DNA from: an uncultured Acidobacteriaceae bacterium
Lineage (GTDB): Bacteria; Acidobacteriota; Terriglobia; Terriglobales; Acidobacteriaceae
Direction of reading: 5' to 3'
DNA: 64,000 nt
Assembly (NCBI GenBank): GCA_963773955.1
Contig: CAVZDM010000026.1
Span: 6,750 to 70,749, forward strand
Shown here: positions 1 through 64,000 of the stretch, piece by piece
Layout of the letters: every line of letters starts with the position of its first letter
Position numbering within the stretch: the first letter of the stretch is position 1
The notes under the pieces: model-generated
The model's database searches: none
What the model saw: only the letters and a program-made list of their open reading frames with translations
What the model was told of the DNA's origin: nothing
Program-made: the position numbers and the translations under genes

Positions 1-603
1 CGGATTGCCGACGACGGCGAAGTGCTGGTGCGCGGACCCTCGATATTCAAGGGCTATTGGAATCGTCCCGTGGAAACGCAGGCCGTGTTTGTGGACGGCT
101 GGTTCAAGACGGGCGACATCGGGTACCTCGACAGTGACGGATTCCTCTCGATCACGGATCGCAAGAAAGATCTGATCAAGACTTCCGGCGGCAAGTTCAT
201 CGCCCCGCAGCCGATCGAAAATTCGCTGAAGCTGAACCCGCTCATCGGGACCGCGGTGGTGTTCGGTGACCGGCGGAAGTTTCCGGCCGTGCTCATCGCA
301 CCGCACTTCCCTGCCCTGGAAGATTGGGCACGGGCGAACCAGGTTGAATTTGCCTCGCGAGGAGAACTGGTTGCGAACGTCAAGGTGCAGGCCCTGTATG
401 AGGGGATGATCGAAGACCTGAATCAGAACCTGGCACGCTTCGAAAGACTGAAACGTGTGCTGCTGGTGCCCGAAGAACTATCGGCGGAGGATGGAACCCT
501 GACGCATACTTTAAAAGTTCGGCGACGGGGCATCGAAGAGCGCTACCGCAAGCTGATTGATGAGATGTATGAGAGGGCGGAGGCGGAAGTAGTTTCGGGA
601 TGA
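1..603 (+). CDS. Long-chain acyl-CoA synthetase (AMP-forming), C-terminal fragment; 5' end lies outside the window
   Basis: Frame 1 is open from base 1 (RIADDGEVLVRGP...). The translation has adenylate-forming C-terminal signatures GWFKTGDIG...DRKKDLIKTSGGKFIAP. Track ORF 22..603 begins at an internal GTG. Confidence 0.85.
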   Translation, partial: RIADDGEVLVRGPSIFKGYWNRPVETQAVFVDGWFKTGDIGYLDSDGFLSITDRKKDLIKTSGGKFIAPQPIENSLKLNPLIGTAVVFGDRRKFPAVLIAPHFPALEDWARANQVEFASRGELVANVKVQALYEGMIEDLNQNLARFERLKRVLLVPEELSAEDGTLTHTLKVRRRGIEERYRKLIDEMYERAEAEVVSG

Positions 604-627
604 CATCCCAACCCTTACAATAGGATC

Positions 628-1401
<774 letters not shown>

Positions 1402-1536
1402 AACCCCGTTCGTGTGGGGACGGGCGCCTCGCCCGTCCAGCCGAGCGCAGCCCGGCGGTGCGACGTCCGTATTTGCCGCAAAAATATTGGGCGGCCACCA
1501 GGGCCGCCCGTTTAGCATGTGTTGGAGTCGCTACCC

Positions 1537-1860
1537 CTAGAGCATCTTGACGCTATCAACGTGAATCTTGCCGCCGTCAATGTGCCCGGTAACAGCAACG
1601 TGATGTCCAAGGTGATCTTTGAGGGCATCGGGATTGTCAACCGCCAGGACCTTCTGGTCCGTGTCGGTAACCAGGACGGCTTTTTCACCGCCCGCGATGC
1701 ACTTCTTCGTGCATCCTTCCGCGCCCGCATTGGCTCCCTTGACTCCACACTTGGAATCGCTAACCCAGCCGTCCACGGTCTGGGCGTCGCTGGCAAATGA
1801 CACCGAGGCAACCAGCGCAAGCAACGCGCCGGCAAGTAACAACAAGAGAAGTTTCCGCAT
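1537..1860 (-). CDS. Small secreted Cys-containing protein, unknown function
   Basis: The internal ATG at 1860 yields the signal peptide MRKLLLLLLAGALLALVASVSFA. No family recognised. Confidence 0.5.
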   Translation of the reverse strand: MRKLLLLLLAGALLALVASVSFASDAQTVDGWVSDSKCGVKGANAGAEGCTKKCIAGGEKAVLVTDTDQKVLAVDNPDALKDHLGHHVAVTGHIDGGKIHVDSVKML

Positions 1861-2049
1861 GTCACCCTCCTTAAGATTAGTTCCCACACGTGACGCGATC
1901 TCTGAACTCTATCACAGGAGGGGGAGAGGCTGGGCGGCAAAAACATCTGGAAAGCTGCGCGCGGGAAGTTGCGACAAATCGAATCGCAGTTGCGGCGATT
2001 CCGGTATATCATGGCGGGCATCATCGTAGCCTGGCCAGGAGGAAACAAG

Positions 2050-2718
2050 ATGGTTGCGCCGTTTCGTTCTCGCAAGTTGCTCACGCTTCTGCCAGTTCTC
2101 GGAATCCTGCTGTCGGCAAACCTTGCCGTGGGTCAAGACTCCTCGACGCTGCTTCGTCTTCAACGTTCGAAAGCAAGTCTGAATCTGGAGACCAACGTGG
2201 TGCACGCGGCTGGCATCCATGGCCTGACCGAGGGCAAGGGAGGAAGTGTGTTCACTTACCCCAACTGGCTTTCATGCCTGGTGGTTTATGGCGACGGCAA
2301 GTATGTTTTAGAGAAACGAGAGGAAGCGACGGTGGGGAAGCCCAAGATCAAGCTCGCGCAAGGCTCCCTGGCCGCTGATGACCTTCAGCACCTGAAGGCA
2401 ATACTCGACGATGAAGCCCTGAAAAAGGTCGAGTCGCCCAAGGCACCGGACTTTCCCGATGACGCCGTCATGGTCCGCGAAATTGAGAGCCTCGATGCGC
2501 AAATCGACCACGCGGGCACAGTGCAGCACTTCACCACAATAAAGGAGCGCTTGAAGACTACCTCGCCAACCGGAATGGATGACTACCTCGATAATGGCGC
2601 GCCCTACCAAAAGACGCTGAGCCCGCTGATGAAGTGGTTTGAGGGTCTCGATAAAAAGAGCAAGTCAGACTTCAAGGATTCAAAGGCCCAATACTGTGTA
2701 GCGATGAACATAGGTTAG
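2050..2718 (+). CDS. Hypothetical secreted protein
   Basis: ATG 2050 is preceded by AGGAGG (2035-2040). Hydrophobic N-terminus LLTLLPVLGILLSANLAVG. No family recognised. Confidence 0.55.
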   Translation: MVAPFRSRKLLTLLPVLGILLSANLAVGQDSSTLLRLQRSKASLNLETNVVHAAGIHGLTEGKGGSVFTYPNWLSCLVVYGDGKYVLEKREEATVGKPKIKLAQGSLAADDLQHLKAILDDEALKKVESPKAPDFPDDAVMVREIESLDAQIDHAGTVQHFTTIKERLKTTSPTGMDDYLDNGAPYQKTLSPLMKWFEGLDKKSKSDFKDSKAQYCVAMNIG

Positions 2719-2735
2719 CGGAAGCGGTTAGCGCG

Positions 2736-3284
2736 ATGACAAGACTCATTGCATTTCTTGCACTCTTGTTGGGATTGGGGCTGGCTACCACTGCCGGCTC
2801 CGGCCAAACCCCGAATCCTCCGGCAATTCGGCTCCTTCTTAATGAAGTGCTGCCGGGTTCCCTATCCGCCGACCAGTACTGCACTCTGGTGTTTACGGAC
2901 CACCACTTCCATTCGGAGAAAGCGAGCCGCCACCACGGGAAAGATACTGACCGCAAGATATATGAAGGCGAACTCTCCGACGTGGAATGGAATGCGCTAG
3001 GCGCGATTGTTGACAGCAAGGAATTTCGTGAAATGAAAGTTCCGCAGAGTGTGCCGCCGCTGGTCATGCAAGATACCCACCCTTACAACATCAGCGTGGC
3101 GCGCGACGGCAACTTCCAGAATATGGAGTTCATTGACGGCAAGAGCCTCAAGCCCTACGAGCCGCAGATCAAGCCCTTGCTGCAATGGTGGAAGTCGCTT
3201 CGCGGGCGGCGTATGCCGGAATCGAAAGCGCCTGCAAATGATAGTTGTTCGCTCGACAGTTCACACGCGGTCTTCAGTCAGTAG
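2736..3284 (+). CDS. Hypothetical secreted protein, probable paralogue of 2050..2718
   Basis: Signal peptide MTRLIAFLALLLGLGLATTAG. Its C-terminal ...KPLLQWWKSL... parallels ...SPLMKWFEGL... of the upstream ORF. Confidence 0.55.
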   Translation: MTRLIAFLALLLGLGLATTAGSGQTPNPPAIRLLLNEVLPGSLSADQYCTLVFTDHHFHSEKASRHHGKDTDRKIYEGELSDVEWNALGAIVDSKEFREMKVPQSVPPLVMQDTHPYNISVARDGNFQNMEFIDGKSLKPYEPQIKPLLQWWKSLRGRRMPESKAPANDSCSLDSSHAVFSQ

Positions 3285-3336
3285 CTCAAGTCAGTAGCTC
3301 ATCGTTCTTTAATGCTCGTTCTTTAGTGCTCGTTCT
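3276..3336. repeat. Short tandem repeats at the convergent gene junction
   Basis: TCAGTAGCTCA occurs twice, then TCGTTCTTTARTGC occurs about 2.7 times. On the minus strand the repeated unit contains the stop codon of the FtsB-like gene (AGAACGAGCACTAA / AGAACGAGCATTAA / AGAACGATGAGCTA). Confidence 0.7.
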
Positions 3337-3769
3337 TGGCCCGCCCTGTAGGCGGCTTCTGCGGAGGAGCGGGCGCGACGTACACAACTTCTCCACGGCG
3401 AGTGTAGTGCAGTTGCTCGCGGGCTTCCTTCTCGATGGCGGCAGGATCGGATTTGAGCGATTTGATCTGATCGACGTACTGATTGTTTTCCGTCTGCAGG
3501 CGCTCGACTTCACTCTGCAGCGATTGCAGTTCGGCGTGCTTCTGGCGATAGATGACCATGCCGTTGGCACCGAACATGGCGTGCAACAGCAATCCCAGGA
3601 TAAGAACGACGGCGGCCGCGGTTCCCAGACGACGCCACTCCAGGACGAGCCACGACCAGACCGGCCGCGTGCTTTCGACCCAACGCGCGGCTGCAGCCTC
3701 TGCCTTCGGAGCCTGATCCTTGGCCTGGTCTTTGACATGAACTATGACATGACCCACAGCCTGACCCAT
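3323..3769 (-). CDS. ftsB: Septum formation initiator (FtsB/DivIC family)
   Basis: A single TM helix (AAAVVLILGLLLHAMF) is followed by the coiled coil QKHAELQSLQSEVERLQTENNQYVDQIKSLKSDPAAIEKEAREQLHY. Start 3769 was chosen to avoid overlap with the upstream gene; 3838 is possible. Confidence 0.75.
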   Translation of the reverse strand: MGQAVGHVIVHVKDQAKDQAPKAEAAAARWVESTRPVWSWLVLEWRRLGTAAAVVLILGLLLHAMFGANGMVIYRQKHAELQSLQSEVERLQTENNQYVDQIKSLKSDPAAIEKEAREQLHYTRRGEVVYVAPAPPQKPPTGRAKNEH

Positions 3770-3822
3770 CGCCGCGCGCAGGCCTGCCTCCCCCCGTGGA
3801 AGGATGCGCATTCTCGGCTGTC

Positions 3823-5244
3823 CTAGTCGAAGATCCATGCTTTGGCTGCCGCGCTCAACTTTGCAAGCTCTTCCCTGCTGCGCGCTTCGCTATACACGCG
3901 CACCACTGGCTCCGTGCCCGAGAGCCGGTAGCAAACCCACGATCCGTCGGCGAGAACGAGTTTGAGTCCGTCGGTCCTCACCACACTGGCAACTTTGATG
4001 CCATGGAACTCGCTCGGATCACGACGTAACTTCTCAGTAAACTTCTGTTTTACTTCCGGCGTCAAGCGGAAGTTCTCCCGCAGCGGGTAGAAGGAACCAA
4101 CTTCGGCAAATAGGTTGGCCAGCTGCTTGCCCAGCGAGGCGCCACGGCGAGCAACCATCTCGCAGCAGAGCAGGCCGGCGAGCACGCCGTCTTTTTCCGG
4201 GACGTGCTTGCGGATGGAGAGGCCGGCGCTCTCTTCACCGCCGATGAGGATCTTGTCCTGCTTGATGAGCTCCCCAATATATTTGAAGCCCACCGGAGTC
4301 TCGTGCAGTTCGATCTTGTGTTTTGCGGCAAGCGCATTGATGAGATTGGTGGTGGCCACGGATTTGCCGACTCCGTTCCTCCAGCCCCGAGTTTCGACCA
4401 GATAGTCAAAGAGCAGGGCGATGATGTAGTTGGGCTGGAGGAACGTGCCATCCTCGTCCACGATCCCAAAGCGATCGGCGTCGCCGTCGGTTGCAATGCC
4501 GATCCCCGCGCCGGTTTCACGCATCTTGTGACGCAGGTCTTCGAGCAGGTGATCGTCGGGTTCCGGGGCGTGGCCTCCAAAGAGCACGTCGCGCGTGTCG
4601 TGGACGGTGGCTACGGTTACGCCTGCCTCGCGCAGAAACGCGTCCGAATAACCACGGGCCGCGCCCCACATCGGATCAAAAGCAATCTTCACACCGGATT
4701 TCTTGATGACGTCGAGGTCAACGATTTCGCGCAGCCGCGAGAGATACATGCGGCGCGGGTCGATCGGTTGAGATGGGGTCTGCGCGTCAGCTTCCGCCGC
4801 TCGCGGCGCATGCGGATTCGCATCGAAGGCTGCAATCTCGCGCTCGATGGCCTGCGTGACTTCAGGAAGCGCGGGCGCGCCATCCGGCGTCGAAAACTTG
4901 ATGCCGTTGTATTCGGGCGGATTGTGCGAAGCGGTGAAGTTGATGGCGCCGTCGGCTTTCGACTGGATCACCGCGTAGGAAATGGTGGGCGTAGGCGTGG
5001 GCTCCGCGATGAGCAGCGGCGTAATGCCGTAGCTGGACAGGATGTCAGCGGCTGTGGCACAGAAGCTCTCGCCGAGGAAGCGCGGATCGCGTCCGACTAT
5101 AATTTTGACCTTGGTCCCATGCGACCCCTGCGATGACACGTAGCGCGCGATGCCATGCACGGCACGATGGACATTAGCGAACGTGAACTCTTCGGCCATC
5201 ACGGCCCGCCATCCGGACGTGCCAAACTTGATTTGCGTTGCCAT
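3823..5244 (-). CDS. Phosphoglucomutase/phosphomannomutase (alpha-D-phosphohexomutase family)
   Basis: N-terminal GTSGWR, catalytic Ser loop TASHNPPEYNGIKF, metal site ATDGDADR, sugar loop GGEESAG. Confidence 0.9.
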   Translation of the reverse strand: MATQIKFGTSGWRAVMAEEFTFANVHRAVHGIARYVSSQGSHGTKVKIIVGRDPRFLGESFCATAADILSSYGITPLLIAEPTPTPTISYAVIQSKADGAINFTASHNPPEYNGIKFSTPDGAPALPEVTQAIEREIAAFDANPHAPRAAEADAQTPSQPIDPRRMYLSRLREIVDLDVIKKSGVKIAFDPMWGAARGYSDAFLREAGVTVATVHDTRDVLFGGHAPEPDDHLLEDLRHKMRETGAGIGIATDGDADRFGIVDEDGTFLQPNYIIALLFDYLVETRGWRNGVGKSVATTNLINALAAKHKIELHETPVGFKYIGELIKQDKILIGGEESAGLSIRKHVPEKDGVLAGLLCCEMVARRGASLGKQLANLFAEVGSFYPLRENFRLTPEVKQKFTEKLRRDPSEFHGIKVASVVRTDGLKLVLADGSWVCYRLSGTEPVVRVYSEARSREELAKLSAAAKAWIFD

Positions 5245-5335
5245 CGGCTTGCCTCGTATGCTTCGAGTGAAACGCGAACCCCTGATTTTATAGGGGACGA
5301 CTTTATTAGGGACGATCCTATATGAGCGATTTTAT

Positions 5336-5653
5336 ATGACCGACAAAAGGCTCGTGCTTACCACTTGCGGTTCGCTCGAAGAAGCCCGGAGCATCGCTCA
5401 TACGCTGGTTGAGCGGCAACTGGCGGCCTGCGTCAACATTGTTCCCCATATTGAATCCGTTTTTCGCTGGCAGGGGGAGATCGAGACGGCGGCCGAGTGG
5501 CTGCTGGTAATCAAGACGACGCTGGACGCCTTCGATCGCGTGCGCGAGGCTTTGCGTGAGCTGCATTCCTACGAACTTCCGGAGTGCATCGAGATTGGCA
5601 TCGAAGATGGGAGCGCGGCTTATTTGGAGTGGATTGGAGAGTCGGTGCGCTGA
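5336..5653 (+). CDS. cutA: Divalent-cation tolerance protein CutA
   Basis: 105 aa. LAACVNI...S.F.WQGEI...EWLLVIKT...HSYELPE is the typical CutA1 pattern. Confidence 0.85.
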   Translation: MTDKRLVLTTCGSLEEARSIAHTLVERQLAACVNIVPHIESVFRWQGEIETAAEWLLVIKTTLDAFDRVREALRELHSYELPECIEIGIEDGSAAYLEWIGESVR

Positions 5654-5703
5654 ACGCGACTGGTTCGCACATCTCTATATCCTTTACTGAAAGGTGACGC
5701 GTA

Positions 5704-5913
5704 ATGGGAATAAGAGAGCCCCTGACACTTAAGCAAAAGGTGTTGTGCGTCGCCTTGATATTTTTTCTGAATACACCTGTGCTTATCTTCATATTTGGCT
5801 ATTCCGACCGATTTTCTCCCAGACAGGTGGGCTTAGTCGGCCTGCTGAATCTCGCCCTGGGAGTCCCCTTGCTCGCACTGATAACGGAAAAATGGATCCG
5901 CAAACTGAAATGA
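5704..5913 (+). CDS. Small two-TM membrane protein, hypothetical
   Basis: 69 aa with two hydrophobic segments. Lower-GC stretch; no family recognised. Confidence 0.35.
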   Translation: MGIREPLTLKQKVLCVALIFFLNTPVLIFIFGYSDRFSPRQVGLVGLLNLALGVPLLALITEKWIRKLK

Positions 5914-5928
5914 AGAAAAACGAAGAGG

Positions 5929-7083
5929 TTAGATCGCAGTCAGCGCCTGGTCGAGGTCGGCGAGAATATCGTCCACGTCTTCGATGCCGACCGATATCCG
6001 CACCAATCCGTCGGTGATGCCGATCTTGCGGCGACCCTCTTCGCCGACAGCCGCGTGCGTCATGGTGGCGGGATGCGAAATCAGCGTCTCAACTCCGCCC
6101 AGCGACTCGGCCAGTGAACACACGCGCACCTTGCGCAGCATCTTGTTGGCGTTCGCGAGCGATCCGGTTTCGAAAGAGATCATCGCTCCGAAACCGGACA
6201 TCTGCCGCTTGGCCAGTTCGTGCTGCGGATGATCCGCCAGTCCGGGATAAAAAACCTTCTGCACCTTTTTGTGTTTCGAGAGATAGTCGGCGACTTTGCG
6301 CCCGCTGCGGTCATGCTGTTCCATGCGAACGGCCAGAGTCTTCACCCCGCGCAGGATCAGCCAGCACTCAAACGGTGACAGGATGGCACCGGCGCATTTC
6401 TGAAGAAAAGCAAGTTTTTCCGCCTGCTCCGGTTTGGTGCAGACTACGACACCTCCCAGCCCGTCGCTGTGTCCGTTGAGAAATTTCGTGGTGGAGTGAA
6501 TCACCATGTCGGCGCCGAACTCAATCGGACGCTGAAAATACGGCGACATGAAAGTGTTGTCGACGACCACCTCGGCACCGTGCCGGTGGCTGACTTCGCT
6601 AAGGGCGCGGAGGTCGCACAGTTGCATCAGCGGGTTGGTCGGCGTCTCCAGGAACACGAACCGTGTGTTCTTCTGGAGCGCGCGTTCAACCTTGTTGACG
6701 TCCGATGTATCGACGTAGGTGAATGTAAGACCAAAGTTGACCAGGACCTGATCGAACAGGCGCGGCGTCCCGCCGTAGAGATTGTGGCCGGCGACGACGT
6801 GGTCGCCCGCTTTGAGCATGGTAGCGACGGCGTTGACGGCCGCCATTCCACTGGCAAAAACACGCGACGCCGTTCCCCCTTCGAGCGCCGCCAGGTTCGT
6901 TTCCAGCCGGTCGCGCGTCGGATTCGATACGCGCGCGTATTCATAACCTTTATTCTTGCCGATTTCTTCCTGAACGTATGTGGAGGTCGGATAGATGGGC
7001 GCGGCGACTGCGCCGGTAAGGGGGTCGGGCTCTTGTCCGACGTGAATGGCTCGGGTTGCGAAACCGGATGGTTGAGTGGTCAA
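5929..7083 (-). CDS. Cystathionine gamma-lyase/gamma-synthase (Cys/Met-metabolism PLP-dependent family)
   Basis: N-terminal ATRAIHVGQ, PLP-lysine region HSTTKFLNGHSD, C-terminal SLGGVETLISHPATMTH. Confidence 0.9.
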   Translation of the reverse strand: MTTQPSGFATRAIHVGQEPDPLTGAVAAPIYPTSTYVQEEIGKNKGYEYARVSNPTRDRLETNLAALEGGTASRVFASGMAAVNAVATMLKAGDHVVAGHNLYGGTPRLFDQVLVNFGLTFTYVDTSDVNKVERALQKNTRFVFLETPTNPLMQLCDLRALSEVSHRHGAEVVVDNTFMSPYFQRPIEFGADMVIHSTTKFLNGHSDGLGGVVVCTKPEQAEKLAFLQKCAGAILSPFECWLILRGVKTLAVRMEQHDRSGRKVADYLSKHKKVQKVFYPGLADHPQHELAKRQMSGFGAMISFETGSLANANKMLRKVRVCSLAESLGGVETLISHPATMTHAAVGEEGRRKIGITDGLVRISVGIEDVDDILADLDQALTAI

Positions 7084-7159
7084 AAGATTCTCCCAACAGC
7101 TGCGAGCATGAAGGTTTTCACCTCTGCAATCTGACCTCTAACCTCTGCAATTGCACTTC

Positions 7160-8110
7160 CTACACTCCGCCTTCAAATATCTTCTTCGACAAATATCGCT
7201 CGGCAGAATCGGGAATCAGCGTGACCACCCGCTTCCCTGCCCCCAGCCGCTTCGCAATTTCCACCGCCGCGTATACGTTGGCACCCGCACTCGAGCCTCC
7301 CAGCACCCCTTCGCGGGCAGCCAATTCTTTCACCATGCCGAAGGCTTGGTCGTCGGTCACCATCATCACTTCGTCGCATACGGAGCGGTCAAAATTCCCC
7401 GGAATAAAACTGTTGCCGATGCCTTCCACTTTGTGTGGACCGGGTTTTCCTCCGCCCAGGATCGAGCCTTGCGTTTCCACCGCCACGGCATGCACTTTCG
7501 CCAGCCGCTCTTTCAGGTAACGGGCGACTCCGGTAAAAGTTCCGGCAGTTCCGCAGCCCACCGTGATGGCATCGACGCGCCCCTCCATCTGCTCAAAGAT
7601 TTCGCGCGCTGTAGTTTCGTAGTGGTAGTCGGTGTTGGCGGGATTATCAAACTGTGCGGCCAAGAAGGCCGATGGGTCGGTCGCCAGCAGGTCCTTCGCG
7701 GCCTGGATCGCGCCTTGCATGCCCTCGGCCTCCGGAGTGCGAGTCACCTCGGCGCCGAAGGCGCGCATGATGATCACTTTCTCCTCCGAAAATTTTTTCG
7801 GGACAAACAAACGAACCTTGTACCCGCGCGTCACCCCGATCAGAGCGAGCCCGATGCCGGTATTTCCAGCGGTGGCTTCGATCACCGTGCCGCCCGGTCT
7901 GAGTTTGCCTTCGGCTTCGGCGCGCTCGATCAAGCCAATGGCGGCGCGGTCTTTCACGCTGCCACCCGGGTTCAGGTATTCGAGCTTGGCGAAAATGTCG
8001 GCCGAGCCCGGAGGGGCCAGCCTCTTCATTTGCAGCATCGGCGTTTCGCCGACGAGTTTGGAAATATCGTCGCTAACGCGCAGGCGCGAATTTGTGGTTG
8101 TTAACGTCAC
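7160..8110 (-). CDS. Cysteine synthase / cystathionine beta-synthase-like PLP enzyme
   Basis: PLP-Lys motif GGSVKDRAA plus TAGNTGIGLA and GCGTAGTFTG loops. The GTG at 8110 gives about 316 aa with the usual N-terminus (ISKLVGETPMLQ). The track start 8251 would overlap the upstream gene. Confidence 0.85.
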   Translation of the reverse strand: MTLTTTNSRLRVSDDISKLVGETPMLQMKRLAPPGSADIFAKLEYLNPGGSVKDRAAIGLIERAEAEGKLRPGGTVIEATAGNTGIGLALIGVTRGYKVRLFVPKKFSEEKVIIMRAFGAEVTRTPEAEGMQGAIQAAKDLLATDPSAFLAAQFDNPANTDYHYETTAREIFEQMEGRVDAITVGCGTAGTFTGVARYLKERLAKVHAVAVETQGSILGGGKPGPHKVEGIGNSFIPGNFDRSVCDEVMMVTDDQAFGMVKELAAREGVLGGSSAGANVYAAVEIAKRLGAGKRVVTLIPDSAERYLSKKIFEGGV

Positions 8111-8187
8111 CCTACAGAGTATGGAACGGGAAGGGGCAGCGTCAATCACCACTCGTCTCGGGTCTTCAGTTTCATCAAGCTGAGACA

Positions 8188-8769
8188 CTAGCTCGTCTTG
8201 CCGGAACGCCCCGCGGCCTCGACGGTCGTAGTAGGATCGGCACCTTGCCACTTCACGTCGGCCGTCGGCCCGTAGGTCGCAGGCACCGGTTTTCCCAGCA
8301 AACGCAAGTAGACGGTCAGCTGCGTGCGGTGATGCGCGGTATGCAAGACGCGCCTCCAGAAGATCCAGATCCGTTCGCGGCGGGTATCAAAGAAAGGGAC
8401 AACCGTCCGCCACCACTCTTCATCGCGCTCCGCCATGAATTCAAGTCGCGGCTGTGCAAGGTCGAGCATCCGCGCGTTGAAGCTCTTGACCACGAGCTGC
8501 TGCGGCAAGACGTGATCCGCCGCGACTTCCGGCAAGCCGAGAAACTCGGCAAAGAATCGCCGCTCCGACAGCAGTTGGTGCTTCATGATGTCCGCGACCG
8601 AACTGGAGTTCGGATGCGGGCGGTAGCCAAGATCAGAATCAACGAAGGTCGCCCAGACCGAAATGACTTTGTTGGTCTCGCTGGCATAGGTATCGAGGAC
8701 GTGTTGCAGGAGGGCAACCCGAGAGCGCGGAACTTGCTCTTCGCGAATTGCCGAGAACGGATATTTCAT
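8188..8769 (-). CDS. DinB-family (four-helix-bundle) protein
   Basis: 193 aa. His-containing helices (HPNSS...IMKHQ, HTAHHRTQLTVYLR) resemble DinB/YfiT-like proteins. Assignment is by motif recall only. Confidence 0.5.
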   Translation of the reverse strand: MKYPFSAIREEQVPRSRVALLQHVLDTYASETNKVISVWATFVDSDLGYRPHPNSSSVADIMKHQLLSERRFFAEFLGLPEVAADHVLPQQLVVKSFNARMLDLAQPRLEFMAERDEEWWRTVVPFFDTRRERIWIFWRRVLHTAHHRTQLTVYLRLLGKPVPATYGPTADVKWQGADPTTTVEAAGRSGKTS

Positions 8770-8788
8770 AAATCAACGTGACTCTCGC

Positions 8789-9871
8789 TTACTGCGCTCC
8801 CGAAGCGGGCTCGGGTCCGGCGTAATATCCGCTTTTCGTACGGACGGTGAGTTTGCTACGGCTGTGCGAACGGGCATCCACTTTCACTTGACGATAGCCG
8901 CCTTGGGTTTTGGGCGTCGTCGGTTTGTATCCGATCGTGTACTGGCTGCGAATATCGTGGGCCACACTGCGGCTGATGGCGTCAACTTCGTCAAGTGTTT
9001 GGGGAAAGAACGCGATGCCGCCGGTTCTCTCCGACATCAGTTGGAGGGCGCGTCTGGCGTGCTTCGGATGTTCGTCCTTCTCCAGGATGCCGATGGCGTA
9101 AACCGTGGGTCCGCCATCGCCTTGCAAGCGCTCCACCGCTTTCTCGAGAGTTTCGCCGCTCTCATTGTCGTCTCCGTCGGTAACCACAAGAATGACTTTC
9201 TTTTCGCGCTTCGCTTCTTTTTTCAATTTTTCGGCGGAGGCTACGACCGCATCGTAAAGCGCGGTGCCGCCGCGCGCCTCGATTTTTTCCAGCCCCTCTT
9301 TCAGCTTATTGATATTGGAAGTGAAATCCTGATCGAGATAGAACTCGTCGTTGAAGTTTACGATGAACACCTCATCGTTGGGATTCGACGCGCGCACCAG
9401 ATTCAGGGCCGCCGCGTTCACCTTTTGGCGCTTCTCTCGCATGGAACCGGAGTTATCGACGACGATGCCCATGGACACCGGAATGTCTTCATGGCGGAAG
9501 GAAGTGATGGTTTGGGGATGCCCATCCTCGAAGACGCTGAAATCACCCTTGTCGAGGCTGGTGACGATGCGCTGCTTGTCGTCGACCACCGTGGCGTGCA
9601 GCACAACTTCTTCCACTTCCTTGCGGAAAACAAATACGCCGCTGTCAGAATCCGGACTCTGGGCAGAGCTCGGGGAAACGTTCGGAGAGACGTTCGGGGA
9701 AACGTTCGGAGCCGTATTCGGAGTTGCGCCTTGTCCGGCGGAAACTGACGGAGGCGTGGCGCTGGGCGGCGCCGGCTGGGCCGAGGTTCCCTCTTGCGCT
9801 TTTACGCTGGCCAGGAACAGCGTCGTCAGAAGAAAGAAAACCAGTAGCGGAACATTATTCCGTCGGCGCAT
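8789..9871 (-). CDS. Secreted VWA-domain protein (acidobacterial VWFA-related type)
   Basis: Signal peptide, low-complexity (PNVS)n linker, beta-sandwich module (VFVFRKEVEEVVLHATVVD...FSVFEDG), and MIDAS motif VVDNSGSM. Confidence 0.85.
   Translation of the reverse strand: MRRRNNVPLLVFFLLTTLFLASVKAQEGTSAQPAPPSATPPSVSAGQGATPNTAPNVSPNVSPNVSPSSAQSPDSDSGVFVFRKEVEEVVLHATVVDDKQRIVTSLDKGDFSVFEDGHPQTITSFRHEDIPVSMGIVVDNSGSMREKRQKVNAAALNLVRASNPNDEVFIVNFNDEFYLDQDFTSNINKLKEGLEKIEARGGTALYDAVVASAEKLKKEAKREKKVILVVTDGDDNESGETLEKAVERLQGDGGPTVYAIGILEKDEHPKHARRALQLMSERTGGIAFFPQTLDEVDAISRSVAHDIRSQYTIGYKPTTPKTQGGYRQVKVDARSHSRSKLTVRTKSGYYAGPEPASGAQ
9674..9721. repeat. 12-bp tandem repeat (3 good units plus 1 degenerate) encoding PNVSPNVSPNVSP
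   Basis: GGAAACGTTCGG / AGAGACGTTCGG / GGAAACGTTCGG / AGCCGTATTCGG, read directly from the sequence. Confidence 0.85.
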
Positions 9872-10868
9872 AGTAACCCGTCTTGGCGTAGACCCGGAGC
9901 GGCGGCAATCCTTTTGGCGGTAAGAGTTTCACTTTTATTTTACGCCATTTGCCATCGCGCACTGGATTCCTAGGACGGTATCCGATTACATATTGGTTGC
10001 GCAACTCGATACCAATTTTCGTGGAAACGTCCGCCAGGTCGTTCGGGTTATCAATGGTAAAAGCCCGGCCACCGGTCAGTTCGGTGACATCGCTGAGCAG
10101 GGCAGGTCCAAGCCGCTCTTCTTCGGTGGGGAAATAATGATCGTAGATGCCGATGGCATAGATTAGAATGTCGGCCTCTTTGACCATGGAACGGATCTCG
10201 TTCTCGGTATACCGGCTATGGTTGTCGCCGCCGTCAGAGATGATCAGCAAAGCCTTCTTCGGATATTTGGCCTGGCGCATTTTTGTCACACCGAGGTAGA
10301 TGGCATCCAGCAGCGCCGTGCGGCCCCTGGGAACGCTGTAAATGAGCCGCCCCTGAATGTCATCCACCGAACTGGTGAAATCGGCGATCTCCTCCGGCTT
10401 ATCCGCGAACGTGATCATGAAGAACTCGTCTTGCGGGTTCGCGGTCTTGAAGAACTCCACCACCGCCTCGCGCGCCCGCTCAATCTTGCTGCTCATGCTC
10501 CCGCTCATGTCAAAGATCACGCCGATCGACACCGGAGCATCTTCGCTGGAGAAAGTCTTGATCTCCTGCTGGTCTTTGCCTTCGTAAAGGTTGAAGTTCT
10601 CGCGGTCGAGGCCAGTGACCAGCCGGTTCAAGGGATCGGTGATGGTCACTGGCACCAGGACCATGTCCACGTCTACTTTGTAAGGCTTGGTGTGGGTCTT
10701 GAACGCCGGATCAATGTCGGGCTCTTTCGGAGCCGGCGGCGCAACGCGAGGCTGGATGTGGACATCTTCAGTTGAAGTCTGCGCAAGAAGCGAGAGCGAG
10801 CCGCACACAGCAACCACCAGAAGTACAACGAAGGAGAAGCGAGCCGAGAACTGTTTGCGGTACAGCAT
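9855..10868 (-). CDS. Secreted VWA-domain protein, paralogue of 8789..9871
   Basis: ATG 10868 gives MLYRKQFSARFSFVVLLVVAVCGSLSLLAQ as a signal peptide. Same architecture as its neighbour (VDMVLVPVTITD...FNLYEGK, MIDAS IFDMSGSM). Its 3' end overlaps the start of the downstream paralogue by 17 nt. Confidence 0.85.
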   Translation of the reverse strand: MLYRKQFSARFSFVVLLVVAVCGSLSLLAQTSTEDVHIQPRVAPPAPKEPDIDPAFKTHTKPYKVDVDMVLVPVTITDPLNRLVTGLDRENFNLYEGKDQQEIKTFSSEDAPVSIGVIFDMSGSMSSKIERAREAVVEFFKTANPQDEFFMITFADKPEEIADFTSSVDDIQGRLIYSVPRGRTALLDAIYLGVTKMRQAKYPKKALLIISDGGDNHSRYTENEIRSMVKEADILIYAIGIYDHYFPTEEERLGPALLSDVTELTGGRAFTIDNPNDLADVSTKIGIELRNQYVIGYRPRNPVRDGKWRKIKVKLLPPKGLPPLRVYAKTGYYAPTE

Positions 10869-11127
10869 AGGCCCTGCCAAATCAGTGCGCATCCGCGCCT
10901 TGGAGGGTGAAGACCCGCGTCCCACAAGGCGGGCCACAAAGTCTCTACTGAGCCGGATAGTAGCACAGTCTCGAAAAAGTGTTGTCATCTTTTCGGGACG
11001 CGACCCTAAGATTGCAAGGCAGCCCGGAAGGTTGCTTCTGACGGTGCGCACTTTTTTTCTCTTCGGCTCTTTGAACCGACTCCGGGCCGCGACCAGATCG
11101 TCCCTGCTACAATTCTGCCTTCTCCTT

Positions 11128-12454
11128 ATGGCCATTGTTTCCCCATTCCGAGCTTGGCGCTACGACCCTCAGCGCGTGCCGGTTCAACAGGTTGTGACCC
11201 AGCCCTACGACAAAATCACCCCCGCCATGCAGGAGCGGTACTACCAGGCCAGTCCTTATAATCTGGTGCGGATTATTCTCGGCAAACGCCTGCCAGATGA
11301 TGGGGATACCGAGAACGTCTACACGCGGGCGGCGGCGTCCTTCCAGAACTGGCGCGAAACCGGCGTTTTGCGGCGCGACCCAGAGCCTTCGATCTACCGC
11401 TATTCGCAGACATTCAAGGTTCCGGGAAACACTCCGGGAAGTCAGGTGCAGGCCGAGCGCCGGGGCTTTATCGCCCTCGGGCGGATCGAGGAATATTCCG
11501 CGGGCGTCGTGTTCCGGCATGAGCAAACGCTGGCCAAGCCGAAAGCCGACCGCTTGCACCTGCTGCGCGCGAATCGAGCCCACTTTGGTCAACTGTTCAT
11601 GCTCTACAGCGGGGCGGGCAAGGTGGATGCCGTGCTCGATGCAGTGGCAGCTCCAGAATCTATCTCCCGAAATCGAGGTCACCGACGAGTGCGACGTCGT
11701 TCACCGCGTCTGGAAGATCTCCGACCCCTCGGTCATTGCCACCGTGCAACAGCATATGCGGGATCGCAAGCTGATCATCGCCGACGGCCATCATCGCTAC
11801 GAAACCGCTCTGACCTATCGCGACCAGCGCCGAGCCGAAGCCGAGACTGGGTCGGGCCTTCCCACTGCTTACGACTCGGTGATGATGACCTTCGTCGATA
11901 TGAGCCGTCCCGGCCTGGTGATTCTGCCGACGCACCGGCTCGTGTTCGGCCTGCCGTCTTTTTCGGCTGCGCAATTTCAGGCGGAGGCGCAGAAGTTCTT
12001 CAACGTGGAAGAGGTCGATCCGGGAGTCGATGCGGCGCGCGCCACTGCGATTCTGCAGCAGGCAGGGCATGCAGGAACGGCATTGCTCGCGGTCACCGCC
12101 GACCGTGCATTTCTGCTGCATTCCCCGAAGGCGATTGGCACCAGCTTGTTCGGAAAGCTTTCTTTGCGCCAGCAAGCTCTGGACGTCGTGCAATTGCACA
12201 AGTGCCTGCTGGAAGGCGCTCTGAAGATCTCGGAGGACGCCATCCGCAATCAGGAGAACGTTTCGTATTGTCGAGAAGCCGCTGAAGCGTTGATGCAGGT
12301 GCGCAGCGGAAAGGCCCGGGCGGCATTCCTGATGAATGCGGTGCGCACGGAGCAGGTTCGCGATATCGCCTTTGCCGGCGAAGTGCTGCCCCAGAAGTCC
12401 ACCGATTTCTACCCAAAGCTGCTGAGCGGGCTCACGATTTATGCGCTGGACTAG
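11128..12454 (+). pseudogene. DUF1015-family protein, interrupted by a +1 frameshift near 11664-11668
   Basis: The N-terminal part (MAIVSPFRAWRYDP...LFMLYSGAGKVDAVLDAVAAPE) is in frame 1. The remainder (PEIEVTDECDVVHRVWKISDP...IIADGHHRYETAL...STDFYPKLLSGL) is in frame 2. The switch maps to the CTCCC run. Confidence 0.75.
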
Positions 12455-12461
12455 CAAGCGG

Positions 12462-12523
12462 CAGTTCGCAGTTCTCAGTTCTCAGTTTCCAGTACCACAC
12501 TTCCTACTGAGAACTGCGAACTG
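12462..12523. repeat. REP-like hairpin with an 18-bp perfect stem
   Basis: CAGTTCGCAGTTCTCAGT (12462-12479) pairs with ACTGAGAACTGCGAACTG (12506-12523). It is followed by further CTGRGAAC units up to about 12548. Confidence 0.85.
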
Positions 12524-12578
12524 GGAACTGAGAACCAAACTGAGAACCAGGATTCTGGCCATCCTGTTGGCCGTGATC

Positions 12579-14057
12579 ATGCTTCTATGCGCGCTGCCTT
12601 CTGCGCTGCCTTCTGCGGATGACAAGCGCATCTCCGTCTATTCTCCCGTCGCCATCTACTCACTCCCGGTTCTGGAGCGCGCGGGCCATGAGTATGTCGG
12701 CTTGCTCGAGCTTCTGGAGCCGCTGGGCCGCGTCAGCAGCCAGTCGGACAGACAGCGCTGGAAGCTGCGCTATAACACAGTGGATGCCGAGTTTGTGGCG
12801 GGAAAGACGCGGGCCGTGATTCGCGGCCACGATTTTGATCTGACGGCTCCCTTCGTTATCGAAAACTCGCGCGGACTGGTCCCCATAAGTTCGCTGGGCA
12901 CGCTGCTTCCGCGCTTCCTGGGAACGTCGGTGAATTTTCACGAAAGTGCGCGCCGCTTATTCGTCGGCGAGGTCGCCATACAAACCAGTTTCCGCCTGGA
13001 CGCGAACAACCCGCCGCGCCTGCTGCTGAGTTTCACCGCTCCCGTGAATCCGACTCTCTCCACCGAACCGGGCAAGCTGCGCATGGTGTTCAGGCGGGAC
13101 CCGGTCGTTTCCCCGGGAAGCGAATCGATTTCCTTTGACAACAGCGTCATCAAGCAAGCCACTTACTCCGAGGGCAACGGTGACGCCGAATTAGACGTCG
13201 CCGCAAACCAGCCACTGATGGCAAGCTTCAGCAACGACCGGAGGACGATCATCATTTCCGCTGTCCCGCAAACAGCTGCCGCGCCGAGTGTTGCCGGATC
13301 GCCGAGCAATGGATCGCAGAACAATGGGTCGCCGAATCCTGGGTCAGAAAATCCTGGACCGCTGAACAATGGATCGCCTAATAATGGTCCCGAAAATCCC
13401 GCGCAGGCCTCACCCGCTGCCGGCATCGCCGCCGGCAATAACGATGCTAATGCCAATCCCAACTTTCATCGCGTTCTCGCCGTGGTCGATCCCGCGCACG
13501 GCGGCGACGAACGGGGTGCGGCCTTGACCGATTCTCTGGTCGAGAAAGACGTCACCCTGGGATTTGCCCGCCTGCTGCGCCACGAACTGCAGATTCGAGG
13601 CTTCGCAGTTGTGATGCTGCGCGACGGTGATGGCACTCTAACTTTGGATCAGCGCGCCGCGGCCGCCAACGTTGCGCGCGCCGGAATCTACATCACCCTG
13701 CACGCCGATTCCGAGGGCAGCGGCGCGCGCGTCTTCACCGCGCTGCTTCCCGTGGAAGGACCGAGCAATGGAGTATTTCATCCCTGGAACGCGGCCCAGG
13801 CACAGGCCTTGCCCGTCAGCCGGATCGTGTCGGCCGCGATCCTGGTCGAGATGAAAAAGCGCGAATTCCCGGTAAGAGCATCTTCTGCCTCGTTGCGTCC
13901 GCTGAACAATGTCTCGATGCCTGCAGTCGCGGTGGAACTCGCTCCCGGAGCAGACGGCGTCGCCGACTTGACCTCGGCCAACTATCAACAACGAGCCGCG
14001 GCGGCCATTGCCGATGCCGTGGCTTCCGTCCGCGACCGCCTGATGGTGCAGCAATGA
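12579..14057 (+). CDS. N-acetylmuramoyl-L-alanine amidase (Amidase_3, AmiC-like); start uncertain
   Basis: Catalytic-domain motifs VVDPAHGGDERGA and ITLHADS, plus a low-complexity Gly/Ser/Asn/Pro linker. The first ~33 codons of the track ORF (from 12441) are the REP hairpin, so a downstream start is more likely (ATG 12579, or a non-ATG near 12540). Confidence 0.8.
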   Translation: MLLCALPSALPSADDKRISVYSPVAIYSLPVLERAGHEYVGLLELLEPLGRVSSQSDRQRWKLRYNTVDAEFVAGKTRAVIRGHDFDLTAPFVIENSRGLVPISSLGTLLPRFLGTSVNFHESARRLFVGEVAIQTSFRLDANNPPRLLLSFTAPVNPTLSTEPGKLRMVFRRDPVVSPGSESISFDNSVIKQATYSEGNGDAELDVAANQPLMASFSNDRRTIIISAVPQTAAAPSVAGSPSNGSQNNGSPNPGSENPGPLNNGSPNNGPENPAQASPAAGIAAGNNDANANPNFHRVLAVVDPAHGGDERGAALTDSLVEKDVTLGFARLLRHELQIRGFAVVMLRDGDGTLTLDQRAAAANVARAGIYITLHADSEGSGARVFTALLPVEGPSNGVFHPWNAAQAQALPVSRIVSAAILVEMKKREFPVRASSASLRPLNNVSMPAVAVELAPGADGVADLTSANYQQRAAAAIADAVASVRDRLMVQQ

Positions 14058-14067
14058 AGGTGCAACC

Positions 14068-14652
14068 ATGATCCCGCGCCATCTCCTGATCGGAGTAGCC
14101 GCGCTCTTGCTGCTGGTCGTGTCGATGGGAATCTACCTTCGCCACATGCGGCGACAGGCGCGGGAATTTGATTCGCTTGCCGCCGAAGAGTTCCCCGTCG
14201 CTCCTCCAGCCAACGGCCCCACGGAAACGGTTACCTTATATGTGGCGGACGACACCGCTGGCACGCTGCGAGCGCGCTCGGCAAAGATTCCTCTTCCTGG
14301 AGGACGCCAGCAGCGAGCCGAAGAGTTGTTGCGCGCGCTGCTGCGCATCTACCAGCAACCCGGCGCTCCACATCCGCTGGCTCCGGCCGCGGACATCCGC
14401 AGCATCTTCCTGGTCGATCCCGGAGCAGCCGTCATCGATCTGAATGCGGCCTTCGCCGACCTGCATCGCTCCGGCGTTCTCAGCGAGCAGCTCACCGTGA
14501 ATTCGCTAGTGGAGACGCTGGCTGTCAACGTTCCGGGGATTCAGCGGGTCAACATCCTGGTCGAAGGCAAGACTCGGGAGACGCTAGCCGGCCACGCAGA
14601 CCTGACCGAAACTTTCGATGTGACTGCGGTCGAGCAGGCGGGCAGTCAGTAA
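14068..14652 (+). CDS. GerMN-domain protein
   Basis: N-terminal TM anchor. VTLYVADD...LRALL...AVIDLN...QLTVNSLVETL...ILVEG matches the GerMN pattern. The position directly after an amidase is typical. Confidence 0.7.
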   Translation: MIPRHLLIGVAALLLLVVSMGIYLRHMRRQAREFDSLAAEEFPVAPPANGPTETVTLYVADDTAGTLRARSAKIPLPGGRQQRAEELLRALLRIYQQPGAPHPLAPAADIRSIFLVDPGAAVIDLNAAFADLHRSGVLSEQLTVNSLVETLAVNVPGIQRVNILVEGKTRETLAGHADLTETFDVTAVEQAGSQ

Positions 14653-14678
14653 GGCATTTCCGAGCTGAATCGGGGTTA

Positions 14679-14707
14679 CCCCCCACCCCCCCTACCCCCC
14701 ACCCCCC
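14679..14707. repeat. C-rich tract C6-A-C7-TA-C6-A-C6 (four G-runs on the minus strand)
   Basis: Read directly: CCCCCCACCCCCCCTACCCCCCACCCCCC, 27 nt after the GerMN-gene stop, at the left edge of the low-GC islet. Confidence 0.9.
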
Positions 14708-14770
14708 GACTAGGTCTATTAGAATTAACGGTTTAGCGGACTTGCCCCCGGCAAAGTATTCAAAAATAAT

Positions 14771-14943
14771 GACTTATATGCAAAGTATTCAGGAATATGG
14801 AGTTAGGTTGTCAAACCTCTCAGCATTCCCACTCATCGCGCAGAAATTTTTAATATCTCTGTCCTTTAGAATCATTGGTTTAGGAGGAAATTACCGCCAA
14901 ATCTTTGAGTTTTAAGGACTTATATGCAAAATATTCCGGAATA
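14771..14943. repeat. Two 27-bp direct repeats in an AT-rich non-coding stretch
   Basis: GACTTATATGCAAAGTATTCAGGAATA (14771-14797) and GACTTATATGCAAAATATTCCGGAATA (14917-14943) match at 25 of 27 positions. Partial extra copies: GCAAAGTATTCA at 14751 and AAGGACTTAT at 14943. Confidence 0.85.
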
Positions 14944-14978
14944 AGGACTTATCGCGTTTGAAGCCTCCAAAAATGGTT

Positions 14979-15030
14979 TTGGGGCAGCTTCGAGGGCCGT
15001 CTTTGTGGACGGACTTCGAAACTGCCCCAA
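14979..15030. other. Long imperfect hairpin upstream of the toxin-antitoxin pair
   Basis: TTGGGGCAGCTTCGA (14979-14993) pairs with TCGAAACTGCCCCAA (15016-15030) with 1 mismatch. There is an inner CCGTC/GACGG stem. Confidence 0.6.
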
Positions 15031-15141
15031 TCAGACTTTTATTGTCGCGCGAGGATGGGGCTAAAGTCAATGAAATTCGTTAGGTTTGGTTGGTCGCTAA
15101 GTCGTTGCGCTTTGCTTAGAAGGCCACTTAGAATAAAAGGC

Positions 15142-15366
15142 ATGGAAGTCTCATTTGCGCCGGAGCTCGAAGCCAGGCTAAACCGGATCGCCTCGCAGGC
15201 GGGTAAAGCGCCGGACGAGGTCGTGCGCGAGTTCGTTGCGAGCTGCCTTGACCACGACGAATGGTTCAAGCAAGAGGTTGGCAAGGGCCTCGCTTCGCTC
15301 GATCAGGGCAAGAGCGTCTCCCACGAAGACGTGCGCCGCCAGATGGACCGAATCCTCGGTTCCTGA
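15142..15366 (+). CDS. Type II antitoxin (ribbon-helix-helix/ParD-like) paired with a ParE/RelE toxin
   Basis: 75 aa. The N-terminal MEVSFAPELEARLNRIASQAGKAPDEVVREFV is RHH-like. It ends 11 nt before the toxin start. Confidence 0.7.
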   Translation: MEVSFAPELEARLNRIASQAGKAPDEVVREFVASCLDHDEWFKQEVGKGLASLDQGKSVSHEDVRRQMDRILGS

Positions 15367-15377
15367 TTGGGTTCCTG

Positions 15378-15653
15378 ATGAAGATCGAGTGGTCGCCTGA
15401 AGCCGCGGCCGACTTTGCGGGAATAGTCGCGTACATCCACGAGCAGAATCCTTCCGCTGCTAATCGCGTTGCGCATACCATGTTCGATTCTGCAGCTTCG
15501 CTCGATTCATTTCCCAATCGTGGGAGGCCGGGCAGGGTTGGTGGTACTCGCGAACTCGTCTTAACGCCGCTACCATTCATCGTCGTCTATCGAGTCAAAC
15601 GGAACGTTGTAGAAATCGCGAGAGTGCTACACGGATCACAGCGCTGGCCGTAG
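15378..15653 (+). CDS. ParE/RelE-family type II toxin
   Basis: 91 aa. W.PEAAADF..IV.YI...NP.AA.RV...SFPNRGRPGRV.GTRELV...PFIVVYRV....V.I.RVLHG is the classic ParE pattern. Confidence 0.85.
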   Translation: MKIEWSPEAAADFAGIVAYIHEQNPSAANRVAHTMFDSAASLDSFPNRGRPGRVGGTRELVLTPLPFIVVYRVKRNVVEIARVLHGSQRWP

Positions 15654-15696
15654 ACTTCGGAAGTGGACACGCGCGGCATCCCACGTCTCGAAGTTC

Positions 15697-16623
15697 TCAG
15701 CAGCGTCCTATGATAATATCGTTCGCGCTTACGAAGATTTTTCGCCGTTGCGCCGCGATCTCCTTCTTCCGAAAGAGCAGTTCGGGGAGATCGATTCTGC
15801 CGTCCAGAACGAGCATCACATCGCCGCCATCCGCACAAATCATCCTTGGGCGGTTGCCTTCGATGTAACCCGATATAGCGTCTTCAGTGAACCCAGAAAC
15901 AGCCAAGAAAAGGCCGAGTGTATTGTCGAGGCTTGAGCTAACGGCGCCGTCAAGATCGCGAAGCTCCCCGAGGTTAGACTTCGGCTTTTGCCACTTCGCC
16001 TCTAGTAGGAAGTTGTCCCGATCCAGTACGAAGGCCCCATCTATTTGCTCTCCCCGGCGCTTAAACGGGGAGTGTGGCGCAAGCTCAAAAAGCGCGAAGA
16101 GTTCGTTGAGGAGTTTCTCCAAGTCGTAACCACGTTCATGTTCATCGTTTTTGACTAAGAGTTTCAGGTACCGCTCTCTTAGACTGCCGAGTTTCTCCTG
16201 AAAGATTCTTCCCTTCTGCGCTTCTTCAATCCTGCGGCGCCGGGCATCGCGTTCCTCCTTCTCCGTAGCCTTTGCGGAGTCATGTTCGTCCGCAAGGCTG
16301 CGAAGATGTTCGAGTGCGCGTTCCGCCTCTTTCTTGAGCTTTTTTCCGTCGTTATATCGGAGCAGGTGGTCACAGTTCTTGTATCGGAGAGTTTCCCGCA
16401 AAATGAGCCTGAGCGCCCCTAGGCCTTCTTCGCTTGTGTTAAGCGTGTCAACGATTGGCGACAGGATGTGAAATTTGTACTGATTCCAATCCTGCGAATT
16501 GATTATTTTCTGATCGACGCCTGCGATGTTAAGCATCGTGCGCATTTGTGGGCGAGTCCAGAACACCTTAACAACCGCCTCCTTAAGCGCAGTTACAATA
16601 TCGTGGCTAAAGTGCCCTGCCAT
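15697..16623 (-). CDS. Restriction-endonuclease-domain (Mrr-like PD-(D/E)xK) protein with an unknown N-terminal domain and central coiled coil
   Basis: The C-terminal GYDLEKLLNELFALF...GEQIDGAFVLDRDNFLLEAKWQ...LFLAVSGFT fits the Mrr_cat-type D...E-x-K core. The central segment is highly charged (EKEERDARRRRIEEAQKGR). ATG 16623 (MAGHFSHD) was chosen; the track start 16851 would overlap the divergent gene. Visibly lower GC. Confidence 0.7.
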   Translation of the reverse strand: MAGHFSHDIVTALKEAVVKVFWTRPQMRTMLNIAGVDQKIINSQDWNQYKFHILSPIVDTLNTSEEGLGALRLILRETLRYKNCDHLLRYNDGKKLKKEAERALEHLRSLADEHDSAKATEKEERDARRRRIEEAQKGRIFQEKLGSLRERYLKLLVKNDEHERGYDLEKLLNELFALFELAPHSPFKRRGEQIDGAFVLDRDNFLLEAKWQKPKSNLGELRDLDGAVSSSLDNTLGLFLAVSGFTEDAISGYIEGNRPRMICADGGDVMLVLDGRIDLPELLFRKKEIAAQRRKIFVSANDIIIGRC

Positions 16624-16776
16624 AACTAACAATGATTGTCGCACGTCGGCCCCACAATACGAAGGCCGTATCTCTTGGACTAGGCTGGGCCCGCTCGGAG
16701 TAAGATGTCTGGACGGCCGCAGTAATGTCTGGAGGCGTCGACGACGGGAACTAACGAGCGACGCGGGAGGATTTAC
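16624..16776. promoter_or_regulatory. Divergent intergenic control region with a direct repeat
   Basis: 153 bp between the head-to-head starts. AGTAAGATGTCTGGA (16699-16713) and AGTAATGTCTGGA (16721-16733). AACTAAC occurs near both ends. GGGAGGA lies 7 nt before ATG 16777. Confidence 0.4.
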
Positions 16777-17637
16777 ATGTCGCCTAGGCAACGCAAGAAG
16801 ACCAAGGCAAGGGCGAAGACAGTTGCCCCTGGCAAGGGACCGCAAGTTCACAAAGACATATGCTTCATTATTTGCCCTTTCGGTGGGTGGAATGACAGCT
16901 ATTGCGAGGAGATCTTCGGCCCGGCGGTTGAGTCGGCGGGTCTCGAACCAAAGAGAGCGGACGACCTATACCGCCCAAGCGCGATAGTCCATGATATCTG
17001 GGATTACGTGAAAAAATCCCGGGTGATGCTAGCGGAGCTGACGGGCAAGAACCCAAACGTTTTGTATGAACTCGGACTTGCCCATGCGACCGGCAAGCCC
17101 GTCATCATGGTTAGCCAATCGATGGACGACGTCCCCTTCGACCTGCGGTCGTTGCGGGTCATTATCTATGACGTGGAAAACCCCGACTGGAGTGCGATTC
17201 TCAGGAGCAGCGTAAAACAGGCGCTGCAGGAAGTGCTGAGTTCACCCGAGCTCGCCGTCCCGCCTGCGTTCTTGCATGTGCGCAAGGGAGGGAAACAGCC
17301 GTCAGTTAGCCCGATCAAGCGAAAGCTCCTAGAGCTTGAACAGCAGGTTGACCGGCTGCGATCTCAGGTTCGGAGTCCGTACGAGACCCGCATTCGCACC
17401 GAAGCTGAGGCGGAGGCGCGCCTTCGAAACTATCTTAGCCAGGGTATGCCGGCCGAGCTCGTGGTCAGGAAGCTGGTTGGCTCTGGGGTTCCGGCTGTCT
17501 GGGCCGAGAAGCGCCTCGAGGACTTTGGTCTTCGAAGGGTACGCGAACCGAAGAAGATCGAACAGCCTCAAGGAGGGCAACCTGCAATGCCCCAACCGGC
17601 CGAGGTTAAACCGCCCGAGGAAAAGAAGGCCACCTAA
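16777..17637 (+). CDS. Protein with an N-terminal nucleoside-2-deoxyribosyltransferase/TIR-like Rossmannoid domain, coiled coil and a Pro/Lys-rich tail
   Basis: CFIICPFGG...SRVMLAELTGKNPNVLYELGLAHATGKPVIMV...PFDLRSLRVIIY resembles the NDT-fold pattern (beta1, then D/N-x-x-x-x-x-E-x-G-x-A-x-x-x-G-K-P-V). The C-terminus has KRKLLELEQQVDRLRSQV. Assignment is by motif recall only. Confidence 0.6.
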   Translation: MSPRQRKKTKARAKTVAPGKGPQVHKDICFIICPFGGWNDSYCEEIFGPAVESAGLEPKRADDLYRPSAIVHDIWDYVKKSRVMLAELTGKNPNVLYELGLAHATGKPVIMVSQSMDDVPFDLRSLRVIIYDVENPDWSAILRSSVKQALQEVLSSPELAVPPAFLHVRKGGKQPSVSPIKRKLLELEQQVDRLRSQVRSPYETRIRTEAEAEARLRNYLSQGMPAELVVRKLVGSGVPAVWAEKRLEDFGLRRVREPKKIEQPQGGQPAMPQPAEVKPPEEKKAT

Positions 17638-17808
17638 TTACCCGGCGTGTCGGGCGCTGCGGCTTCAGCCCGAAGATATATCTCGAAGGACTTCTCCTAA
17701 GAAGACTTGTGGCGGGATCATCTCGACCTCCTGAATTCTCGACCTGTTCAGCACGCCGCGAGCCGGGGCATGGGGAGAACTCTCTGCTGCGTCCTTGCTG
17801 GACGAGAA

Positions 17809-17820
17809 GGGTGGGGGGGG
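17809..17820. repeat. G-rich tract G3-T-G8 at the right edge of the islet
   Basis: GGGTGGGGGGGG read directly. It is in inverted orientation relative to the C-tract at 14679-14707. Confidence 0.8.
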
Positions 17821-17931
17821 CCTTCGACTCCGCCGGGGCTTCACTTCGTGAAGTCCCTGCTCCGCTCAGGATGCCACTGAATGAGGTTGGCTGGGTGCCC
17901 CGGTTTCCCGCCGGCTGTTAGAATTCCGTCG

Positions 17932-18669
17932 ATGATCTTTCGCAGCGATAACCGCACTCCCGAGCAGGTTCGTCCCGTTAACATCGTTCCCGACTTCATC
18001 TCCACCGCGGAGGGATCGGCGCTGATTGAGATGGGCAACACGCGCGTCATCTGCACCGCTTCGGTTGAGGAGACGGTGCCTCCGTTCCTGCGCAATTCGG
18101 GCAAGGGATGGATTTCCGGCGAATACGGGATGCTGCCGCGCTCGACGCTGACGCGCACCGCGCGAGAATCCGCTAAGGGAAAACAAAGCGGACGCACGCA
18201 GGAAATTCAGCGCCTCATCGGACGCTCGCTGCGCGCGGTGGCGGATTTGAAGCGGCTGGGTGAACGCACCATCTGGATCGATTGCGACGTGATCCAAGCG
18301 GACGGAGGCACGCGAACGGCATCGATCACTGGAGCATTCGTCGCGCTGGGCCTGGCTTTGCAACGGCTGATCGATGCGGGAACGTTGAGTTCCGCGCCGA
18401 TTAAGGATTTTGTGGCCGCCATCAGCGTCGGCATCGTGGACGGCGAAGTTCTTCTCGATCTTAATTACGAAGAAGACTCGCGCGCCGATGTGGACATGAA
18501 CTTCGTCATGACCGCGGGCAATAAAATCGTCGAATTGCAGGCCACCGCCGAGCACCAGGTGTTCGACGACGCTCAACTGGCAAAGATGATGGCGATGGCG
18601 CGCCAGGGCATCCAGTCGCTGATCGCGAAGCAGCAGACTGTGCTGGGAACGCTGGCGCTGCGGCAGTAG
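17932..18669 (+). CDS. rph: Ribonuclease PH
   Basis: R.D.R...[54 protein letters not shown]: full-length RNase PH from ATG 17932. Confidence 0.95.
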
Positions 18670-18707
18670 GAGCCTTGTGAAGGTCGGGCGCTGCATCCTC
18701 TAACAGT

Positions 18708-18780
18708 TGTCATCCTGAGCGAAGCGAAGGACCTGCTGTTCGCCGCAAGAAGCAGGTCCTTCGCTTCGCTCAGGATGACA
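18708..18780. repeat. REP-like palindrome with a 30-bp perfect inverted repeat
   Basis: TGTCATCCTGAGCGAAGCGAAGGACCTGCT (18708-18737) pairs with AGCAGGTCCTTCGCTTCGCTCAGGATGACA (18751-18780). Confidence 0.9.
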
Positions 18781-18877
18781 AAGGTTGGCCGGATGACAAA
18801 GTCTGGTGAATGCTTACGTTCTTGGCAGCGGCTGTGGTTTAGAATTATGGGTTGCTATTGCACTCATAGGAGGATTT

Positions 18878-19885
18878 ATGAAACTTACCCCCGGCAAACT
18901 CGCCGGAATGAAGGCTGTATCCAATGAACGCGGCGTAATCGCCGCTGCCGCCATGGACCAGCGCGGCTCACTGCAGAAGTCTCTCGCCAAGGAAAAGGGC
19001 TCGGCGGTTTCTGACGCGATGATGGAGGAGTTCAAGATTCTGGTGAGCGAGGTGCTGACGCCACATGCCAGCGCCATCCTGCTCGATCCGGAATGGGGAC
19101 TACCCGCTTCGAAGCGGCGCGCCAAGAACGCTGGTCTGCTACTCGCTTATGAAAAGACCGGCTACGACAAGACGGGACCGGGGCGGCTGGGCGATCTGCT
19201 CGATCATTGGTCGGCGCGCCGGCTGAAGGAAGCGGGCGCGGATTGCGTCAAGATTCTGCTTTACTACACGCCGTTTGATCCGAAAGACATTAACGACAAG
19301 AAGCACGCCTGGGTCGAGCGGCTGGGCGATGAGTGCCGCGCCAATGACATTCCGTTCTTTTTGGAGTTTGTCACTTACGAGGAAGGCGTGGACGAGAAGG
19401 GCTTCGACTTCGCTAAGAAGAAACCGAAAGCGGTCATCGAAAGCATGCGCGAATTCACTAAAGACCGCTATGGCGTCGACGTAATGAAGGTCGAAGTCCC
19501 GATCAACATGAAGTTTGTGGAAGGGACCAAATCGTACAAAGGTGAAAAGGCCTACTCGAAACAGGAAGCGATTAGATTCTTCCATGAGGCAGCGGCGGTC
19601 TCGACCAAGCCGTTCATCTATTTGTCGGCGGGCGTCAGCAATTCCGAGTTCACCGAGTCGCTGGAGCTGGCAGCCGAGTCGGGGGTGAAATTCAACGGCG
19701 TGCTCTGCGGACGCGCCACCTGGAAAGAAGGCATCCCCGTCTACGCGAAACACGGGGCGAATGCGTTCCGGAAGTGGCTGGAAGATGAAGGCGTGAAGAA
19801 CATCAATAACGTGAACGATCGCCTGAAGGCCGCAACTTCGTGGCACTCGATCTACGGAGTGGAGCCGGCGCTGGCGCACGTGTAG
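18878..19885 (+). CDS. Tagatose-1,6-bisphosphate aldolase-like (class I, LacD family)
   Basis: MKLTPGKLAGMK..S.ERGVIAAAAMDQRGSL, LLDPEWG, ILLYY.P, FFLEFVTY: LacD-family pattern from ATG 18878. Confidence 0.75.
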   Translation: MKLTPGKLAGMKAVSNERGVIAAAAMDQRGSLQKSLAKEKGSAVSDAMMEEFKILVSEVLTPHASAILLDPEWGLPASKRRAKNAGLLLAYEKTGYDKTGPGRLGDLLDHWSARRLKEAGADCVKILLYYTPFDPKDINDKKHAWVERLGDECRANDIPFFLEFVTYEEGVDEKGFDFAKKKPKAVIESMREFTKDRYGVDVMKVEVPINMKFVEGTKSYKGEKAYSKQEAIRFFHEAAAVSTKPFIYLSAGVSNSEFTESLELAAESGVKFNGVLCGRATWKEGIPVYAKHGANAFRKWLEDEGVKNINNVNDRLKAATSWHSIYGVEPALAHV

Positions 19886-19917
19886 ATAAAGACCAGTAGC
19901 AGCGGGATGTCTTCTAT

Positions 19918-19998
19918 TGTCATCCTGAGTGAAGCGAAGGACCTGTGCATTTTTGAGCAGCCTGGAACAGCAGGTCCTTCGCTTCGCTCAGGATGACA
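19918..19998. repeat. Second copy of the GTCATCCTGAG-type REP palindrome
   Basis: TGTCATCCTGAGTGAAGCGAAGGACCTG (19918-19945) pairs with CAGGTCCTTCGCTTCGCTCAGGATGACA (19971-19998) with 1 mismatch. Same orientation as the copy at 18708. Confidence 0.9.
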
Positions 19999-20027
19999 GT
20001 TCATTTGTGCCCGATTTGCAGAACACT

Positions 20028-20813
20028 ATGCCGACAGCTGACCGCAAGACCGCATTGATCACTGGCGCCTCGTTCGGCATCGGAATGGAATTCGCCCGCA
20101 TCTTCGCGCGCGAAGACTACAACCTTGTTCTCGTCGCCCGCAGCGCGGATAAACTCCGGCAACTCGCATCTGAACTGGAGAAATTGCACGGGACACGTTC
20201 GCTGATTTTGGCAGTCGACCTGACCGAACCTGGAGCTGCCGCGTATGTGCTGGATCAGACCACGCGGGCGGACATTCAAGTGGATGTGCTGGTCAACAAC
20301 GCGGGATTCGGACAGTATGGTTTCTTTGCTGAAAATGACTTGGAAGAATGTCTGCGCCAGATCCAGCTCAACGTGACCACCCTCACCCACCTGACGCGGC
20401 TGTATCTCCCGGCGATGATTGAACGCAAGAGTGGACGCATACTGAATGTGGCGTCCACTGCGGCGTTTCAGCCGGGTCCGCTGATGGCCGTATATTTCGC
20501 GACCAAAGCTTACGTTCTGTATTTGTCGGAAGCGCTGGCTAACGAACTCGACGGATCAGGCGTCACCGTAACCTGCCTGTGCCCGGGCGCAACCGCCACG
20601 GAGTTTCACAAGCGCGCGAATGCAACCGGCCAGCGGCTGCTGAAGTTCGGTTCGATGGACGCGCGCGCTGTTGCCGAAGATGGTTATCGCGCACTGATGG
20701 ATGGAAAACCCGTGGTGATTTCGGGATTTAAGAATTGGCTGTTGGCGCAGTCAGTGCGCTTTTCGCCACGCGGGCTGGTGACGGCCATTGCCCGGAAAAT
20801 GCAGGAAGAGTAG
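20028..20813 (+). CDS. Short-chain dehydrogenase/reductase (SDR)
   Basis: TGASFGIG cofactor motif, NNAG, and a Y...K catalytic pair (YFATKAY). ATG 20028 lies downstream of the REP element. Confidence 0.9.
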   Translation: MPTADRKTALITGASFGIGMEFARIFAREDYNLVLVARSADKLRQLASELEKLHGTRSLILAVDLTEPGAAAYVLDQTTRADIQVDVLVNNAGFGQYGFFAENDLEECLRQIQLNVTTLTHLTRLYLPAMIERKSGRILNVASTAAFQPGPLMAVYFATKAYVLYLSEALANELDGSGVTVTCLCPGATATEFHKRANATGQRLLKFGSMDARAVAEDGYRALMDGKPVVISGFKNWLLAQSVRFSPRGLVTAIARKMQEE

Positions 20814-20877
20814 GCCGCTGACGGAGCGGCGGGTACCCAGCCGTCTGGACGAATGCGACCGAAGGGATGGTGCACAC

Positions 20878-20901
20878 AGAGACGCGGCGAGCCGCGTCTC
20901 T
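20878..20901. terminator. Hairpin between convergent genes (SDR on +, permease on -)
   Basis: AGAGACGCGG-CGAG-CCGCGTCTCT, a perfect 10-bp GC-rich stem. The flanking U-tracts are weak. Confidence 0.5.
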
Positions 20902-20914
20902 ACAGAGGACGCGT

Positions 20915-22516
20915 TCATGGTGACTTGCGGCCTTCTAGCGCGGCTTGCACTCGGCTGTGTTTCCGGCTGTAGGTGAAATAGACGACCAACCCGATGATCA
21001 GCCAGATAATCAAGCGCGCCCAGTTCCAAATGCCGAGTTTGTACATCATGTAGCCGTTGAACAGGATGCCCATGATCGGCACAAACGGCACCCACGGCGT
21101 CCGGAAGGGACGAGGTTGGCCGGGGTTGGTTCGGCGCAAGGCCATGACCGCGATGCATACAATCACGAATGCCAACAGCGTTCCAATATTGACCATTTGT
21201 CCGATAATTGCGATGGGCGTCAGACTGCCCACGATCGCGGCCAGCAGGCCGACTAGCATGGTGTTTTTCCATGGCGTCCGGAATCGCTCGTGAACATCGG
21301 CAAAGAATTTCTTGGGCAACAGGCCGTCGTTGGCCATCGAATACAACACGCGAGTCTGCCCCAAAAGCATAACGAGCATCACGCTGGTGAGCCCGGCCAG
21401 CGCTCCCAGCGTAATGATGTTGGATGCACCGGTAAGGCCGCGATCCAGGAAAGCGCGAGCCAGGGGCGCTTCGATGTTGACGTCTCGCCAGGGAACCATG
21501 CCGGTGAGAACGGCCGCGACCGCGATATACAAGACGGTGCAGACAAGGAGCGAAGCAATGATGCCAATGGGAAGATCGCGTTGCGGATTCTTCGCCTCCT
21601 GAGCGGTCGTGGAAACGGCGTCGAATCCGATGTAAGCGAAGAAGATGTAGGCGGCTCCAGCGCCGATTCCGGAAAATCCGAAAGGCGCGAAAGTCGCCCA
21701 GTCCGATCCCCAGTTGACGGCGTGGACATAGTGGATTCCCAGCGCGATTACAAAGAGAACAACCGCAACTTTAATGGTAACGATGGTGGCGTTGAAGCGG
21801 GCGCTCTCCTTGATGCCTATAACGAGAATCGCCGTGATCACCAGCGCGATGATGAAGGCTGGTACGTTTAACCCGATTTCATAGCCGAACAGATGGGGCG
21901 CATTCAACAGAGTGTGCGCTCTCAGTAACAGCTCGGGCGATTGCGCGTCCATGATCGCCGACTTTTTTGCGAGAAATGCTTGCGTGCCAGCCACCAGCGT
22001 GGGATCGGCGAGCTGCGCCATCTGGCGCGCGACGATGTCTTCCGCTGTGTGGAGGCCGGTCCAGTGATCGTAGGCCAGCCATAACGGCATTCTGATATGG
22101 AAAATGTTGAGCAGTTCGATGAAATGGTTCGACCAGCCGGAGGACACCGTGCTGGCGCCCATGGCATATTCGAGCGTGAGGTCCCAGCCGATGATCCAGG
22201 CAAAGATCTCGCCCAGCGTCGCGTAGGCGTAGGTGTAGGCGCTGCCCGCCAATGGGATCATGGCGGCAAATTCCGCGTAGCACAGAGCCGCAAAAGTGCA
22301 ACCTAACCCGGAGAGTATGAAAGAGAGCATCAGTCCGGGCCCCGCGTAGTGAGCACCCAAGCCGGAGAGCACGAAGATTCCGGCTCCAATCACCGCGCCG
22401 ACGCCGAGCGCCGTCAGCTGAAATACGCCCAGCGTGCGTTTCAAACTATGCGAGCCGGTTTCTCGCGCCTCTTCCATCAGCAACTCGAGCGGCTTTTTCG
22501 CAAAGAGGTCAGTCAT
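20915..22516 (-). CDS. Amino acid permease (APC superfamily, cationic-amino-acid-transporter-like)
   Basis: About 12-14 TM segments. N-terminal LKRTLGVFQLTALGVGAVIGAGIFVL is an APC signature. ATG 22516 was chosen because the upstream part of the track ORF is made of mini-hairpin repeats. Confidence 0.9.
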   Translation of the reverse strand: MTDLFAKKPLELLMEEARETGSHSLKRTLGVFQLTALGVGAVIGAGIFVLSGLGAHYAGPGLMLSFILSGLGCTFAALCYAEFAAMIPLAGSAYTYAYATLGEIFAWIIGWDLTLEYAMGASTVSSGWSNHFIELLNIFHIRMPLWLAYDHWTGLHTAEDIVARQMAQLADPTLVAGTQAFLAKKSAIMDAQSPELLLRAHTLLNAPHLFGYEIGLNVPAFIIALVITAILVIGIKESARFNATIVTIKVAVVLFVIALGIHYVHAVNWGSDWATFAPFGFSGIGAGAAYIFFAYIGFDAVSTTAQEAKNPQRDLPIGIIASLLVCTVLYIAVAAVLTGMVPWRDVNIEAPLARAFLDRGLTGASNIITLGALAGLTSVMLVMLLGQTRVLYSMANDGLLPKKFFADVHERFRTPWKNTMLVGLLAAIVGSLTPIAIIGQMVNIGTLLAFVIVCIAVMALRRTNPGQPRPFRTPWVPFVPIMGILFNGYMMYKLGIWNWARLIIWLIIGLVVYFTYSRKHSRVQAALEGRKSP

Positions 22517-22567
22517 CAGTAGCGTCTCTCCTGTCTTCCTGTGATGAAACTCCGGCAGCCAAAGGCC

Positions 22568-22635
22568 AGCGCCTAAAGGCGCATCCGTAAAAACGCTCAC
22601 TTACGGTATGCCTGAAGGCATACCCTGATACAAAC
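22568..22635. repeat. Mini-hairpin repeats (GC stem, TAAA/TGAA loop)
   Basis: GCGCC-TAAA-GGCGC (about 22569-22582) and GGTATGCC-TGAA-GGCATACC (22605-22624), followed by CCTGATACAAA. Confidence 0.7.
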
Positions 22636-22655
22636 CGCACTGGCGACGCGGTCTG

Positions 22656-24218
22656 CTAAGCCGTCTGGGATCGCGGGCGCCAGATGTAGTACACCGGGAT
22701 GCCCAGCAGCACGATGAACAATCCCGGCCAAGTGTATTGCGGCTTGTAGCGTAACAGTACAACGTCGATAAACAAAGCCATCACGATATAAATTGCGGGC
22801 AAGACCGGGTATCCGATGGCCTTGTACGGACGCTCAGCCTCGGGATGGGTTCGGCGCAAGACGAAAAGTCCGAAGATGGTGAGTACGTAAAAAACCAGCA
22901 CCGCAAAAATAATGTAATCCAGAAGCTGGCCGTAACTGCCGGAGATGCAGAGGACGCACGTCCAGACCATCTGCACCATCAGCGAAACCGCGGGCGTCTT
23001 GTAGCCGGGATGCAAGCGGGCGACGCTGCGAAAAAAGAGGCCGTCCTTCGCCATGGCGTAGTAGACGCGGGCTCCGGAGAGAATCAGGCCATTGCAGCAA
23101 CCGAAACCGGAAATCATGATGGCGACGGCCATGAGCGCGCCGCCGGCGGAACCGAACATCTGGGTCATGACCGCGGTGGCTACGCGGTCCTCGCGGGCGT
23201 ACTGGATACCGCGTTCGAGCAGGGTCGTCCCGGTGGGACTGCCCACCAGCGGCAGCGCACCCAGATAAATAAAGTTGCACCCGATATAGAGCGCGATCAC
23301 CACGCCGGTGCCGAGCGCCAGCGACAAGGGAAGATTCCGGCTGGGATTTTTCACCTCTCCGGCGGTGAAGGTAACGTTGTTCCAGGCATCGGCGGAAAAT
23401 AGCGATCCGACTTGCGCGATCGCCAGCACGGTGAGGGTCGAGACCAATACGCTTGCTCCCATGCCTCCGCCGACGTCATGCAAAGTGCCGAGGCCGGCGT
23501 TGTGCCAGAAGTTGGCGCCGAAATTCGCGGCCACAGCCTGCGCGTTCCGGCCTAGAAATACTCCGAAGAGGACCAAGCCGAGCAGTGCCGAGACTTTTGC
23601 GGTGGTGAAAATGTTCTGGATGAAAGCGCCCGTCTTGACGCCGAAAATATTGATGATGGAGAGCGCTACCACGACCAGGATGGCGACAAAGTTCTGCGTG
23701 TTCAGTCCGACATCCATGCCACCTAGCATCATGGGGCCGACCGCGAACTTCGGGACTTTCCACAGGTGGACGATCCAATGAGTGGAGGAGACTGCGGGCC
23801 AGAAGATGCCGAGGAATTTGCCGAAGGCTACGCCCACGGCGGCGATCGTGCCCGTCTGAATCACGAGAAACAGAGTCCAGCCGTAAAGAAAACCCCAGAG
23901 TGGGCCGAGCGACTCGCGCAGGTAAACGTATTGCCCGCCGGCCCGCGGCATCATGGCTGCGAGTTCGCCGTAGGTGAGTGCGCCGACGATGGTCAGGAAG
24001 CCGGTGACGAGCCATGCGCCGATGAGCAACGCCGGCGAGGTTACCTCACGAGAAATTTCGGCGGAGACTATGAAGATGCCGGAGCCGATCATGGAGCCCA
24101 TTACCAGCATGGTCGCGCTGGTCAGGCCTAGGGCTTTGACTAGCTCTTTATCCTGATGGGTGTGGCGTTCCCAATCGCTGACGCTCACGGGAACTGGGGG
24201 TGGAACGCTTGTGCTCAC
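22656..24218 (-). CDS. Amino acid permease (APC superfamily)
   Basis: 520 aa polytopic protein. LGLTSATMLVMGSMIGSGIFIV is an APC signature. Confidence 0.9.
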   Translation of the reverse strand: MSTSVPPPVPVSVSDWERHTHQDKELVKALGLTSATMLVMGSMIGSGIFIVSAEISREVTSPALLIGAWLVTGFLTIVGALTYGELAAMMPRAGGQYVYLRESLGPLWGFLYGWTLFLVIQTGTIAAVGVAFGKFLGIFWPAVSSTHWIVHLWKVPKFAVGPMMLGGMDVGLNTQNFVAILVVVALSIINIFGVKTGAFIQNIFTTAKVSALLGLVLFGVFLGRNAQAVAANFGANFWHNAGLGTLHDVGGGMGASVLVSTLTVLAIAQVGSLFSADAWNNVTFTAGEVKNPSRNLPLSLALGTGVVIALYIGCNFIYLGALPLVGSPTGTTLLERGIQYAREDRVATAVMTQMFGSAGGALMAVAIMISGFGCCNGLILSGARVYYAMAKDGLFFRSVARLHPGYKTPAVSLMVQMVWTCVLCISGSYGQLLDYIIFAVLVFYVLTIFGLFVLRRTHPEAERPYKAIGYPVLPAIYIVMALFIDVVLLRYKPQYTWPGLFIVLLGIPVYYIWRPRSQTA

Positions 24219-24274
24219 GAACCTCCTAGGTATCCTCTGAAGAAGTTATTTCTTGGCCGCAGGCTGACCTCAGC

Positions 24275-24323
24275 GGCTAAAGCCGTTCAAACGAGCCGGT
24301 TACCGCAGCGCTGAAGCGCTGCG
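24275..24323. repeat. Mini-hairpin repeats of the same style as 22568-22635
   Basis: CGGC-TAAA-GCCG (24275-24286) and GCAGCGC-TGAA-GCGCTGC (24306-24323). Confidence 0.65.
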
Positions 24324-24375
24324 CCACCCAGAATCCAATGCCACCCGAGAGCTTTTCAACTTTGGTTTTTCAACT

Positions 24376-24990
24376 TTACCCTAGAACCCTCAAAAATTCC
24401 TCTGCTGATTTGCGGGGATCCCGTAACAAGTCGGATATCACCGCCACGGCGTCGGCTCCGGCCTCGATGACGGAAGGGGCGTTGGCGCGGGTAATGCCGC
24501 CGATCGCTACCAGAGGCTTGCGCGTCAATTCCCTTGCCCGACGGACGCCTGCGAGTCCTACGACTGGGTCGGGATTGGCCTTGCTGGTGGTCCCAAAGAC
24601 GGGGCCGATGGCGAGATAGTCGGCGGATGTTCTATCAGCTTCTGATAGCTGCTCGGGATTGTGGGTCGATACTCCGAGGCAGCGAGTGGGCCCGATAATG
24701 CGGCGTGCGGATTCGGGAGAGAGGTCATCCTGCCCAATGTGCAGGCCGTCGAAACCAGCCGCGAGGCAGAGGTCGGCGCGGTCGTTCATGATCAGGCTGA
24801 TTTTTGTTCCGAGGCGCGCCCTGAGTTCGCGCGCTTGGTCGAGCATCTGCCGGGCGCTGCCGGACTTGTTGCGGTACTGCAGCAGGGTGCAGCCGGCGGC
24901 AGCGAATTCCTCCGCAGTGAAAAGCATTCTGGCGGCATCAGGAAAACATGCAGCGTCGAGAATCGGGTAGAGTCGCGGTAGTTGCAACAT
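24376..24990 (-). CDS. thiE: Thiamine-phosphate synthase ThiE
   Basis: LYPILD, LQYRNK, NDR.DL, DGLHIGQDD, IGPVF.T.SK, VAIGGI, VAVIS: the ThiE pattern. Confidence 0.9.
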   Translation of the reverse strand: MLQLPRLYPILDAACFPDAARMLFTAEEFAAAGCTLLQYRNKSGSARQMLDQARELRARLGTKISLIMNDRADLCLAAGFDGLHIGQDDLSPESARRIIGPTRCLGVSTHNPEQLSEADRTSADYLAIGPVFGTTSKANPDPVVGLAGVRRARELTRKPLVAIGGITRANAPSVIEAGADAVAVISDLLRDPRKSAEEFLRVLG

Positions 24991-25038
24991 GGGTTCAACT
25001 TTAGATACGACGCTTGCCGCGTCTCTACGAATATGTCG

Positions 25039-26397
25039 TCAGCCTGCGGGTTGTTTTTTCGCCAGGAATCTCTCGATGAATCCGGTATCGAAATTGCCTG
25101 CTCGGAAATCCGGGTCAGCCAGAATTCTGCGGTGCAGCGGAATTGTCGTGTAGATTCCCTCCACGATAAACATCTCCAGAGCACGGCTCATGCGCGAGAT
25201 AGCCTCGCTGCGATCCTTGCCACGCACCACCAACTTCGCGATCAGCGAATCATAATAAGGAGGAATCGTGCCTTCGGCATAAGCCGCGGTGTCGATGCGC
25301 ACGCCTGTTCCTCCCGGCGGGTTGAACGTGGTGATCTTGCCCGCCGACGGCGTGAACTTCTCCGGATGCTCGGCATTGATGCGGCATTCGATGGCGTGTC
25401 CGCGATGCACGATGGGACCGTGCAACACATCGACCAGCTTTTCGCCCGCGGCGATCATGATCTGACTCTTGACCAGGTCCACGTCGGTGACCATTTCGGT
25501 GACCGGATGCTCCACCTGGATGCGCGTGTTCATCTCGATGAAGTAGAGGCGGCGCTCCTGGTCCATGAGGAATTCGATGGTGCCGGCATTGTGATAACCG
25601 ACCTGGCTGAGCGTTTTGCTGATGGCGTCTCCGGTTTCCTTGCGCAGTTCGGGCGTCATGCGCACCGAGGGCGACTCTTCGAGCAGTTTCTGGTGGCGGC
25701 GCTGTATCGAGCACTCGCGTTCGCCCAGGCTGATCACGTTACCGTGCTCGTCGCCCAGAACCTGGAACTCGATGTGGCGCGGGTTCTCGACATAGCGTTC
25801 CAGGTAAAGGTCGCCGTTGCCGAAGGCACCGGCGGCTTCCGACTGCGCCTGGCGGTAGAGCGCGGGCAATTCATCTTCGTTGCGCACAATGCGCATGCCC
25901 CGCCCGCCGCCGCCGGCGGTGGCTTTTACGATGACGGGAAAGCCGATTTGCCGCGCCCATTCGCGCGCTTCCTCAGCAGAAGCGACCACGCCGTCGGAGC
26001 CGGGGACGATCGGCACTCCATGTTGTTTCATGGCGGCGCGTGCTTTCTCTTTTTCGCCCATCAGCCGGATGACGTCGGGAGGGGGCCCGATGAACTTGAT
26101 GTGACAGGCTTCGCAGACTTCCGCGAAATTGGCGTTTTCTGAAAGCAGGCCGTAGCCGGGATGGATGGCATCGACGTTGGCGATCTCGGCCGCGCTGATG
26201 ACGGCGGGGATGTTCAGATAACTCTGTGCCAGCTGCGGCGGGCCAATGCAAATCGCTTCATCGGCAAAGCGCACGTGGAGCGAATTCCGGTCCGCCTCGC
26301 TGTAGATCGCCACCGAGCGGATGCCGAGTTCCTTGCATGCGCAAATGACGCGCAAGGCTATTTCGCCGCGATTCGCTACCAGAATCTTCTTAAACAT
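25039..26397 (-). CDS. accC: Acetyl-CoA carboxylase, biotin carboxylase subunit
   Basis: [18 protein letters not shown]..., [22 protein letters not shown]: full-length AccC. Confidence 0.97.
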
Positions 26398-26404
26398 GAT
26401 GTGA

Positions 26405-26515
26405 AAGCTCTCAGCTGTCAGCTGTCAGCTGTCAGCTCTCGGCTCTCAGGAAAATCACCTGACTGCACAGCACTGGATTTTCCCTGAGGGCTGCGAACTG
26501 GAGAACTGAGAGCTT
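26405..26515. repeat. Composite REP-like hairpin with (CAGCTGT)x3
   Basis: The outer arms AAGCTCTCAG (26405-26414) and CTGAGAGCTT (26506-26515) pair. The inner arms CTCAGGAAAATC and GATTTTCCCTGAG pair with a 1-nt bulge. There are three perfect CAGCTGT heptamers at 26412-26432. The right arm contains CTGCGAACTGGAGAACTGAGA, related to the element at 12462. Confidence 0.8.
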
Positions 26516-26996
26516 ATTTCTTGGGCCGGACGGCGAACAGTTCCTGGCCGTACTCGATGGGCTGGCCGTTGGCGATGAGCTTCTTGACCAACTCCCCGGC
26601 CACGTCGCATTCGATTTCGTTCATCAGCTTCATCGCTTCAACAATGCACAAAACCTGGCCTACTTCCAACGCATCGCCGACTTTGACGAAGGGCGGAGAC
26701 CCGGGCGAGGGCGACTCGTAAAAGGTGCCCACGATCGGCGACCGCACAATGTGCAAGCCTTCCTCAGGTTGAGGCGCACCGGCGTTAGCGGCCAGATCGA
26801 TCCGGCTGGACGCGGGTCCGGAAGCCGGGACCGGCGCTGGATGAACCGCGATATAGCGGGAGTCTGGCAACGCTGCCGGCAACGGTTCGGCTCCGCGCTT
26901 GATCTTCACCTTGACATCGCCGCGCTCCAATTCAAATTCGGCAATGTCCTTCTCGATTAAGAACTCGATGAGTTCTTTCAGCTCTTTTTGATTCAT
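26514..26996 (-). CDS. accB: Acetyl-CoA carboxylase, biotin carboxyl carrier protein
   Basis: ATG 26996 gives MNQKELKELIEFL.... Ala/Pro-rich linker. Biotinyl motif CIVEAMKLMNEI. Confidence 0.93.
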   Translation of the reverse strand: MNQKELKELIEFLIEKDIAEFELERGDVKVKIKRGAEPLPAALPDSRYIAVHPAPVPASGPASSRIDLAANAGAPQPEEGLHIVRSPIVGTFYESPSPGSPPFVKVGDALEVGQVLCIVEAMKLMNEIECDVAGELVKKLIANGQPIEYGQELFAVRPKK

Positions 26997-27070
26997 GGAT
27001 GAGGGCGGGTTCCGTGTTCTTTGTGTGGCGGGGCAAGCCCCGCCACCACACGATGCTAAATCACACGCTG

Positions 27071-28207
27071 CTAAATAATAATTAGTTCTTTGTCCGTCGG
27101 CGTTAGCACTTCGCAGCCCGAAGGGGTAACCGCCACGACGTCTTCGATCCGCACACCGCATTGCCCGGGAACATATACGCCCGGCTCAATCGTAATGACC
27201 ATTCCCGGCTCCAGTTTCTGGGTTTGTCCTGCCGCCAGCCGGGGTGCCTCGTGTATCTCCAATCCTAAACCATGCCCGGTCGAATGGGTGAAATACCGGG
27301 CCAGTTTCCGCTTGCGAAGCACACGCCGCGCCGCGGCATCGATTTCGGCAGCGGCCACTCCCGGGCGAACGGCCGCGATGGCGGCCTGCTGCGCTTCCAG
27401 AACGGCTTCGTACAGCTGTCGAGCTTCTGCCGACGGCCGGCCGACGTGTACAGTTCGCGTGCGATCCGAACAATAACCGGCGAGTATAACACCAAAATCG
27501 CACACCACGAACCCGCGCCGGGGAATGCGGGCGCTGGAGGCCCGGCCATGCACGATTGCCGAGCGAGTTCCGGAAGCTAGGATGGTGGGGAAGGACATTC
27601 CTTCGGCTCCAGCGCGACGAGCCTGGTATTCCATGGCGCCGGCGACTTCGGCCTCACTTACACCCGGCCGAATTTTCTTGCGTGCTATGGGGAAGAGACT
27701 GGCACCGAGTTCAACCGCCCGCCGGATCAGCAGGATCTCGGCAGCGTCCTTCACCGTTCGGGCACGCTCGATTAGCGGCGGCGCGGGCCGGAGGCGGGCT
27801 TTTGTCCTCCCTGTCATCCTCCCTCTCAGCAAAGACGCTAAGCGGTCGCGCATGGCGGCGGTAATGGATTCCGGTTCGATGCCTATCGATACTCGCGCCA
27901 AAGATGCCGGCGTTGAACGTCGTTTGTGCGCGATCAGCCAGTCCGCAGCCGCCAGCAGCGGGGACTTCTGCGCGATGACAATGCTCACCTTATTGACGTT
28001 TGCGCCGTCGACCTCTTCTTTTGCCTGGGTGCGGTAACGGCCGTCGGTAAAAAGGATGGGGCCACGATCTGCGACCAGCAAAGCCCCGGCGCTGCCGGTA
28101 AAGCCACACAGATAGCGGATATTCGGAAGATGCGTCACCAGCAGCGAGTCGAGATGGTTCTCATCGAGTCCAGAGCGAAGGCGACTGAGGCGGCCAGAGT
28201 GGTCCAT
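27071..28207 (-). CDS. Xaa-Pro aminopeptidase (M24B family)
   Basis: Creatinase-like N-terminal domain. Metal ligands are in DFG...YCSD, HSTGHGLGLEIHE and TIEPG..., with a later EDVV. Confidence 0.9.
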   Translation of the reverse strand: MDHSGRLSRLRSGLDENHLDSLLVTHLPNIRYLCGFTGSAGALLVADRGPILFTDGRYRTQAKEEVDGANVNKVSIVIAQKSPLLAAADWLIAHKRRSTPASLARVSIGIEPESITAAMRDRLASLLRGRMTGRTKARLRPAPPLIERARTVKDAAEILLIRRAVELGASLFPIARKKIRPGVSEAEVAGAMEYQARRAGAEGMSFPTILASGTRSAIVHGRASSARIPRRGFVVCDFGVILAGYCSDRTRTVHVGRPSAEARQLYEAVLEAQQAAIAAVRPGVAAAEIDAAARRVLRKRKLARYFTHSTGHGLGLEIHEAPRLAAGQTQKLEPGMVITIEPGVYVPGQCGVRIEDVVAVTPSGCEVLTPTDKELIII

Positions 28208-28241
28208 GGGAGGAGTGTAGCAAGAAGCAGGTGTCAGGCCT

Positions 28242-28335
28242 CAGGTGTCAGGTCTCAGGAAACCCAAGTTTCAAACAATGCGATGTAAGGACATTCTCTG
28301 GAGCCGCAGAGGATTTTCCTGAGACCTGACACCTG
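28242..28335. repeat. REP-like hairpin with a 21-bp perfect stem
   Basis: CAGGTGTCAGGTCTCAGGAAA (28242-28262) pairs with TTTCCTGAGACCTGACACCTG (28315-28335). It is preceded by extra TCAGGYS units. Confidence 0.85.
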
Positions 28336-28347
28336 CGGCTCAAAAGC

Positions 28348-28400
28348 GAAGCCGCCGGACTCTCGGCGGGTTCTCCGAGAAAGCCGGCGGCTTTTGCTGT
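28348..28400. terminator. Probable Rho-independent terminator downstream of pilQ (bidirectional shape)
   Basis: GAAGCCGCCGG...CCGGCGGCTT stem with an inner TCTCGG/CCGAGA stem. T-runs lie on both sides (CTTTTGCTGTTTTT on +, GCTTTTG on -). Confidence 0.55.
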
Positions 28401-28414
28401 TTTTAACTTCGCGC

Positions 28415-30487
28415 TTACGTCTGAATGATGCGCGGAGTAATGAAGAAAATCAGTTCCTGACTGGTAGTGTTCACGGTGCGATGCTTGAACAGGTTGCCAA
28501 GGTACGGGATATCCCCGAGCAAAGGCACCTGCGATATGGCCAGCGAGTTCTGGGTCTGGATCACGCCGCCAATCACCACCGTCCCGCCATCCGTCACCAG
28601 CACTTGCGTGGTGGCCTGCTGGGTGATCAAGGCTGGGTTGTTGTTGAGGTCTTCGTGGCTGTAGTCAGGCAAGGTGTTTTCCACATCCACGTTGAGGAAG
28701 ATGGTTCCTTCGGACGTAATCTGCGGAGTCACCGTCAGGCGCAGGAAAGCGTCCACGTAGGTAGTGGTCGGAGGAGCGCCTAACGAGGCTGCGGTCATGA
28801 TCGGTATTTTCACGCCCTGTTTCACCACCGCCTGAATGTTGTTCTGGGTGACGATACGCGGACGGGAGAGAACTTTCAGCAACCCGCGCGATTCGGCCAT
28901 GGTAAGAATCATGTCGATCCGCATGTTGTTGGTGGCGTTGATAAACGACAGACCGCTGCTTGGTCCGGTTACGCCCAGGTTTGAAAACAACGGAATCGTA
29001 GTCCCGCTCGAAGGAGTGCCGTTGACGAGGTACAACGGATTGTTTACATAAGGACCGACGATGATCGGCGAAGCCCCCGTGCCTCCAGCGCCGGGTGCGC
29101 CGCCAACCGCGCTGGTGCCGTTGCCCCAGCCCATGCCGAGCTGCACGCCGATGTCGCGAGCGAAGCTGCGGGTAGCCGCCACGACGCGAGCTTCAATTTC
29201 AACTTCCTGCGTCTTGCGGTCCATCTGCTGGATGATGCGGTCAATCTGCGGCAGAACGGATGGAATGTCGTTGACGATGATCGCGTTGGTGCGTTCGTCG
29301 GCAACAATGTCGCCCCGCTGACTCAGGAATTTCTTGACCGGCTGTAACAGGTCCCTGGCGTGGGCGTAGCTGAGGAAGCGGGTAATGCTGACTTTATCGA
29401 CCGCGAGCGCCTCGGCATCGATCTGGGCGCGCCGGTTCTCGGCTTCCTTCTTCAACGTTTCCACAGTGGCGATGCGCAGGACATTGCCGTCCAGCTGGCG
29501 GGACAGATCGTTGTTCTTGAGCACGATGTCCAGCGCCTGATCCCAGGGCACGTCATCGAGCACGATGGTCAGATTGCCATGGACCAGCGGATCGAGCACG
29601 ACGTTCAGACCGCTGATCTCGTGAATCAGACGGAAGAAATCCTTAAGATCCACATCCTTAAGATTGACCGAGATGGGCTCGCCTGTGTACTTGGCGCCCT
29701 TCTCAGCCGGCTTCTGCTCCAGTTGGACCTTCTGCTCGGCAGCCAGATTGACAGCAGGCTGGATGGCCGGAGCGTTGGCGGTAGCGTTAGCGCCAGATTG
29801 TGCGAGGGCGGCATTGGTACTGGTAGCGACCAGTTCCGACGCCGTCTTGTCGGCAAACCGATTCGCCGCTTCCTCAGCCTTCACGGCCGGCTGCACCGTG
29901 TACTTGGGCTCGACGAGAGCAAAGTTCACCGGTGACTGGGGGTTCTCAGCCACGGCCGGAGCTTGCGCCACCGGAGCCGAAGTTACGGGAGCCGAAGCCA
30001 GCACCAGTTGGGGCGCTGCGCTCGCGGGCACCGATCTCACGGCCGGCGCGGGTTGGCGATGGGCCGTCACCGCGTCGTGGATCGTGAGAACGAAGCTGCC
30101 GTCCGGGCCCGCCGCTAACTCATGCTGCCGGCTGTTGGCAAGATCAAAGACCACGCGCGTGGTGGGCGGAGTCCGCCCGTCCATGCCAACGCGGACGTCT
30201 TTCACGCCATCGCTGCCAACGCTGATGCGGCTCTGCGCCGTGGCCATCACGGTGTTGGGAAAGTCGACGACGATGCGCGCCGGAGAATCGAGTGTCGTTA
30301 CTTTGGGCGCCAGGGCACCCTTAGCTTTGAACTCGACCCGCAATCCGTCCTGGCCGCGAGTGACCTCGAGCCTCTGCAACGCAGCGCCCGTTTCTTTGGC
30401 CACCCCCGTGCTCGTCGTGTCAGCCGCGGCTGCGATCATTATGAACGCCAGCAGCGGAACCAAGATGCCCAGCAGTTGCTTTCGCAT
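28415..30487 (-). CDS. pilQ: Type IV pilus secretin PilQ
   Basis: Signal peptide, AMIN-like N-terminal domain, Ala/Pro-rich linker, and a secretin C-terminus (...VPLLGDIPYLGNLF...ELIFFITPRI). Confidence 0.9.
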   Translation of the reverse strand: MRKQLLGILVPLLAFIMIAAAADTTSTGVAKETGAALQRLEVTRGQDGLRVEFKAKGALAPKVTTLDSPARIVVDFPNTVMATAQSRISVGSDGVKDVRVGMDGRTPPTTRVVFDLANSRQHELAAGPDGSFVLTIHDAVTAHRQPAPAVRSVPASAAPQLVLASAPVTSAPVAQAPAVAENPQSPVNFALVEPKYTVQPAVKAEEAANRFADKTASELVATSTNAALAQSGANATANAPAIQPAVNLAAEQKVQLEQKPAEKGAKYTGEPISVNLKDVDLKDFFRLIHEISGLNVVLDPLVHGNLTIVLDDVPWDQALDIVLKNNDLSRQLDGNVLRIATVETLKKEAENRRAQIDAEALAVDKVSITRFLSYAHARDLLQPVKKFLSQRGDIVADERTNAIIVNDIPSVLPQIDRIIQQMDRKTQEVEIEARVVAATRSFARDIGVQLGMGWGNGTSAVGGAPGAGGTGASPIIVGPYVNNPLYLVNGTPSSGTTIPLFSNLGVTGPSSGLSFINATNNMRIDMILTMAESRGLLKVLSRPRIVTQNNIQAVVKQGVKIPIMTAASLGAPPTTTYVDAFLRLTVTPQITSEGTIFLNVDVENTLPDYSHEDLNNNPALITQQATTQVLVTDGGTVVIGGVIQTQNSLAISQVPLLGDIPYLGNLFKHRTVNTTSQELIFFITPRIIQT

Positions 30488-30566
30488 TTCCCTATCCCCC
30501 CATGCGAGGCCGTTTCGCCTCCATGTGTTTCCTAGAAAGTCTTTCTTCGAAGTCCTGTCTCCAGGC

Positions 30567-31361
30567 CTACACAGCCGGAGTCGTAATTTTCTTCACTACT
30601 TCCCGTGTAAACGTCTTACCCAACCGGTCCTGCAAAGTTTCCTGGAAAACGATGGAGTCGCCCGTGATTTTCACCACGTAGCCGTTGAATACCGGATCGT
30701 TCTCCCGCAGAAAATACGCTTTGTTCATGCTGTTGCTGACCACGGCGATGAAGCCGCTTTCCGCATGTACCACACCACGCAGGTTGATGGCGCCAATTTC
30801 CAGACACTTCTTGCCAGTGCTGCAGCCCGAACCGCCCGTGTGACTGACTACCGGACTGATGAAAGGATCTCGTCTTCCGTTCGCGTTGTACTTAGTGTCG
30901 GGCGAAACCTGCTGCTCACTCGGCTCGCTCTGGCTTTCTATGCTTGCCGAAGCGCCATTGCCGGCTACGGCAACGGCCGCCGGCGAATTCTCTTGCGGAG
31001 TCACGGCGGTTGGCGCCGGCACGCTCACCAGGACTGCCCCAGCCCGTCTCGGGCCGCCCCTTCTTTTTGCAACTGCTGAACTCGGACCCGCGTGCCCTGA
31101 AGAAGACTTCGCCACCGCTCCACTCGACTGGGCCCGAGCATGCGCGGGGCTGGTGGCCACGGGCGCTGCCTGACGAAGCGCTTCATTCGAAGCGGCCGTG
31201 GCGTTGTTGCTCACGGCGTTCATGGTGTCGCGCGCGTTCTGGATAATTCTCGGACTCTGGGCCGAGGCCAAACCCGAGGCCAGCACGGAAACCAGAATTA
31301 CCGCCGCTACGGTGATCGCCGGCTTCGGCTTCGGCTTTGTCTCTGTCTTTATCATGATCAT
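30567..31361 (-). CDS. pilP: PilP-like pilus assembly protein with a long disordered linker
   Basis: Lies between pilO and pilQ. Has a TM/signal segment. The C-terminal RRDPF...LRGVV......A.V........L.END.V..GYVVKITGDSIVF fits the PilP beta-domain. Confidence 0.6.
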   Translation of the reverse strand: MIMIKTETKPKPKPAITVAAVILVSVLASGLASAQSPRIIQNARDTMNAVSNNATAASNEALRQAAPVATSPAHARAQSSGAVAKSSSGHAGPSSAVAKRRGGPRRAGAVLVSVPAPTAVTPQENSPAAVAVAGNGASASIESQSEPSEQQVSPDTKYNANGRRDPFISPVVSHTGGSGCSTGKKCLEIGAINLRGVVHAESGFIAVVSNSMNKAYFLRENDPVFNGYVVKITGDSIVFQETLQDRLGKTFTREVVKKITTPAV

Positions 31362-31373
31362 GATCCTGCCCTC

Positions 31374-32009
31374 CTACTTCTTCACCGGTGGCGCGGGTTT
31401 GCTGGCCGGCGCTACCGCCGGATCCAGGTCGTGACTGAAATAGGTCGTGGTCAGGCACGTGGCCACAACACTCTCACTGGGCGCGTACTGGTAGGTATGC
31501 TTCGCGCCCGCAGCGTTCGGCTTGCGGGTGGTCGCCACCAGCAGGTTCGAAACATTTACGATGCGCTCCACTTTGCCCAGCCGGTCGAAGAACCCGAGCA
31601 TCGAGTAGTAGGGACCATCAAACTCCACCTCGAACGGCACTTCGGTGTAAAACTCTTTGTTAACGTATGGCTTGGCGGTATAGCGGCGGATTTCCACTCC
31701 CGACTTGCGCGCTTCTCCGCTCACCATGCGCATGAAGTTATCCACTTCTTTTTCATCGGGCACGATGCGCCGCTCGATTTCGAGCTGCTGTTTCAAGCTG
31801 GCCAGTTGGCGCTCGATGTCGGCCAGCTTCGGCCGATAGGCTTGGAGTTCAGCGTTCTCACGCAGTTTGGCCTGCAGCTTGACCTGGGCCGCCGCGTTTT
31901 GATCGCGCTGCGACTTGAAGATCGTGTAATAGAGGGCACCCGTGCCCACTACCGCCGCCAGCAGCAGGACTCCCAACAACTTCACCCCTGTTAATTCGCC
32001 AAGATTCAT
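31374..32009 (-). CDS. pilO: Type IV pilus assembly protein PilO
   Basis: N-terminal TM helix, then a coiled coil, then the ferredoxin-like ...EFYTEVPFEVEFDGPYYSMLGFFDRL. Gene order supports the call. Confidence 0.8.
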   Translation of the reverse strand: MNLGELTGVKLLGVLLLAAVVGTGALYYTIFKSQRDQNAAAQVKLQAKLRENAELQAYRPKLADIERQLASLKQQLEIERRIVPDEKEVDNFMRMVSGEARKSGVEIRRYTAKPYVNKEFYTEVPFEVEFDGPYYSMLGFFDRLGKVERIVNVSNLLVATTRKPNAAGAKHTYQYAPSESVVATCLTTTYFSHDLDPAVAPASKPAPPVKK

Positions 32010-32023
32010 AGTCGGTTCCGCCT

Positions 32024-32635
32024 TTACGACTTCGCCTTTTCAGTCGCCTTTTCGGTCGCCTTTTCGCAGGTCAGCGTGAATTGAAATGCCTGCATGTCCT
32101 TTACGCTTTCGTCCTGAAAACTTTCCTTGATCTCGATGTTCTTGAAGAAACCGGTCTTCTGCAGATTGGAAATCAAGTTGGCGACGGCATCGCTCGACAG
32201 CGCCGTGCCGTCAATGGCCACGTTCGGACCCAGGTCCTGCATGCTGTTCAACCAGACCGCTTCGGTGCCGTTCACCGTATCCGCGATCATGGACAGCAGG
32301 TTGACCGGGCCGGTTTGGTTCGAGCGCAGCTGGTCGATGACATCCACGCGGCGTTTATAGGCCTCGGCTTGCTTCTGCCGCGCGAGGTACTTAACCTTGA
32401 TGTCGGCGAGTTCGCGATTTTTCTGCTCGGCCACCCGGGCTTGCACCTCGATCGATTTCTTCTCCCGATCGAGCTGGTACCAGTACGCGCCATTGATCGC
32501 GCCCGCAATCAGCAGCACGGCTGCGACTTGGACAATGGGCCCGCCCAGGTTGCCAAACTCGAAGCTTGGCATGCTGAAGGCGGGGCCTTTCTTGCCTTTC
32601 GGTTTCGGAGAACCCAGCAGGTTGATTCGGATCAT
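32024..32635 (-). CDS. pilN: Type IV pilus assembly protein PilN
   Basis: MIRINLL start, a TM helix, then a coiled coil. The 4-nt overlap with pilM is typical. Confidence 0.8.
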   Translation of the reverse strand: MIRINLLGSPKPKGKKGPAFSMPSFEFGNLGGPIVQVAAVLLIAGAINGAYWYQLDREKKSIEVQARVAEQKNRELADIKVKYLARQKQAEAYKRRVDVIDQLRSNQTGPVNLLSMIADTVNGTEAVWLNSMQDLGPNVAIDGTALSSDAVANLISNLQKTGFFKNIEIKESFQDESVKDMQAFQFTLTCEKATEKATEKAKS

Positions 32636-33687
32636 AGCTTTTCAAAGCTCCTCAGGGCCAAACCCACGGCCACTGCCAACTGGCCGGCGTTCTGTTCGAC
32701 CAGCTCCGCCCCGGCACCTTCCGCCGGAGCCAGCACTCTTTGAAACGGGTTGAACAACTCGACCGGCATCGAGAACTCCTGGCGCAGCGCTTCCACCAGG
32801 CCGGGAACCTTGGCCGAACCGCCGGCCAGATAAATCTTCTCGATGTGCTCGCCCGCGGCGCTGGCGCGGAAGAAGTCGAAAGTCTTTTGAATTTCCAGCA
32901 CAATAATTTCTGTGACCTGCTGCAGGATGGGCGTCTTAGCGTCGTCCTGCACGGTGCCCACCTTGTGCCCCAGCTTGAGCGATTCAGCGTCATCGAAACT
33001 GAGATCCAGTTCCTTCTGCAGCGAATCGGTGTACTGATGTCCGCCCACTGAGACGTCGCGCGGGAACAGCGGGGTCGTGCCCTTGACGATGTTGATGTTC
33101 ATCACGCTCGCACCCAGGTTGAGCAATGCCACCACCTGCGTCGGCGCCGGCTCATAGTTGTACTCGTAGCAATTCTGCAGAGCGAGCGCATCGATATCCA
33201 CAATAGCCGGAGTGCGGCCGGCCATCGAGAGTACGTTGGTGTAGTTGAGAATCTTGTCTTTCTTGACAGCCACCAGCAGCACATCCATCTGCGGGCTGGT
33301 CGCGTCGTCGGAAAGAATCTGGTAGTCGAGGTTCACATCCGCGAGATCGAACGGAATGTGCTGCGCGGCTTCCTTCTGAATGGTCTCGGCCAGCTCCTGA
33401 TCGCTCATCGAGGGCAGCGAAATTTTCTTCACGATCACGGAGTGTCCGCTGACCGCCGTGGCCACCAGCTTCGACTTGATCTGAGTGTCGGTGAACAGCT
33501 TGGCGATGGCGCTGGAAACCGTACCCGAGTCGACGATCATGGAATCGACCACGATGTCGGGCGCGATCGGCTCCAGTCCAAGGTGCGCCACTTCGATTCC
33601 AGCGCGTGTCCTCCTGAGCTCGACGGCCTTGATGCTCGAAGAGCCCACATCCAGACCTACTATCGTTTTCGATCCCATGCCAAACAT
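32632..33687 (-). CDS. pilM: Type IV pilus assembly ATPase-like protein PilM
   Basis: ATG 33687 gives MFGMGSKTIVGLDVGSSSIKAVEL (actin-like fold N-terminus). The remainder is PilM-like. Confidence 0.9.
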   Translation of the reverse strand: MFGMGSKTIVGLDVGSSSIKAVELRRTRAGIEVAHLGLEPIAPDIVVDSMIVDSGTVSSAIAKLFTDTQIKSKLVATAVSGHSVIVKKISLPSMSDQELAETIQKEAAQHIPFDLADVNLDYQILSDDATSPQMDVLLVAVKKDKILNYTNVLSMAGRTPAIVDIDALALQNCYEYNYEPAPTQVVALLNLGASVMNINIVKGTTPLFPRDVSVGGHQYTDSLQKELDLSFDDAESLKLGHKVGTVQDDAKTPILQQVTEIIVLEIQKTFDFFRASAAGEHIEKIYLAGGSAKVPGLVEALRQEFSMPVELFNPFQRVLAPAEGAGAELVEQNAGQLAVAVGLALRSFEKL

Positions 33688-33716
33688 GTGCCCGCCCTTC
33701 TCGTACCGAAGTTCGC

Positions 33717-33953
33717 TTACAGAGTTCCGGCAGCTTTGCCGGCTGCCTTGATTTTCCTTTTGCCCTGCGATTCCGTTTCCATCGACTTCTCTTCCATCCA
33801 CTGATCCAGCTTCGATTTTTTGAAGCGCCAGCGATTGCCCAACTTGAACGCCGGAATCTTTTGTTCGTTCACGTACTTGTACAGCGTGTCCGGACTCACT
33901 CCCAGATACTGCGAAGCTTGGCGAATGTTCATTACTTCTCGCGAGTCGGCCAT
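33717..33953 (-). CDS. Excisionase/MerR-type helix-turn-helix DNA-binding protein
   Basis: MNIRQASQYLGVSPDTLYKYVNEQKIPAFKLGNRWRFKKSKLDQWM is the HTH_17-type pattern. It ends 29 nt upstream of the pilM start. Confidence 0.7.
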   Translation of the reverse strand: MADSREVMNIRQASQYLGVSPDTLYKYVNEQKIPAFKLGNRWRFKKSKLDQWMEEKSMETESQGKRKIKAAGKAAGTL

Positions 33954-34482
33954 AACCCTTTCCCTCTCCCACCGAATCCCACCCTCAGCCTCGCCTTTTG
34001 TTTCCGGCTACGCTGAGGAAATTGGGAGAACCAAGGCCTCGATTCAAACGCGTTCGAGTGTATTTTGGTGTGCTGAGCATATCCCAACCGGAAGAGAGGG
34101 CCTCTCCAAGTGAATCTCACGGTTTTGTTGGGTTTTATGGGGGTTTTCTGGATTTCACAAAAAGTGGACTTGCAGTACTTGTCTACATATTGTGCCTATC
34201 GTCTCATGGATAGCTACAGGTAGTAGCTTGTGCGCAGGTACAGCACAGGTCACCCGAATTGCGGTAACTAAGGTACTAGAGACGGTACGGAAGTACTGGC
34301 ACGGGCGCGCAAAGCGCTGAAAATACGGCAACTCACTTCCCAGCTTTAACGAAAAAATCGCTGTGATTCTGGTTTCGCTCCGCGCTCGATTTCCGAGCAT
34401 TGCGGCGTGCTCCGATCACCCGCACTGCGTGAGCCTCGTCACTTTTTGTTTGAAAAGATTTCTGTAGGCTGATCTGTCTTCA

Positions 34483-34508
34483 AATCGCAAAGTCTGAATC
34501 GCAAAGTC
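34483..34508. promoter_or_regulatory. Tandem 12-bp direct repeat just upstream of the RBS
   Basis: AATCGCAAAGTC (34483-34494), TG, AATCGCAAAGTC (34497-34508), then AAAGTAAGGAGCACTC-ATG (34525). Confidence 0.45.
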
Positions 34509-34524
34509 AAAGTAAGGAGCACTC

Positions 34525-35715
34525 ATGAAACTACTGGTAATCGGTTCCGGCATGATGGGTTCAGCGGCTGCCTATGATATGGCGCGCCAGGAACACGTCG
34601 ACTCCGTCACTCTCGCCGACAGCGACCTCAAGCGCGCCAAAGAGGTAGCGGCGCGCGTCAACCGCATCACCGCCGGCAAGAAAGTCCGCGCCGTCGGGCT
34701 CGACGCTTCCAAAGAAAAAGAAGCCGCTCGCCTTATGAAAGGCCACGATGGCGCGCTTTCCGCGGTTCCTTACCGTCTGAACTTCGGCCTGGCAAAAGCC
34801 GCCATCGGCGCGGGATGCCATTTCGCCGATCTCGGGGGCAACAACACCGCGGTGCGGCAGGAGTTGGCGCTAGGCAAACAAGCTGAAAAACGCGGCATTG
34901 GCATCGCTCCCGATTGCGGTCTCTCTCCCGGCATGGCATCGATTCTGGGTGGCGAACTGGTTCGCCGCCTCGACGGACGCGCCGACGCGCTCAGGCTCTA
35001 CGTCGGAGGCCTGCCTGAGAAACCCATGCCTCCATTTCACTATCAGCTGGTGTTTTCCGTCGAAGGATTGATTAACGAATACGTCGAACCAGCGCGCATC
35101 CTGCGCAAAGGCAAACTGATCACCATCGATCCGCTCACCGAACCTGAACCGTTCCATATGGACGGTTTCGCGCCGCTGGTGGCCTTTCAAACTTCCGGCG
35201 GAACTTCCACCTTGCCCGAGACCTTCGAGGGAAGAGTGGGTGAGTGCTTTGAGAAAACTCTGCGCTATCCCGGCCATTACGATCTGCTCTGCGAACTGAA
35301 GGACCTGGGATTGTTTTCGAACGAGAAAATGCGGGTTGGCAGCGTGGAAGTTTCGCCGCGCGCGCTTTTGTCAAAAGTGTTTGAAGGGAAATTTGCCGGC
35401 AAGGGGCCGGACGTCTGCATCATGCGCATTGAAGCGCACGAGTCGGTCAAAGCTCCTGGAGTCCGCGGCTTGCTCGGCGGAAAACTCAAAGGCCGGGTCG
35501 CCAGCTTCACCATGGTTGACCACTACGATCCCAAGAGCGACATGAGCGCCATGATGCGGACGACCGCCTTCCCGGCGTCCATCGTCCTGCAGATGATGTG
35601 TTCGGGCGCGATCAGCAAGCATGGAGCAGTTTTGCAGGAACGGGATGTCCCCGCGGAAACCTTCCTTGAAGAAATCGAGCGGCGGGGGATCGGGATTGAG
35701 TATCGGATGGAGTAG
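34525..35715 (+). CDS. Saccharopine dehydrogenase-family NAD(P)-binding oxidoreductase
   Basis: N-terminal Rossmann motif MKLLVIGSGMMGSAAAYD. Length and C-terminal domain fit the Sacchrp_dh family. Confidence 0.8.
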   Translation: MKLLVIGSGMMGSAAAYDMARQEHVDSVTLADSDLKRAKEVAARVNRITAGKKVRAVGLDASKEKEAARLMKGHDGALSAVPYRLNFGLAKAAIGAGCHFADLGGNNTAVRQELALGKQAEKRGIGIAPDCGLSPGMASILGGELVRRLDGRADALRLYVGGLPEKPMPPFHYQLVFSVEGLINEYVEPARILRKGKLITIDPLTEPEPFHMDGFAPLVAFQTSGGTSTLPETFEGRVGECFEKTLRYPGHYDLLCELKDLGLFSNEKMRVGSVEVSPRALLSKVFEGKFAGKGPDVCIMRIEAHESVKAPGVRGLLGGKLKGRVASFTMVDHYDPKSDMSAMMRTTAFPASIVLQMMCSGAISKHGAVLQERDVPAETFLEEIERRGIGIEYRME

Positions 35716-35995
35716 GGAGCAACCACTCCGGAGTTTGGCTCGAAGATAGCTGGTGTGATCGCGGTTGCATCAACCATCTTCCAAATTGATCCCGAACGGC
35801 GTCTAATCTTACGACAGGGGCATTTCGAGCCGATTTTGCCGAAAATGAACACTTCTGAACAAACCTTATGCGGCCCGACAATGTCTAATAGGCTGTCCGG
35901 GAGCTTCAAACTAGAAATTGTGAATGCAACGTCGGTCAGTAGGATACCTAAGATGGAGACCCCGGATAGATAGAGGCGAACTTACGGGGGATGTT

Positions 35996-37594
35996 ATGAG
36001 CAGAGTTCCGTCCGACCCAGGGCATTTGGGTTCTTTTTTCAGCGCAGCTCTTTCGATCGTTGCTCTTTTCGGAGTTGGCTTCGCGACGGCTTGCGGAGGC
36101 GCAAGGTCGACTCCAACTCCAGTCTTGAGCGGGAACACCCAAGTCACGCTAGCGCTGACGAGCACGGCCAACGATCAACTGAGCGAGTTCAACCTGGTAC
36201 TCAACACCCTGACTTTGACGAGCAAATCGGGCAAGATGGTAAGTTTGCTGTCGACCCCACAAGGATTCGAGTTCACTCATCTTAATGGGCAGCTTGCACC
36301 CGGTTTCACGGTCACTGTTCCGCAGGACATTTACACTTCCGCCACCGCAACGGTTGGAGGTGCTGAGTTCGCCTGTGTCGTGGAGATCCCGGATTCCGGC
36401 CTGACCACGGCAACCTATAACTACGGCTACACGCCGGATTCCAACGTAAGTGTGAATCTGCCGTCGCCAATCACCATTACGGGATCAAACATGGGCCTAG
36501 CGATTGATTTGCAGGTTTTGCAGTCCGCAACATTTCCCAGCACCTGCTGGATTCCAGACGCGTCGTGGTCAATCACTCCTACGTTTAATGTGACTCCGGT
36601 TGTGATTTCGCCGCAGCCGACCAATCCGGAAAATGGCAAGGTGGTAGCACTCGACGGAGAAATCGCCGCGATTGCACCGTCAGGCAACAGCTTTACGCTG
36701 TCGGTAGGGGAGGGTGAAACGCTGCTGGACGATGTCACCGTCAGCGCGAGCGACAACACGGTGTACCAAGGTATAGGAAATTTTTCTGCGCTGACGGTCG
36801 GAACGTTTGTGGACATGGATGGCGCGCTTCAGCCGGATAGTTCGGTTTTGGCCTCGCGAATCGCAGTCGAGTATGCGTCCGCGGTTGACGTTGTGACAGG
36901 ACCGGTGATGTTTGTGGACGCGATCGAACCTGCGCTGTACATCATGGGACGCGACCAGCAGGGCAGCGATTACTCTAACGCCTACTTCATCGGAGGACAG
37001 CCGTTCAGCTTCGACAGCGCAATCTTTCAAATCTCCGGCCAGCTAACAAACTTGCAGAATCTGCCGTTTGTGCCGAGCTTCACCGGTTCAAATATGGTTG
37101 CGGGGCAGAATGTCTATCTATCTTCGCCGACGCTCACCGACACCTCCAATCCGTACACCGAGCTCGAAGTGATCACGCTGATACCGCAGACCATCAATGG
37201 AACGGTCACGGCTTCAGCGCTGAGCGGCAGTTTTACCGACTACTCGGTTTCGCTTGCGCCGTACGATCTGTTTCCGAACCTGGCTGTGCAGCCGGGACAA
37301 ACTACGCTGCTCAACAATCCGTCGGATGTCGAGGTCTATGTCGACAACACTACCCAGTTGTTAAACAGCCAGTCTCTGGCGGAGGGCGGAACGTTCCGAT
37401 TTTATGGTCTGGTGTTCAACGACAACGGCACGCTGCGGATGGCCTGCGCCCAGGTGAATGACGGCGTGGCCCAGACGCAGTCGCAGGACTCGCGGCGAAG
37501 TCCTTTGACGAGAGGCGTGACTCAGGTTCGCCGCGGGAGAATCGGCCGATCGTCACAAATCACCACCGTGATCACGCGCCAGCCGCAACCTTAA
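35996..37594 (+). CDS. Beta-rich lipoprotein (DUF4382/DUF5666-like modules), hypothetical
   Basis: Lipobox-like FATAC. Thr/Ser/Val-rich beta-strand segments. Repeated module ...G.V.A......F.L.....V.VS..T.Y.G......L.VG..V...G. Confidence 0.55.
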   Translation: MSRVPSDPGHLGSFFSAALSIVALFGVGFATACGGARSTPTPVLSGNTQVTLALTSTANDQLSEFNLVLNTLTLTSKSGKMVSLLSTPQGFEFTHLNGQLAPGFTVTVPQDIYTSATATVGGAEFACVVEIPDSGLTTATYNYGYTPDSNVSVNLPSPITITGSNMGLAIDLQVLQSATFPSTCWIPDASWSITPTFNVTPVVISPQPTNPENGKVVALDGEIAAIAPSGNSFTLSVGEGETLLDDVTVSASDNTVYQGIGNFSALTVGTFVDMDGALQPDSSVLASRIAVEYASAVDVVTGPVMFVDAIEPALYIMGRDQQGSDYSNAYFIGGQPFSFDSAIFQISGQLTNLQNLPFVPSFTGSNMVAGQNVYLSSPTLTDTSNPYTELEVITLIPQTINGTVTASALSGSFTDYSVSLAPYDLFPNLAVQPGQTTLLNNPSDVEVYVDNTTQLLNSQSLAEGGTFRFYGLVFNDNGTLRMACAQVNDGVAQTQSQDSRRSPLTRGVTQVRRGRIGRSSQITTVITRQPQP

Positions 37595-37682
37595 CGACTG
37601 CGCGTGGCGGATGTGGGACGATGCCGGAGGCGACTCGCTCCCCCGCGTCGTTGGGCATTATGCAGAGGAATAGATCCGCCGG

Positions 37683-38687
37683 TCACTGTTCGCGACTCTC
37701 TTCCCCCACCACCGTAATCTTCGTGTCCGTGCGGAATTTCTTGTAATCGCGATAGGTCTCTTCGATATCCTCGTCATAGCTCTTGAACAACGCCAACCGC
37801 GCGTCGAAGTGGAGCTGAACGTGTTTGGGCAGCCACACTTCATCATTCACATGCGTCAGTTCCACCAGAACCCGCGTGCCTTTGTGGATCCGGGCGAGCA
37901 CGAAGCCAAACGAAATCGTGTCGATGGCGGTGATGTCGAGCTTTACCCATTGGGCTTCAGTCTTATCGATCCAGACGCAGCCTTTGAATTTACTGAGTAT
38001 CTTGGCTCCGCGGTCCTTGGGTTCGTACCCGGGACGAGGTTCGCCCTCCAGCACCCAGGTATCGTGCCCGTCGACCACTTCGGATGCGAGCAGGCGGAAG
38101 TTGAATGCGTCGGCGACCTCCAGCACGAACTTGCGACCCTCTTCGCGATCCTTCTGTTCACGCTCCAGGCGTTTGCGGCGGTCCTGCTCGGATTCGTTCT
38201 TGCGTTTGTCGATGATCTTCTGAAGCTTGTCGTCTTCTTTTTTGGCTTCGTCGGGCGACAGCGGTTTGTCGTCTTTGGCGGTTAGACGCTCGACTGGTTC
38301 CCCGTAGATCTCAAGGATTTCGGAGGTTCTTGATTCGATTTTCTTCACCCCGCCATGACCATCGAGGTGGTGCTGCTCCTCGCGCTCGACGTAGGTGTAA
38401 TCGCGCTGCTGCTTGTCGTTTTCCAAATCCTTCTCTCCGGCGCGGCGCAGAAGTTCCCGAATCTGCTCCGCAGGCACGGTGCCGGTGGCATCTGGCGTCA
38501 GATCGATAGGTTTCAGATCGATGGGCTTCAGATCGATCGGCTTCAGATCGGCCGTCCGCGGGGCCGTCGCGGGTGGTGCTGAATTATGAGTTGAAGTGGA
38601 AGCTGAGGGCGAATCCTGCCCGAAGACGCACCCCGCCAGCAAAAAAGCCGCTAAGACGAGCCCGCCACAAAAACGCATGAGCGACAT
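37683..38687 (-). CDS. Secreted protein with (DLKPI)x3 repeat, a charged coiled region and a C-terminal beta domain (LolA-like?), hypothetical
   Basis: ATG 38687 gives the signal peptide MSLMRFCGGLVLAAFLLAGCVFG. No confident family assignment. Confidence 0.55.
   Translation of the reverse strand: MSLMRFCGGLVLAAFLLAGCVFGQDSPSASTSTHNSAPPATAPRTADLKPIDLKPIDLKPIDLTPDATGTVPAEQIRELLRRAGEKDLENDKQQRDYTYVEREEQHHLDGHGGVKKIESRTSEILEIYGEPVERLTAKDDKPLSPDEAKKEDDKLQKIIDKRKNESEQDRRKRLEREQKDREEGRKFVLEVADAFNFRLLASEVVDGHDTWVLEGEPRPGYEPKDRGAKILSKFKGCVWIDKTEAQWVKLDITAIDTISFGFVLARIHKGTRVLVELTHVNDEVWLPKHVQLHFDARLALFKSYDEDIEETYRDYKKFRTDTKITVVGEESREQ
38498..38550. repeat. 15-bp tandem repeat (3 units plus a partial one) encoding DLKPIDLKPIDLKPIDL
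   Basis: TCAGATCGATAGGTT / TCAGATCGATGGGCT / TCAGATCGATCGGCT / TCAGATCGG... Confidence 0.85.
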
Positions 38688-38712
38688 ACGAAGCAACCCT
38701 AACGGCAGTTCC

Positions 38713-39183
38713 TCAAAAAAGGCCGCTTCCGCTGTCCACGGTCGCGTCGCAATCTTTCCAACCAAGCATGTCCCAGGCGTTTTGCCAGCGCATCTGCCCA
38801 GTTGCAATTTCTAGCGTTGTGACCTGCAGATATCGAAACATCTCGTTCGGATACTCTTGGTCGGCGACAGCCGCGATGAAGAGTGTCGAGCCATCGGGCG
38901 AGAAGTCGACGATCGCAAACTTCTGTCGATCAGCATCGGGAAGAACGTAGCTCTTCGTTTCGCCATTGTTATCGACGTGAATTTCCGCCCTCTCCTGGCA
39001 TCCGGATTCGTCTCGTTTGGCGACGCCCACGATGGACGCCGACACGTCACCATCTTGTGCGACTGCACTGTGATATTTCCTGATTCCCATGTGCTCTGGA
39101 CACGGAGGGGCGCCTCCGCTCGCGAGCGCAGGGAAGTCCTGCGCGCTTGCAATCGATGGAAGCGACAGCATCAGCACGATCAT
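38713..39183 (-). CDS. Hypothetical secreted protein
   Basis: The signal peptide MIVLMLSLPSIASAQ comes from ATG 39183 (a TTG at 39201 is possible). Contains a beta-propeller-like FSPDGSTLF motif. Confidence 0.45.
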   Translation of the reverse strand: MIVLMLSLPSIASAQDFPALASGGAPPCPEHMGIRKYHSAVAQDGDVSASIVGVAKRDESGCQERAEIHVDNNGETKSYVLPDADRQKFAIVDFSPDGSTLFIAAVADQEYPNEMFRYLQVTTLEIATGQMRWQNAWDMLGWKDCDATVDSGSGLF

Positions 39184-39211
39184 CGCGATGCGCCACGCGA
39201 TCAATGTTGAC

Positions 39212-40063
39212 CTAGGCGGCGTCGTCGGGATCGTCGTCAACGACTGCGATCTCATCGGCGATGGGCGACGGCGGCAGCGCCACGACGGTGTCGGAAAGCC
39301 GCCGCGACACGATAATGAACGCCGAATGCGCAATCATCCGATGCATCGGGCGCACGCTCATGCCCTTCACTTGCCAAAATCGCAGCATGGTCTCGAAGGA
39401 TTCGATTTCGCCGAATGACGGCGAGCGCTGCAATTCTTCGCAGGTGTCCTTGAGCTGCACGGTAGTGGGGACATAACAGACCAGCACGCCGCCGGCGCGC
39501 AACGCTTTCGCGGCGACGGGCAGCGCGCGGCCGGGTTCCGGAAGATCGAGGAACAGGCGATTGACGCCGGTCTCTTCGAAACCTTCGTAGAGGTCGTGCA
39601 GGCGCAGCGTCCAGTTTGGCGCGTCGCCGAAAAACGTGGCGACGTTTTTGGTCGCGGCTTTCGCGAAGTCCTCGCGAATCTCATATGAGATGACGCGTCC
39701 GTTCGGGCCAACCGCACGCAGCAGCGCGATCGTCAACGCGCCTGCGCCCGTGCCACCTTCAATCACGGTCGCGCCCGGAAATACGTCGCCCCATATCAAC
39801 AACGGTCCGGTGTCCTTGGGATAGATGACCTGCGCGGCACGCGGCAGATGGGGGATCAGGTCGGCGTAGGTGGGCCGCAACGCGAGGTACATCTCGCCGC
39901 TGGAAAATTTGACCCGCGAACCCTCCTCGACGCCGATGATGTCGTCGGCCATCAACTCGCCGCGGATTAACAGCTTGATGCCGGGCCGTAAAATCTTCAG
40001 ATAGCGGCGGCCTTTGCGATCGATGAGGAGGGCCGCATCATTGGCTTTGAACTTTGAATCCAA
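39212..40063 (-). CDS. trmI: tRNA (adenine-N1)-methyltransferase (TrmI/GCD14 family)
   Basis: N-terminal beta domain. SAM motif VIEGGTGAGALT. LDLPEP and HSAFIIVSRR are characteristic of TrmI. Confidence 0.85.
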   Translation of the reverse strand: MDSKFKANDAALLIDRKGRRYLKILRPGIKLLIRGELMADDIIGVEEGSRVKFSSGEMYLALRPTYADLIPHLPRAAQVIYPKDTGPLLIWGDVFPGATVIEGGTGAGALTIALLRAVGPNGRVISYEIREDFAKAATKNVATFFGDAPNWTLRLHDLYEGFEETGVNRLFLDLPEPGRALPVAAKALRAGGVLVCYVPTTVQLKDTCEELQRSPSFGEIESFETMLRFWQVKGMSVRPMHRMIAHSAFIIVSRRLSDTVVALPPSPIADEIAVVDDDPDDAA

Positions 40064-40291
40064 GGTGGTTTACCGATATTCGCTTGAGCGCCGTCACGCA
40101 ACAAAGGTTGGCTACTTGACCACTCAAGGCGGCGCAACTAGTTTATCGATGCTGCCCGGCCCGCAAATTATGACGGCCGGGTCGTTTCACATCATCAGGG
40201 TGATTTACGAAAAGCTGCCGGCGGTTCATACGCGACATGCGTGTGAAGCACCGGCTTCCTGCTTTATAATAGATTTGAGGATTTAAGATTT

Positions 40292-40465
40292 ATGGCTGAG
40301 AAAAAAGCGAAAACCGCCGAAAAAAATCCCGGCGAAATCCAGCACAAACACCTCTGCCCCGAATGTGGTGGCGACAGCAAGGTGACCAAGTTCGCCGGCT
40401 TCGGACGCAAAGGCTTCTACATCGTGTGCGAGAAGAACGCCAGTCACGTTGGCCGGCTCCGCTAA
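40292..40465 (+). CDS. Small (57 aa) zinc-ribbon-like protein, not in the ORF track
   Basis: My own translation is MAEKKAKTAEKNPGEIQHKHLCPECGGDSKVTKFAGFGRKGFYIVCEKNASHVGRLR. It has a CPEC pair and downstream C/H residues. The track only lists the antisense ORF 40283..40480. Confidence 0.4.
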   Translation: MAEKKAKTAEKNPGEIQHKHLCPECGGDSKVTKFAGFGRKGFYIVCEKNASHVGRLR

Positions 40466-40486
40466 ATCAGGATCCGGCAAGGGGGC

Positions 40487-40915
40487 GTGGGATCGATGGC
40501 GCGGACCAAGAAGACGGCAAAGGCCTCCAAGAAGGACAAGTACGGCAGCTTCGACGATTTAACCGACGAGGCTGAAGAAGATGCGGATCTTCCCAAGGAC
40601 GAAGCTGGCAGACGGAAGATCAAACGCCAGTACACCGATCTCCTCGGGATTCGCATCGAGAAACTGCGGGGCAGGATTCTCAATCGCGAGCGCATCAACA
40701 AGACCATCGAGGGCATCTACTACATCTGCTTCGATTGCCTGAAGGTGTGCCATTCGCTCGACGACGGCTTGACCGAGGACACCAACAATCAGCAGAACCT
40801 GTGCGCGGCATGCAGCAAGATTCGCGCGCAAGCCGCCGCGGCCGAGGCGAAGGCGGCGGCCGCCACCCCGTCGCATCCGCCGCGCTCGAGTTCGCGCAAG
40901 CGGGCATCGGCCTGA
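40487..40915 (+). CDS. Hypothetical protein with a charged N-terminus and a CxxC...CxxC motif
   Basis: 142 aa; YYICFDCLKVCH...NLCAACSKI. No family recognised. Confidence 0.45.
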   Translation: MGSMARTKKTAKASKKDKYGSFDDLTDEAEEDADLPKDEAGRRKIKRQYTDLLGIRIEKLRGRILNRERINKTIEGIYYICFDCLKVCHSLDDGLTEDTNNQQNLCAACSKIRAQAAAAEAKAAAATPSHPPRSSSRKRASA

Positions 40916-40984
40916 CTCTTGTTCGACGCCACCATCCGACCATCGAATTCGACCACCGGGCAAAAAGGGTAAATTACAGGACAG

Positions 40985-41926
40985 ATGGCACTTCAGCTCA
41001 TTCCTCCCGATATCAATCTGGATTTTGTCGGCAAGCGAAAGTTTTTCGTCGGCCTCTCTGTCCTCATTAATCTCGCCTCGATTGTGATGCTGCTAACGGT
41101 CGGACTCAACTATGGCGTCGATTTTTCAGGCGGCAGCGTCGTGCAGATCCGGATGACGCAAAAGGCCAGCCCCGATAGCATCCGCAAGGCGCTGGTGCCC
41201 CTGGATTTGGGCGAGGTCTCGGTGCAGGACTTCGGCACTGGCGGCGTGGAGTTTCTCGCGCGGTTCGAGAAGCCCAAGAGTATCGGCAGCATCGGCCCCC
41301 GCATTGAAGCGGCGTTGGACACTCAATTCGGCGCCGGCCAGGGCAAGGTCGTGCGTGTCGAGACGGTCGGCGCGAAAGTCAGCAAGGACCTGAAGTTCGA
41401 TGCGATCGCGGCGATCACAGTCGCGACATTGCTGATGGGCGCATTCATTGCCATCCAGTTTCGACATGTGAGTTGGAGCTTCGGTACCGGCGCCGTCATT
41501 GCGCTGGTGCATGATGTGCTGGTCGTCCTGCTGGCGTTGATGATCAGCCGCTACGAGTTCGATCTGACGACGCTGGCCGCGTTGCTGACGGTTATCGGCT
41601 ATTCGGTCCACGACACCATCATCGTGTCGGATCGAATCCGCGAAGATGCGAGCAAGCGCCGCCGCGAGACCCTGGCGACCGTGATGAATCGCGCCATCAA
41701 CGAGACGCTCTCGCGCACCATCCTGACTTCCGGCACCGCGATATCGGTGCTTATCGCGCTGCTCGCACTGGGCGGTCCGATTCTGCGTCCGTCGGCATTC
41801 ACGTTGCTGATTGGCTTCATCACCGGGACCTATTCGTCGGTGTATATAGCCGGTCCTGTCGTGCTGTTCTGGGAGAGCCGCGTGAATATCAAGACGCCAC
41901 GCCCTCCGAGCGCCCGCGCCGCGTAA
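40985..41926 (+). CDS. secF: Protein translocase subunit SecF
   Basis: DFVGKRKFF, GVDFSGG, then six TM helices with ...SVHDTIIVSDRIRE...AINETLSRT... typical of SecF. Confidence 0.9.
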   Translation: MALQLIPPDINLDFVGKRKFFVGLSVLINLASIVMLLTVGLNYGVDFSGGSVVQIRMTQKASPDSIRKALVPLDLGEVSVQDFGTGGVEFLARFEKPKSIGSIGPRIEAALDTQFGAGQGKVVRVETVGAKVSKDLKFDAIAAITVATLLMGAFIAIQFRHVSWSFGTGAVIALVHDVLVVLLALMISRYEFDLTTLAALLTVIGYSVHDTIIVSDRIREDASKRRRETLATVMNRAINETLSRTILTSGTAISVLIALLALGGPILRPSAFTLLIGFITGTYSSVYIAGPVVLFWESRVNIKTPRPPSARAA

Positions 41927-42092
41927 GTTTCGATGCTCCATCACATCGACAGGTGCAATGCTGTCCCTGCGGACACCGCAGTAATGCTGATGCGGTCGTC
42001 CTAAGCCCTTCAAGGAATTCCTGCTCTTTTCGATCGGCATGCGTCTTGCCGCTGCGAGAGGCCGAGTTGTAAAGCTCGCGGGAGGGAAGCCC

Positions 42093-43073
42093 ATGGCAGA
42101 GAATCACCTGGTGCATATGAATCTGACGCTGGTGCGATGTGCTCGCATCATCGCCATCACTATCGGATGTTCGTGGATCAGCGCATGCTTCGTGTCCTCG
42201 ATACCCGATGCATTTGCGTTCGAGGAGGGATCCTTCGAAAAAACCGTCGCGGTCAGCGACGCGATGACATCGGTCGACGCGACGACCGCATCGGGTGATA
42301 TCGCGGTTCGCCGAGGCAACGATGGCGCGGTTCATGTGCTCGGACACGTCCGCGCCTATGCGGGATGGTGGGGATGGACGCACATCTCGCCGCACGAAGC
42401 GATCTCTCGTCTTCAGCAGAATCCGCCCGTCGAGCAGCAAGGCAACAGTATCCGCGTCGGCTACATCAACGATCCCGAACTGACCCGCAACATCTCGATC
42501 AGCTACGAGATCGAGGTTCCCACCGCCACCACATTGTCCGCGCGCATCAGTTCGGGCTCGGCGCATATCGATGGAATCAACGGTCCGGTCGAGGCCACGA
42601 CTTCTTCAGGTCACGTCACGGTGACGAACATCAAGGGGCGCGTGCAGGCGAGTTCGAATTCCGGCGGCGTCGATTTGCGATCCATTGATGGAGCCGCGAC
42701 GATCTCGGTCTTGAGCGGATCGATTAGTGGAAGCGATTTGGTCGCGGCCAACGCGAGGACTATCCGCGGCACCGTGACGCTGCATCAGGTGCGCGGCGCG
42801 TGCGAAGTCTCCGTGACCAGCGGCAGCATCAACGTCGATGGCGCACCGACCGCGCCGTGGAACCTCCGTAACACGTCCGGCCCGGTTTCCATCCGCGTCA
42901 CCGCGCAGCCGCATTTCGAGTTGAAAGCGCACGTGATTTCGGGACTAATCCGTAGCTCGCTTCCTGTGACTGTCCTGGGCAGCAACTCGAACAACCTTTT
43001 GGTCGGCAGCGTCGGCGGAGGCGGACCGCTGGTCGAGCTGAGCACGGTCTCAGGCGTCATATCGATAGAGTAG
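42093..43073 (+). CDS. DUF4097-family beta-strand-repeat protein (putative adhesin fold)
   Basis: Repeated ..SG.I.V........V.A.T.SG.V.. units ([58 protein letters not shown]). Confidence 0.7.
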   Translation: MAENHLVHMNLTLVRCARIIAITIGCSWISACFVSSIPDAFAFEEGSFEKTVAVSDAMTSVDATTASGDIAVRRGNDGAVHVLGHVRAYAGWWGWTHISPHEAISRLQQNPPVEQQGNSIRVGYINDPELTRNISISYEIEVPTATTLSARISSGSAHIDGINGPVEATTSSGHVTVTNIKGRVQASSNSGGVDLRSIDGAATISVLSGSISGSDLVAANARTIRGTVTLHQVRGACEVSVTSGSINVDGAPTAPWNLRNTSGPVSIRVTAQPHFELKAHVISGLIRSSLPVTVLGSNSNNLLVGSVGGGGPLVELSTVSGVISIE

Positions 43074-43171
43074 GTTGCGCTGCGATGCGCGCAGACGAGC
43101 ATCTGCAAAAATGACGGTCGACCCTCTTTCTCGGTCTCACTCATCAGAGAACAATAGAACGAGAGGATCGA

Positions 43172-43651
43172 ATGACAAAACCTACGCCGCGCAACCCGGC
43201 CTCTGATTCGGCCGATACGAACGGGCGGTCAGAACATCGTGCACGATTGCTCGTCGTCGATGATTCCGAAAGCGCCCGCTCGATGATTTGCCGTCATATG
43301 GAGCAGGAGCAATTCGATTACGAGGAGGCCGAGAACGGCGCCATCGCAGTCGAGAAAGCCCGCTCGACACGCTTCGACCTCATTCTGATGGACATCCAGA
43401 TGCCGATGATGGATGGGCATGAGGCGATGCGCCGCATCAGGCAGTGGGAAGAGAGTCACGCCCTCAACCGCACACCCATCATCGCGTTCACCGCGTCATC
43501 GTTCGAGGAGGATGTGCAGCGCGCCATCGAGAACGGCGCCGATTTGCACGTCTGCAAGCCGGTGAGGAAGGACGCCTTGGCGGCGGCGATCAAGACCCTC
43601 CTGCGCGGCGAATCACTTCGAGATAACGTCCGCCAGAAGCACACGGCGTGA
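43172..43651 (+). CDS. Stand-alone response-regulator receiver domain protein
   Basis: LLVVDDS, phospho-acceptor DLILMDIQMP, T at AFTAS, K at HVCKP. Confidence 0.85.
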   Translation: MTKPTPRNPASDSADTNGRSEHRARLLVVDDSESARSMICRHMEQEQFDYEEAENGAIAVEKARSTRFDLILMDIQMPMMDGHEAMRRIRQWEESHALNRTPIIAFTASSFEEDVQRAIENGADLHVCKPVRKDALAAAIKTLLRGESLRDNVRQKHTA

Positions 43652-43727
43652 GGCTCCCCCTCTACCAAACGAAGCCAAATAACGCTGGAAACTAAAGGAC
43701 TTTCGATTTTCTGAGCTGCGAAATTGA

Positions 43728-44039
43728 GTGACATTTGAGCTGAAAACGCCGCGCGGCCTCTACAATCTGGTGCTCGCCAAAGACCCTCAGATGCTTCCCG
43801 ATGCGGCGCTACTGACGTTGACTCTGGACCGTCGCGACGGAATCGAGAAGGTCGCCCTCCAATGCCGCGTCGCCAAGTCGCTGGCTGCCTCCCGCGATAG
43901 CGACGAACTTCTCGCCAAGCTCGCCCATTGGATTGAACGCGATTTCGAAATGACGCGCGAGTATGCGCTGAAATCGATTCGCAGCGAGCACAAGCTGCTG
44001 GAACTCGTCTTCGACGAATCCCACCGGGGGCCGTTCTGA
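43728..44039 (+). CDS. Hypothetical protein (GTG start), translationally coupled to the downstream GNAT gene
   Basis: 103 aa. Its stop TGA overlaps ATG 44039 (TGATG). No family recognised. Confidence 0.4.
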   Translation: MTFELKTPRGLYNLVLAKDPQMLPDAALLTLTLDRRDGIEKVALQCRVAKSLAASRDSDELLAKLAHWIERDFEMTREYALKSIRSEHKLLELVFDESHRGPF

Positions 44040-44521
44040 TGGAGATTCGACGCGCCATCGATGCCGATGTTCCCGAGTTGTCGCGACTAGTTCAGGGAAT
44101 CGCCGCGTATCACGAATCTCTCGACGAGCGCGTGCATTACGATTGGGACAGCGTGCGAAAATCGGCCGAATGGCTCGCCGTGGTACTCAAGCGCGATCAT
44201 CATGCGATATGGGTGGCGGACTTCGGCGACGGCAAGCTGGTTGGCTATCTATGGGTGCACCTGCGGCGCTATCGCGATGCGCGCGTGCCCGCCGTCTGGG
44301 GCTACATCGCGCACGCCTTCCTGGAGGAGGGATGGCGCGGGCAGGGCATCATGCGTCCGATGCTCGACGGGGCGTGGCAGTGGTTCCGCGAGAAGGGCAT
44401 GACCCATGTGAGCCTTGGCGTCATCCATCAAAACTGGATTGGATCGGCTGCGTGGTACAAATTCGGCTTCGAAGACTACAACCACGAGCGCCTGCTGATT
44501 CTCAAAAACAAACCCACTTAA
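44039..44521 (+). CDS. GNAT-family N-acetyltransferase
   Basis: The acetyl-CoA motif region FLEEGWRGQGIMRPML (R/Q-x-x-G-x-G/A) and ...AAWYKFGF fit the GNAT fold. Confidence 0.8.
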   Translation: MEIRRAIDADVPELSRLVQGIAAYHESLDERVHYDWDSVRKSAEWLAVVLKRDHHAIWVADFGDGKLVGYLWVHLRRYRDARVPAVWGYIAHAFLEEGWRGQGIMRPMLDGAWQWFREKGMTHVSLGVIHQNWIGSAAWYKFGFEDYNHERLLILKNKPT

Positions 44522-44657
44522 CGGGTCACGCCGTATCAGTTCACCTTAAACCGGCTTGACACCGATCGCGGTTCGCCTTAAAAGACCCTGATAGTCGGCT
44601 ATTGTCCGCATCACCTCGATGTCCTCGTTTCCATTGAAGATAAGCGTCCGAATGGTT

Positions 44658-44695
44658 ATACTCGACTTGTAAGGTCCACTATTATTTGCGAGTAT
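44658..44695. promoter_or_regulatory. Inverted repeat upstream of iscS (possible Rrf2/IscR-type operator)
   Basis: ATACTCG (44658-44664) ... CGAGTAT (44689-44695) in an AT-rich stretch about 30-70 nt before iscS. The left half ATACTCGACT resembles the IscR type-1 half site as I recall it. Confidence 0.3.
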
Positions 44696-44726
44696 TGCGC
44701 AAGGAAAACGCGAAGAGATATCACCG

Positions 44727-45947
44727 ATGCCTAAGCTGCCCATCTACATGGATAATCACGCGACGACTCCAGTCGATCCGCGCGTGATGGAGACGATGCT
44801 GCCGTACTTCACCGAGAAGTTCGGCAACGCCGCCAGCCGTAACCACAGCTTCGGCTGGGAAGCGGAAGAGGCTGTCGATCGCGCGCGCAATCAGATCGCG
44901 GCACTCATCGGCGCCAAGTCCAAGGAAATCATTTTCACCAGCGGCGCCACCGAGTCGGACAATCTCGCGATCAAAGGTGTGCTGGAGTTCTACAAAGATA
45001 AAGGCAATCACATCATCACCTGCGTCACTGAGCATAAGGCGGTTCTCGACAGTTGCCGTACGCTGGAGCGCAACGGCAAGGCGACGGTGATCTATCTCAA
45101 GGTCGACAAGTACGGCATGGTCGATCCCGAGGACGTCCGGAAGGCGATTACCGACAAGACCGTGCTCATCTCGATCATGTACGCGAACAACGAGATCGGC
45201 ACGATTCATCCGATTCGCGAGATCGGCAAGATCGCGAAAGAGAAGGGCGTCATCTTCCATTGCGACGCGGTCCAGGCCGTCGGCAAGATTCCTGTCGATG
45301 CGGAGAAGGACGGTATCGATCTGCTCGCGATGAGTGGCCACAAGATTTACGGGCCCAAGGGCGTCGGCGCTCTATGGGTTCGCGCCAAGGGTCCGCGCGT
45401 GCGACTGACGCCGATTATCGACGGCGGAGGTCATGAGCGCGGGATGCGCAGCGGCACCCTCAACGTCACCGGCATTGTCGGCTTCGGCAAGGCGTGCGAA
45501 ATCGCACAGCAGGATATGGCCGAGGACAACAAGAAGCTTCTCGACCTGCGCAACAAGCTGCAGGCAGGGCTGTTCGAGCGTCTCGATGAGATTTATCTCA
45601 ATGGCCATCCGACGGAGCGGCTGCCGGGCAACCTCAACGTCAGCTTTGCGTATGTCGAAGGCGAGTCGCTGCTGATGGGTATCAACGATATCGCGGTCAG
45701 CTCGGGTTCGGCCTGCACCTCGGCAACGCTGGAGCCCTCGTACGTGATTCGCGCGCTCGGAGTTAACGAGGAACTCGCGCATAGCTCGATTCGCTTCGGC
45801 ATCGGGCGCTTCAACACTGAGGATGAAGTGAGTTACGTGACCGACCGCGTATCGAAAGAAGTGAATCGGTTGCGCGAGATGTCGCCGCTGTACGAGATGG
45901 CGAAGGAAGGAATCGATCTCAAATCCGTCCAATGGAAGGCGGAATAA
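44727..45947 (+). CDS. iscS: Cysteine desulfurase IscS
   Basis: [21 protein letters not shown]-Lys [10 protein letters not shown], active-site loop SSGSACTS. Confidence 0.95.
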
Positions 45948-45969
45948 CGGGCGGACGGAGAGTAAAGTC

Positions 45970-46398
45970 ATGGCTTATTCAGAAAAGGTCCTCGACCATT
46001 ACAACAATCCGCGCAACGTCGGTAGCTTCGACAAGAACGCCTCCGATGTCGGCACAGGAATCGTAGGCGCACCGGAATGCGGCGACGTGATGAAGCTGCA
46101 ACTGAAGATCGACGACCTCGGCGTCATCCAGGACGCCAAGTTCAAGACCTTCGGATGCGGTAGCGCCATCGCCAGCTCCAGCTACGTCACCGAACTGGTC
46201 AAGGGCAAGCACATCGACGAAGCGATGACGATCAAAAACACCGTCATCGTCAAGGAATTGAATCTGCCACCGGTGAAGATCCATTGCTCGGTGCTGGCGG
46301 AAGATGCGATCAAGGCTGCGATCACCGATTGGCGCAAGCGCAAGGGCGCTCCGGAAACGGTCGCGGAGCATACGGCTGACAAGGCGCAGGCGAAGTAA
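45970..46398 (+). CDS. iscU: Fe-S cluster scaffold IscU
   Basis: YSEKVLDHYNNPRNVG, GAPECGDVM, FKTFGCGSAIASSS, LPPVKIHCSVLAEDA. Confidence 0.95.
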   Translation: MAYSEKVLDHYNNPRNVGSFDKNASDVGTGIVGAPECGDVMKLQLKIDDLGVIQDAKFKTFGCGSAIASSSYVTELVKGKHIDEAMTIKNTVIVKELNLPPVKIHCSVLAEDAIKAAITDWRKRKGAPETVAEHTADKAQAK

Positions 46399-46404
46399 AC
46401 CTCG

Positions 46405-46722
46405 ATGCTAACGCTGTCTGAAAACGCGGTCCGCAAAATCAAGACGCTGGTTGCCGAAAAGGGCGACGAGGCCGGGCTGCGCGTAAAAGTGGTCGGCGGC
46501 GGATGCTCCGGGCTGTCGTATCGGATGGAAATCGATTCGGCCAAGGAACGCGACAAGATTTTCGAGCGCGACGGCGCCAAACTTATAGTTGACAAAAAAA
46601 GCTTTTTGTACTTAAACGGGTCAGAGCTGGACTATTCGGAAGAGCTGATGTCGGCTGGCTTCAAGCTGGTCAATCCGAATGTGAAGCGAAGTTGTGGATG
46701 TGGGGAATCGTTCGTGGTTTAG
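46405..46722 (+). CDS. iscA: A-type Fe-S carrier (IscA/HesB)
   Basis: GGGCSG motif and C-terminal CGCGESF. Confidence 0.9.
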   Translation: MLTLSENAVRKIKTLVAEKGDEAGLRVKVVGGGCSGLSYRMEIDSAKERDKIFERDGAKLIVDKKSFLYLNGSELDYSEELMSAGFKLVNPNVKRSCGCGESFVV

Positions 46723-46775
46723 CGGTTCCGTGGTGGCGGGAGAATTCTGCCCTTATAGAAAATAGCAACTCATAA

Positions 46776-47429
46776 ATGATCAAATGCCCGTCATGCGCGC
46801 GGCCGCAGGAGCCGCGCTTGATCTGCGATCACTGTGGCGCTCCGCTCCCGGTCCCCGCTGATCTCGATTGCTTCAGCGCGCTCGGAGTTCCGCGCAAGTT
46901 GACCATCGATGTGTCTGCGCTCGAAACCGCCTATCATGACTTGGGGCGCAAGATTCATCCCGACCGCTTTGCCTCCAGTGCTCCCAACCTCCGCACGCTA
47001 AGTCTCTCGGGTACAGCACTCCTCACTCGTAGCTACCGCACCCTGCGCGACCCGATATCGCGCGGACTCTACTGGCTCGAGCTCAATGGCGAAAAATTAG
47101 CGGAGAACAACAAGAACATTCCGCCTGAGCTGGCTGAAACAGTTTTCGAAGTTCAGGAGCAACTCGCCGATTTGCGCGGCGCCAGCGGAGACGCAGCAAG
47201 CGAGCTGCGCAGTGAAATCGAGAAGCGCCGCGCCGAGCTTTCTTCGACGATGGATGATCTGAACGCGCAACTGGACCGCAACTTTTCGCGATGGGATGCG
47301 TCTCCCAGCAACAGTAACGATAACCAAACCCTAGTAGCAGACCTGAAAACCATTCTATCAACAATCGCGTACTTGCGAACTTTGCTCCGCGATATCGATC
47401 GCGGATTGGAAACCTTGAGAGCGGCGTAA
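46776..47429 (+). CDS. hscB: Co-chaperone HscB with an N-terminal CxxC...CxxC zinc-finger extension
   Basis: J-domain HPD (KIHPDRF) and a C-terminal helical domain. Positioned between iscA and hscA. Confidence 0.85.
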   Translation: MIKCPSCARPQEPRLICDHCGAPLPVPADLDCFSALGVPRKLTIDVSALETAYHDLGRKIHPDRFASSAPNLRTLSLSGTALLTRSYRTLRDPISRGLYWLELNGEKLAENNKNIPPELAETVFEVQEQLADLRGASGDAASELRSEIEKRRAELSSTMDDLNAQLDRNFSRWDASPSNSNDNQTLVADLKTILSTIAYLRTLLRDIDRGLETLRAA

Positions 47430-47442
47430 CGTCTTATTACCG

Positions 47443-49311
47443 ATGGCGCGCATTTTCGGCATAGATCTTGGCACTACCAACAGCCTCATCGCCGTGATGG
47501 ATGGTGAAGCTGCGCGTGTCGTTGCGGATGCCAGAACCGGCGCGACGATTCTACCGTCGGTCGTGGCGATCGCACCCGATGGCGCGGTCTACGTTGGCGA
47601 CCATGCCATTGCCGTCGAGCCGCGACTCGCGCTGAAGAACGACGGCGTCATTCATGCTACCGGCTTTGCGGGCGGCGAGATGGGTGCGGTGATTCGTTCC
47701 GTCAAGCGCTACATGGGGCTCGGCAGCAACGAGATCGCGCCAGAAGATCAGGCTCGCTATGCGTTCGCCGATCTGACCGGCCCGGTCGCGCGCTTCCAGG
47801 TGGGCACGCGCAGCTACACGCCCTCGCAAATTTCCGCGGAGATTTTGCGCGCGCTCAAGGAACGCGCCGAGGCGGCGCTCCCCGGCGAAAACGTCGAACG
47901 CGTCGTCATCACGGTGCCCGCCTACTTCAATGACGGACAGCGCCAGGCGACCAAGGATGCGGGACGTCTCGCCGGCCTCGAAGTCGTGCGTCTCGTGAAT
48001 GAGCCGACTGCCGCTTCGCTCGCGTATGGATTGCAGAAACTCGCCGAGGGACGCGTCGCGGTTTATGACTTCGGCGGCGGCACTTTCGATATCTCCATCC
48101 TCAACGTGAAGGGCGGGGTGTTCGAGGTTCTTTCGACCAACGGTGATACGCATCTGGGCGGCGACGACATCGATGCGGCGATTGTGAACTGGTTTCTCGC
48201 CGATCTGCCCGAGAGCATCCGGGTCGAACGCCATATCTGGAACAGCGCGCGCCACCTCGCCGAGGACGCCAAGAAAAAACTTAGCGCGTCGGATCAAGCC
48301 GAACTTATTCTCGAAATTCCTCCCGACTTGCACATACGCGAGAAGCTTACCCGCACGCATCTCGAAGCGCTTGCGAAGCCGTTTGTCGATCGCACTCTCG
48401 AGCGATGCCGCCTCGCGCTCAAGGACGCGAAGCTCGAGGTCTCGCAAATCGATGCGGTGGTGCTGGTCGGCGGCTCAACGCGGATGCCGATGGTGCGTCG
48501 CGAAGTTGCGAAGATGTTCCGCGGTGAGCCGCTATGCTCGATCAATCCCGATGAAGTTGTGGCTCTGGGAGCGGCGGTTCAGGCGAGTGTGCTGATGGGC
48601 ACCCAGCGCGACATGCTGCTGCTCGACGTGGTGCCGCTTTCGCTCGGAATCGAGACGATCGGCGGCGTGATGGAAAGACTTATCCACAGGAACACCACCA
48701 TCCCGACCAGCGTCACCGAGATGTTCACCACTGCGGTGGACAATCAAACTCACGTAGATGTCCATGTTTTACAGGGCGAACGCGAGATGGCGAAGGACAC
48801 ACGGAGCCTCGCGCGCTTCAAATTGGGCCCCTTGGAACCTCAAACGGCCGGTTATCCGAAGATCGGGGTCACTTTCCTCATCGATGCAAACGGGATACTT
48901 AATGTGACGGCGCGCGACGAGCGCACCGGCCGCGAGCATTCGGTCGACGTGAAGCCGAGTTATGGGCTGACCGACGACGAAATCGAAAAGATGCTCGAAG
49001 AGGCCATCGATTTGGGTGAGCAGGACCTTGAGGAGCGGCTGCTCATCGTAGCTCGTAATGACGCCCATCAGATACTGGCCGCGCTGCGAAAACAGCTCGA
49101 CGAATGGGGCCATCTGGTGGAGGCAGACGAGCGCGTGGCGATCGACGAGTTGGCGGGGTGGTTGGAGGAGGCGGAAAAGGGTACCGATCGCGAAAAAATC
49201 GCGAAATTAGTCGAAGACCTTAATACGGCGACGACTCCGTTCGCGGAACGGATTATGGATGCCGCTATTAAGCAGGCATTGGAAAAGAAGTCGGTTGAAG
49301 AACTGGCTTAA
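47443..49311 (+). CDS. hscA: Fe-S assembly chaperone HscA (Hsp70 family)
   Basis: GIDLGTTNS, DFGGGTFD, VLVGGSTRMP. Operon context supports the call. Confidence 0.93.
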   Translation: MARIFGIDLGTTNSLIAVMDGEAARVVADARTGATILPSVVAIAPDGAVYVGDHAIAVEPRLALKNDGVIHATGFAGGEMGAVIRSVKRYMGLGSNEIAPEDQARYAFADLTGPVARFQVGTRSYTPSQISAEILRALKERAEAALPGENVERVVITVPAYFNDGQRQATKDAGRLAGLEVVRLVNEPTAASLAYGLQKLAEGRVAVYDFGGGTFDISILNVKGGVFEVLSTNGDTHLGGDDIDAAIVNWFLADLPESIRVERHIWNSARHLAEDAKKKLSASDQAELILEIPPDLHIREKLTRTHLEALAKPFVDRTLERCRLALKDAKLEVSQIDAVVLVGGSTRMPMVRREVAKMFRGEPLCSINPDEVVALGAAVQASVLMGTQRDMLLLDVVPLSLGIETIGGVMERLIHRNTTIPTSVTEMFTTAVDNQTHVDVHVLQGEREMAKDTRSLARFKLGPLEPQTAGYPKIGVTFLIDANGILNVTARDERTGREHSVDVKPSYGLTDDEIEKMLEEAIDLGEQDLEERLLIVARNDAHQILAALRKQLDEWGHLVEADERVAIDELAGWLEEAEKGTDREKIAKLVEDLNTATTPFAERIMDAAIKQALEKKSVEELA

Positions 49312-49337
49312 GGACTTACGTTTAGAGGCAGAGGCCG

Positions 49338-49562
49338 ATGGGACTGAAATGGGATCAGGCGGAAGACATCGCGGAGGTTCTTATCGAGAACCATCCCGGC
49401 CTCGATCCGCTCGATGTCCGCTTCACCGACTTGCGCCAATGGGTAATTGATCTCGACGAATTCGACGACGAACCGTCGGCCAGTACGGAAGGAAAGTTGG
49501 AGGCCATACAGATGGCCTGGAGCGAAATCTATAGGGAGCAATACGGAGACGATTCAGAATAG
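49338..49562 (+). CDS. iscX: Fe-S assembly protein IscX
   Basis: MGLKW...I...L.....DP..VRFTDL..WV.DL.EFDD.P is close to the E. coli IscX/YfhJ pattern as I recall it. Confidence 0.8.
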   Translation: MGLKWDQAEDIAEVLIENHPGLDPLDVRFTDLRQWVIDLDEFDDEPSASTEGKLEAIQMAWSEIYREQYGDDSE

Positions 49563-49666
49563 TTGCCTTGAATATAGGCAGCAGGTTTTGCGTCTCATAG
49601 CTGACCTTTCAGGAGGTGGTGCGGATGGCTGCCAGCGAGACCCTGAGGGCTGACCAGGAAGGTAAA

Positions 49667-50221
49667 ATGGAAAAGGAAACACTAGACGAAAAGTTGCCGG
49701 GGCTCTTTGAGCCCGACACCCTTCTGCCGATTCAGTACTTCGAGGCGATGCGCCGCAAGCATCTGCTTGAGGGCGAGAAGCGCCTGATTTTGAGCGTCCT
49801 TGAAGACGCAGTCGAATGCTTCATGAAGTGCATCGACTCGTCCACCAACAAGGGTCAGCGGCTGTTCCGCGACGCCGATGAGTGGATCAATCTCGAGGAC
49901 AAGCGCTGGGTGTTCTCATTCGACAACGTATGCGACATGCTCGACATCAACGCCGAGTACATGCGCGCCGGACTGCGCCGCTGGAAGGAAAAGAAGCTCA
50001 TCGCGATTGCGCGCCGCAACGAGGACCGCGCACAGCAGCAGGCCTTCGCGGAAGCTCAGGCGTTGTTGCCAGAGGCGGAGCGTCAGCCGATTGCGGTGGC
50101 GGCGCCGGTGCTCGAAGTGAAGCACGTCGCCAAGCCGGCCATCATGCAGGGACGCCGCAAGAGCGAGCCCGCACGGGTGAGCTCGCGCTCGCGGTCGAAA
50201 CTGCGCAAAGCGCGGGCCTAG
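49667..50221 (+). CDS. Hypothetical protein with a basic C-terminal tail
   Basis: ATG 49667 is preceded by AGGAAGG. Translation begins MEKETLDEKLPGLFEPD.... No family recognised. Confidence 0.5.
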   Translation: MEKETLDEKLPGLFEPDTLLPIQYFEAMRRKHLLEGEKRLILSVLEDAVECFMKCIDSSTNKGQRLFRDADEWINLEDKRWVFSFDNVCDMLDINAEYMRAGLRRWKEKKLIAIARRNEDRAQQQAFAEAQALLPEAERQPIAVAAPVLEVKHVAKPAIMQGRRKSEPARVSSRSRSKLRKARA

Positions 50222-50314
50222 CAGCCCCCGCCCGCGAACTCACACTGTAGTTGACTCAATACCATGGGGCAGGATGACCTCCTGCCGCATTGTTCTGCCA
50301 TGCGATACTACTCT

Positions 50315-50333
50315 GTGTAGGATAATCCTACAC
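50315..50333. promoter_or_regulatory. Perfect 19-bp palindrome GTGTAGGATAATCCTACAC
   Basis: Read directly. It abuts the stop codon of the CMD-family gene (50335). A 9-bp arm with a 1-nt centre fits a dimeric protein site better than a hairpin. Confidence 0.4.
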
Positions 50334-50334
50334 A

Positions 50335-50892
50335 CTAGCGGCGCGCGAAGTCGGTCGCCAGTAGATTCACCTTGCCCGCGAAGTCCTCGAGGTCGACCTC
50401 GGTGGTCTCCAGCAGCCGCGCTACCATCCCCCAAAATCCAATCGACAGCACCAGCTCGACGATCTCCGCCGCGCCCATATGCTTCTTCAACTGCGCAACG
50501 GTGGCCGGATTACCTTTTACGTTGCGCGCGACCTCATCGGTGAACTTGATGACGAGGCTCTCGACTTCGTTGAAGCAGGCGGCGCCCGCCGGATTTTCCA
50601 TCGCGGCGACTTGTGCATCAGTGACGCCGACCGATTTCGCAATCGGAACATGCTGGGTCCATTCGTAGACCGAATGACTCACTTTCGCGGTGCGCAGGAT
50701 CGCGATCTCGCGCAGCTTCGCATCGAGTTTGCCCCGCGTCATCAGCGAATTACCCATCATCGAGAATGGATAGAACGCGGCGTCCGAGTTGGCGATCATC
50801 CGCGCGACGTTGAGTTTGACCTTGCCACGATTGAGAATCTCGCGAGTCTTTTCCGGAGCCTTGCTCTCGTCGGCATAAGGTAGCAGCGCCAT
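50335..50892 (-). CDS. Carboxymuconolactone decarboxylase-family (AhpD-like) protein
   Basis: ...REIAILRTAKVSHSVYEWTQHV.IAKSVG... is a typical CMD-domain pattern (E-W-x-x-H). Confidence 0.8.
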   Translation of the reverse strand: MALLPYADESKAPEKTREILNRGKVKLNVARMIANSDAAFYPFSMMGNSLMTRGKLDAKLREIAILRTAKVSHSVYEWTQHVPIAKSVGVTDAQVAAMENPAGAACFNEVESLVIKFTDEVARNVKGNPATVAQLKKHMGAAEIVELVLSIGFWGMVARLLETTEVDLEDFAGKVNLLATDFARR

Positions 50893-50969
50893 TGGCGTTT
50901 CCTCCTGGGATCAGTGATGAGTCGATCGCGACGCTAGTACCGCTGAATGCGGTCTGCAAATGCCACGGA

Positions 50970-51686
50970 TTAGTGCGAGGCGGCGTCGCGCGGCGGAGCC
51001 TGCAACGCCACGCGGGAAGGAAAGACCGCGCGGAATTTTGGATCCACCAGCAGCGCTCCGATGGCGCGCGACAGCGCGACCGAGAGCGATTCGGCGGGTT
51101 CGGTTTCGAGCGGGAAGAAAACCTCGGCTCCCACCGGCTTCGGCGGTTCATCCTCAACGCCGGTAACTTCGTTTTCGTATAGCACCGAGCCGTCGCGACG
51201 TTGCAGCTTATACTTCAGCTTCAAGCGCGAGGTCATGGTGAAGTATTGGCCGTGGATGGTTTGCTGCGCGCCGAAATTTTTCTTGACCTCGAGCTGTTGC
51301 AACTCGCAGGAGAGCATCACATCGATGCCGCTCTTCAAGTCCTTCGGATCAATGCTCGCATCGAGGGCGATCGGCTTTAGTCCCGCATCGGCGAGGCTCG
51401 TCATCAGCGCGCCGTGCACCACCGCGCCCGCATCCGCCACCCGCAAGGTTTTTTCGAGGTGGCCCGATGAATCGTAGATGCCGCCCACTTCATGCGCGCC
51501 CGAGGCGAGATCGCCGCCGACTGGCGCAACTGCGATGCTGGCAGAGGTGAATATCGCGTGGGTTCCGGGAACAAATCCGCTCAGGTAGTGGAGTTTCAGA
51601 ACGTCGCGCCGCGCGCATCCCGCGAGAGCGCCGAGGCTGACGACCGCGAGGATCCACGCCATCCGTCGGCGCGTTTCTCTGCGCAC
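50970..51686 (-). CDS. Lipoprotein, hypothetical
   Basis: Lipobox LGALAGC. Lies 3 nt downstream of the DedA gene, so it is probably in the same operon. Confidence 0.55.
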   Translation of the reverse strand: MRRETRRRMAWILAVVSLGALAGCARRDVLKLHYLSGFVPGTHAIFTSASIAVAPVGGDLASGAHEVGGIYDSSGHLEKTLRVADAGAVVHGALMTSLADAGLKPIALDASIDPKDLKSGIDVMLSCELQQLEVKKNFGAQQTIHGQYFTMTSRLKLKYKLQRRDGSVLYENEVTGVEDEPPKPVGAEVFFPLETEPAESLSVALSRAIGALLVDPKFRAVFPSRVALQAPPRDAASH

Positions 51687-51689
51687 AGT

Positions 51690-52325
51690 TCAGGGATCGG
51701 GGCGTGCCGAGGCAGCCGGGCTCCGATCGCGCCACCAAAAAAACCACAACAACAGACAAATGAGCATCGCTACCAGCGCGATCCATCGCTGCGCGTGATG
51801 CGCGTACTCTGTCACTCGATACACCTCGTCGCCGACCAGGTATCCGATCGTGACCACCAGCGTGGACCAGACGATGGCGCCGAGCAGGTTCCATCCGAGG
51901 AAGCGCAGAAACGGCATCCCGGCCGCGCCCGCCATCGGGCCCGCCATGAAGCGCACGCCGGCGATGAAACGCGCCATGAAGACGGCCTTGCTGCCGTGGG
52001 TGCTAAAGAACATCCGCAGCCGCTCGTAGCGATGGGTGAAGCTGGAGGATCGCGAGGCGAGCCGCGCGATGATGCGTTGCCCGCCATGACGCCCGATGAA
52101 GAAGCCGCAGCAATCGCCGGTGACCGCGCTCAGCACGCAAACCAAGTAGACGAACCTGAGATCCAGAATCGAGCGGCCCGCCATGAAGCCCGCCACCAGC
52201 ATGACGCTTTCCTCCGGCACCGGGATTCCCAGGTTGCCGATGAACACGCAGACGAAGATGCCGAGATAGCCCCAGGTTTTGAGCCATTCGACAAGGTTCG
52301 CGGGGTTGACAACCCCGTGTATCAA
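51690..52325 (-). CDS. DedA-family membrane protein
   Basis: WGYLGIFVCVFIGNLGIPVPEE..., GFFIGR.GG, ...FMARFI.GVRF...AG... is the SNARE-associated/DedA pattern. Confidence 0.85.
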   Translation of the reverse strand: MIHGVVNPANLVEWLKTWGYLGIFVCVFIGNLGIPVPEESVMLVAGFMAGRSILDLRFVYLVCVLSAVTGDCCGFFIGRHGGQRIIARLASRSSSFTHRYERLRMFFSTHGSKAVFMARFIAGVRFMAGPMAGAAGMPFLRFLGWNLLGAIVWSTLVVTIGYLVGDEVYRVTEYAHHAQRWIALVAMLICLLLWFFWWRDRSPAASARPDP

Positions 52326-52410
52326 GATCGCCCGCCGACGCCGCTCATGCCTCTCGTGGTCCCCTCAAATTAGCTTGCTCCAATGGGCCGATCGAAGCGA
52401 TATGGTGATT

Positions 52411-53811
52411 TCAGGCAAGGCCCCAGATCCGTACATACACCACGCCGTAGGTGATGAAGATGATCGAGGTGACGATGAGAATCTTCGTCAGGCGATCCGT
52501 ACGCCGCATCCCCATCGCCATCAGGACCAGCAGGAAGGGAAATACCTGCAGGTAGTGACGCGTCCCGAACTGCGCGAATCCGTTCGCATAGCACAGAAGG
52601 CTCGGAATGGAAATCAGGAACGCCGTCACCAGCATCAGCAGCGCCTCGATTCGCGCGAGGTTGGCCTTGAACGCGAGGATAAACGCGGGACTGGTAAAAA
52701 CCAAAGACAGGCCGGCGAAGTTAGGATGGAAGTAGGGAAAGTCGTCATTGATATAGGGCACCATGAAGAAAAGCGTGTTGATGTTTCCGATCAGGTAGCG
52801 CAGTCCGAACGCCCCCTCTTTGGGGCCGGTCAGCACTACACCCTGATCGAAGAAGCTTCCGAAGCGCGCCTCGTTCAGTCCGACGAAGACCACCCCGACC
52901 GCCGCGAACCCCGGAATCATCAGGAACAGGTCGCGAATCCTGCGTCCCCGCATCAACGCAAGGATGGCGTATGTCGCGCCCGCCAGCGCGAGCTCGTAGC
53001 GCGAAAGCGCGGCGAGCCCTGCGAAGATGCCGAGGCGAAGCGGCCTCGCGGGACCGAAGGCCTCTTCGAGCGCCGCGAGGGTGAACATGAGGGAGCAGGT
53101 TTCCGGCATCGACCAGGTGTTACCGTAAATCGTTTCCGACCACAGGATGGTTCCGGCGCCAAAAAATAGCGTGAGCCAGACGCGGGCGCTCAGCGTGAGG
53201 CGAAACCTGCCGAGCAAGCGCCACGCCAGCGCGGCATCGATTGCGCCGATGAAAAGCGACCACATCGTCTGATTGACGTCCATCCCCCAGATCGCCGCGA
53301 ATGGCATCATCAGGATTGCGGCGAGCGGCGGATGAAGCGCGTAGCGATAGGGTCCTATCTGTGCGGCTTCCAGGAAGCTCTGAGGTGCATCGATGTAGGT
53401 ATGCCCATGCAGAAACGCAACCGCCTGACGCACCTGCTCATTGTAGTAGGTGCCCGGAAAACTGCTCACCGCGTACAGCGCGAGGAAGCCCGCGAATACG
53501 GTCCAGCCGAACCATCTCTCCAGCACCGCGGCGTTCCTGGCAAGCCGCTTATCCAGGGCGGCACGGCACACCAGCAGTCCCCATGCAATCGCGCCTGCGG
53601 TAAGCGTCGGCCAAATCGGAAATTCTTTGTGCCATTGGAGATAGAGCGCGTCGATCAGGACGATCACGACCGCGAAAGTGCAAAAGCCCTCCCCGACTCT
53701 GAGCAGCTGCGATGCGCGAGGCGACGGCGTGTCGGGCGCGGATCCGCGTTCGAGAGATTGCTGCCCAACCTCCAGCTCGGCTGAGACGGTTTCACCAGGC
53801 ATCTGAGGCAT
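52411..53811 (-). CDS. Polytopic membrane protein, GT-C-fold glycosyltransferase-like (ArnT/PMT_2-like)
   Basis: More than 10 predicted TM segments. Periplasmic-loop pattern ...Y.DAPQSFLE...HPPL... and C-terminal ...QFGTRHYL.. resemble ArnT/PMT-family enzymes. Recall-based call. Confidence 0.5.
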   Translation of the reverse strand: MPQMPGETVSAELEVGQQSLERGSAPDTPSPRASQLLRVGEGFCTFAVVIVLIDALYLQWHKEFPIWPTLTAGAIAWGLLVCRAALDKRLARNAAVLERWFGWTVFAGFLALYAVSSFPGTYYNEQVRQAVAFLHGHTYIDAPQSFLEAAQIGPYRYALHPPLAAILMMPFAAIWGMDVNQTMWSLFIGAIDAALAWRLLGRFRLTLSARVWLTLFFGAGTILWSETIYGNTWSMPETCSLMFTLAALEEAFGPARPLRLGIFAGLAALSRYELALAGATYAILALMRGRRIRDLFLMIPGFAAVGVVFVGLNEARFGSFFDQGVVLTGPKEGAFGLRYLIGNINTLFFMVPYINDDFPYFHPNFAGLSLVFTSPAFILAFKANLARIEALLMLVTAFLISIPSLLCYANGFAQFGTRHYLQVFPFLLVLMAMGMRRTDRLTKILIVTSIIFITYGVVYVRIWGLA

Positions 53812-53829
53812 ATTGGCGATTGTGAGGAA

Positions 53830-56040
53830 TCATTTCGCTGAGACCAGATCGCGGAGCCGATAAAGCTGAAGCCTTTCGCGATTGAAGATCAAGTCGTAGT
53901 CATCCGGTGGAAATTTGACCGTGGGTGGCGGCGGCACTTGCACGAGGATGTAGGGTGGCCGCCTTGCGAGGACGTCCGGAAGCGCCGGCATTTGGCGCAC
54001 CCGCCCTCCCGCGAGCCACTGTACATCACTGCCGGGAATGTCGTAGACCACCGGGTCATCGGCGATACCGGTGTATACCGAGAAGCGGTTGAACTCGTGC
54101 CACACGATGACGTCTTGCGCGATATGCAAGATGTGGGTCTTGATCGTGATACGGCCCGCGTCCTTCTCCGTGTAGAGCAGGTTCACCAGCTCCATTTCCT
54201 TCGGCCCCATCATCCAGCGCGGGTCCGGTGTCGAGCCCCAATAGCCACGTGCCGCGACGTTGAGGTCGATCCCCCAATCCTCGGCAATCGAGTGCTCCTG
54301 GTAGTCGTAATTTCCCGCGGGGCGCGCATTCCATGGAAAGATGAGAATCGCGAGCAACGTCGCTACGACCATTGCGCGCCGCCCGCGATTGAAGACGAAC
54401 GCGAACGGGAGCGCCGCCGGGAAGGTCAGGAAAAATGGCGTCCAGTATTCGTCCAGCTTGTAGTGAAGATCCGCGAGAAGCTCTCCGCGTTCGGTGGCTC
54501 CAATCTGTCCCAGTCCGACATTTGAAGCGCCGAGCCTTTGGCCTGCGGCCTCGACGATAAGAGTTAGCAGCAGCGCAATCACGACCGGCGAGCCGTCGAT
54601 CGAGCGCGCTTCGCGGCCACGAAGCGCGGCAATATAAAGCAGTCCGATAGCGCTGAAAGCACTCAGCATTGGGAACTGCTGGAAAATCTGCGCGAATATG
54701 GTGTTGGGATCCCTGGTGTTGGTGTAGATGAGAGCGGCGGCGAAAATTGCCACCATCATCGCGTCGCGCCCGCGCGCCTCGCTGCCGAGGGCGGCAGTTG
54801 TCTTCGGCTCCGGGAGCGCGCGTGAGGCCATCACGATCACGCCGACACCGACGAATTGAATCAGCGGCAATATCGGATAAGGCAGAATCCTCCCGGCGGC
54901 GATCGCAAACTCGGGCCCCGCGAAGATGACGGCGCCGGCCACGCAAACGAGCCTGAGCAGCATCACGCGAGGCTGATGGGCATTGCGCCACAAGATAGCA
55001 ATCCCCGCCACTGCGATCGCGAAGCCACCATCGATCGCATGCGAGGCGACCGCGGTTCCCAGAATGAGCGAGCCGAGCGCCACCAGCATGCGGCGCGATT
55101 TGCGGTCGAGTACGAATGCGAGGCCAACGGCGACCAGCGCGAATGCGACCGCGGTCCCGCGCATCCCTACCATCCGGCGAAACGTGTTGGTGAAGAAGAG
55201 CAACAACGCGGCGATACCACCCGCCGTGTCGCCGAGCGTCGCCGCGCCGAATCGATATGCCGCGAAGATCGTCAGCGCCGCCATCGGCACCATCCCGCCA
55301 CTATGCGCGAGGAGACCGAGTTGCGTACGCGATCCCATCGCCAGCATTGCGAGGAAAAGCTCGAGCCCGGGAGTTTGCGCTTGCGGTCCCCACGATCCGT
55401 ACGCGTCGTTATCGAAGGGCAGGTAGTGTCCGAACGTGAGGATGCGCTGCACCGAGGCCGGACACGCCATCACGTCCATATAGGGCGCAGCGGGCGAACC
55501 GAGTTCCAGCGGCACGAGCCCTAACGCGGCCAGACCGAACGCGAGCAGCGCCAGCGCTTGTCCTGCCGTGGGCCGTGGCGCGCTAGCGCGCGTGCGGGTC
55601 GCCATAATCCAAACGCCCGCGATGAGTAGAAGCAGCCATATTACTGGCGCACGAAAAAGCCCGATGGGGCCGAGTAAATTTCCAAGCAGCCAGGCCGCGA
55701 CCCATGCGCCACTCGCACCGCCGAGGATCGCATCGAAGAAATCGATCTCGGCATCGAGCCTGAGCAGGATGCCAGCGCCGACCGCTGTGAGGAACGCCCA
55801 GAAAGTCCAGATCTTCAGCGCCGCGAGGAAGGTCGCGCCGAAAACCGGTTTGATACCGGCGATCGCGGCGGAAACATCGATCTCCCATGGAGCTCCCTTG
55901 AGCCTCCAGTACGAGAGCATCGTGATGGCGACGAGCGCGGCCCCAATCGTCGCGTACTCGACGGCGGCTCGCGGCACGCGGCCCGACGCCCGGTTGGTGC
56001 TCGCTTCGACGCTCGCCGATGAATTGCCGGATGCCGCCAT
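53830..56040 (-). CDS. Large polytopic membrane protein with a ~190-aa C-terminal soluble domain, unknown function
   Basis: 736 aa. It is hydrophobic through to about residue 540, then becomes a soluble region (…DYQEHSIAEDWGIDLN…). Ends 18 nt upstream of the next gene. Confidence 0.55.
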   Translation of the reverse strand: MAASGNSSASVEASTNRASGRVPRAAVEYATIGAALVAITMLSYWRLKGAPWEIDVSAAIAGIKPVFGATFLAALKIWTFWAFLTAVGAGILLRLDAEIDFFDAILGGASGAWVAAWLLGNLLGPIGLFRAPVIWLLLLIAGVWIMATRTRASAPRPTAGQALALLAFGLAALGLVPLELGSPAAPYMDVMACPASVQRILTFGHYLPFDNDAYGSWGPQAQTPGLELFLAMLAMGSRTQLGLLAHSGGMVPMAALTIFAAYRFGAATLGDTAGGIAALLLFFTNTFRRMVGMRGTAVAFALVAVGLAFVLDRKSRRMLVALGSLILGTAVASHAIDGGFAIAVAGIAILWRNAHQPRVMLLRLVCVAGAVIFAGPEFAIAAGRILPYPILPLIQFVGVGVIVMASRALPEPKTTAALGSEARGRDAMMVAIFAAALIYTNTRDPNTIFAQIFQQFPMLSAFSAIGLLYIAALRGREARSIDGSPVVIALLLTLIVEAAGQRLGASNVGLGQIGATERGELLADLHYKLDEYWTPFFLTFPAALPFAFVFNRGRRAMVVATLLAILIFPWNARPAGNYDYQEHSIAEDWGIDLNVAARGYWGSTPDPRWMMGPKEMELVNLLYTEKDAGRITIKTHILHIAQDVIVWHEFNRFSVYTGIADDPVVYDIPGSDVQWLAGGRVRQMPALPDVLARRPPYILVQVPPPPTVKFPPDDYDLIFNRERLQLYRLRDLVSAK

Positions 56041-56157
56041 GGTTAGGTCGAACGACAGAATGCCGCATCAGTACCGGGTATGCCAGACGGGGTTTAACTC
56101 GCTGGCGTTGCGCCGCTTCACGATGCGATATTGGGTGGCAATCAATTTCAGGAGTGC

Positions 56158-57168
56158 ATGATGCAACGACGACTCGGGATCACACTTCCGATCGATCCTT
56201 TCATTAATCGCCGGATCGGCGAGGCGGTACGTCTCGCCGATCAGTGCGGCTACACCGATGCCTGGACCTTCGAGGCGAACAGCAGCGACGCCTTCTCGCC
56301 GATCGCGGCGATGGCGATGCTGTCGGACAAGCTGCGTTTCGGGACTGCAATCGTGCCGGTATATACCCGGCCCGCGGCGCTGATCGCGATGTCGGCGGCG
56401 ACGGTCGCCAACCTTTCTGGCGGGCGCTTCGTGCTCGGGCTCGGCATCTCCAGCCCCGCCATCGTGCAGAATTGGATGAGCGTGCCGTACGTGAAGACCC
56501 ACACCCGTACGCGCGAAACGGTCGCGGCGGTGCGCGCCATCCTGAAGGGTGAGAAATACAGCGTCGATGGCAAATCCATGAAAATCAACGGATTTCGCAT
56601 GGACCTCGCGCTTGACGTTCCTCCTCCGCCGATCTACCTCGGCGCACAAGGGTCGGCAATGTGCCGGATGGCGGGCGAGATCGGCGATGGCCTTATCACC
56701 AACTTCGTTACAACGGATTCGCTTCCGGCGATGATTGATCATACGAAAGAGGGCATGCGCTCGGTGGGCAAGGATCCCGCGCAGCTCGATGTGGTATGCC
56801 GAATCAACGTTGCAGTGGGCGAAGACGCCGCGACGGCGCGCGTTCTCTTCAAGCGCAATCTCGCCGCATACATCACTGTCCCCGGGTACAACAAGTTCTT
56901 CAGGGAAATCGGCTACGAGAATGAGGCCGGTAAGGCGATGGAGTTGTGGAATCGCGGCGAACGCAAAGCGGCGCTCGAATCGCTTCCCGATGAGATGGTC
57001 GAGCGCATTTATGTGTTCGGCGACGCGAAGACGTGCCGGAAGCGGGTCGATGAGTTCTTCAAGGCGGGAGTGACGACGACGGCGCTGCAGTTCATTTCAT
57101 TTGCACCGAAGCCGGAGGAACGCGGCGTACGCCTCCTCAAGGCGCTGCGGGATTTCGCGGACGCATAG
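56158..57168 (+). CDS. Luciferase-like (LLM-class) flavin/F420-dependent oxidoreductase
   Basis: ATG 56158 follows CAGGAG. The pattern ...GYTDAW..E......F...AA.A..T..LR.GTAIVP...R.PA..AM.AAT...LSGGRF.LGLG fits the LLM class. Confidence 0.8.
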   Translation: MMQRRLGITLPIDPFINRRIGEAVRLADQCGYTDAWTFEANSSDAFSPIAAMAMLSDKLRFGTAIVPVYTRPAALIAMSAATVANLSGGRFVLGLGISSPAIVQNWMSVPYVKTHTRTRETVAAVRAILKGEKYSVDGKSMKINGFRMDLALDVPPPPIYLGAQGSAMCRMAGEIGDGLITNFVTTDSLPAMIDHTKEGMRSVGKDPAQLDVVCRINVAVGEDAATARVLFKRNLAAYITVPGYNKFFREIGYENEAGKAMELWNRGERKAALESLPDEMVERIYVFGDAKTCRKRVDEFFKAGVTTTALQFISFAPKPEERGVRLLKALRDFADA

Positions 57169-57191
57169 GTTTCATCGCATCGAAAAAAGGA

Positions 57192-57220
57192 ACGGGCGCC
57201 CGAAGATATCGGACGCCCGT
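57192..57220. terminator. Bidirectional Rho-independent terminator
   Basis: ACGGGCGCCCGA-AGATA-TCGGACGCCCGT is flanked by AAAAAAGG (left) and TTTTG (right). It lies between convergent genes. Confidence 0.7.
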
Positions 57221-57245
57221 TTTGATGAGGAGGTTTGACGACCGA

Positions 57246-57983
57246 CTACGGGATGAAGTTGCGCAGCATGGGACCTAGCGCATTCAGATTGGAGTTCCCG
57301 TATCCATACCCGTTGCCATACGAGTTCAGGCCGGAGTTCCCATATCCATAACCGTTGCCGTAAGCGTTTGCGTTCGGATTGAATGAGCCATAGGCCCGGC
57401 CGTACCCGTCGTGAGTGCGAGCGTTCGCAATCTGCTTGTTCAACCCGATCATGTCTCTGAGAAGATGCTTCGCGCGGTCGCGATTGCCGTTGCGAACTGC
57501 CTGCTGATAGAGAATCTGCGCGTTGTCACGCTGGCGGATCAGATTGGCCATACCGCCGCCGATCGGCGCGCCATAGCCACCGAGCCCGGGCACACCATAG
57601 TTGCCGAGACCGCCGAGGAACGGTGCGCCATAGTTGGAAGGCGCGGCGTAGTAAGGTTCGGGATAGTAACCCTGCCCGTAGTTGTTCGGATACGAATTGT
57701 ACAGGGGTGCTTGATACGCATTGTAGGCCGGACCGGATGGGTAATAACCGCGCGGAGCCACCGGAACCATCGGTGCAGACGGCCTCATCCAGAGCCGATC
57801 ATTCTCCGCCAGACGAGGCGCCCAGTTCGCCCGAGGAGCAATCTCCGACCGATAGGCCGAGTTCTTATGAGACCACGACATCCAACCGTGGTGACGTCCG
57901 TGGTCATGAGCCGACGCCGTGATCGGCACTGCCAGTAACGCAACACCGAGCAAGGCTGATAAAACGCTCTTGTTCGCATTCAT
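57246..57983 (-). CDS. Secreted Gly/Tyr/Asn/Pro-rich low-complexity protein
   Basis: ATG 57983 gives MNANKSVLSALLGVALLAVPITASA. Contains the conserved helix LIRQRDNAQILYQQAVRNGNRDRAKHLL and a C-terminal (GNGYGYGNS)n tail. Confidence 0.7.
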   Translation of the reverse strand: MNANKSVLSALLGVALLAVPITASAHDHGRHHGWMSWSHKNSAYRSEIAPRANWAPRLAENDRLWMRPSAPMVPVAPRGYYPSGPAYNAYQAPLYNSYPNNYGQGYYPEPYYAAPSNYGAPFLGGLGNYGVPGLGGYGAPIGGGMANLIRQRDNAQILYQQAVRNGNRDRAKHLLRDMIGLNKQIANARTHDGYGRAYGSFNPNANAYGNGYGYGNSGLNSYGNGYGYGNSNLNALGPMLRNFIP

Positions 57984-58107
57984 TGCCGTCCCTCCTGGTT
58001 GGTTAATACGCATAAGAAATGCCGCGGATACAGATTAGTTGTTCTAAGAACTTTAGATGCACCGGAAGCGTAAGACGCGGCTCGCGAGGCCTTCGTTTGC
58101 CAAAAGC

Positions 58108-58136
58108 ACGGGCGTCCGATGATATCGGACGCCCGT
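58108..58136 (-). terminator. Rho-independent terminator of the second GY-rich gene
   Basis: ACGGGCGTCCGAT-GAT-ATCGGACGCCCGT is a perfect stem. On the minus strand it is followed by GCTTTTGG. It is nearly identical to the stem at 57192. Confidence 0.7.
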
Positions 58137-58162
58137 TCCTTTCGGACTGACTTGGGGAGCGA

Positions 58163-58705
58163 CTAGCCACGCGCGCGAGCGATCTGCTTGTTCAACCCAA
58201 TGATGTCGTTGAGCAGGTGCTTCGCGCGATCGCGATTACCGTTGGCAACTGCCTGATGGTAGAGAATCTGCGCGTTGTCGCGCTGGCGCATCAGGTTAGC
58301 CACGTATCCAGCAACCGGCGCGCCATAACCGCCGAGGACCGGCGCACCATAGAACGGAGTGGAGTAGGGTACGGCATAGTAACCCGGCCCGTAGTTGTTC
58401 ACATACGGAGTGTAGGGTGCGGCAACCGGACCGGTGTAAACCGGGCGATAGTCGCGGTCGCGCCAGCGCCAGTCGTCGCGCGCAGGCACCCGCACCATCG
58501 GCGCAGTCGGCCTCATAAAGAGCCGATCGTTGGCCGCTACTCGCGGCGCGAAGTTCGCCCGCGCAGCAACCGCCGGGACATTATGATACGCGGCGACCGG
58601 GCCACGGTTACGGTAATCGTCGTGAGAGCGAGCCGACGCCGTGATGGGAACCGCCAGTAAAGCAACGCCGAGCAGGGCTGACAGAACGCTCTTATTCGCT
58701 TTCAT
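58163..58705 (-). CDS. Secreted Tyr/Pro/Gly-rich protein, paralogue of 57246..57983
   Basis: MKANKSVLSALLGVALLAVPITASA shares an identical 22-aa core with its paralogue. It also shares ...NDRLFMRPTAPMV... and ...LMRQRDNAQILYHQAVANGNRDRAKHLL.... Confidence 0.7.
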   Translation of the reverse strand: MKANKSVLSALLGVALLAVPITASARSHDDYRNRGPVAAYHNVPAVAARANFAPRVAANDRLFMRPTAPMVRVPARDDWRWRDRDYRPVYTGPVAAPYTPYVNNYGPGYYAVPYSTPFYGAPVLGGYGAPVAGYVANLMRQRDNAQILYHQAVANGNRDRAKHLLNDIIGLNKQIARARG

Positions 58706-58839
58706 TTTCCTCGCCTCCTGCCTGGTCAATACGCATAAGAAGTGCCGTCGTTACTGATAAGCAAATGCGGCTGTTTTCGCGACGAACGCGTTACCGGTAC
58801 ACGGGTACGGGAGGTCGCTACCCTAAAACGGCGAGCTGC

Positions 58840-59118
58840 TTAGACGAAGGTGCGGCGCGCCACCCAGTACATCGTCGCACCGACGATGGCGTAGGCCGCG
58901 ATGCCTTCGAGCAGGCTGGCGCCGCTGGTGACGAGGAACACCGCGACCATCGCGATGGTGCCGATGACGGCGACGACCTGCTCGATGCGGCGTTCGCGGG
59001 CGCGCATCCTGGCGACGTGCTCGCTGATGGCGGCGCCGCAGTTGGGACATACGCCGCCGCGCTTGACCACCAGGTCAGCCGCGCATTCGGGGCACTCGAT
59101 TTTGGTCCGCAGCGGCAT
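58840..59118 (-). CDS. Zinc-ribbon plus two-TM membrane protein, hypothetical
   Basis: CPECAADL...CPNCG, followed by hydrophobic segments. Lies 21 nt downstream of the methyltransferase gene. Confidence 0.5.
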   Translation of the reverse strand: MPLRTKIECPECAADLVVKRGGVCPNCGAAISEHVARMRARERRIEQVVAVIGTIAMVAVFLVTSGASLLEGIAAYAIVGATMYWVARRTFV

Positions 59119-59139
59119 CGATTAGAAAAGCTACCTGCC

Positions 59140-59907
59140 TCATTGCCACGGCGCCATCGGACGCGCCTCGATCAGGCAGTGCAGCGGAAATTTCTCGACC
59201 GCCGGGCCGCTATCCGATTGCTGGAGGAACTCCCTGGTTGGCTCGGGCTCATCGAACATCGTGACCGCAAGCCCGGCGTCGCGAATCGCGCGGAAGTACC
59301 ACGACAGCGGCCGGTGATACGCGAGCATCTCGTATTCCTCCGTCATGCTCCATCGAAGCCATTCCGAAAAAAGCTCGCGATAGCGTTCGAGACGAAGCGA
59401 GATCACCGGCGTGCGGCCGAAGCCTCCTTCGGTCAGCCACGACGAAGCGCGCGGGATGTCGAAGCACGGATGCGAGAACAACATCACGCATCGCCCCGAG
59501 CGCTTCACCACGCGCCCCATTTCTTTGATCGCGCCGGCGGCATTTGGCATGTCCATGAGCGCCATGCAGGTGGTGACGAGGTCGAACGAGTTCGCCTTGA
59601 AGACGGAGAGATTGGAGGCGTCGCATCCATGGTAGGTCGCGCCCAGAGGATTCCTGGTCTCGCGCGCTTTCGCGAGCTCGATAATCGGCAGCGAGCCATC
59701 GACGCCGGTCACGCGATTTCCCATCCGCGTGAGGGTTCGCACCAGGCTTCCATTGCCGCATCCCACATCGAGGATTTCGCGCCCGGTGACCTTGCCGATG
59801 ACCTTCAGGAGCCCCGGATAGATCAGCGTGCGATGCCATAGATCGCCCTCGTCGCCCTGGTTCTCGTCGAACCAGTCCGCCAGCGTCGCCCATTCGCGTC
59901 GTTGCAT
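59140..59907 (-). CDS. Class I SAM-dependent methyltransferase
   Basis: ATG 59907 (MQRREWATLADWFD). Motif I ILDVGCGNG. Acidic post-I residue in VTGVDGS. Confidence 0.85.
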   Translation of the reverse strand: MQRREWATLADWFDENQGDEGDLWHRTLIYPGLLKVIGKVTGREILDVGCGNGSLVRTLTRMGNRVTGVDGSLPIIELAKARETRNPLGATYHGCDASNLSVFKANSFDLVTTCMALMDMPNAAGAIKEMGRVVKRSGRCVMLFSHPCFDIPRASSWLTEGGFGRTPVISLRLERYRELFSEWLRWSMTEEYEMLAYHRPLSWYFRAIRDAGLAVTMFDEPEPTREFLQQSDSGPAVEKFPLHCLIEARPMAPWQ

Positions 59908-59917
59908 GAGACCTCCC

Positions 59918-61531
59918 CTAACTCGCGGACTTGCGTTGCTCCTCCAGCTTGCGCAACTCGACGCGGCGAATCTTGCCGCTAACGGTCTTCGGCAAATCCT
60001 CGACGAACTCGATCTCGCGCGGATATTTATATGGCGCGGTGATGCGCTTGCAATGCTCCTGGAGCTCACGCGTGAGGGCCTCGTCGCCGGTGACGCCCGC
60101 CTTAAGCCGCACGAAAGCCTTGACGATGTGGCCGCGATCGGGGTCGGGACTCGCGACCACCGCGGATTCCATCACCGAGGGATGCTCGAGGAGCGCGCTC
60201 TCGACCTCGAACGGGCCGATGCGATAGCCCGCCGATGTGATGACATCGTCGGCGCGCCCGACGAACCATAGATAGCCCTCGGCATCGCGATAGGCTTTGT
60301 CTCCGGTGAGGTAGTAGTCGCCGCGAAACACGAGCGCGTTCTCTTCGGGATTTTTCCAGTACTCGCGCATGATCGAGGGCGGCTTCTCCGGCTTCACGCG
60401 CACCGCGATTTGCCCGACATCGCCCTCGCCACATTCATGCAGGTCCTCGTCAACGATGCGCACGTCGTGGCCCGGAAACGGACGCCCCATCGATCCGAGC
60501 TTCACCTTGGTGTCGGGCATATTGCACGCGAGGATGATGGTCTCGGTCTGCCCGTAGCCGTCGCGAATTGTGAGGTTGAAGTTGCGCCGCCACACCTCGA
60601 TGACCTCGGGATTGAGAGGCTCGCCCGCCGCGGTGCAATGCCGCAGCTTCGGCACTTTGTATTTCGAGAGGTCCTCCTTGACCAGCATCCGATACTCGGT
60701 CGGCGGCGCGCAAAACGTGGTGATGCCGTAGCGCTCGAGGAGTTCCATCTCGCGTGCCGGCTCGAAGCGCCCGTTGTACATGAACACCGTCACGCCGTTC
60801 ATCCAGGGGCCGAAGATCACACCATATGCAGCCTTCGCCCATCCAGTGTCGCTGGTCGTCCAATGGATATCGTTCGGTTTCAGGTTGAGCCAATTCAGCC
60901 CGGTGAACTTGTGACTATAGATGTAGCTGTGCGAATGGAGCACGGCCTTCGGTTCTTTGGTGGTTCCCGAAGTGTAGTAGCAAATCGCGGGATCGCTCGC
61001 TCGCGTCCTTAAGACCTTGAACCTGTGCGACGCTTTCTGCATTTCTTCCGGCAGACTCATCCATCCGCTGCGCGCCGCCCCGACGATTAGATAGTGCTCG
61101 AGCGTCGGGCATTGATTGCGCAGCTCGACAACTATCGATGCGCTGTTCACCGATGCGATGATCGCTTTGGCGCCCGAATGGTTGGCGCGATAGACGAGGT
61201 CCTTCTCGCGCAGCATCCCGGTGCACGGGATTACGATCGCGCCGGCCTTCAGGGCGCCGATGTAAGCGCTGTGCCACATCGGAATCCTCGGCAGCACCAG
61301 CAGGACCGGGTCGCCGGCGCCGATACCGAGCTCGCTCAGCACGTTCGCGATGCGGTTGGATTGCTCGGAGAAATCGCCGAAGGTGAGCCGCGCGCGATTG
61401 CCTTCCTGATCCTCCCATAGGAGCGCGACGCGATTGTGATCGGTAGCGAACTCATCGACGACGTTGCCAAAGTTGAAATACTCGGGCGTGTCCCATCGAA
61501 ATTCTGTGTAGATTTTTTCGTAGCTGTCCAT
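59918..61531 (-). CDS. Acyl-CoA synthetase (AMP-forming, medium-chain/ACSM-like)
   Basis: YYTSGTTKEPKAV, GYGQTE, YLTGDKAYRDAEGYLWFVGRADDVI, and PKTVSGKIRR at the C-terminus. Confidence 0.9.
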   Translation of the reverse strand: MDSYEKIYTEFRWDTPEYFNFGNVVDEFATDHNRVALLWEDQEGNRARLTFGDFSEQSNRIANVLSELGIGAGDPVLLVLPRIPMWHSAYIGALKAGAIVIPCTGMLREKDLVYRANHSGAKAIIASVNSASIVVELRNQCPTLEHYLIVGAARSGWMSLPEEMQKASHRFKVLRTRASDPAICYYTSGTTKEPKAVLHSHSYIYSHKFTGLNWLNLKPNDIHWTTSDTGWAKAAYGVIFGPWMNGVTVFMYNGRFEPAREMELLERYGITTFCAPPTEYRMLVKEDLSKYKVPKLRHCTAAGEPLNPEVIEVWRRNFNLTIRDGYGQTETIILACNMPDTKVKLGSMGRPFPGHDVRIVDEDLHECGEGDVGQIAVRVKPEKPPSIMREYWKNPEENALVFRGDYYLTGDKAYRDAEGYLWFVGRADDVITSAGYRIGPFEVESALLEHPSVMESAVVASPDPDRGHIVKAFVRLKAGVTGDEALTRELQEHCKRITAPYKYPREIEFVEDLPKTVSGKIRRVELRKLEEQRKSAS

Positions 61532-61546
61532 TGATTCGTCGAATGA

Positions 61547-63235
61547 TTATCCGCGAGACCTGGTCTTCTTTTCCACAGGCGCCTGCGAGCGCTTCGCCGC
61601 CGCCTTGATGTATTTCAACGTCACCGGCGACAGATCGTCGCGCTCGACGCGCACATCGATGATCGAGAACGAATCTTCCTGATGCGCGCGCTCCAGCGCG
61701 AGCCGCAACTCTTCGGGAGTTTGCGCCTCGAAACCGGCGCCGCCCCAGTCACGTCCAAGGTTGGCATACGGCCACGCTGGAATATCCAGCAACTCGCGCC
61801 GCTCGGCCACCGGCCGAAAGATGCCCCATCCGCCATTGTTGATGACGAGCACGATCGGATTGGCGCCGAACTTTGGCGCATGCGAAATTTCCGGGCCGGT
61901 CATCTGAAACGCGCCGTCGCCACATAGCACGATAGGCCGCAGGCCGGAACCGATCTGCGCGCCGAGCGAGGCAGGCACCGCAAATCCCATCGAGGCGTAA
62001 AATCCCTGCGCGAGATAGTTGCCGCCACTTGGCACGCGGATGTCCAGCCCGCCGAACAGCATGTCACCCGATTCGGCGACGACCAGATATTTGTGGTGCG
62101 CGGCGAGGAACGCATTCACGGTGCGCAGGATATCCGCGACCTTGATTTGCCGCTCGTTACGTGCGGCCTCCTTCGGCAAGTTGTCCGCATATTGCACCTT
62201 CTCGTGATGCGTCTTCAGATCCTGCCGCAGCAGCGCGCGCACGAAATCGCGCACCCCGACATCGGTGTAGGTGTGATACTTCACGTCGACCTTGCGATCG
62301 ACGGCCCATACGGTGCGGCCCTGGATGATGTGCGGCGGCCGGTTGCCGAAATTCATGTCGGTCTTGAGACATCCGAGATTGATGACGAGATCGGCCTCGT
62401 CCATCCGGGCGACGATCGGTGGCGGACTGATCGGCCCGATGTGTACGCCCATATAGAGCGGATGGTCCATTGGAAACGCGCCCTTGCCGAGCACGGTGGT
62501 GAAGACCGGCGCGCCGAGTTTTTCCGCCAGCGCGACCAGCTCGGCGGACACTTTGTAGCGATGAATCTCGATGCCCGCGATGAGCACCGGCTTGCGGCTC
62601 GCGTTGAACATCTGCGCGGTCTCGCGCGCCGCCTCGCCAACCTTGTTCTGGTCGGAAGGATGGAAGTGCAGGTAGCCGTCCCATTTGATGATGTCGTCGG
62701 GAACTTCGATCTCGCGGTCGACCATGTCGCGATGGATCTCGACATAGCCGGGGCGCTGCTCGGCCCAAATTGCGCGGACCACATCATGAAGGTCCTGCGC
62801 GGCGCGTCGAGGATCGGTCAGGACGGCGGAGCCGCAAGTGACCTCCTTGAAAATGCGATGCTGCGATTCAATCTCGCGCGCCTGATGATGAATGAGGGTG
62901 CCGAGCTTGCGCTCCTCCTCTCCGGGGCCACCGGAGAAAATCAGAATCGGCACGCGCTCGGAAAAAGATCCCGCGACCGGATTGATAGTGTTGTGACCAC
63001 CGGCGCCATAAGTCACGCACATCACGCCGATTTTGCGCGACGCGCGTGCATATCCGTCGGCGGCGAAACCAACTCCCGGCTCGTGCGAAAAGGTATGAAC
63101 CTGGAAGCCGTGTTTGCGCCCCAGCGAAAAGAAGAGCTTGAGGGCGAGGTCGCCGGGAATTCCGAACAGATGTTCGGTGCCTATTTTCCGCAGGTAGGCG
63201 ACCAGAAAGTCGCCCAACTTCATGTGTCGCTTCAA
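61547..63235 (-). CDS. Thiamine-diphosphate-dependent enzyme (alpha-keto-acid decarboxylase / acetolactate-synthase superfamily)
   Basis: The N-terminal PYR domain has FGIPGD...HE..AGFAADGYAR. The C-terminal PP domain has GDGAFQMT...NNGGWG. The start may be 63223 (MKLGDF). Confidence 0.85.
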   Translation of the reverse strand: MKRHMKLGDFLVAYLRKIGTEHLFGIPGDLALKLFFSLGRKHGFQVHTFSHEPGVGFAADGYARASRKIGVMCVTYGAGGHNTINPVAGSFSERVPILIFSGGPGEEERKLGTLIHHQAREIESQHRIFKEVTCGSAVLTDPRRAAQDLHDVVRAIWAEQRPGYVEIHRDMVDREIEVPDDIIKWDGYLHFHPSDQNKVGEAARETAQMFNASRKPVLIAGIEIHRYKVSAELVALAEKLGAPVFTTVLGKGAFPMDHPLYMGVHIGPISPPPIVARMDEADLVINLGCLKTDMNFGNRPPHIIQGRTVWAVDRKVDVKYHTYTDVGVRDFVRALLRQDLKTHHEKVQYADNLPKEAARNERQIKVADILRTVNAFLAAHHKYLVVAESGDMLFGGLDIRVPSGGNYLAQGFYASMGFAVPASLGAQIGSGLRPIVLCGDGAFQMTGPEISHAPKFGANPIVLVINNGGWGIFRPVAERRELLDIPAWPYANLGRDWGGAGFEAQTPEELRLALERAHQEDSFSIIDVRVERDDLSPVTLKYIKAAAKRSQAPVEKKTRSRG

Positions 63236-63379
63236 GTTCCGTTTCCTTGATTCGCGCAGCCAGATGCAACGCGAGGCGCTCCCGAAAATTCTACCAGAAT
63301 CGTCATCCGCCGCCGCACTATGCTCGCCCGGTGCGTCGCGTAAGCTAGGGGTAGGGTTTCGCGACAGGAGGGCGGATCG

Positions 63380-64000
63380 ATGTCGATGAATGGTCAGTTC
63401 GTGCAGGTCGCTCCGGACCAGTTGGCCGGGCTGGTAGATGACCCTTCGGAAATCGCGGACCTTTTCATGAGCCTCCCACCAGCATCAAACGTCCCGGCCG
63501 CATCGATGGTGAAGTTTGCCGGCTTGATGGAATCGAAGCGCAAGGAGTTCATGGAGCGCGGTCCCCAGATGTTCGACGCGGCGCTCGCACGGATGGATCC
63601 CGGGCTTCGCGAGGCGGTGAACAAGCGCCTCGGGCAACTCGGCGTCGATCCCGCGAGCCTCAAAAGCGGTGCGGGTGGCGAGGCGCTGATGAAACTGATG
63701 ATGGCGCGGGTTGGCCAGGCATCGGGGGGTGCGGCAGCGACGAAAGGGCAGGGCGCTTCGCTCAGTATCGATAAGGCATGGCACGGGATTCATTACCTGC
63801 TCACTGGCGCGGCGGAACCGACGACGACGCTCATCAGCAAGGCAATCATGGGCGGCACCGAAATCGGCGACGACTTTTCCGGCTATGGACCTGCGCGATA
63901 TTTCGCCGTTGATGAGACCGCCGCGATGTCATCGGAACTGAATCGAGGCAACCTCGAGGCCGAGATGACCGCGCGTTACAATCCCGCGCAGATGGAGAAA
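63380..64000 (+). CDS. DUF1877 (YfbM-like) family protein, 3' end outside the window
   Basis: My own translation from ATG 63380 (AGGAG upstream) is MSMNGQFVQVAPDQL...SIDKAWHGIHYLLTG...GGTEIGDDFSGYGPARYF.... The frame is open to base 64000. It is absent from the track because there is no stop codon. Confidence 0.6.
   Translation, partial: MSMNGQFVQVAPDQLAGLVDDPSEIADLFMSLPPASNVPAASMVKFAGLMESKRKEFMERGPQMFDAALARMDPGLREAVNKRLGQLGVDPASLKSGAGGEALMKLMMARVGQASGGAAATKGQGASLSIDKAWHGIHYLLTGAAEPTTTLISKAIMGGTEIGDDFSGYGPARYFAVDETAAMSSELNRGNLEAEMTARYNPAQMEK

Follow-up and report, generated by a model that had tools for sequence, protein, structure and literature searches.

A segment of ~3.1 kb between a GerM-like gene and rph, within a 64-kb stretch of an Acidobacteriaceae (Terriglobales) soil chromosome (hereafter the window), raises the question of what kind of DNA occupies this position, how it arrived there and whether its genes serve in conflict. 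The first-pass annotation had described it as a low-GC accessory islet wedged between housekeeping genes, laid out like a small defence islet and acquired by an unclear route. Positions 14653-17765 were confirmed to be lineage-specific cargo, and the gene content was read correctly: Amidase_3 and Germane-domain proteins are encoded upstream and RNase PH downstream of a ParE toxin with its antitoxin, a protein with a restriction endonuclease (REase) domain and an NDT/TIR-like protein.

A hypervariable gap between the GerM-like gene and rph

The conserved left flank is the GerMN gene (14068-14652, plus strand; Germane domain, Pfam PF10646, 5e-13) and the right one is rph (17932-18669, plus strand; Pfam PF01138 and PF03725), whose start ATGATCTTTCGCAGCGAT is kept in relatives and whose previously annotated start was corrected to 17932. 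GerMN is 84-89% identical in nucleotide sequence to its counterparts in five related loci (L006, L009, L011, L012 and L018), with alignments stopping at 14651-14655, and rph is 88-92% identical to that of relatives. Synteny with the five loci is lost right at the stop codon of GerMN (14652) and returns at 17766-17932. The segment 17766-17931 is an older intergenic sequence upstream of rph that is common to some relatives: in L009 it directly follows the GerMN stop codon, and five further loci match it. TTAGAAT, at 17918-17924 immediately before the rph start, is conserved. The insert ends on the right in a spacer specific to the window (17638-17765), which has no match among the fetched loci, and homology to L009 restarts at 17766.

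None of the four islet genes was found in 80 Acidobacteriaceae/Terriglobales rph loci. GerMN and rph are collinear in 59 of these, separated by 44 bp to 9.7 kb; 30 of the 59 gaps are shorter than 600 bp and ten are a bare spacer of 44-67 bp. Absence from relatives with an empty site, as classically expected of a genomic island, is therefore observed here, and with it the notion of an islet wedged between housekeeping genes holds: the synteny break falls at gene boundaries and the four genes show no core-like conservation. The gaps of relatives carry unrelated genes, most of them with metabolic or regulatory functions, and IS elements; their contents include IS1595, an IS200-like transposase, a serine recombinase and a reverse transcriptase. 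The GerM-like/rph gap is thus a hypervariable general hotspot, not a defence hotspot; the insertion is real, and as a variable locus the islet is of an ordinary kind. The nearest comparator genome is only ~84-92% identical at the nucleotide level in the flanking genes, so that the timing and direction of the insertion are deduced by parsimony and not from an empty site within the same species.

Comparable variable hotspots flanked by core genes have been described as "core defense hotspots" in Pseudomonas aeruginosa (PMC10250203) and in the defence-island repertoire of E. coli (PMC10121019). The likeness lies in a fixed intergenic place between housekeeping genes, where cargo differs or is absent across related genomes, and in the many occupants devoid of their own integrase. 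Unlike those hotspots, the GerM-like/rph gap is not defence-enriched in relatives, and it is seen here between species (~84-92% nucleotide identity), not within a species pangenome.

The GC drop noted between the GC-rich flanks was reproduced in GC and tetranucleotide analyses: over the 64 kb, GC reaches its minimum and tetranucleotide deviation its maximum in the segment 14653-17931. Islet GC is 0.549 against a mean of 0.588 (sd 0.0165) for equal-sized segments of the window, 0.66% of which are as low, and the tetranucleotide distance across the window is maximal at the islet (z about 3). The compositional deviation classically associated with genomic islands is thus present, with a modest GC3 part: GC3 z-scores are -2.3 for the ParE gene, -1.7 for the REase gene, -0.5 for the NDT-like gene and +1.1 for the antitoxin gene. 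The host-like coding GC3 of the latter two is a point against the reading as lineage-specific cargo. The REase gene, previously called close to half A+T, has a GC of 53%, roughly as described. The non-coding segment 14653-15141 has a GC of 0.454 and holds the lowest 400-bp intervals of the entire window.

An undescribed dispersed repeat at the left junction

This AT-rich stretch is more than plain spacer: it holds two tandem copies of a dispersed, undescribed non-coding repeat of ~350 bp, which cause the AT-rich dip. Copy 1 (14695-14816, plus strand; nhmmer E=1e-15) is partial, covering profile positions 69-184, and carries the repeat core GACTTATATGCAAAGTATTC at 14771-14790. Copy 2 (14857-15100, plus strand; E=6e-56) covers profile positions 79-299 and beyond and is mainly responsible for the GC minimum. 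A C-rich tract at 14677-14707 (plus strand; repeat search family D6), made of TACCCCCCACCCCCC twice in tandem, can be aligned to the poly-C segment in other copies and is the counterpart of the repeat's poly-C left part. The core has at least 120 exact matches in soil and peat metagenomes, and a search of the repeat against Rfam gave no match. Alignment of copy 2 with metagenome copies showed that an imperfect hairpin at 14979-15030 is conserved; its arms (inverted repeat I1) are 23 nt long and 87% complementary. With a covariation term of +0.15 and an outer stem that is nearly invariant, this hairpin does not qualify the repeat as a structured non-coding RNA; the left half of the repeat folds at -1.5 kcal/mol. 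Nor does the repeat resemble a MITE: the two ends of its 359-nt consensus lack an inverted match at the 10-of-12 level, and no target duplication was seen.

Four genes in three modules

A RelB-like antitoxin of 74 aa (15142-15366, plus strand) is followed by a ParE/RelE-family toxin of 91 aa (15378-15653, plus strand). The toxin scores 64.5 bits against Pfam PF05016 (ParE_toxin; cut-off 23) and 35.3 bits against TIGR02385 (cut-off 27.9), and matches phrog_2455 at 5e-18. The pair is organized like parDE/relBE type II systems, antitoxin first and ending 11 nt before a toxin that passes curated cut-offs; it differs from them in that the antitoxin stays below RelB model cut-offs (NCBIfam NF048017, E=5e-7). 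As gyrase and ribosome-bound mRNA are targets that sequence does not separate within this group, the toxin is assigned at family level.

The nuclease gene (15697-16623, minus strand) encodes 308 aa, as among its homologues, and not the 384 aa of the open reading frame extending to 16851 that had been annotated. The protein comprises an all-alpha domain at the N terminus, a helix of ~64 residues and a PD-(D/E)xK (Mrr_cat-like) domain at the C terminus. The Mrr_cat profile PF04471 (cut-off 21) gave 21.6 bits when scored on the 384-aa frame, and a precomputed PF04471 match exists in some homologues only. Residues D194, E207 and K209 are invariant among 38 aligned homologues and place the catalytic D...(D/E)xK motif on an alpha/beta core, the AlphaFold model (pLDDT 89) showing the beta-sheet; Foldseek aligned the domain with the nuclease domains of MspJI, NucS and FokI at a probability of 0.96-1.0 with weak E-values. 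The C-terminal motif and fold are those of Mrr/type IV REases and other PD-(D/E)xK defence nucleases. Unlike Mrr/type IV REases, the islet protein has an N-terminal all-alpha domain and 64-residue helix for which no relative is recognizable, and no methyltransferase partner lies beside it. The 308-aa protein matched nothing in PADLOC, NCBIfam or PHROGs. Its homologues number 2486; the neighbours of this family include PIN toxin-antitoxin modules, integrases and a defence-like island in Gimesia, and on a Delftia plasmid AbiEii and QatABCD flank a distant homologue.

A divergent intergenic region of 153 bp (16624-16776), without a match among the fetched loci, separates the nuclease gene from the NDT-like gene (16777-17637, plus strand). 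The latter encodes 286 aa in five parts, a basic N-terminal tail and an NDT/DNPH1/TIR-related Rossmann-like domain (residues 27-165), followed by a helix and a small helical C-terminal domain, with a disordered tail at the end. Foldseek ranked NDT first for the model (pLDDT 82; 5e-6), followed by MilB, DNPH1 and BcmB and then by the TIR domains of SPARTA and TIR-STING (TIR-APAZ 2e-4, TIR-STING 4e-4). Glu98, a catalytic-type residue in a YELG motif, is invariant across the family and lines up with the catalytic-region motif of DNPH1; the protein thus has the NDT fold and, following the fourth strand, a Glu in the position of the nucleophile. Unlike members of the NDT superfamily, the protein matches PF05014 (Nuc_deoxyrib_tr) below cut-off only (20.6 against 28.8 bits), as do 35 of 36 family members (best E-value 4e-5). 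PADLOC model PDLC00733 ("Effector, TIR") matches all 36, the window protein at 3e-9 over a partial 68 residues, whereas Pfam TIR families were non-significant, one member reaching 0.069 with CAP12-PCTIR_TIR. The protein also matches phrog_3634 (2e-27), and the family comprises 1711 clusters at 50% identity (E<=1e-30).

The NDT-like effector of retron Ec86 (Eco1; bioRxiv 10.1101/2023.08.16.553469) shares this Rossmann-like N-ribosyl-hydrolase fold and the conserved Glu in the catalytic position; unlike it, the islet gene has neither a reverse transcriptase nor a non-coding RNA nearby. We rejected a retron of this type, all islet ORFs being assigned, none to a reverse transcriptase, and Rfam returning nothing. 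The helix and small C-terminal domain after the fold recall single-protein sensor-effectors such as the DUF4062 TIR-like NADase Swarozyc (bioRxiv 10.64898/2026.05.01.722283), but PF13271 (DUF4062) has no match at E<=1 in any of the 36 members, which separates the family from Swarozyc.

Entry and role of the islet

The islet is a patchwork of independently mobile modules and not a single system, because the closest homologues of the nuclease are 93-94% identical in protein (86% in DNA) and those of the NDT-like protein 72-74%, each in unrelated contexts. That this is a defence islet is an inference. Homologues of both genes repeatedly adjoin toxin-antitoxin modules, other nucleases, Shedu or Qat, and these neighbourhoods together with the folds suggest a defence role. 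Against it, PADLOC-DB v2.0 recognized no complete known system in the islet, with the partial TIR-effector match of the NDT-like protein and no match for the three other proteins; the nuclease and NDT-like genes are not partners elsewhere, and the hotspot cargo of relatives is mostly metabolic or regulatory.

We considered it very unlikely that the divergent nuclease and NDT-like genes make up a new defence system of two genes, in which one protein would be sensor and N-glycosidase and the other the nuclease effector. The two genes have the 153-bp region in common as a putative divergent promoter, and a nuclease gene adjoins the NDT-like gene in three of seven sampled contexts, namely the window, L218 (Shedu SduA) and L004 (GIY-YIG and PDDEXK_5). 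These nucleases, however, belong to three unrelated families, and Shedu acts alone; seven other contexts of the nuclease family, six from close homologues and one from a distant homologue, are all devoid of an NDT-like gene, the nuclease family is absent from the NDT-like contexts, and the identities of the closest relatives (93% and 74%) differ strongly. Somewhat less improbable, although still unlikely, is that both proteins have housekeeping or salvage functions at a permissive site, the NDT-like protein as a DNPH1/MilB-like sanitizer of odd nucleotides and the nuclease as a repair enzyme. The best structural matches of the former are the metabolic enzymes NDT, MilB, BcmB and DNPH1 (DNPH1 and MilB being N-glycosidases), a profile search of solved structures retrieves DNPH1/Rcl, several homologues lie among metabolic genes and about half of the sampled contexts resemble housekeeping neighbourhoods; the cargo of relatives fits as well, and the weak fold matches of the nuclease include NucS/EndoMS repair nucleases. 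Such functions sit poorly with the patchy distribution (none in 80 relatives), with homologues on plasmids and in prophage lysogeny modules (a distant NDT-like one in Streptococcus), with TA, Shedu, Qat and AbiE neighbours, with the PADLOC effector match of all 36 members and with an extra C-terminal domain and stalk helix typical of sensor-effectors, an architecture described for Swarozyc.

As for entry, the first-pass view of an unclear route still applies: no tRNA lies in the 64-kb window, Pfam and NCBIfam profiles detected no recombinase or transposase among the four islet genes, and no flanking direct repeats were found, the sole boundary repeat being a weak 72% inverted match (I2). The least probable of the explanations weighed here makes the dispersed repeat the active agent, a mobile or recombinogenic element landing at the junction and seeding capture of downstream cargo. 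In the window, L012 and L018 the repeat comes immediately after the GerMN stop codon, and in L006 it is inverted beside rph; sister-pair comparison indicates at least 2-3 independent arrivals, six of eight copies in the window and rph loci fall within variable gaps flanking rph, IS1595 is inserted in or beside it in four loci, and a RelB/ParE-type TA again follows the copy in L121. Yet the repeat has no terminal inverted repeats or target duplication, no recombinase accompanies it, no gene family recurs beside it, neighbouring genes are unbiased in orientation (37 minus against 24 plus strand), and 26 of the 29 filled gaps of relatives are free of it; it may merely travel in with accessory DNA.

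Recombination through the conserved flanks is the probable route of acquisition. We favour, with reasonable but not full confidence, the reading of the islet as lineage-specific patchwork cargo in the hypervariable GerM-like/rph hotspot, carrying putative solitary conflict effectors and brought in by flank recombination. Entry and turnover would proceed by homologous recombination via the conserved flanking genes, with added IS and repeat activity and without a site-specific integrase. The TA pair may stabilize the patch or act in abortive infection. The other two proteins would each be a stand-alone conflict effector, the nuclease cutting DNA under control of its N-terminal domain and the NDT-like protein acting as a triggered N-glycosidase that degrades NAD+ or a nucleotide via Glu98. 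The islet overall holds modest interest; its leads worth pursuing are the NDT-like family and the ~350-bp repeat.

Composition and gene content of the islet

The DNA between the GerMN gene and rph (the islet, window positions 14653–17931) has a GC content of 54.9% versus a mean of 58.9% for the window, and 0.66% of equal-sized windows scanned over the 64 kb were found to be as low. The tetranucleotide distance to the window average also reaches its maximum at the islet (z about 3), and both scans bear out the compositional shift reported in the first-pass annotation. The non-coding DNA at 14653–15141 (GC 45.4%) contains the lowest 400-bp windows of the 64-kb sequence. By gene, the antitoxin has a GC fraction of 0.618, ParE 0.558, the nuclease 0.533 and the NDT-like protein 0.578, compared with 0.631 for the flanking GerMN gene and 0.606 for rph. 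Among the islet genes, only ParE, at z −2.3, and the nuclease, at z −1.7, deviate clearly in third-position GC. The dip therefore arises mostly from non-coding DNA and two of the four genes. Other GC minima (0.49–0.51 in 400-bp windows) lie at about 5550–6000, 33750–34550, 39950–40350 and 44400–44800 of the window, and further tetranucleotide outliers near 54.5–55 kb and 58.5–59.3 kb.

Profile searches identified the flanking genes as Amidase_3 (12441–14057), Germane (GerMN, 14068–14652) and RNase PH (rph, true start at 17932). Between them the islet encodes a 74-aa RelB-like antitoxin (15142–15366), a 91-aa ParE/RelE toxin (15378–15653; PF05016, 64.5 bits against a cut-off of 23), a 308-aa nuclease with a borderline Mrr_cat match (15697–16623, minus strand) and the 286-aa NDT-like protein (16777–17637, plus strand), which gave a sub-threshold match to Nuc_deoxyrib_tr and a partial one to the PADLOC 'TIR effector' model (3e-9). 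The limits of the nuclease gene were set by its homologues, the mechanical ORF reaching 16851 being too long. These results agree with the genes that had been named from the sequence, namely a toxin-antitoxin pair, a restriction-endonuclease-domain gene and an NDT/TIR-like gene flanked by amidase, GerMN and rph, as well as with the remark that neither integrase nor tRNA was visible: no tRNA was found across the whole 64-kb window, which rules out a tRNA as insertion target, and profile searches detected no recombinase among the four islet genes.

The GerM–rph junction in related genomes

We compared the locus with 80 rph loci with 10-kb flanks, one genome per species, from Acidobacteriaceae or other Terriglobales-type MAGs (rph 65–97% identical). 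Searches with the window proteins (tblastn) revealed that the amidase-GerMN-rph synteny is kept in most of these loci, while homologues of any of the four islet proteins were detected in none of the 80. GerMN and rph are collinear in 59 loci, with a gap ranging from 44 bp to 9.7 kb that is shorter than 600 bp in 30 of them and reduced in ten to a bare spacer of 44–67 bp. Near-empty sites thus exist, and the islet genes occur in none of the 80 loci, which supports the earlier reading of the segment as accessory. In five relatives (L006, L009, L011, L012 and L018) the DNA alignment with the window is collinear over about 20 kb, stops at 14651–14655, that is at the GerMN stop codon, and restarts at 17904–17932, or at 17766 in L009, where the counterpart of 17766–17931 lies directly 3' of the GerMN stop. 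The insert therefore spans about 14653–17765 and the limits first assigned to the islet were essentially correct. Parsimony across species would make the event a gain, the nearest comparator genome being only about 84–92% identical in the flanks. Elsewhere in the window, homology is also lost between 8146 and 8790 in L006, L009, L011 and L018, and in L012 where covered; the segment 8147–8789 contains an ORF (8188–8769, minus strand) and may be another small lineage-specific segment.

The GerM–rph junction is a general variable hotspot. Its cargo in relatives comprises DUF1579, outer-membrane beta-barrel, HEAT-repeat and Ig-like proteins, PadR regulators, dehydrogenases and MacB/FtsX transporters, together with an IS1595 transposase, an IS200-like Y1 transposase, a serine recombinase and a reverse transcriptase; an Asp/Glu racemase gene is all that the 'filled' gap of six distant relatives contains. 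A hotspot dedicated to defence was ruled out by Pfam and PADLOC scans of 85 ORFs from the relatives' gaps, in which PADLOC found no defence system and matched the reverse transcriptase only. The conflict-type genes that the window carries at this site set it apart from its relatives. In L018, an IS200-like Y1 transposase ORF (9360–9719) lies in the GerMN–rph gap with 87-nt inverted repeats, 86% complementary, on both sides, and the layout of this segment (9097–10005) resembles a REP-associated tyrosine transposase with REPIN-like flanking repeats. The next junction, between rph and a DeoC/LacD-type aldolase gene, is 136 bp long and empty in the window (18670–18805) and measures 2.5–7 kb in many relatives (L009, L014, L016, L017, L019, L024, L027 and others), which suggests another variable hotspot directly downstream.

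The dispersed non-coding repeat

The AT-rich stretch that the first-pass annotation had placed at 14710–15140 does have a low GC content, but it is not an anonymous spacer, as it consists of two copies of a dispersed repeat. Starting from a 58-nt direct repeat whose copies lie 146 bp apart, we delimited a partial copy at 14695–14816 and a larger one from 14857 to about 15100, ending about 40 nt 5' of the antitoxin start. The element was also found in L006, L012, L016, L018, L032 (within the rph–aldolase gap) and L038, and an exact-core pattern search recovered at least 120 copies from contigs of soil and peat metagenomes. Alignment of full copies gives a unit of about 330–400 bp (consensus 359 nt) that comprises a segment of poly-C or poly-T, a core (GGTCTTTTGGAATCATGGGGTTAGG...AAGGACTTA-N5-AAAATATTCCGGAATAAGGACTTAG), an imperfect but conserved hairpin (window 14979–15030) and a tail ending in ...TGTGATGAAAAAAG. 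In the sister genomes L012 and L018, which inherited their copy vertically, the repeat begins 7 nt past the GerMN stop codon; the L006 copy adjoins rph in inverted orientation. Since the window and L006 are sisters yet carry the repeat in opposite orientations, at least two to three independent arrivals at the hotspot are required. In a metagenome contig (L121, 1403–2514) the repeat is followed, in the same order as in the window, by a same-strand RelB/DinJ-like ORF and a homologue of ParE that has 48% identity with the window toxin; with two cases, this arrangement may be due to chance.

Several identities were considered for this element. A MITE or IS end would carry terminal inverted repeats, and none were found in the consensus. 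IS1595-family (ISXO2-like) elements, with ends resembling ATTATT(C/T)ACTTGAC, lie inside or beside the repeat (L012 4488–7303, a 2.8-kb insertion that interrupts it, and L145, L156 and L158), but these are inserted at differing positions and are not its source. The repeat is instead a frequent IS1595 target, and IS1595 may prefer it or its AT-rich sequence. A structured RNA found no support: Rfam scans with gathering and E-value thresholds returned nothing relevant, and RNAalifold detected little or no covariation in the left half, the whole right half or a cleaned 24-sequence hairpin alignment. An integron attC site was also rejected: by eye, the hairpin has no R''/R' core sites beside it, and the genes do not all point the same way. 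A protein-coding function is excluded, since the lengths of indels between copies are not divisible by three and the short ORFs lack conservation. A putative promoter-like motif, TTGAG-N16/17-TAAAAT, is visible in the repeat; downstream genes display no orientation bias, against a role as outward promoter or 5' leader. No gene was found to recur next to the repeat. Finally, a phage origin was dismissed on the grounds that the exact-core pattern has no match in IMG/VR and that the nuclease has no tblastn match among 50,697 phage records. We regard the element as a dispersed and unclassified intergenic repeat of Terriglobia. It is enriched in accessory DNA, abundant in soil members, and lacks the defining features of MITEs, REP elements and structured RNAs. 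A different element appears at window 19852–20004, where short overlapping ORFs (minus strand, HPERSEGP...FASLRMT; plus strand, ...RFAQDDS...) mark what we take to be a small GC-rich intergenic repeat present in many bacteria. Some copies of the dispersed repeat (L165, L109, L125) carry an inserted unit of a similar CTTCGCTTCGCTCAGGAT type.

Two protein families and the assembly of the islet

The nuclease has 2486 homologues, and of the best 120 the majority are about 308 aa long. The 38 that were aligned, from Acidobacteriota, Planctomycetota, Hydrogenedentes, Armatimonadota and others, are conserved end to end with invariant D194, E207 and K209 (GEQIDGAF...LLEAKWQ). Its AlphaFold model (pLDDT 89) displays an all-alpha N-terminal domain (residues 1–90), a single helix of about 64 residues and a PD-(D/E)xK alpha/beta domain. 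Foldseek returned weak matches only, all to nuclease domains (MspJI, NucS/EndoMS, FokI, Cdn1, Cap4), and no model of the family was found in PADLOC, NCBIfam or PHROGs. The closest homologue shares 93% protein and 86% DNA identity with the islet gene, and at the DNA level the match covers the gene and 23 nt upstream. This homologue lies in an unrelated context, close to a degenerate integrase and an Imm_superinfect gene. In other contexts homologues lie 2.5 kb from two integrases, beside PIN-type toxin-antitoxin modules, in a Gimesia island that also encodes an SNF2/NOV_C helicase, another Mrr-type nuclease and DUF1156, or, in the case of a distant full-length homologue from a Delftia plasmid, between AbiEii and QatABCD. 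In Gimesia maris and TARA contigs (L088–L090) a nuclease homologue lies 3 nt downstream of the gene for the 1145-aa SNF2/NOV_C helicase and is followed by a second Mrr_cat/NA-iREase1 protein and a DUF1156 protein, a cluster that could be a multi-gene Planctomycetota system using this nuclease family.

Homologues of the NDT-like protein (about 250–300 aa) occur in Acidobacteriota, Myxococcota, Leptospira, Bacteroidota and many metagenomes, and a profile search of 1.84 billion representatives gave 1711 clusters at 50% identity with E<=1e-30 and 17040 with E<=1e-10. Invariant residues include C29, F30, P34-G36, R60, D62, D63, D73, N92, N94, Y97-E98-L99-G100, H103, D118, D122 and R124. The model (pLDDT 82) contains a Rossmann-like domain, a helix (179–199) and a small helical C-terminal domain; Foldseek ranked a cyanobacterial NDT first (5e-6), then MilB, DNPH1 and BcmB, and behind these enzymes the TIR domains of SPARTA and TIR-STING. 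The Glu of YELG falls in alignment with the catalytic-region motif of DNPH1. The predicted architecture would combine an N-glycosidase domain carrying Glu98 with a stalk helix and a small sensor domain. PADLOC PDLC00733 matches all 36 members examined and PF05014 matches 35, the window protein falling below its cut-off. The NDT-like effector of retron Ec86 depletes adenine derivatives (bioRxiv 10.1101/2023.08.16.553469), and Swarozyc, a TIR-like NADase of the DUF4062 family, combines a catalytic E97 with a helical stalk and a sensor domain (bioRxiv 10.64898/2026.05.01.722283). The likeness to both is one of architecture and fold only: retron membership was tested and not found, and DUF4062 matches none of the 36 members, so that the resemblance to Swarozyc is analogous and not homologous at the Pfam level. 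Viral relatives are indicated by phrog_3634 (2e-27), a full-length viral structural match (4e-11) and homologues in Streptococcus and Staphylococcus phage genomes, the gene lying between repressor and cro in phage Javan37; 80 plasmid records also match. One close homologue is divergent from Shedu SduA and another lies between GIY-YIG and PDDEXK_5 nucleases, while three neighbourhoods look like housekeeping. The family is large, unnamed in any database and present in prophages and on plasmids.

An obligate pair of nuclease and NDT-like protein was excluded, as they did not co-occur in 12 contexts of close homologues or with the distant nuclease homologue on a plasmid. The islet is a patchwork of independent modules at a hypervariable junction, without dedicated integration machinery. 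Its cargo would enter and be replaced by homologous recombination within the conserved flanks, with IS elements and the dispersed repeat contributing local rearrangements. The toxin-antitoxin pair may stabilise the patch or aid abortive infection, whereas the nuclease and the NDT-like protein would be stand-alone sensor-effectors, the former cutting DNA and the latter catalyzing a Glu98-dependent N-glycosidic cleavage of NAD+ or a nucleotide. We hold this picture as a whole, a hotspot islet with flank recombination and stand-alone effectors, to be reasonably probable, the islet at a hotspot being much more certain than the functions. The label of defence islet in the first-pass annotation is plausible and unproven, as PADLOC finds no known system. 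That the NDT-like protein is a new single-protein immune effector family and/or the repeat a new hotspot-associated DNA element, either of which could hold alone, seems to us rather unlikely.

The islet is an ordinary kind of feature and does not overturn current ideas; the two uncharacterised protein families and the undescribed repeat are the leads to follow. The Mrr-like nuclease with its novel N-terminal module and the NDT/TIR-related protein with phage-borne relatives are both widespread, full-length conserved and unannotated candidate families. The repeat explains unusual AT-rich intergenic dips in these genomes and, left unannotated, could mislead island and promoter predictors. The GerM–rph and rph–aldolase junctions are recombination-permissive hotspots in a poorly studied, hard-to-culture soil phylum, and both are useful for pangenome and defence-island mining in Acidobacteriota.
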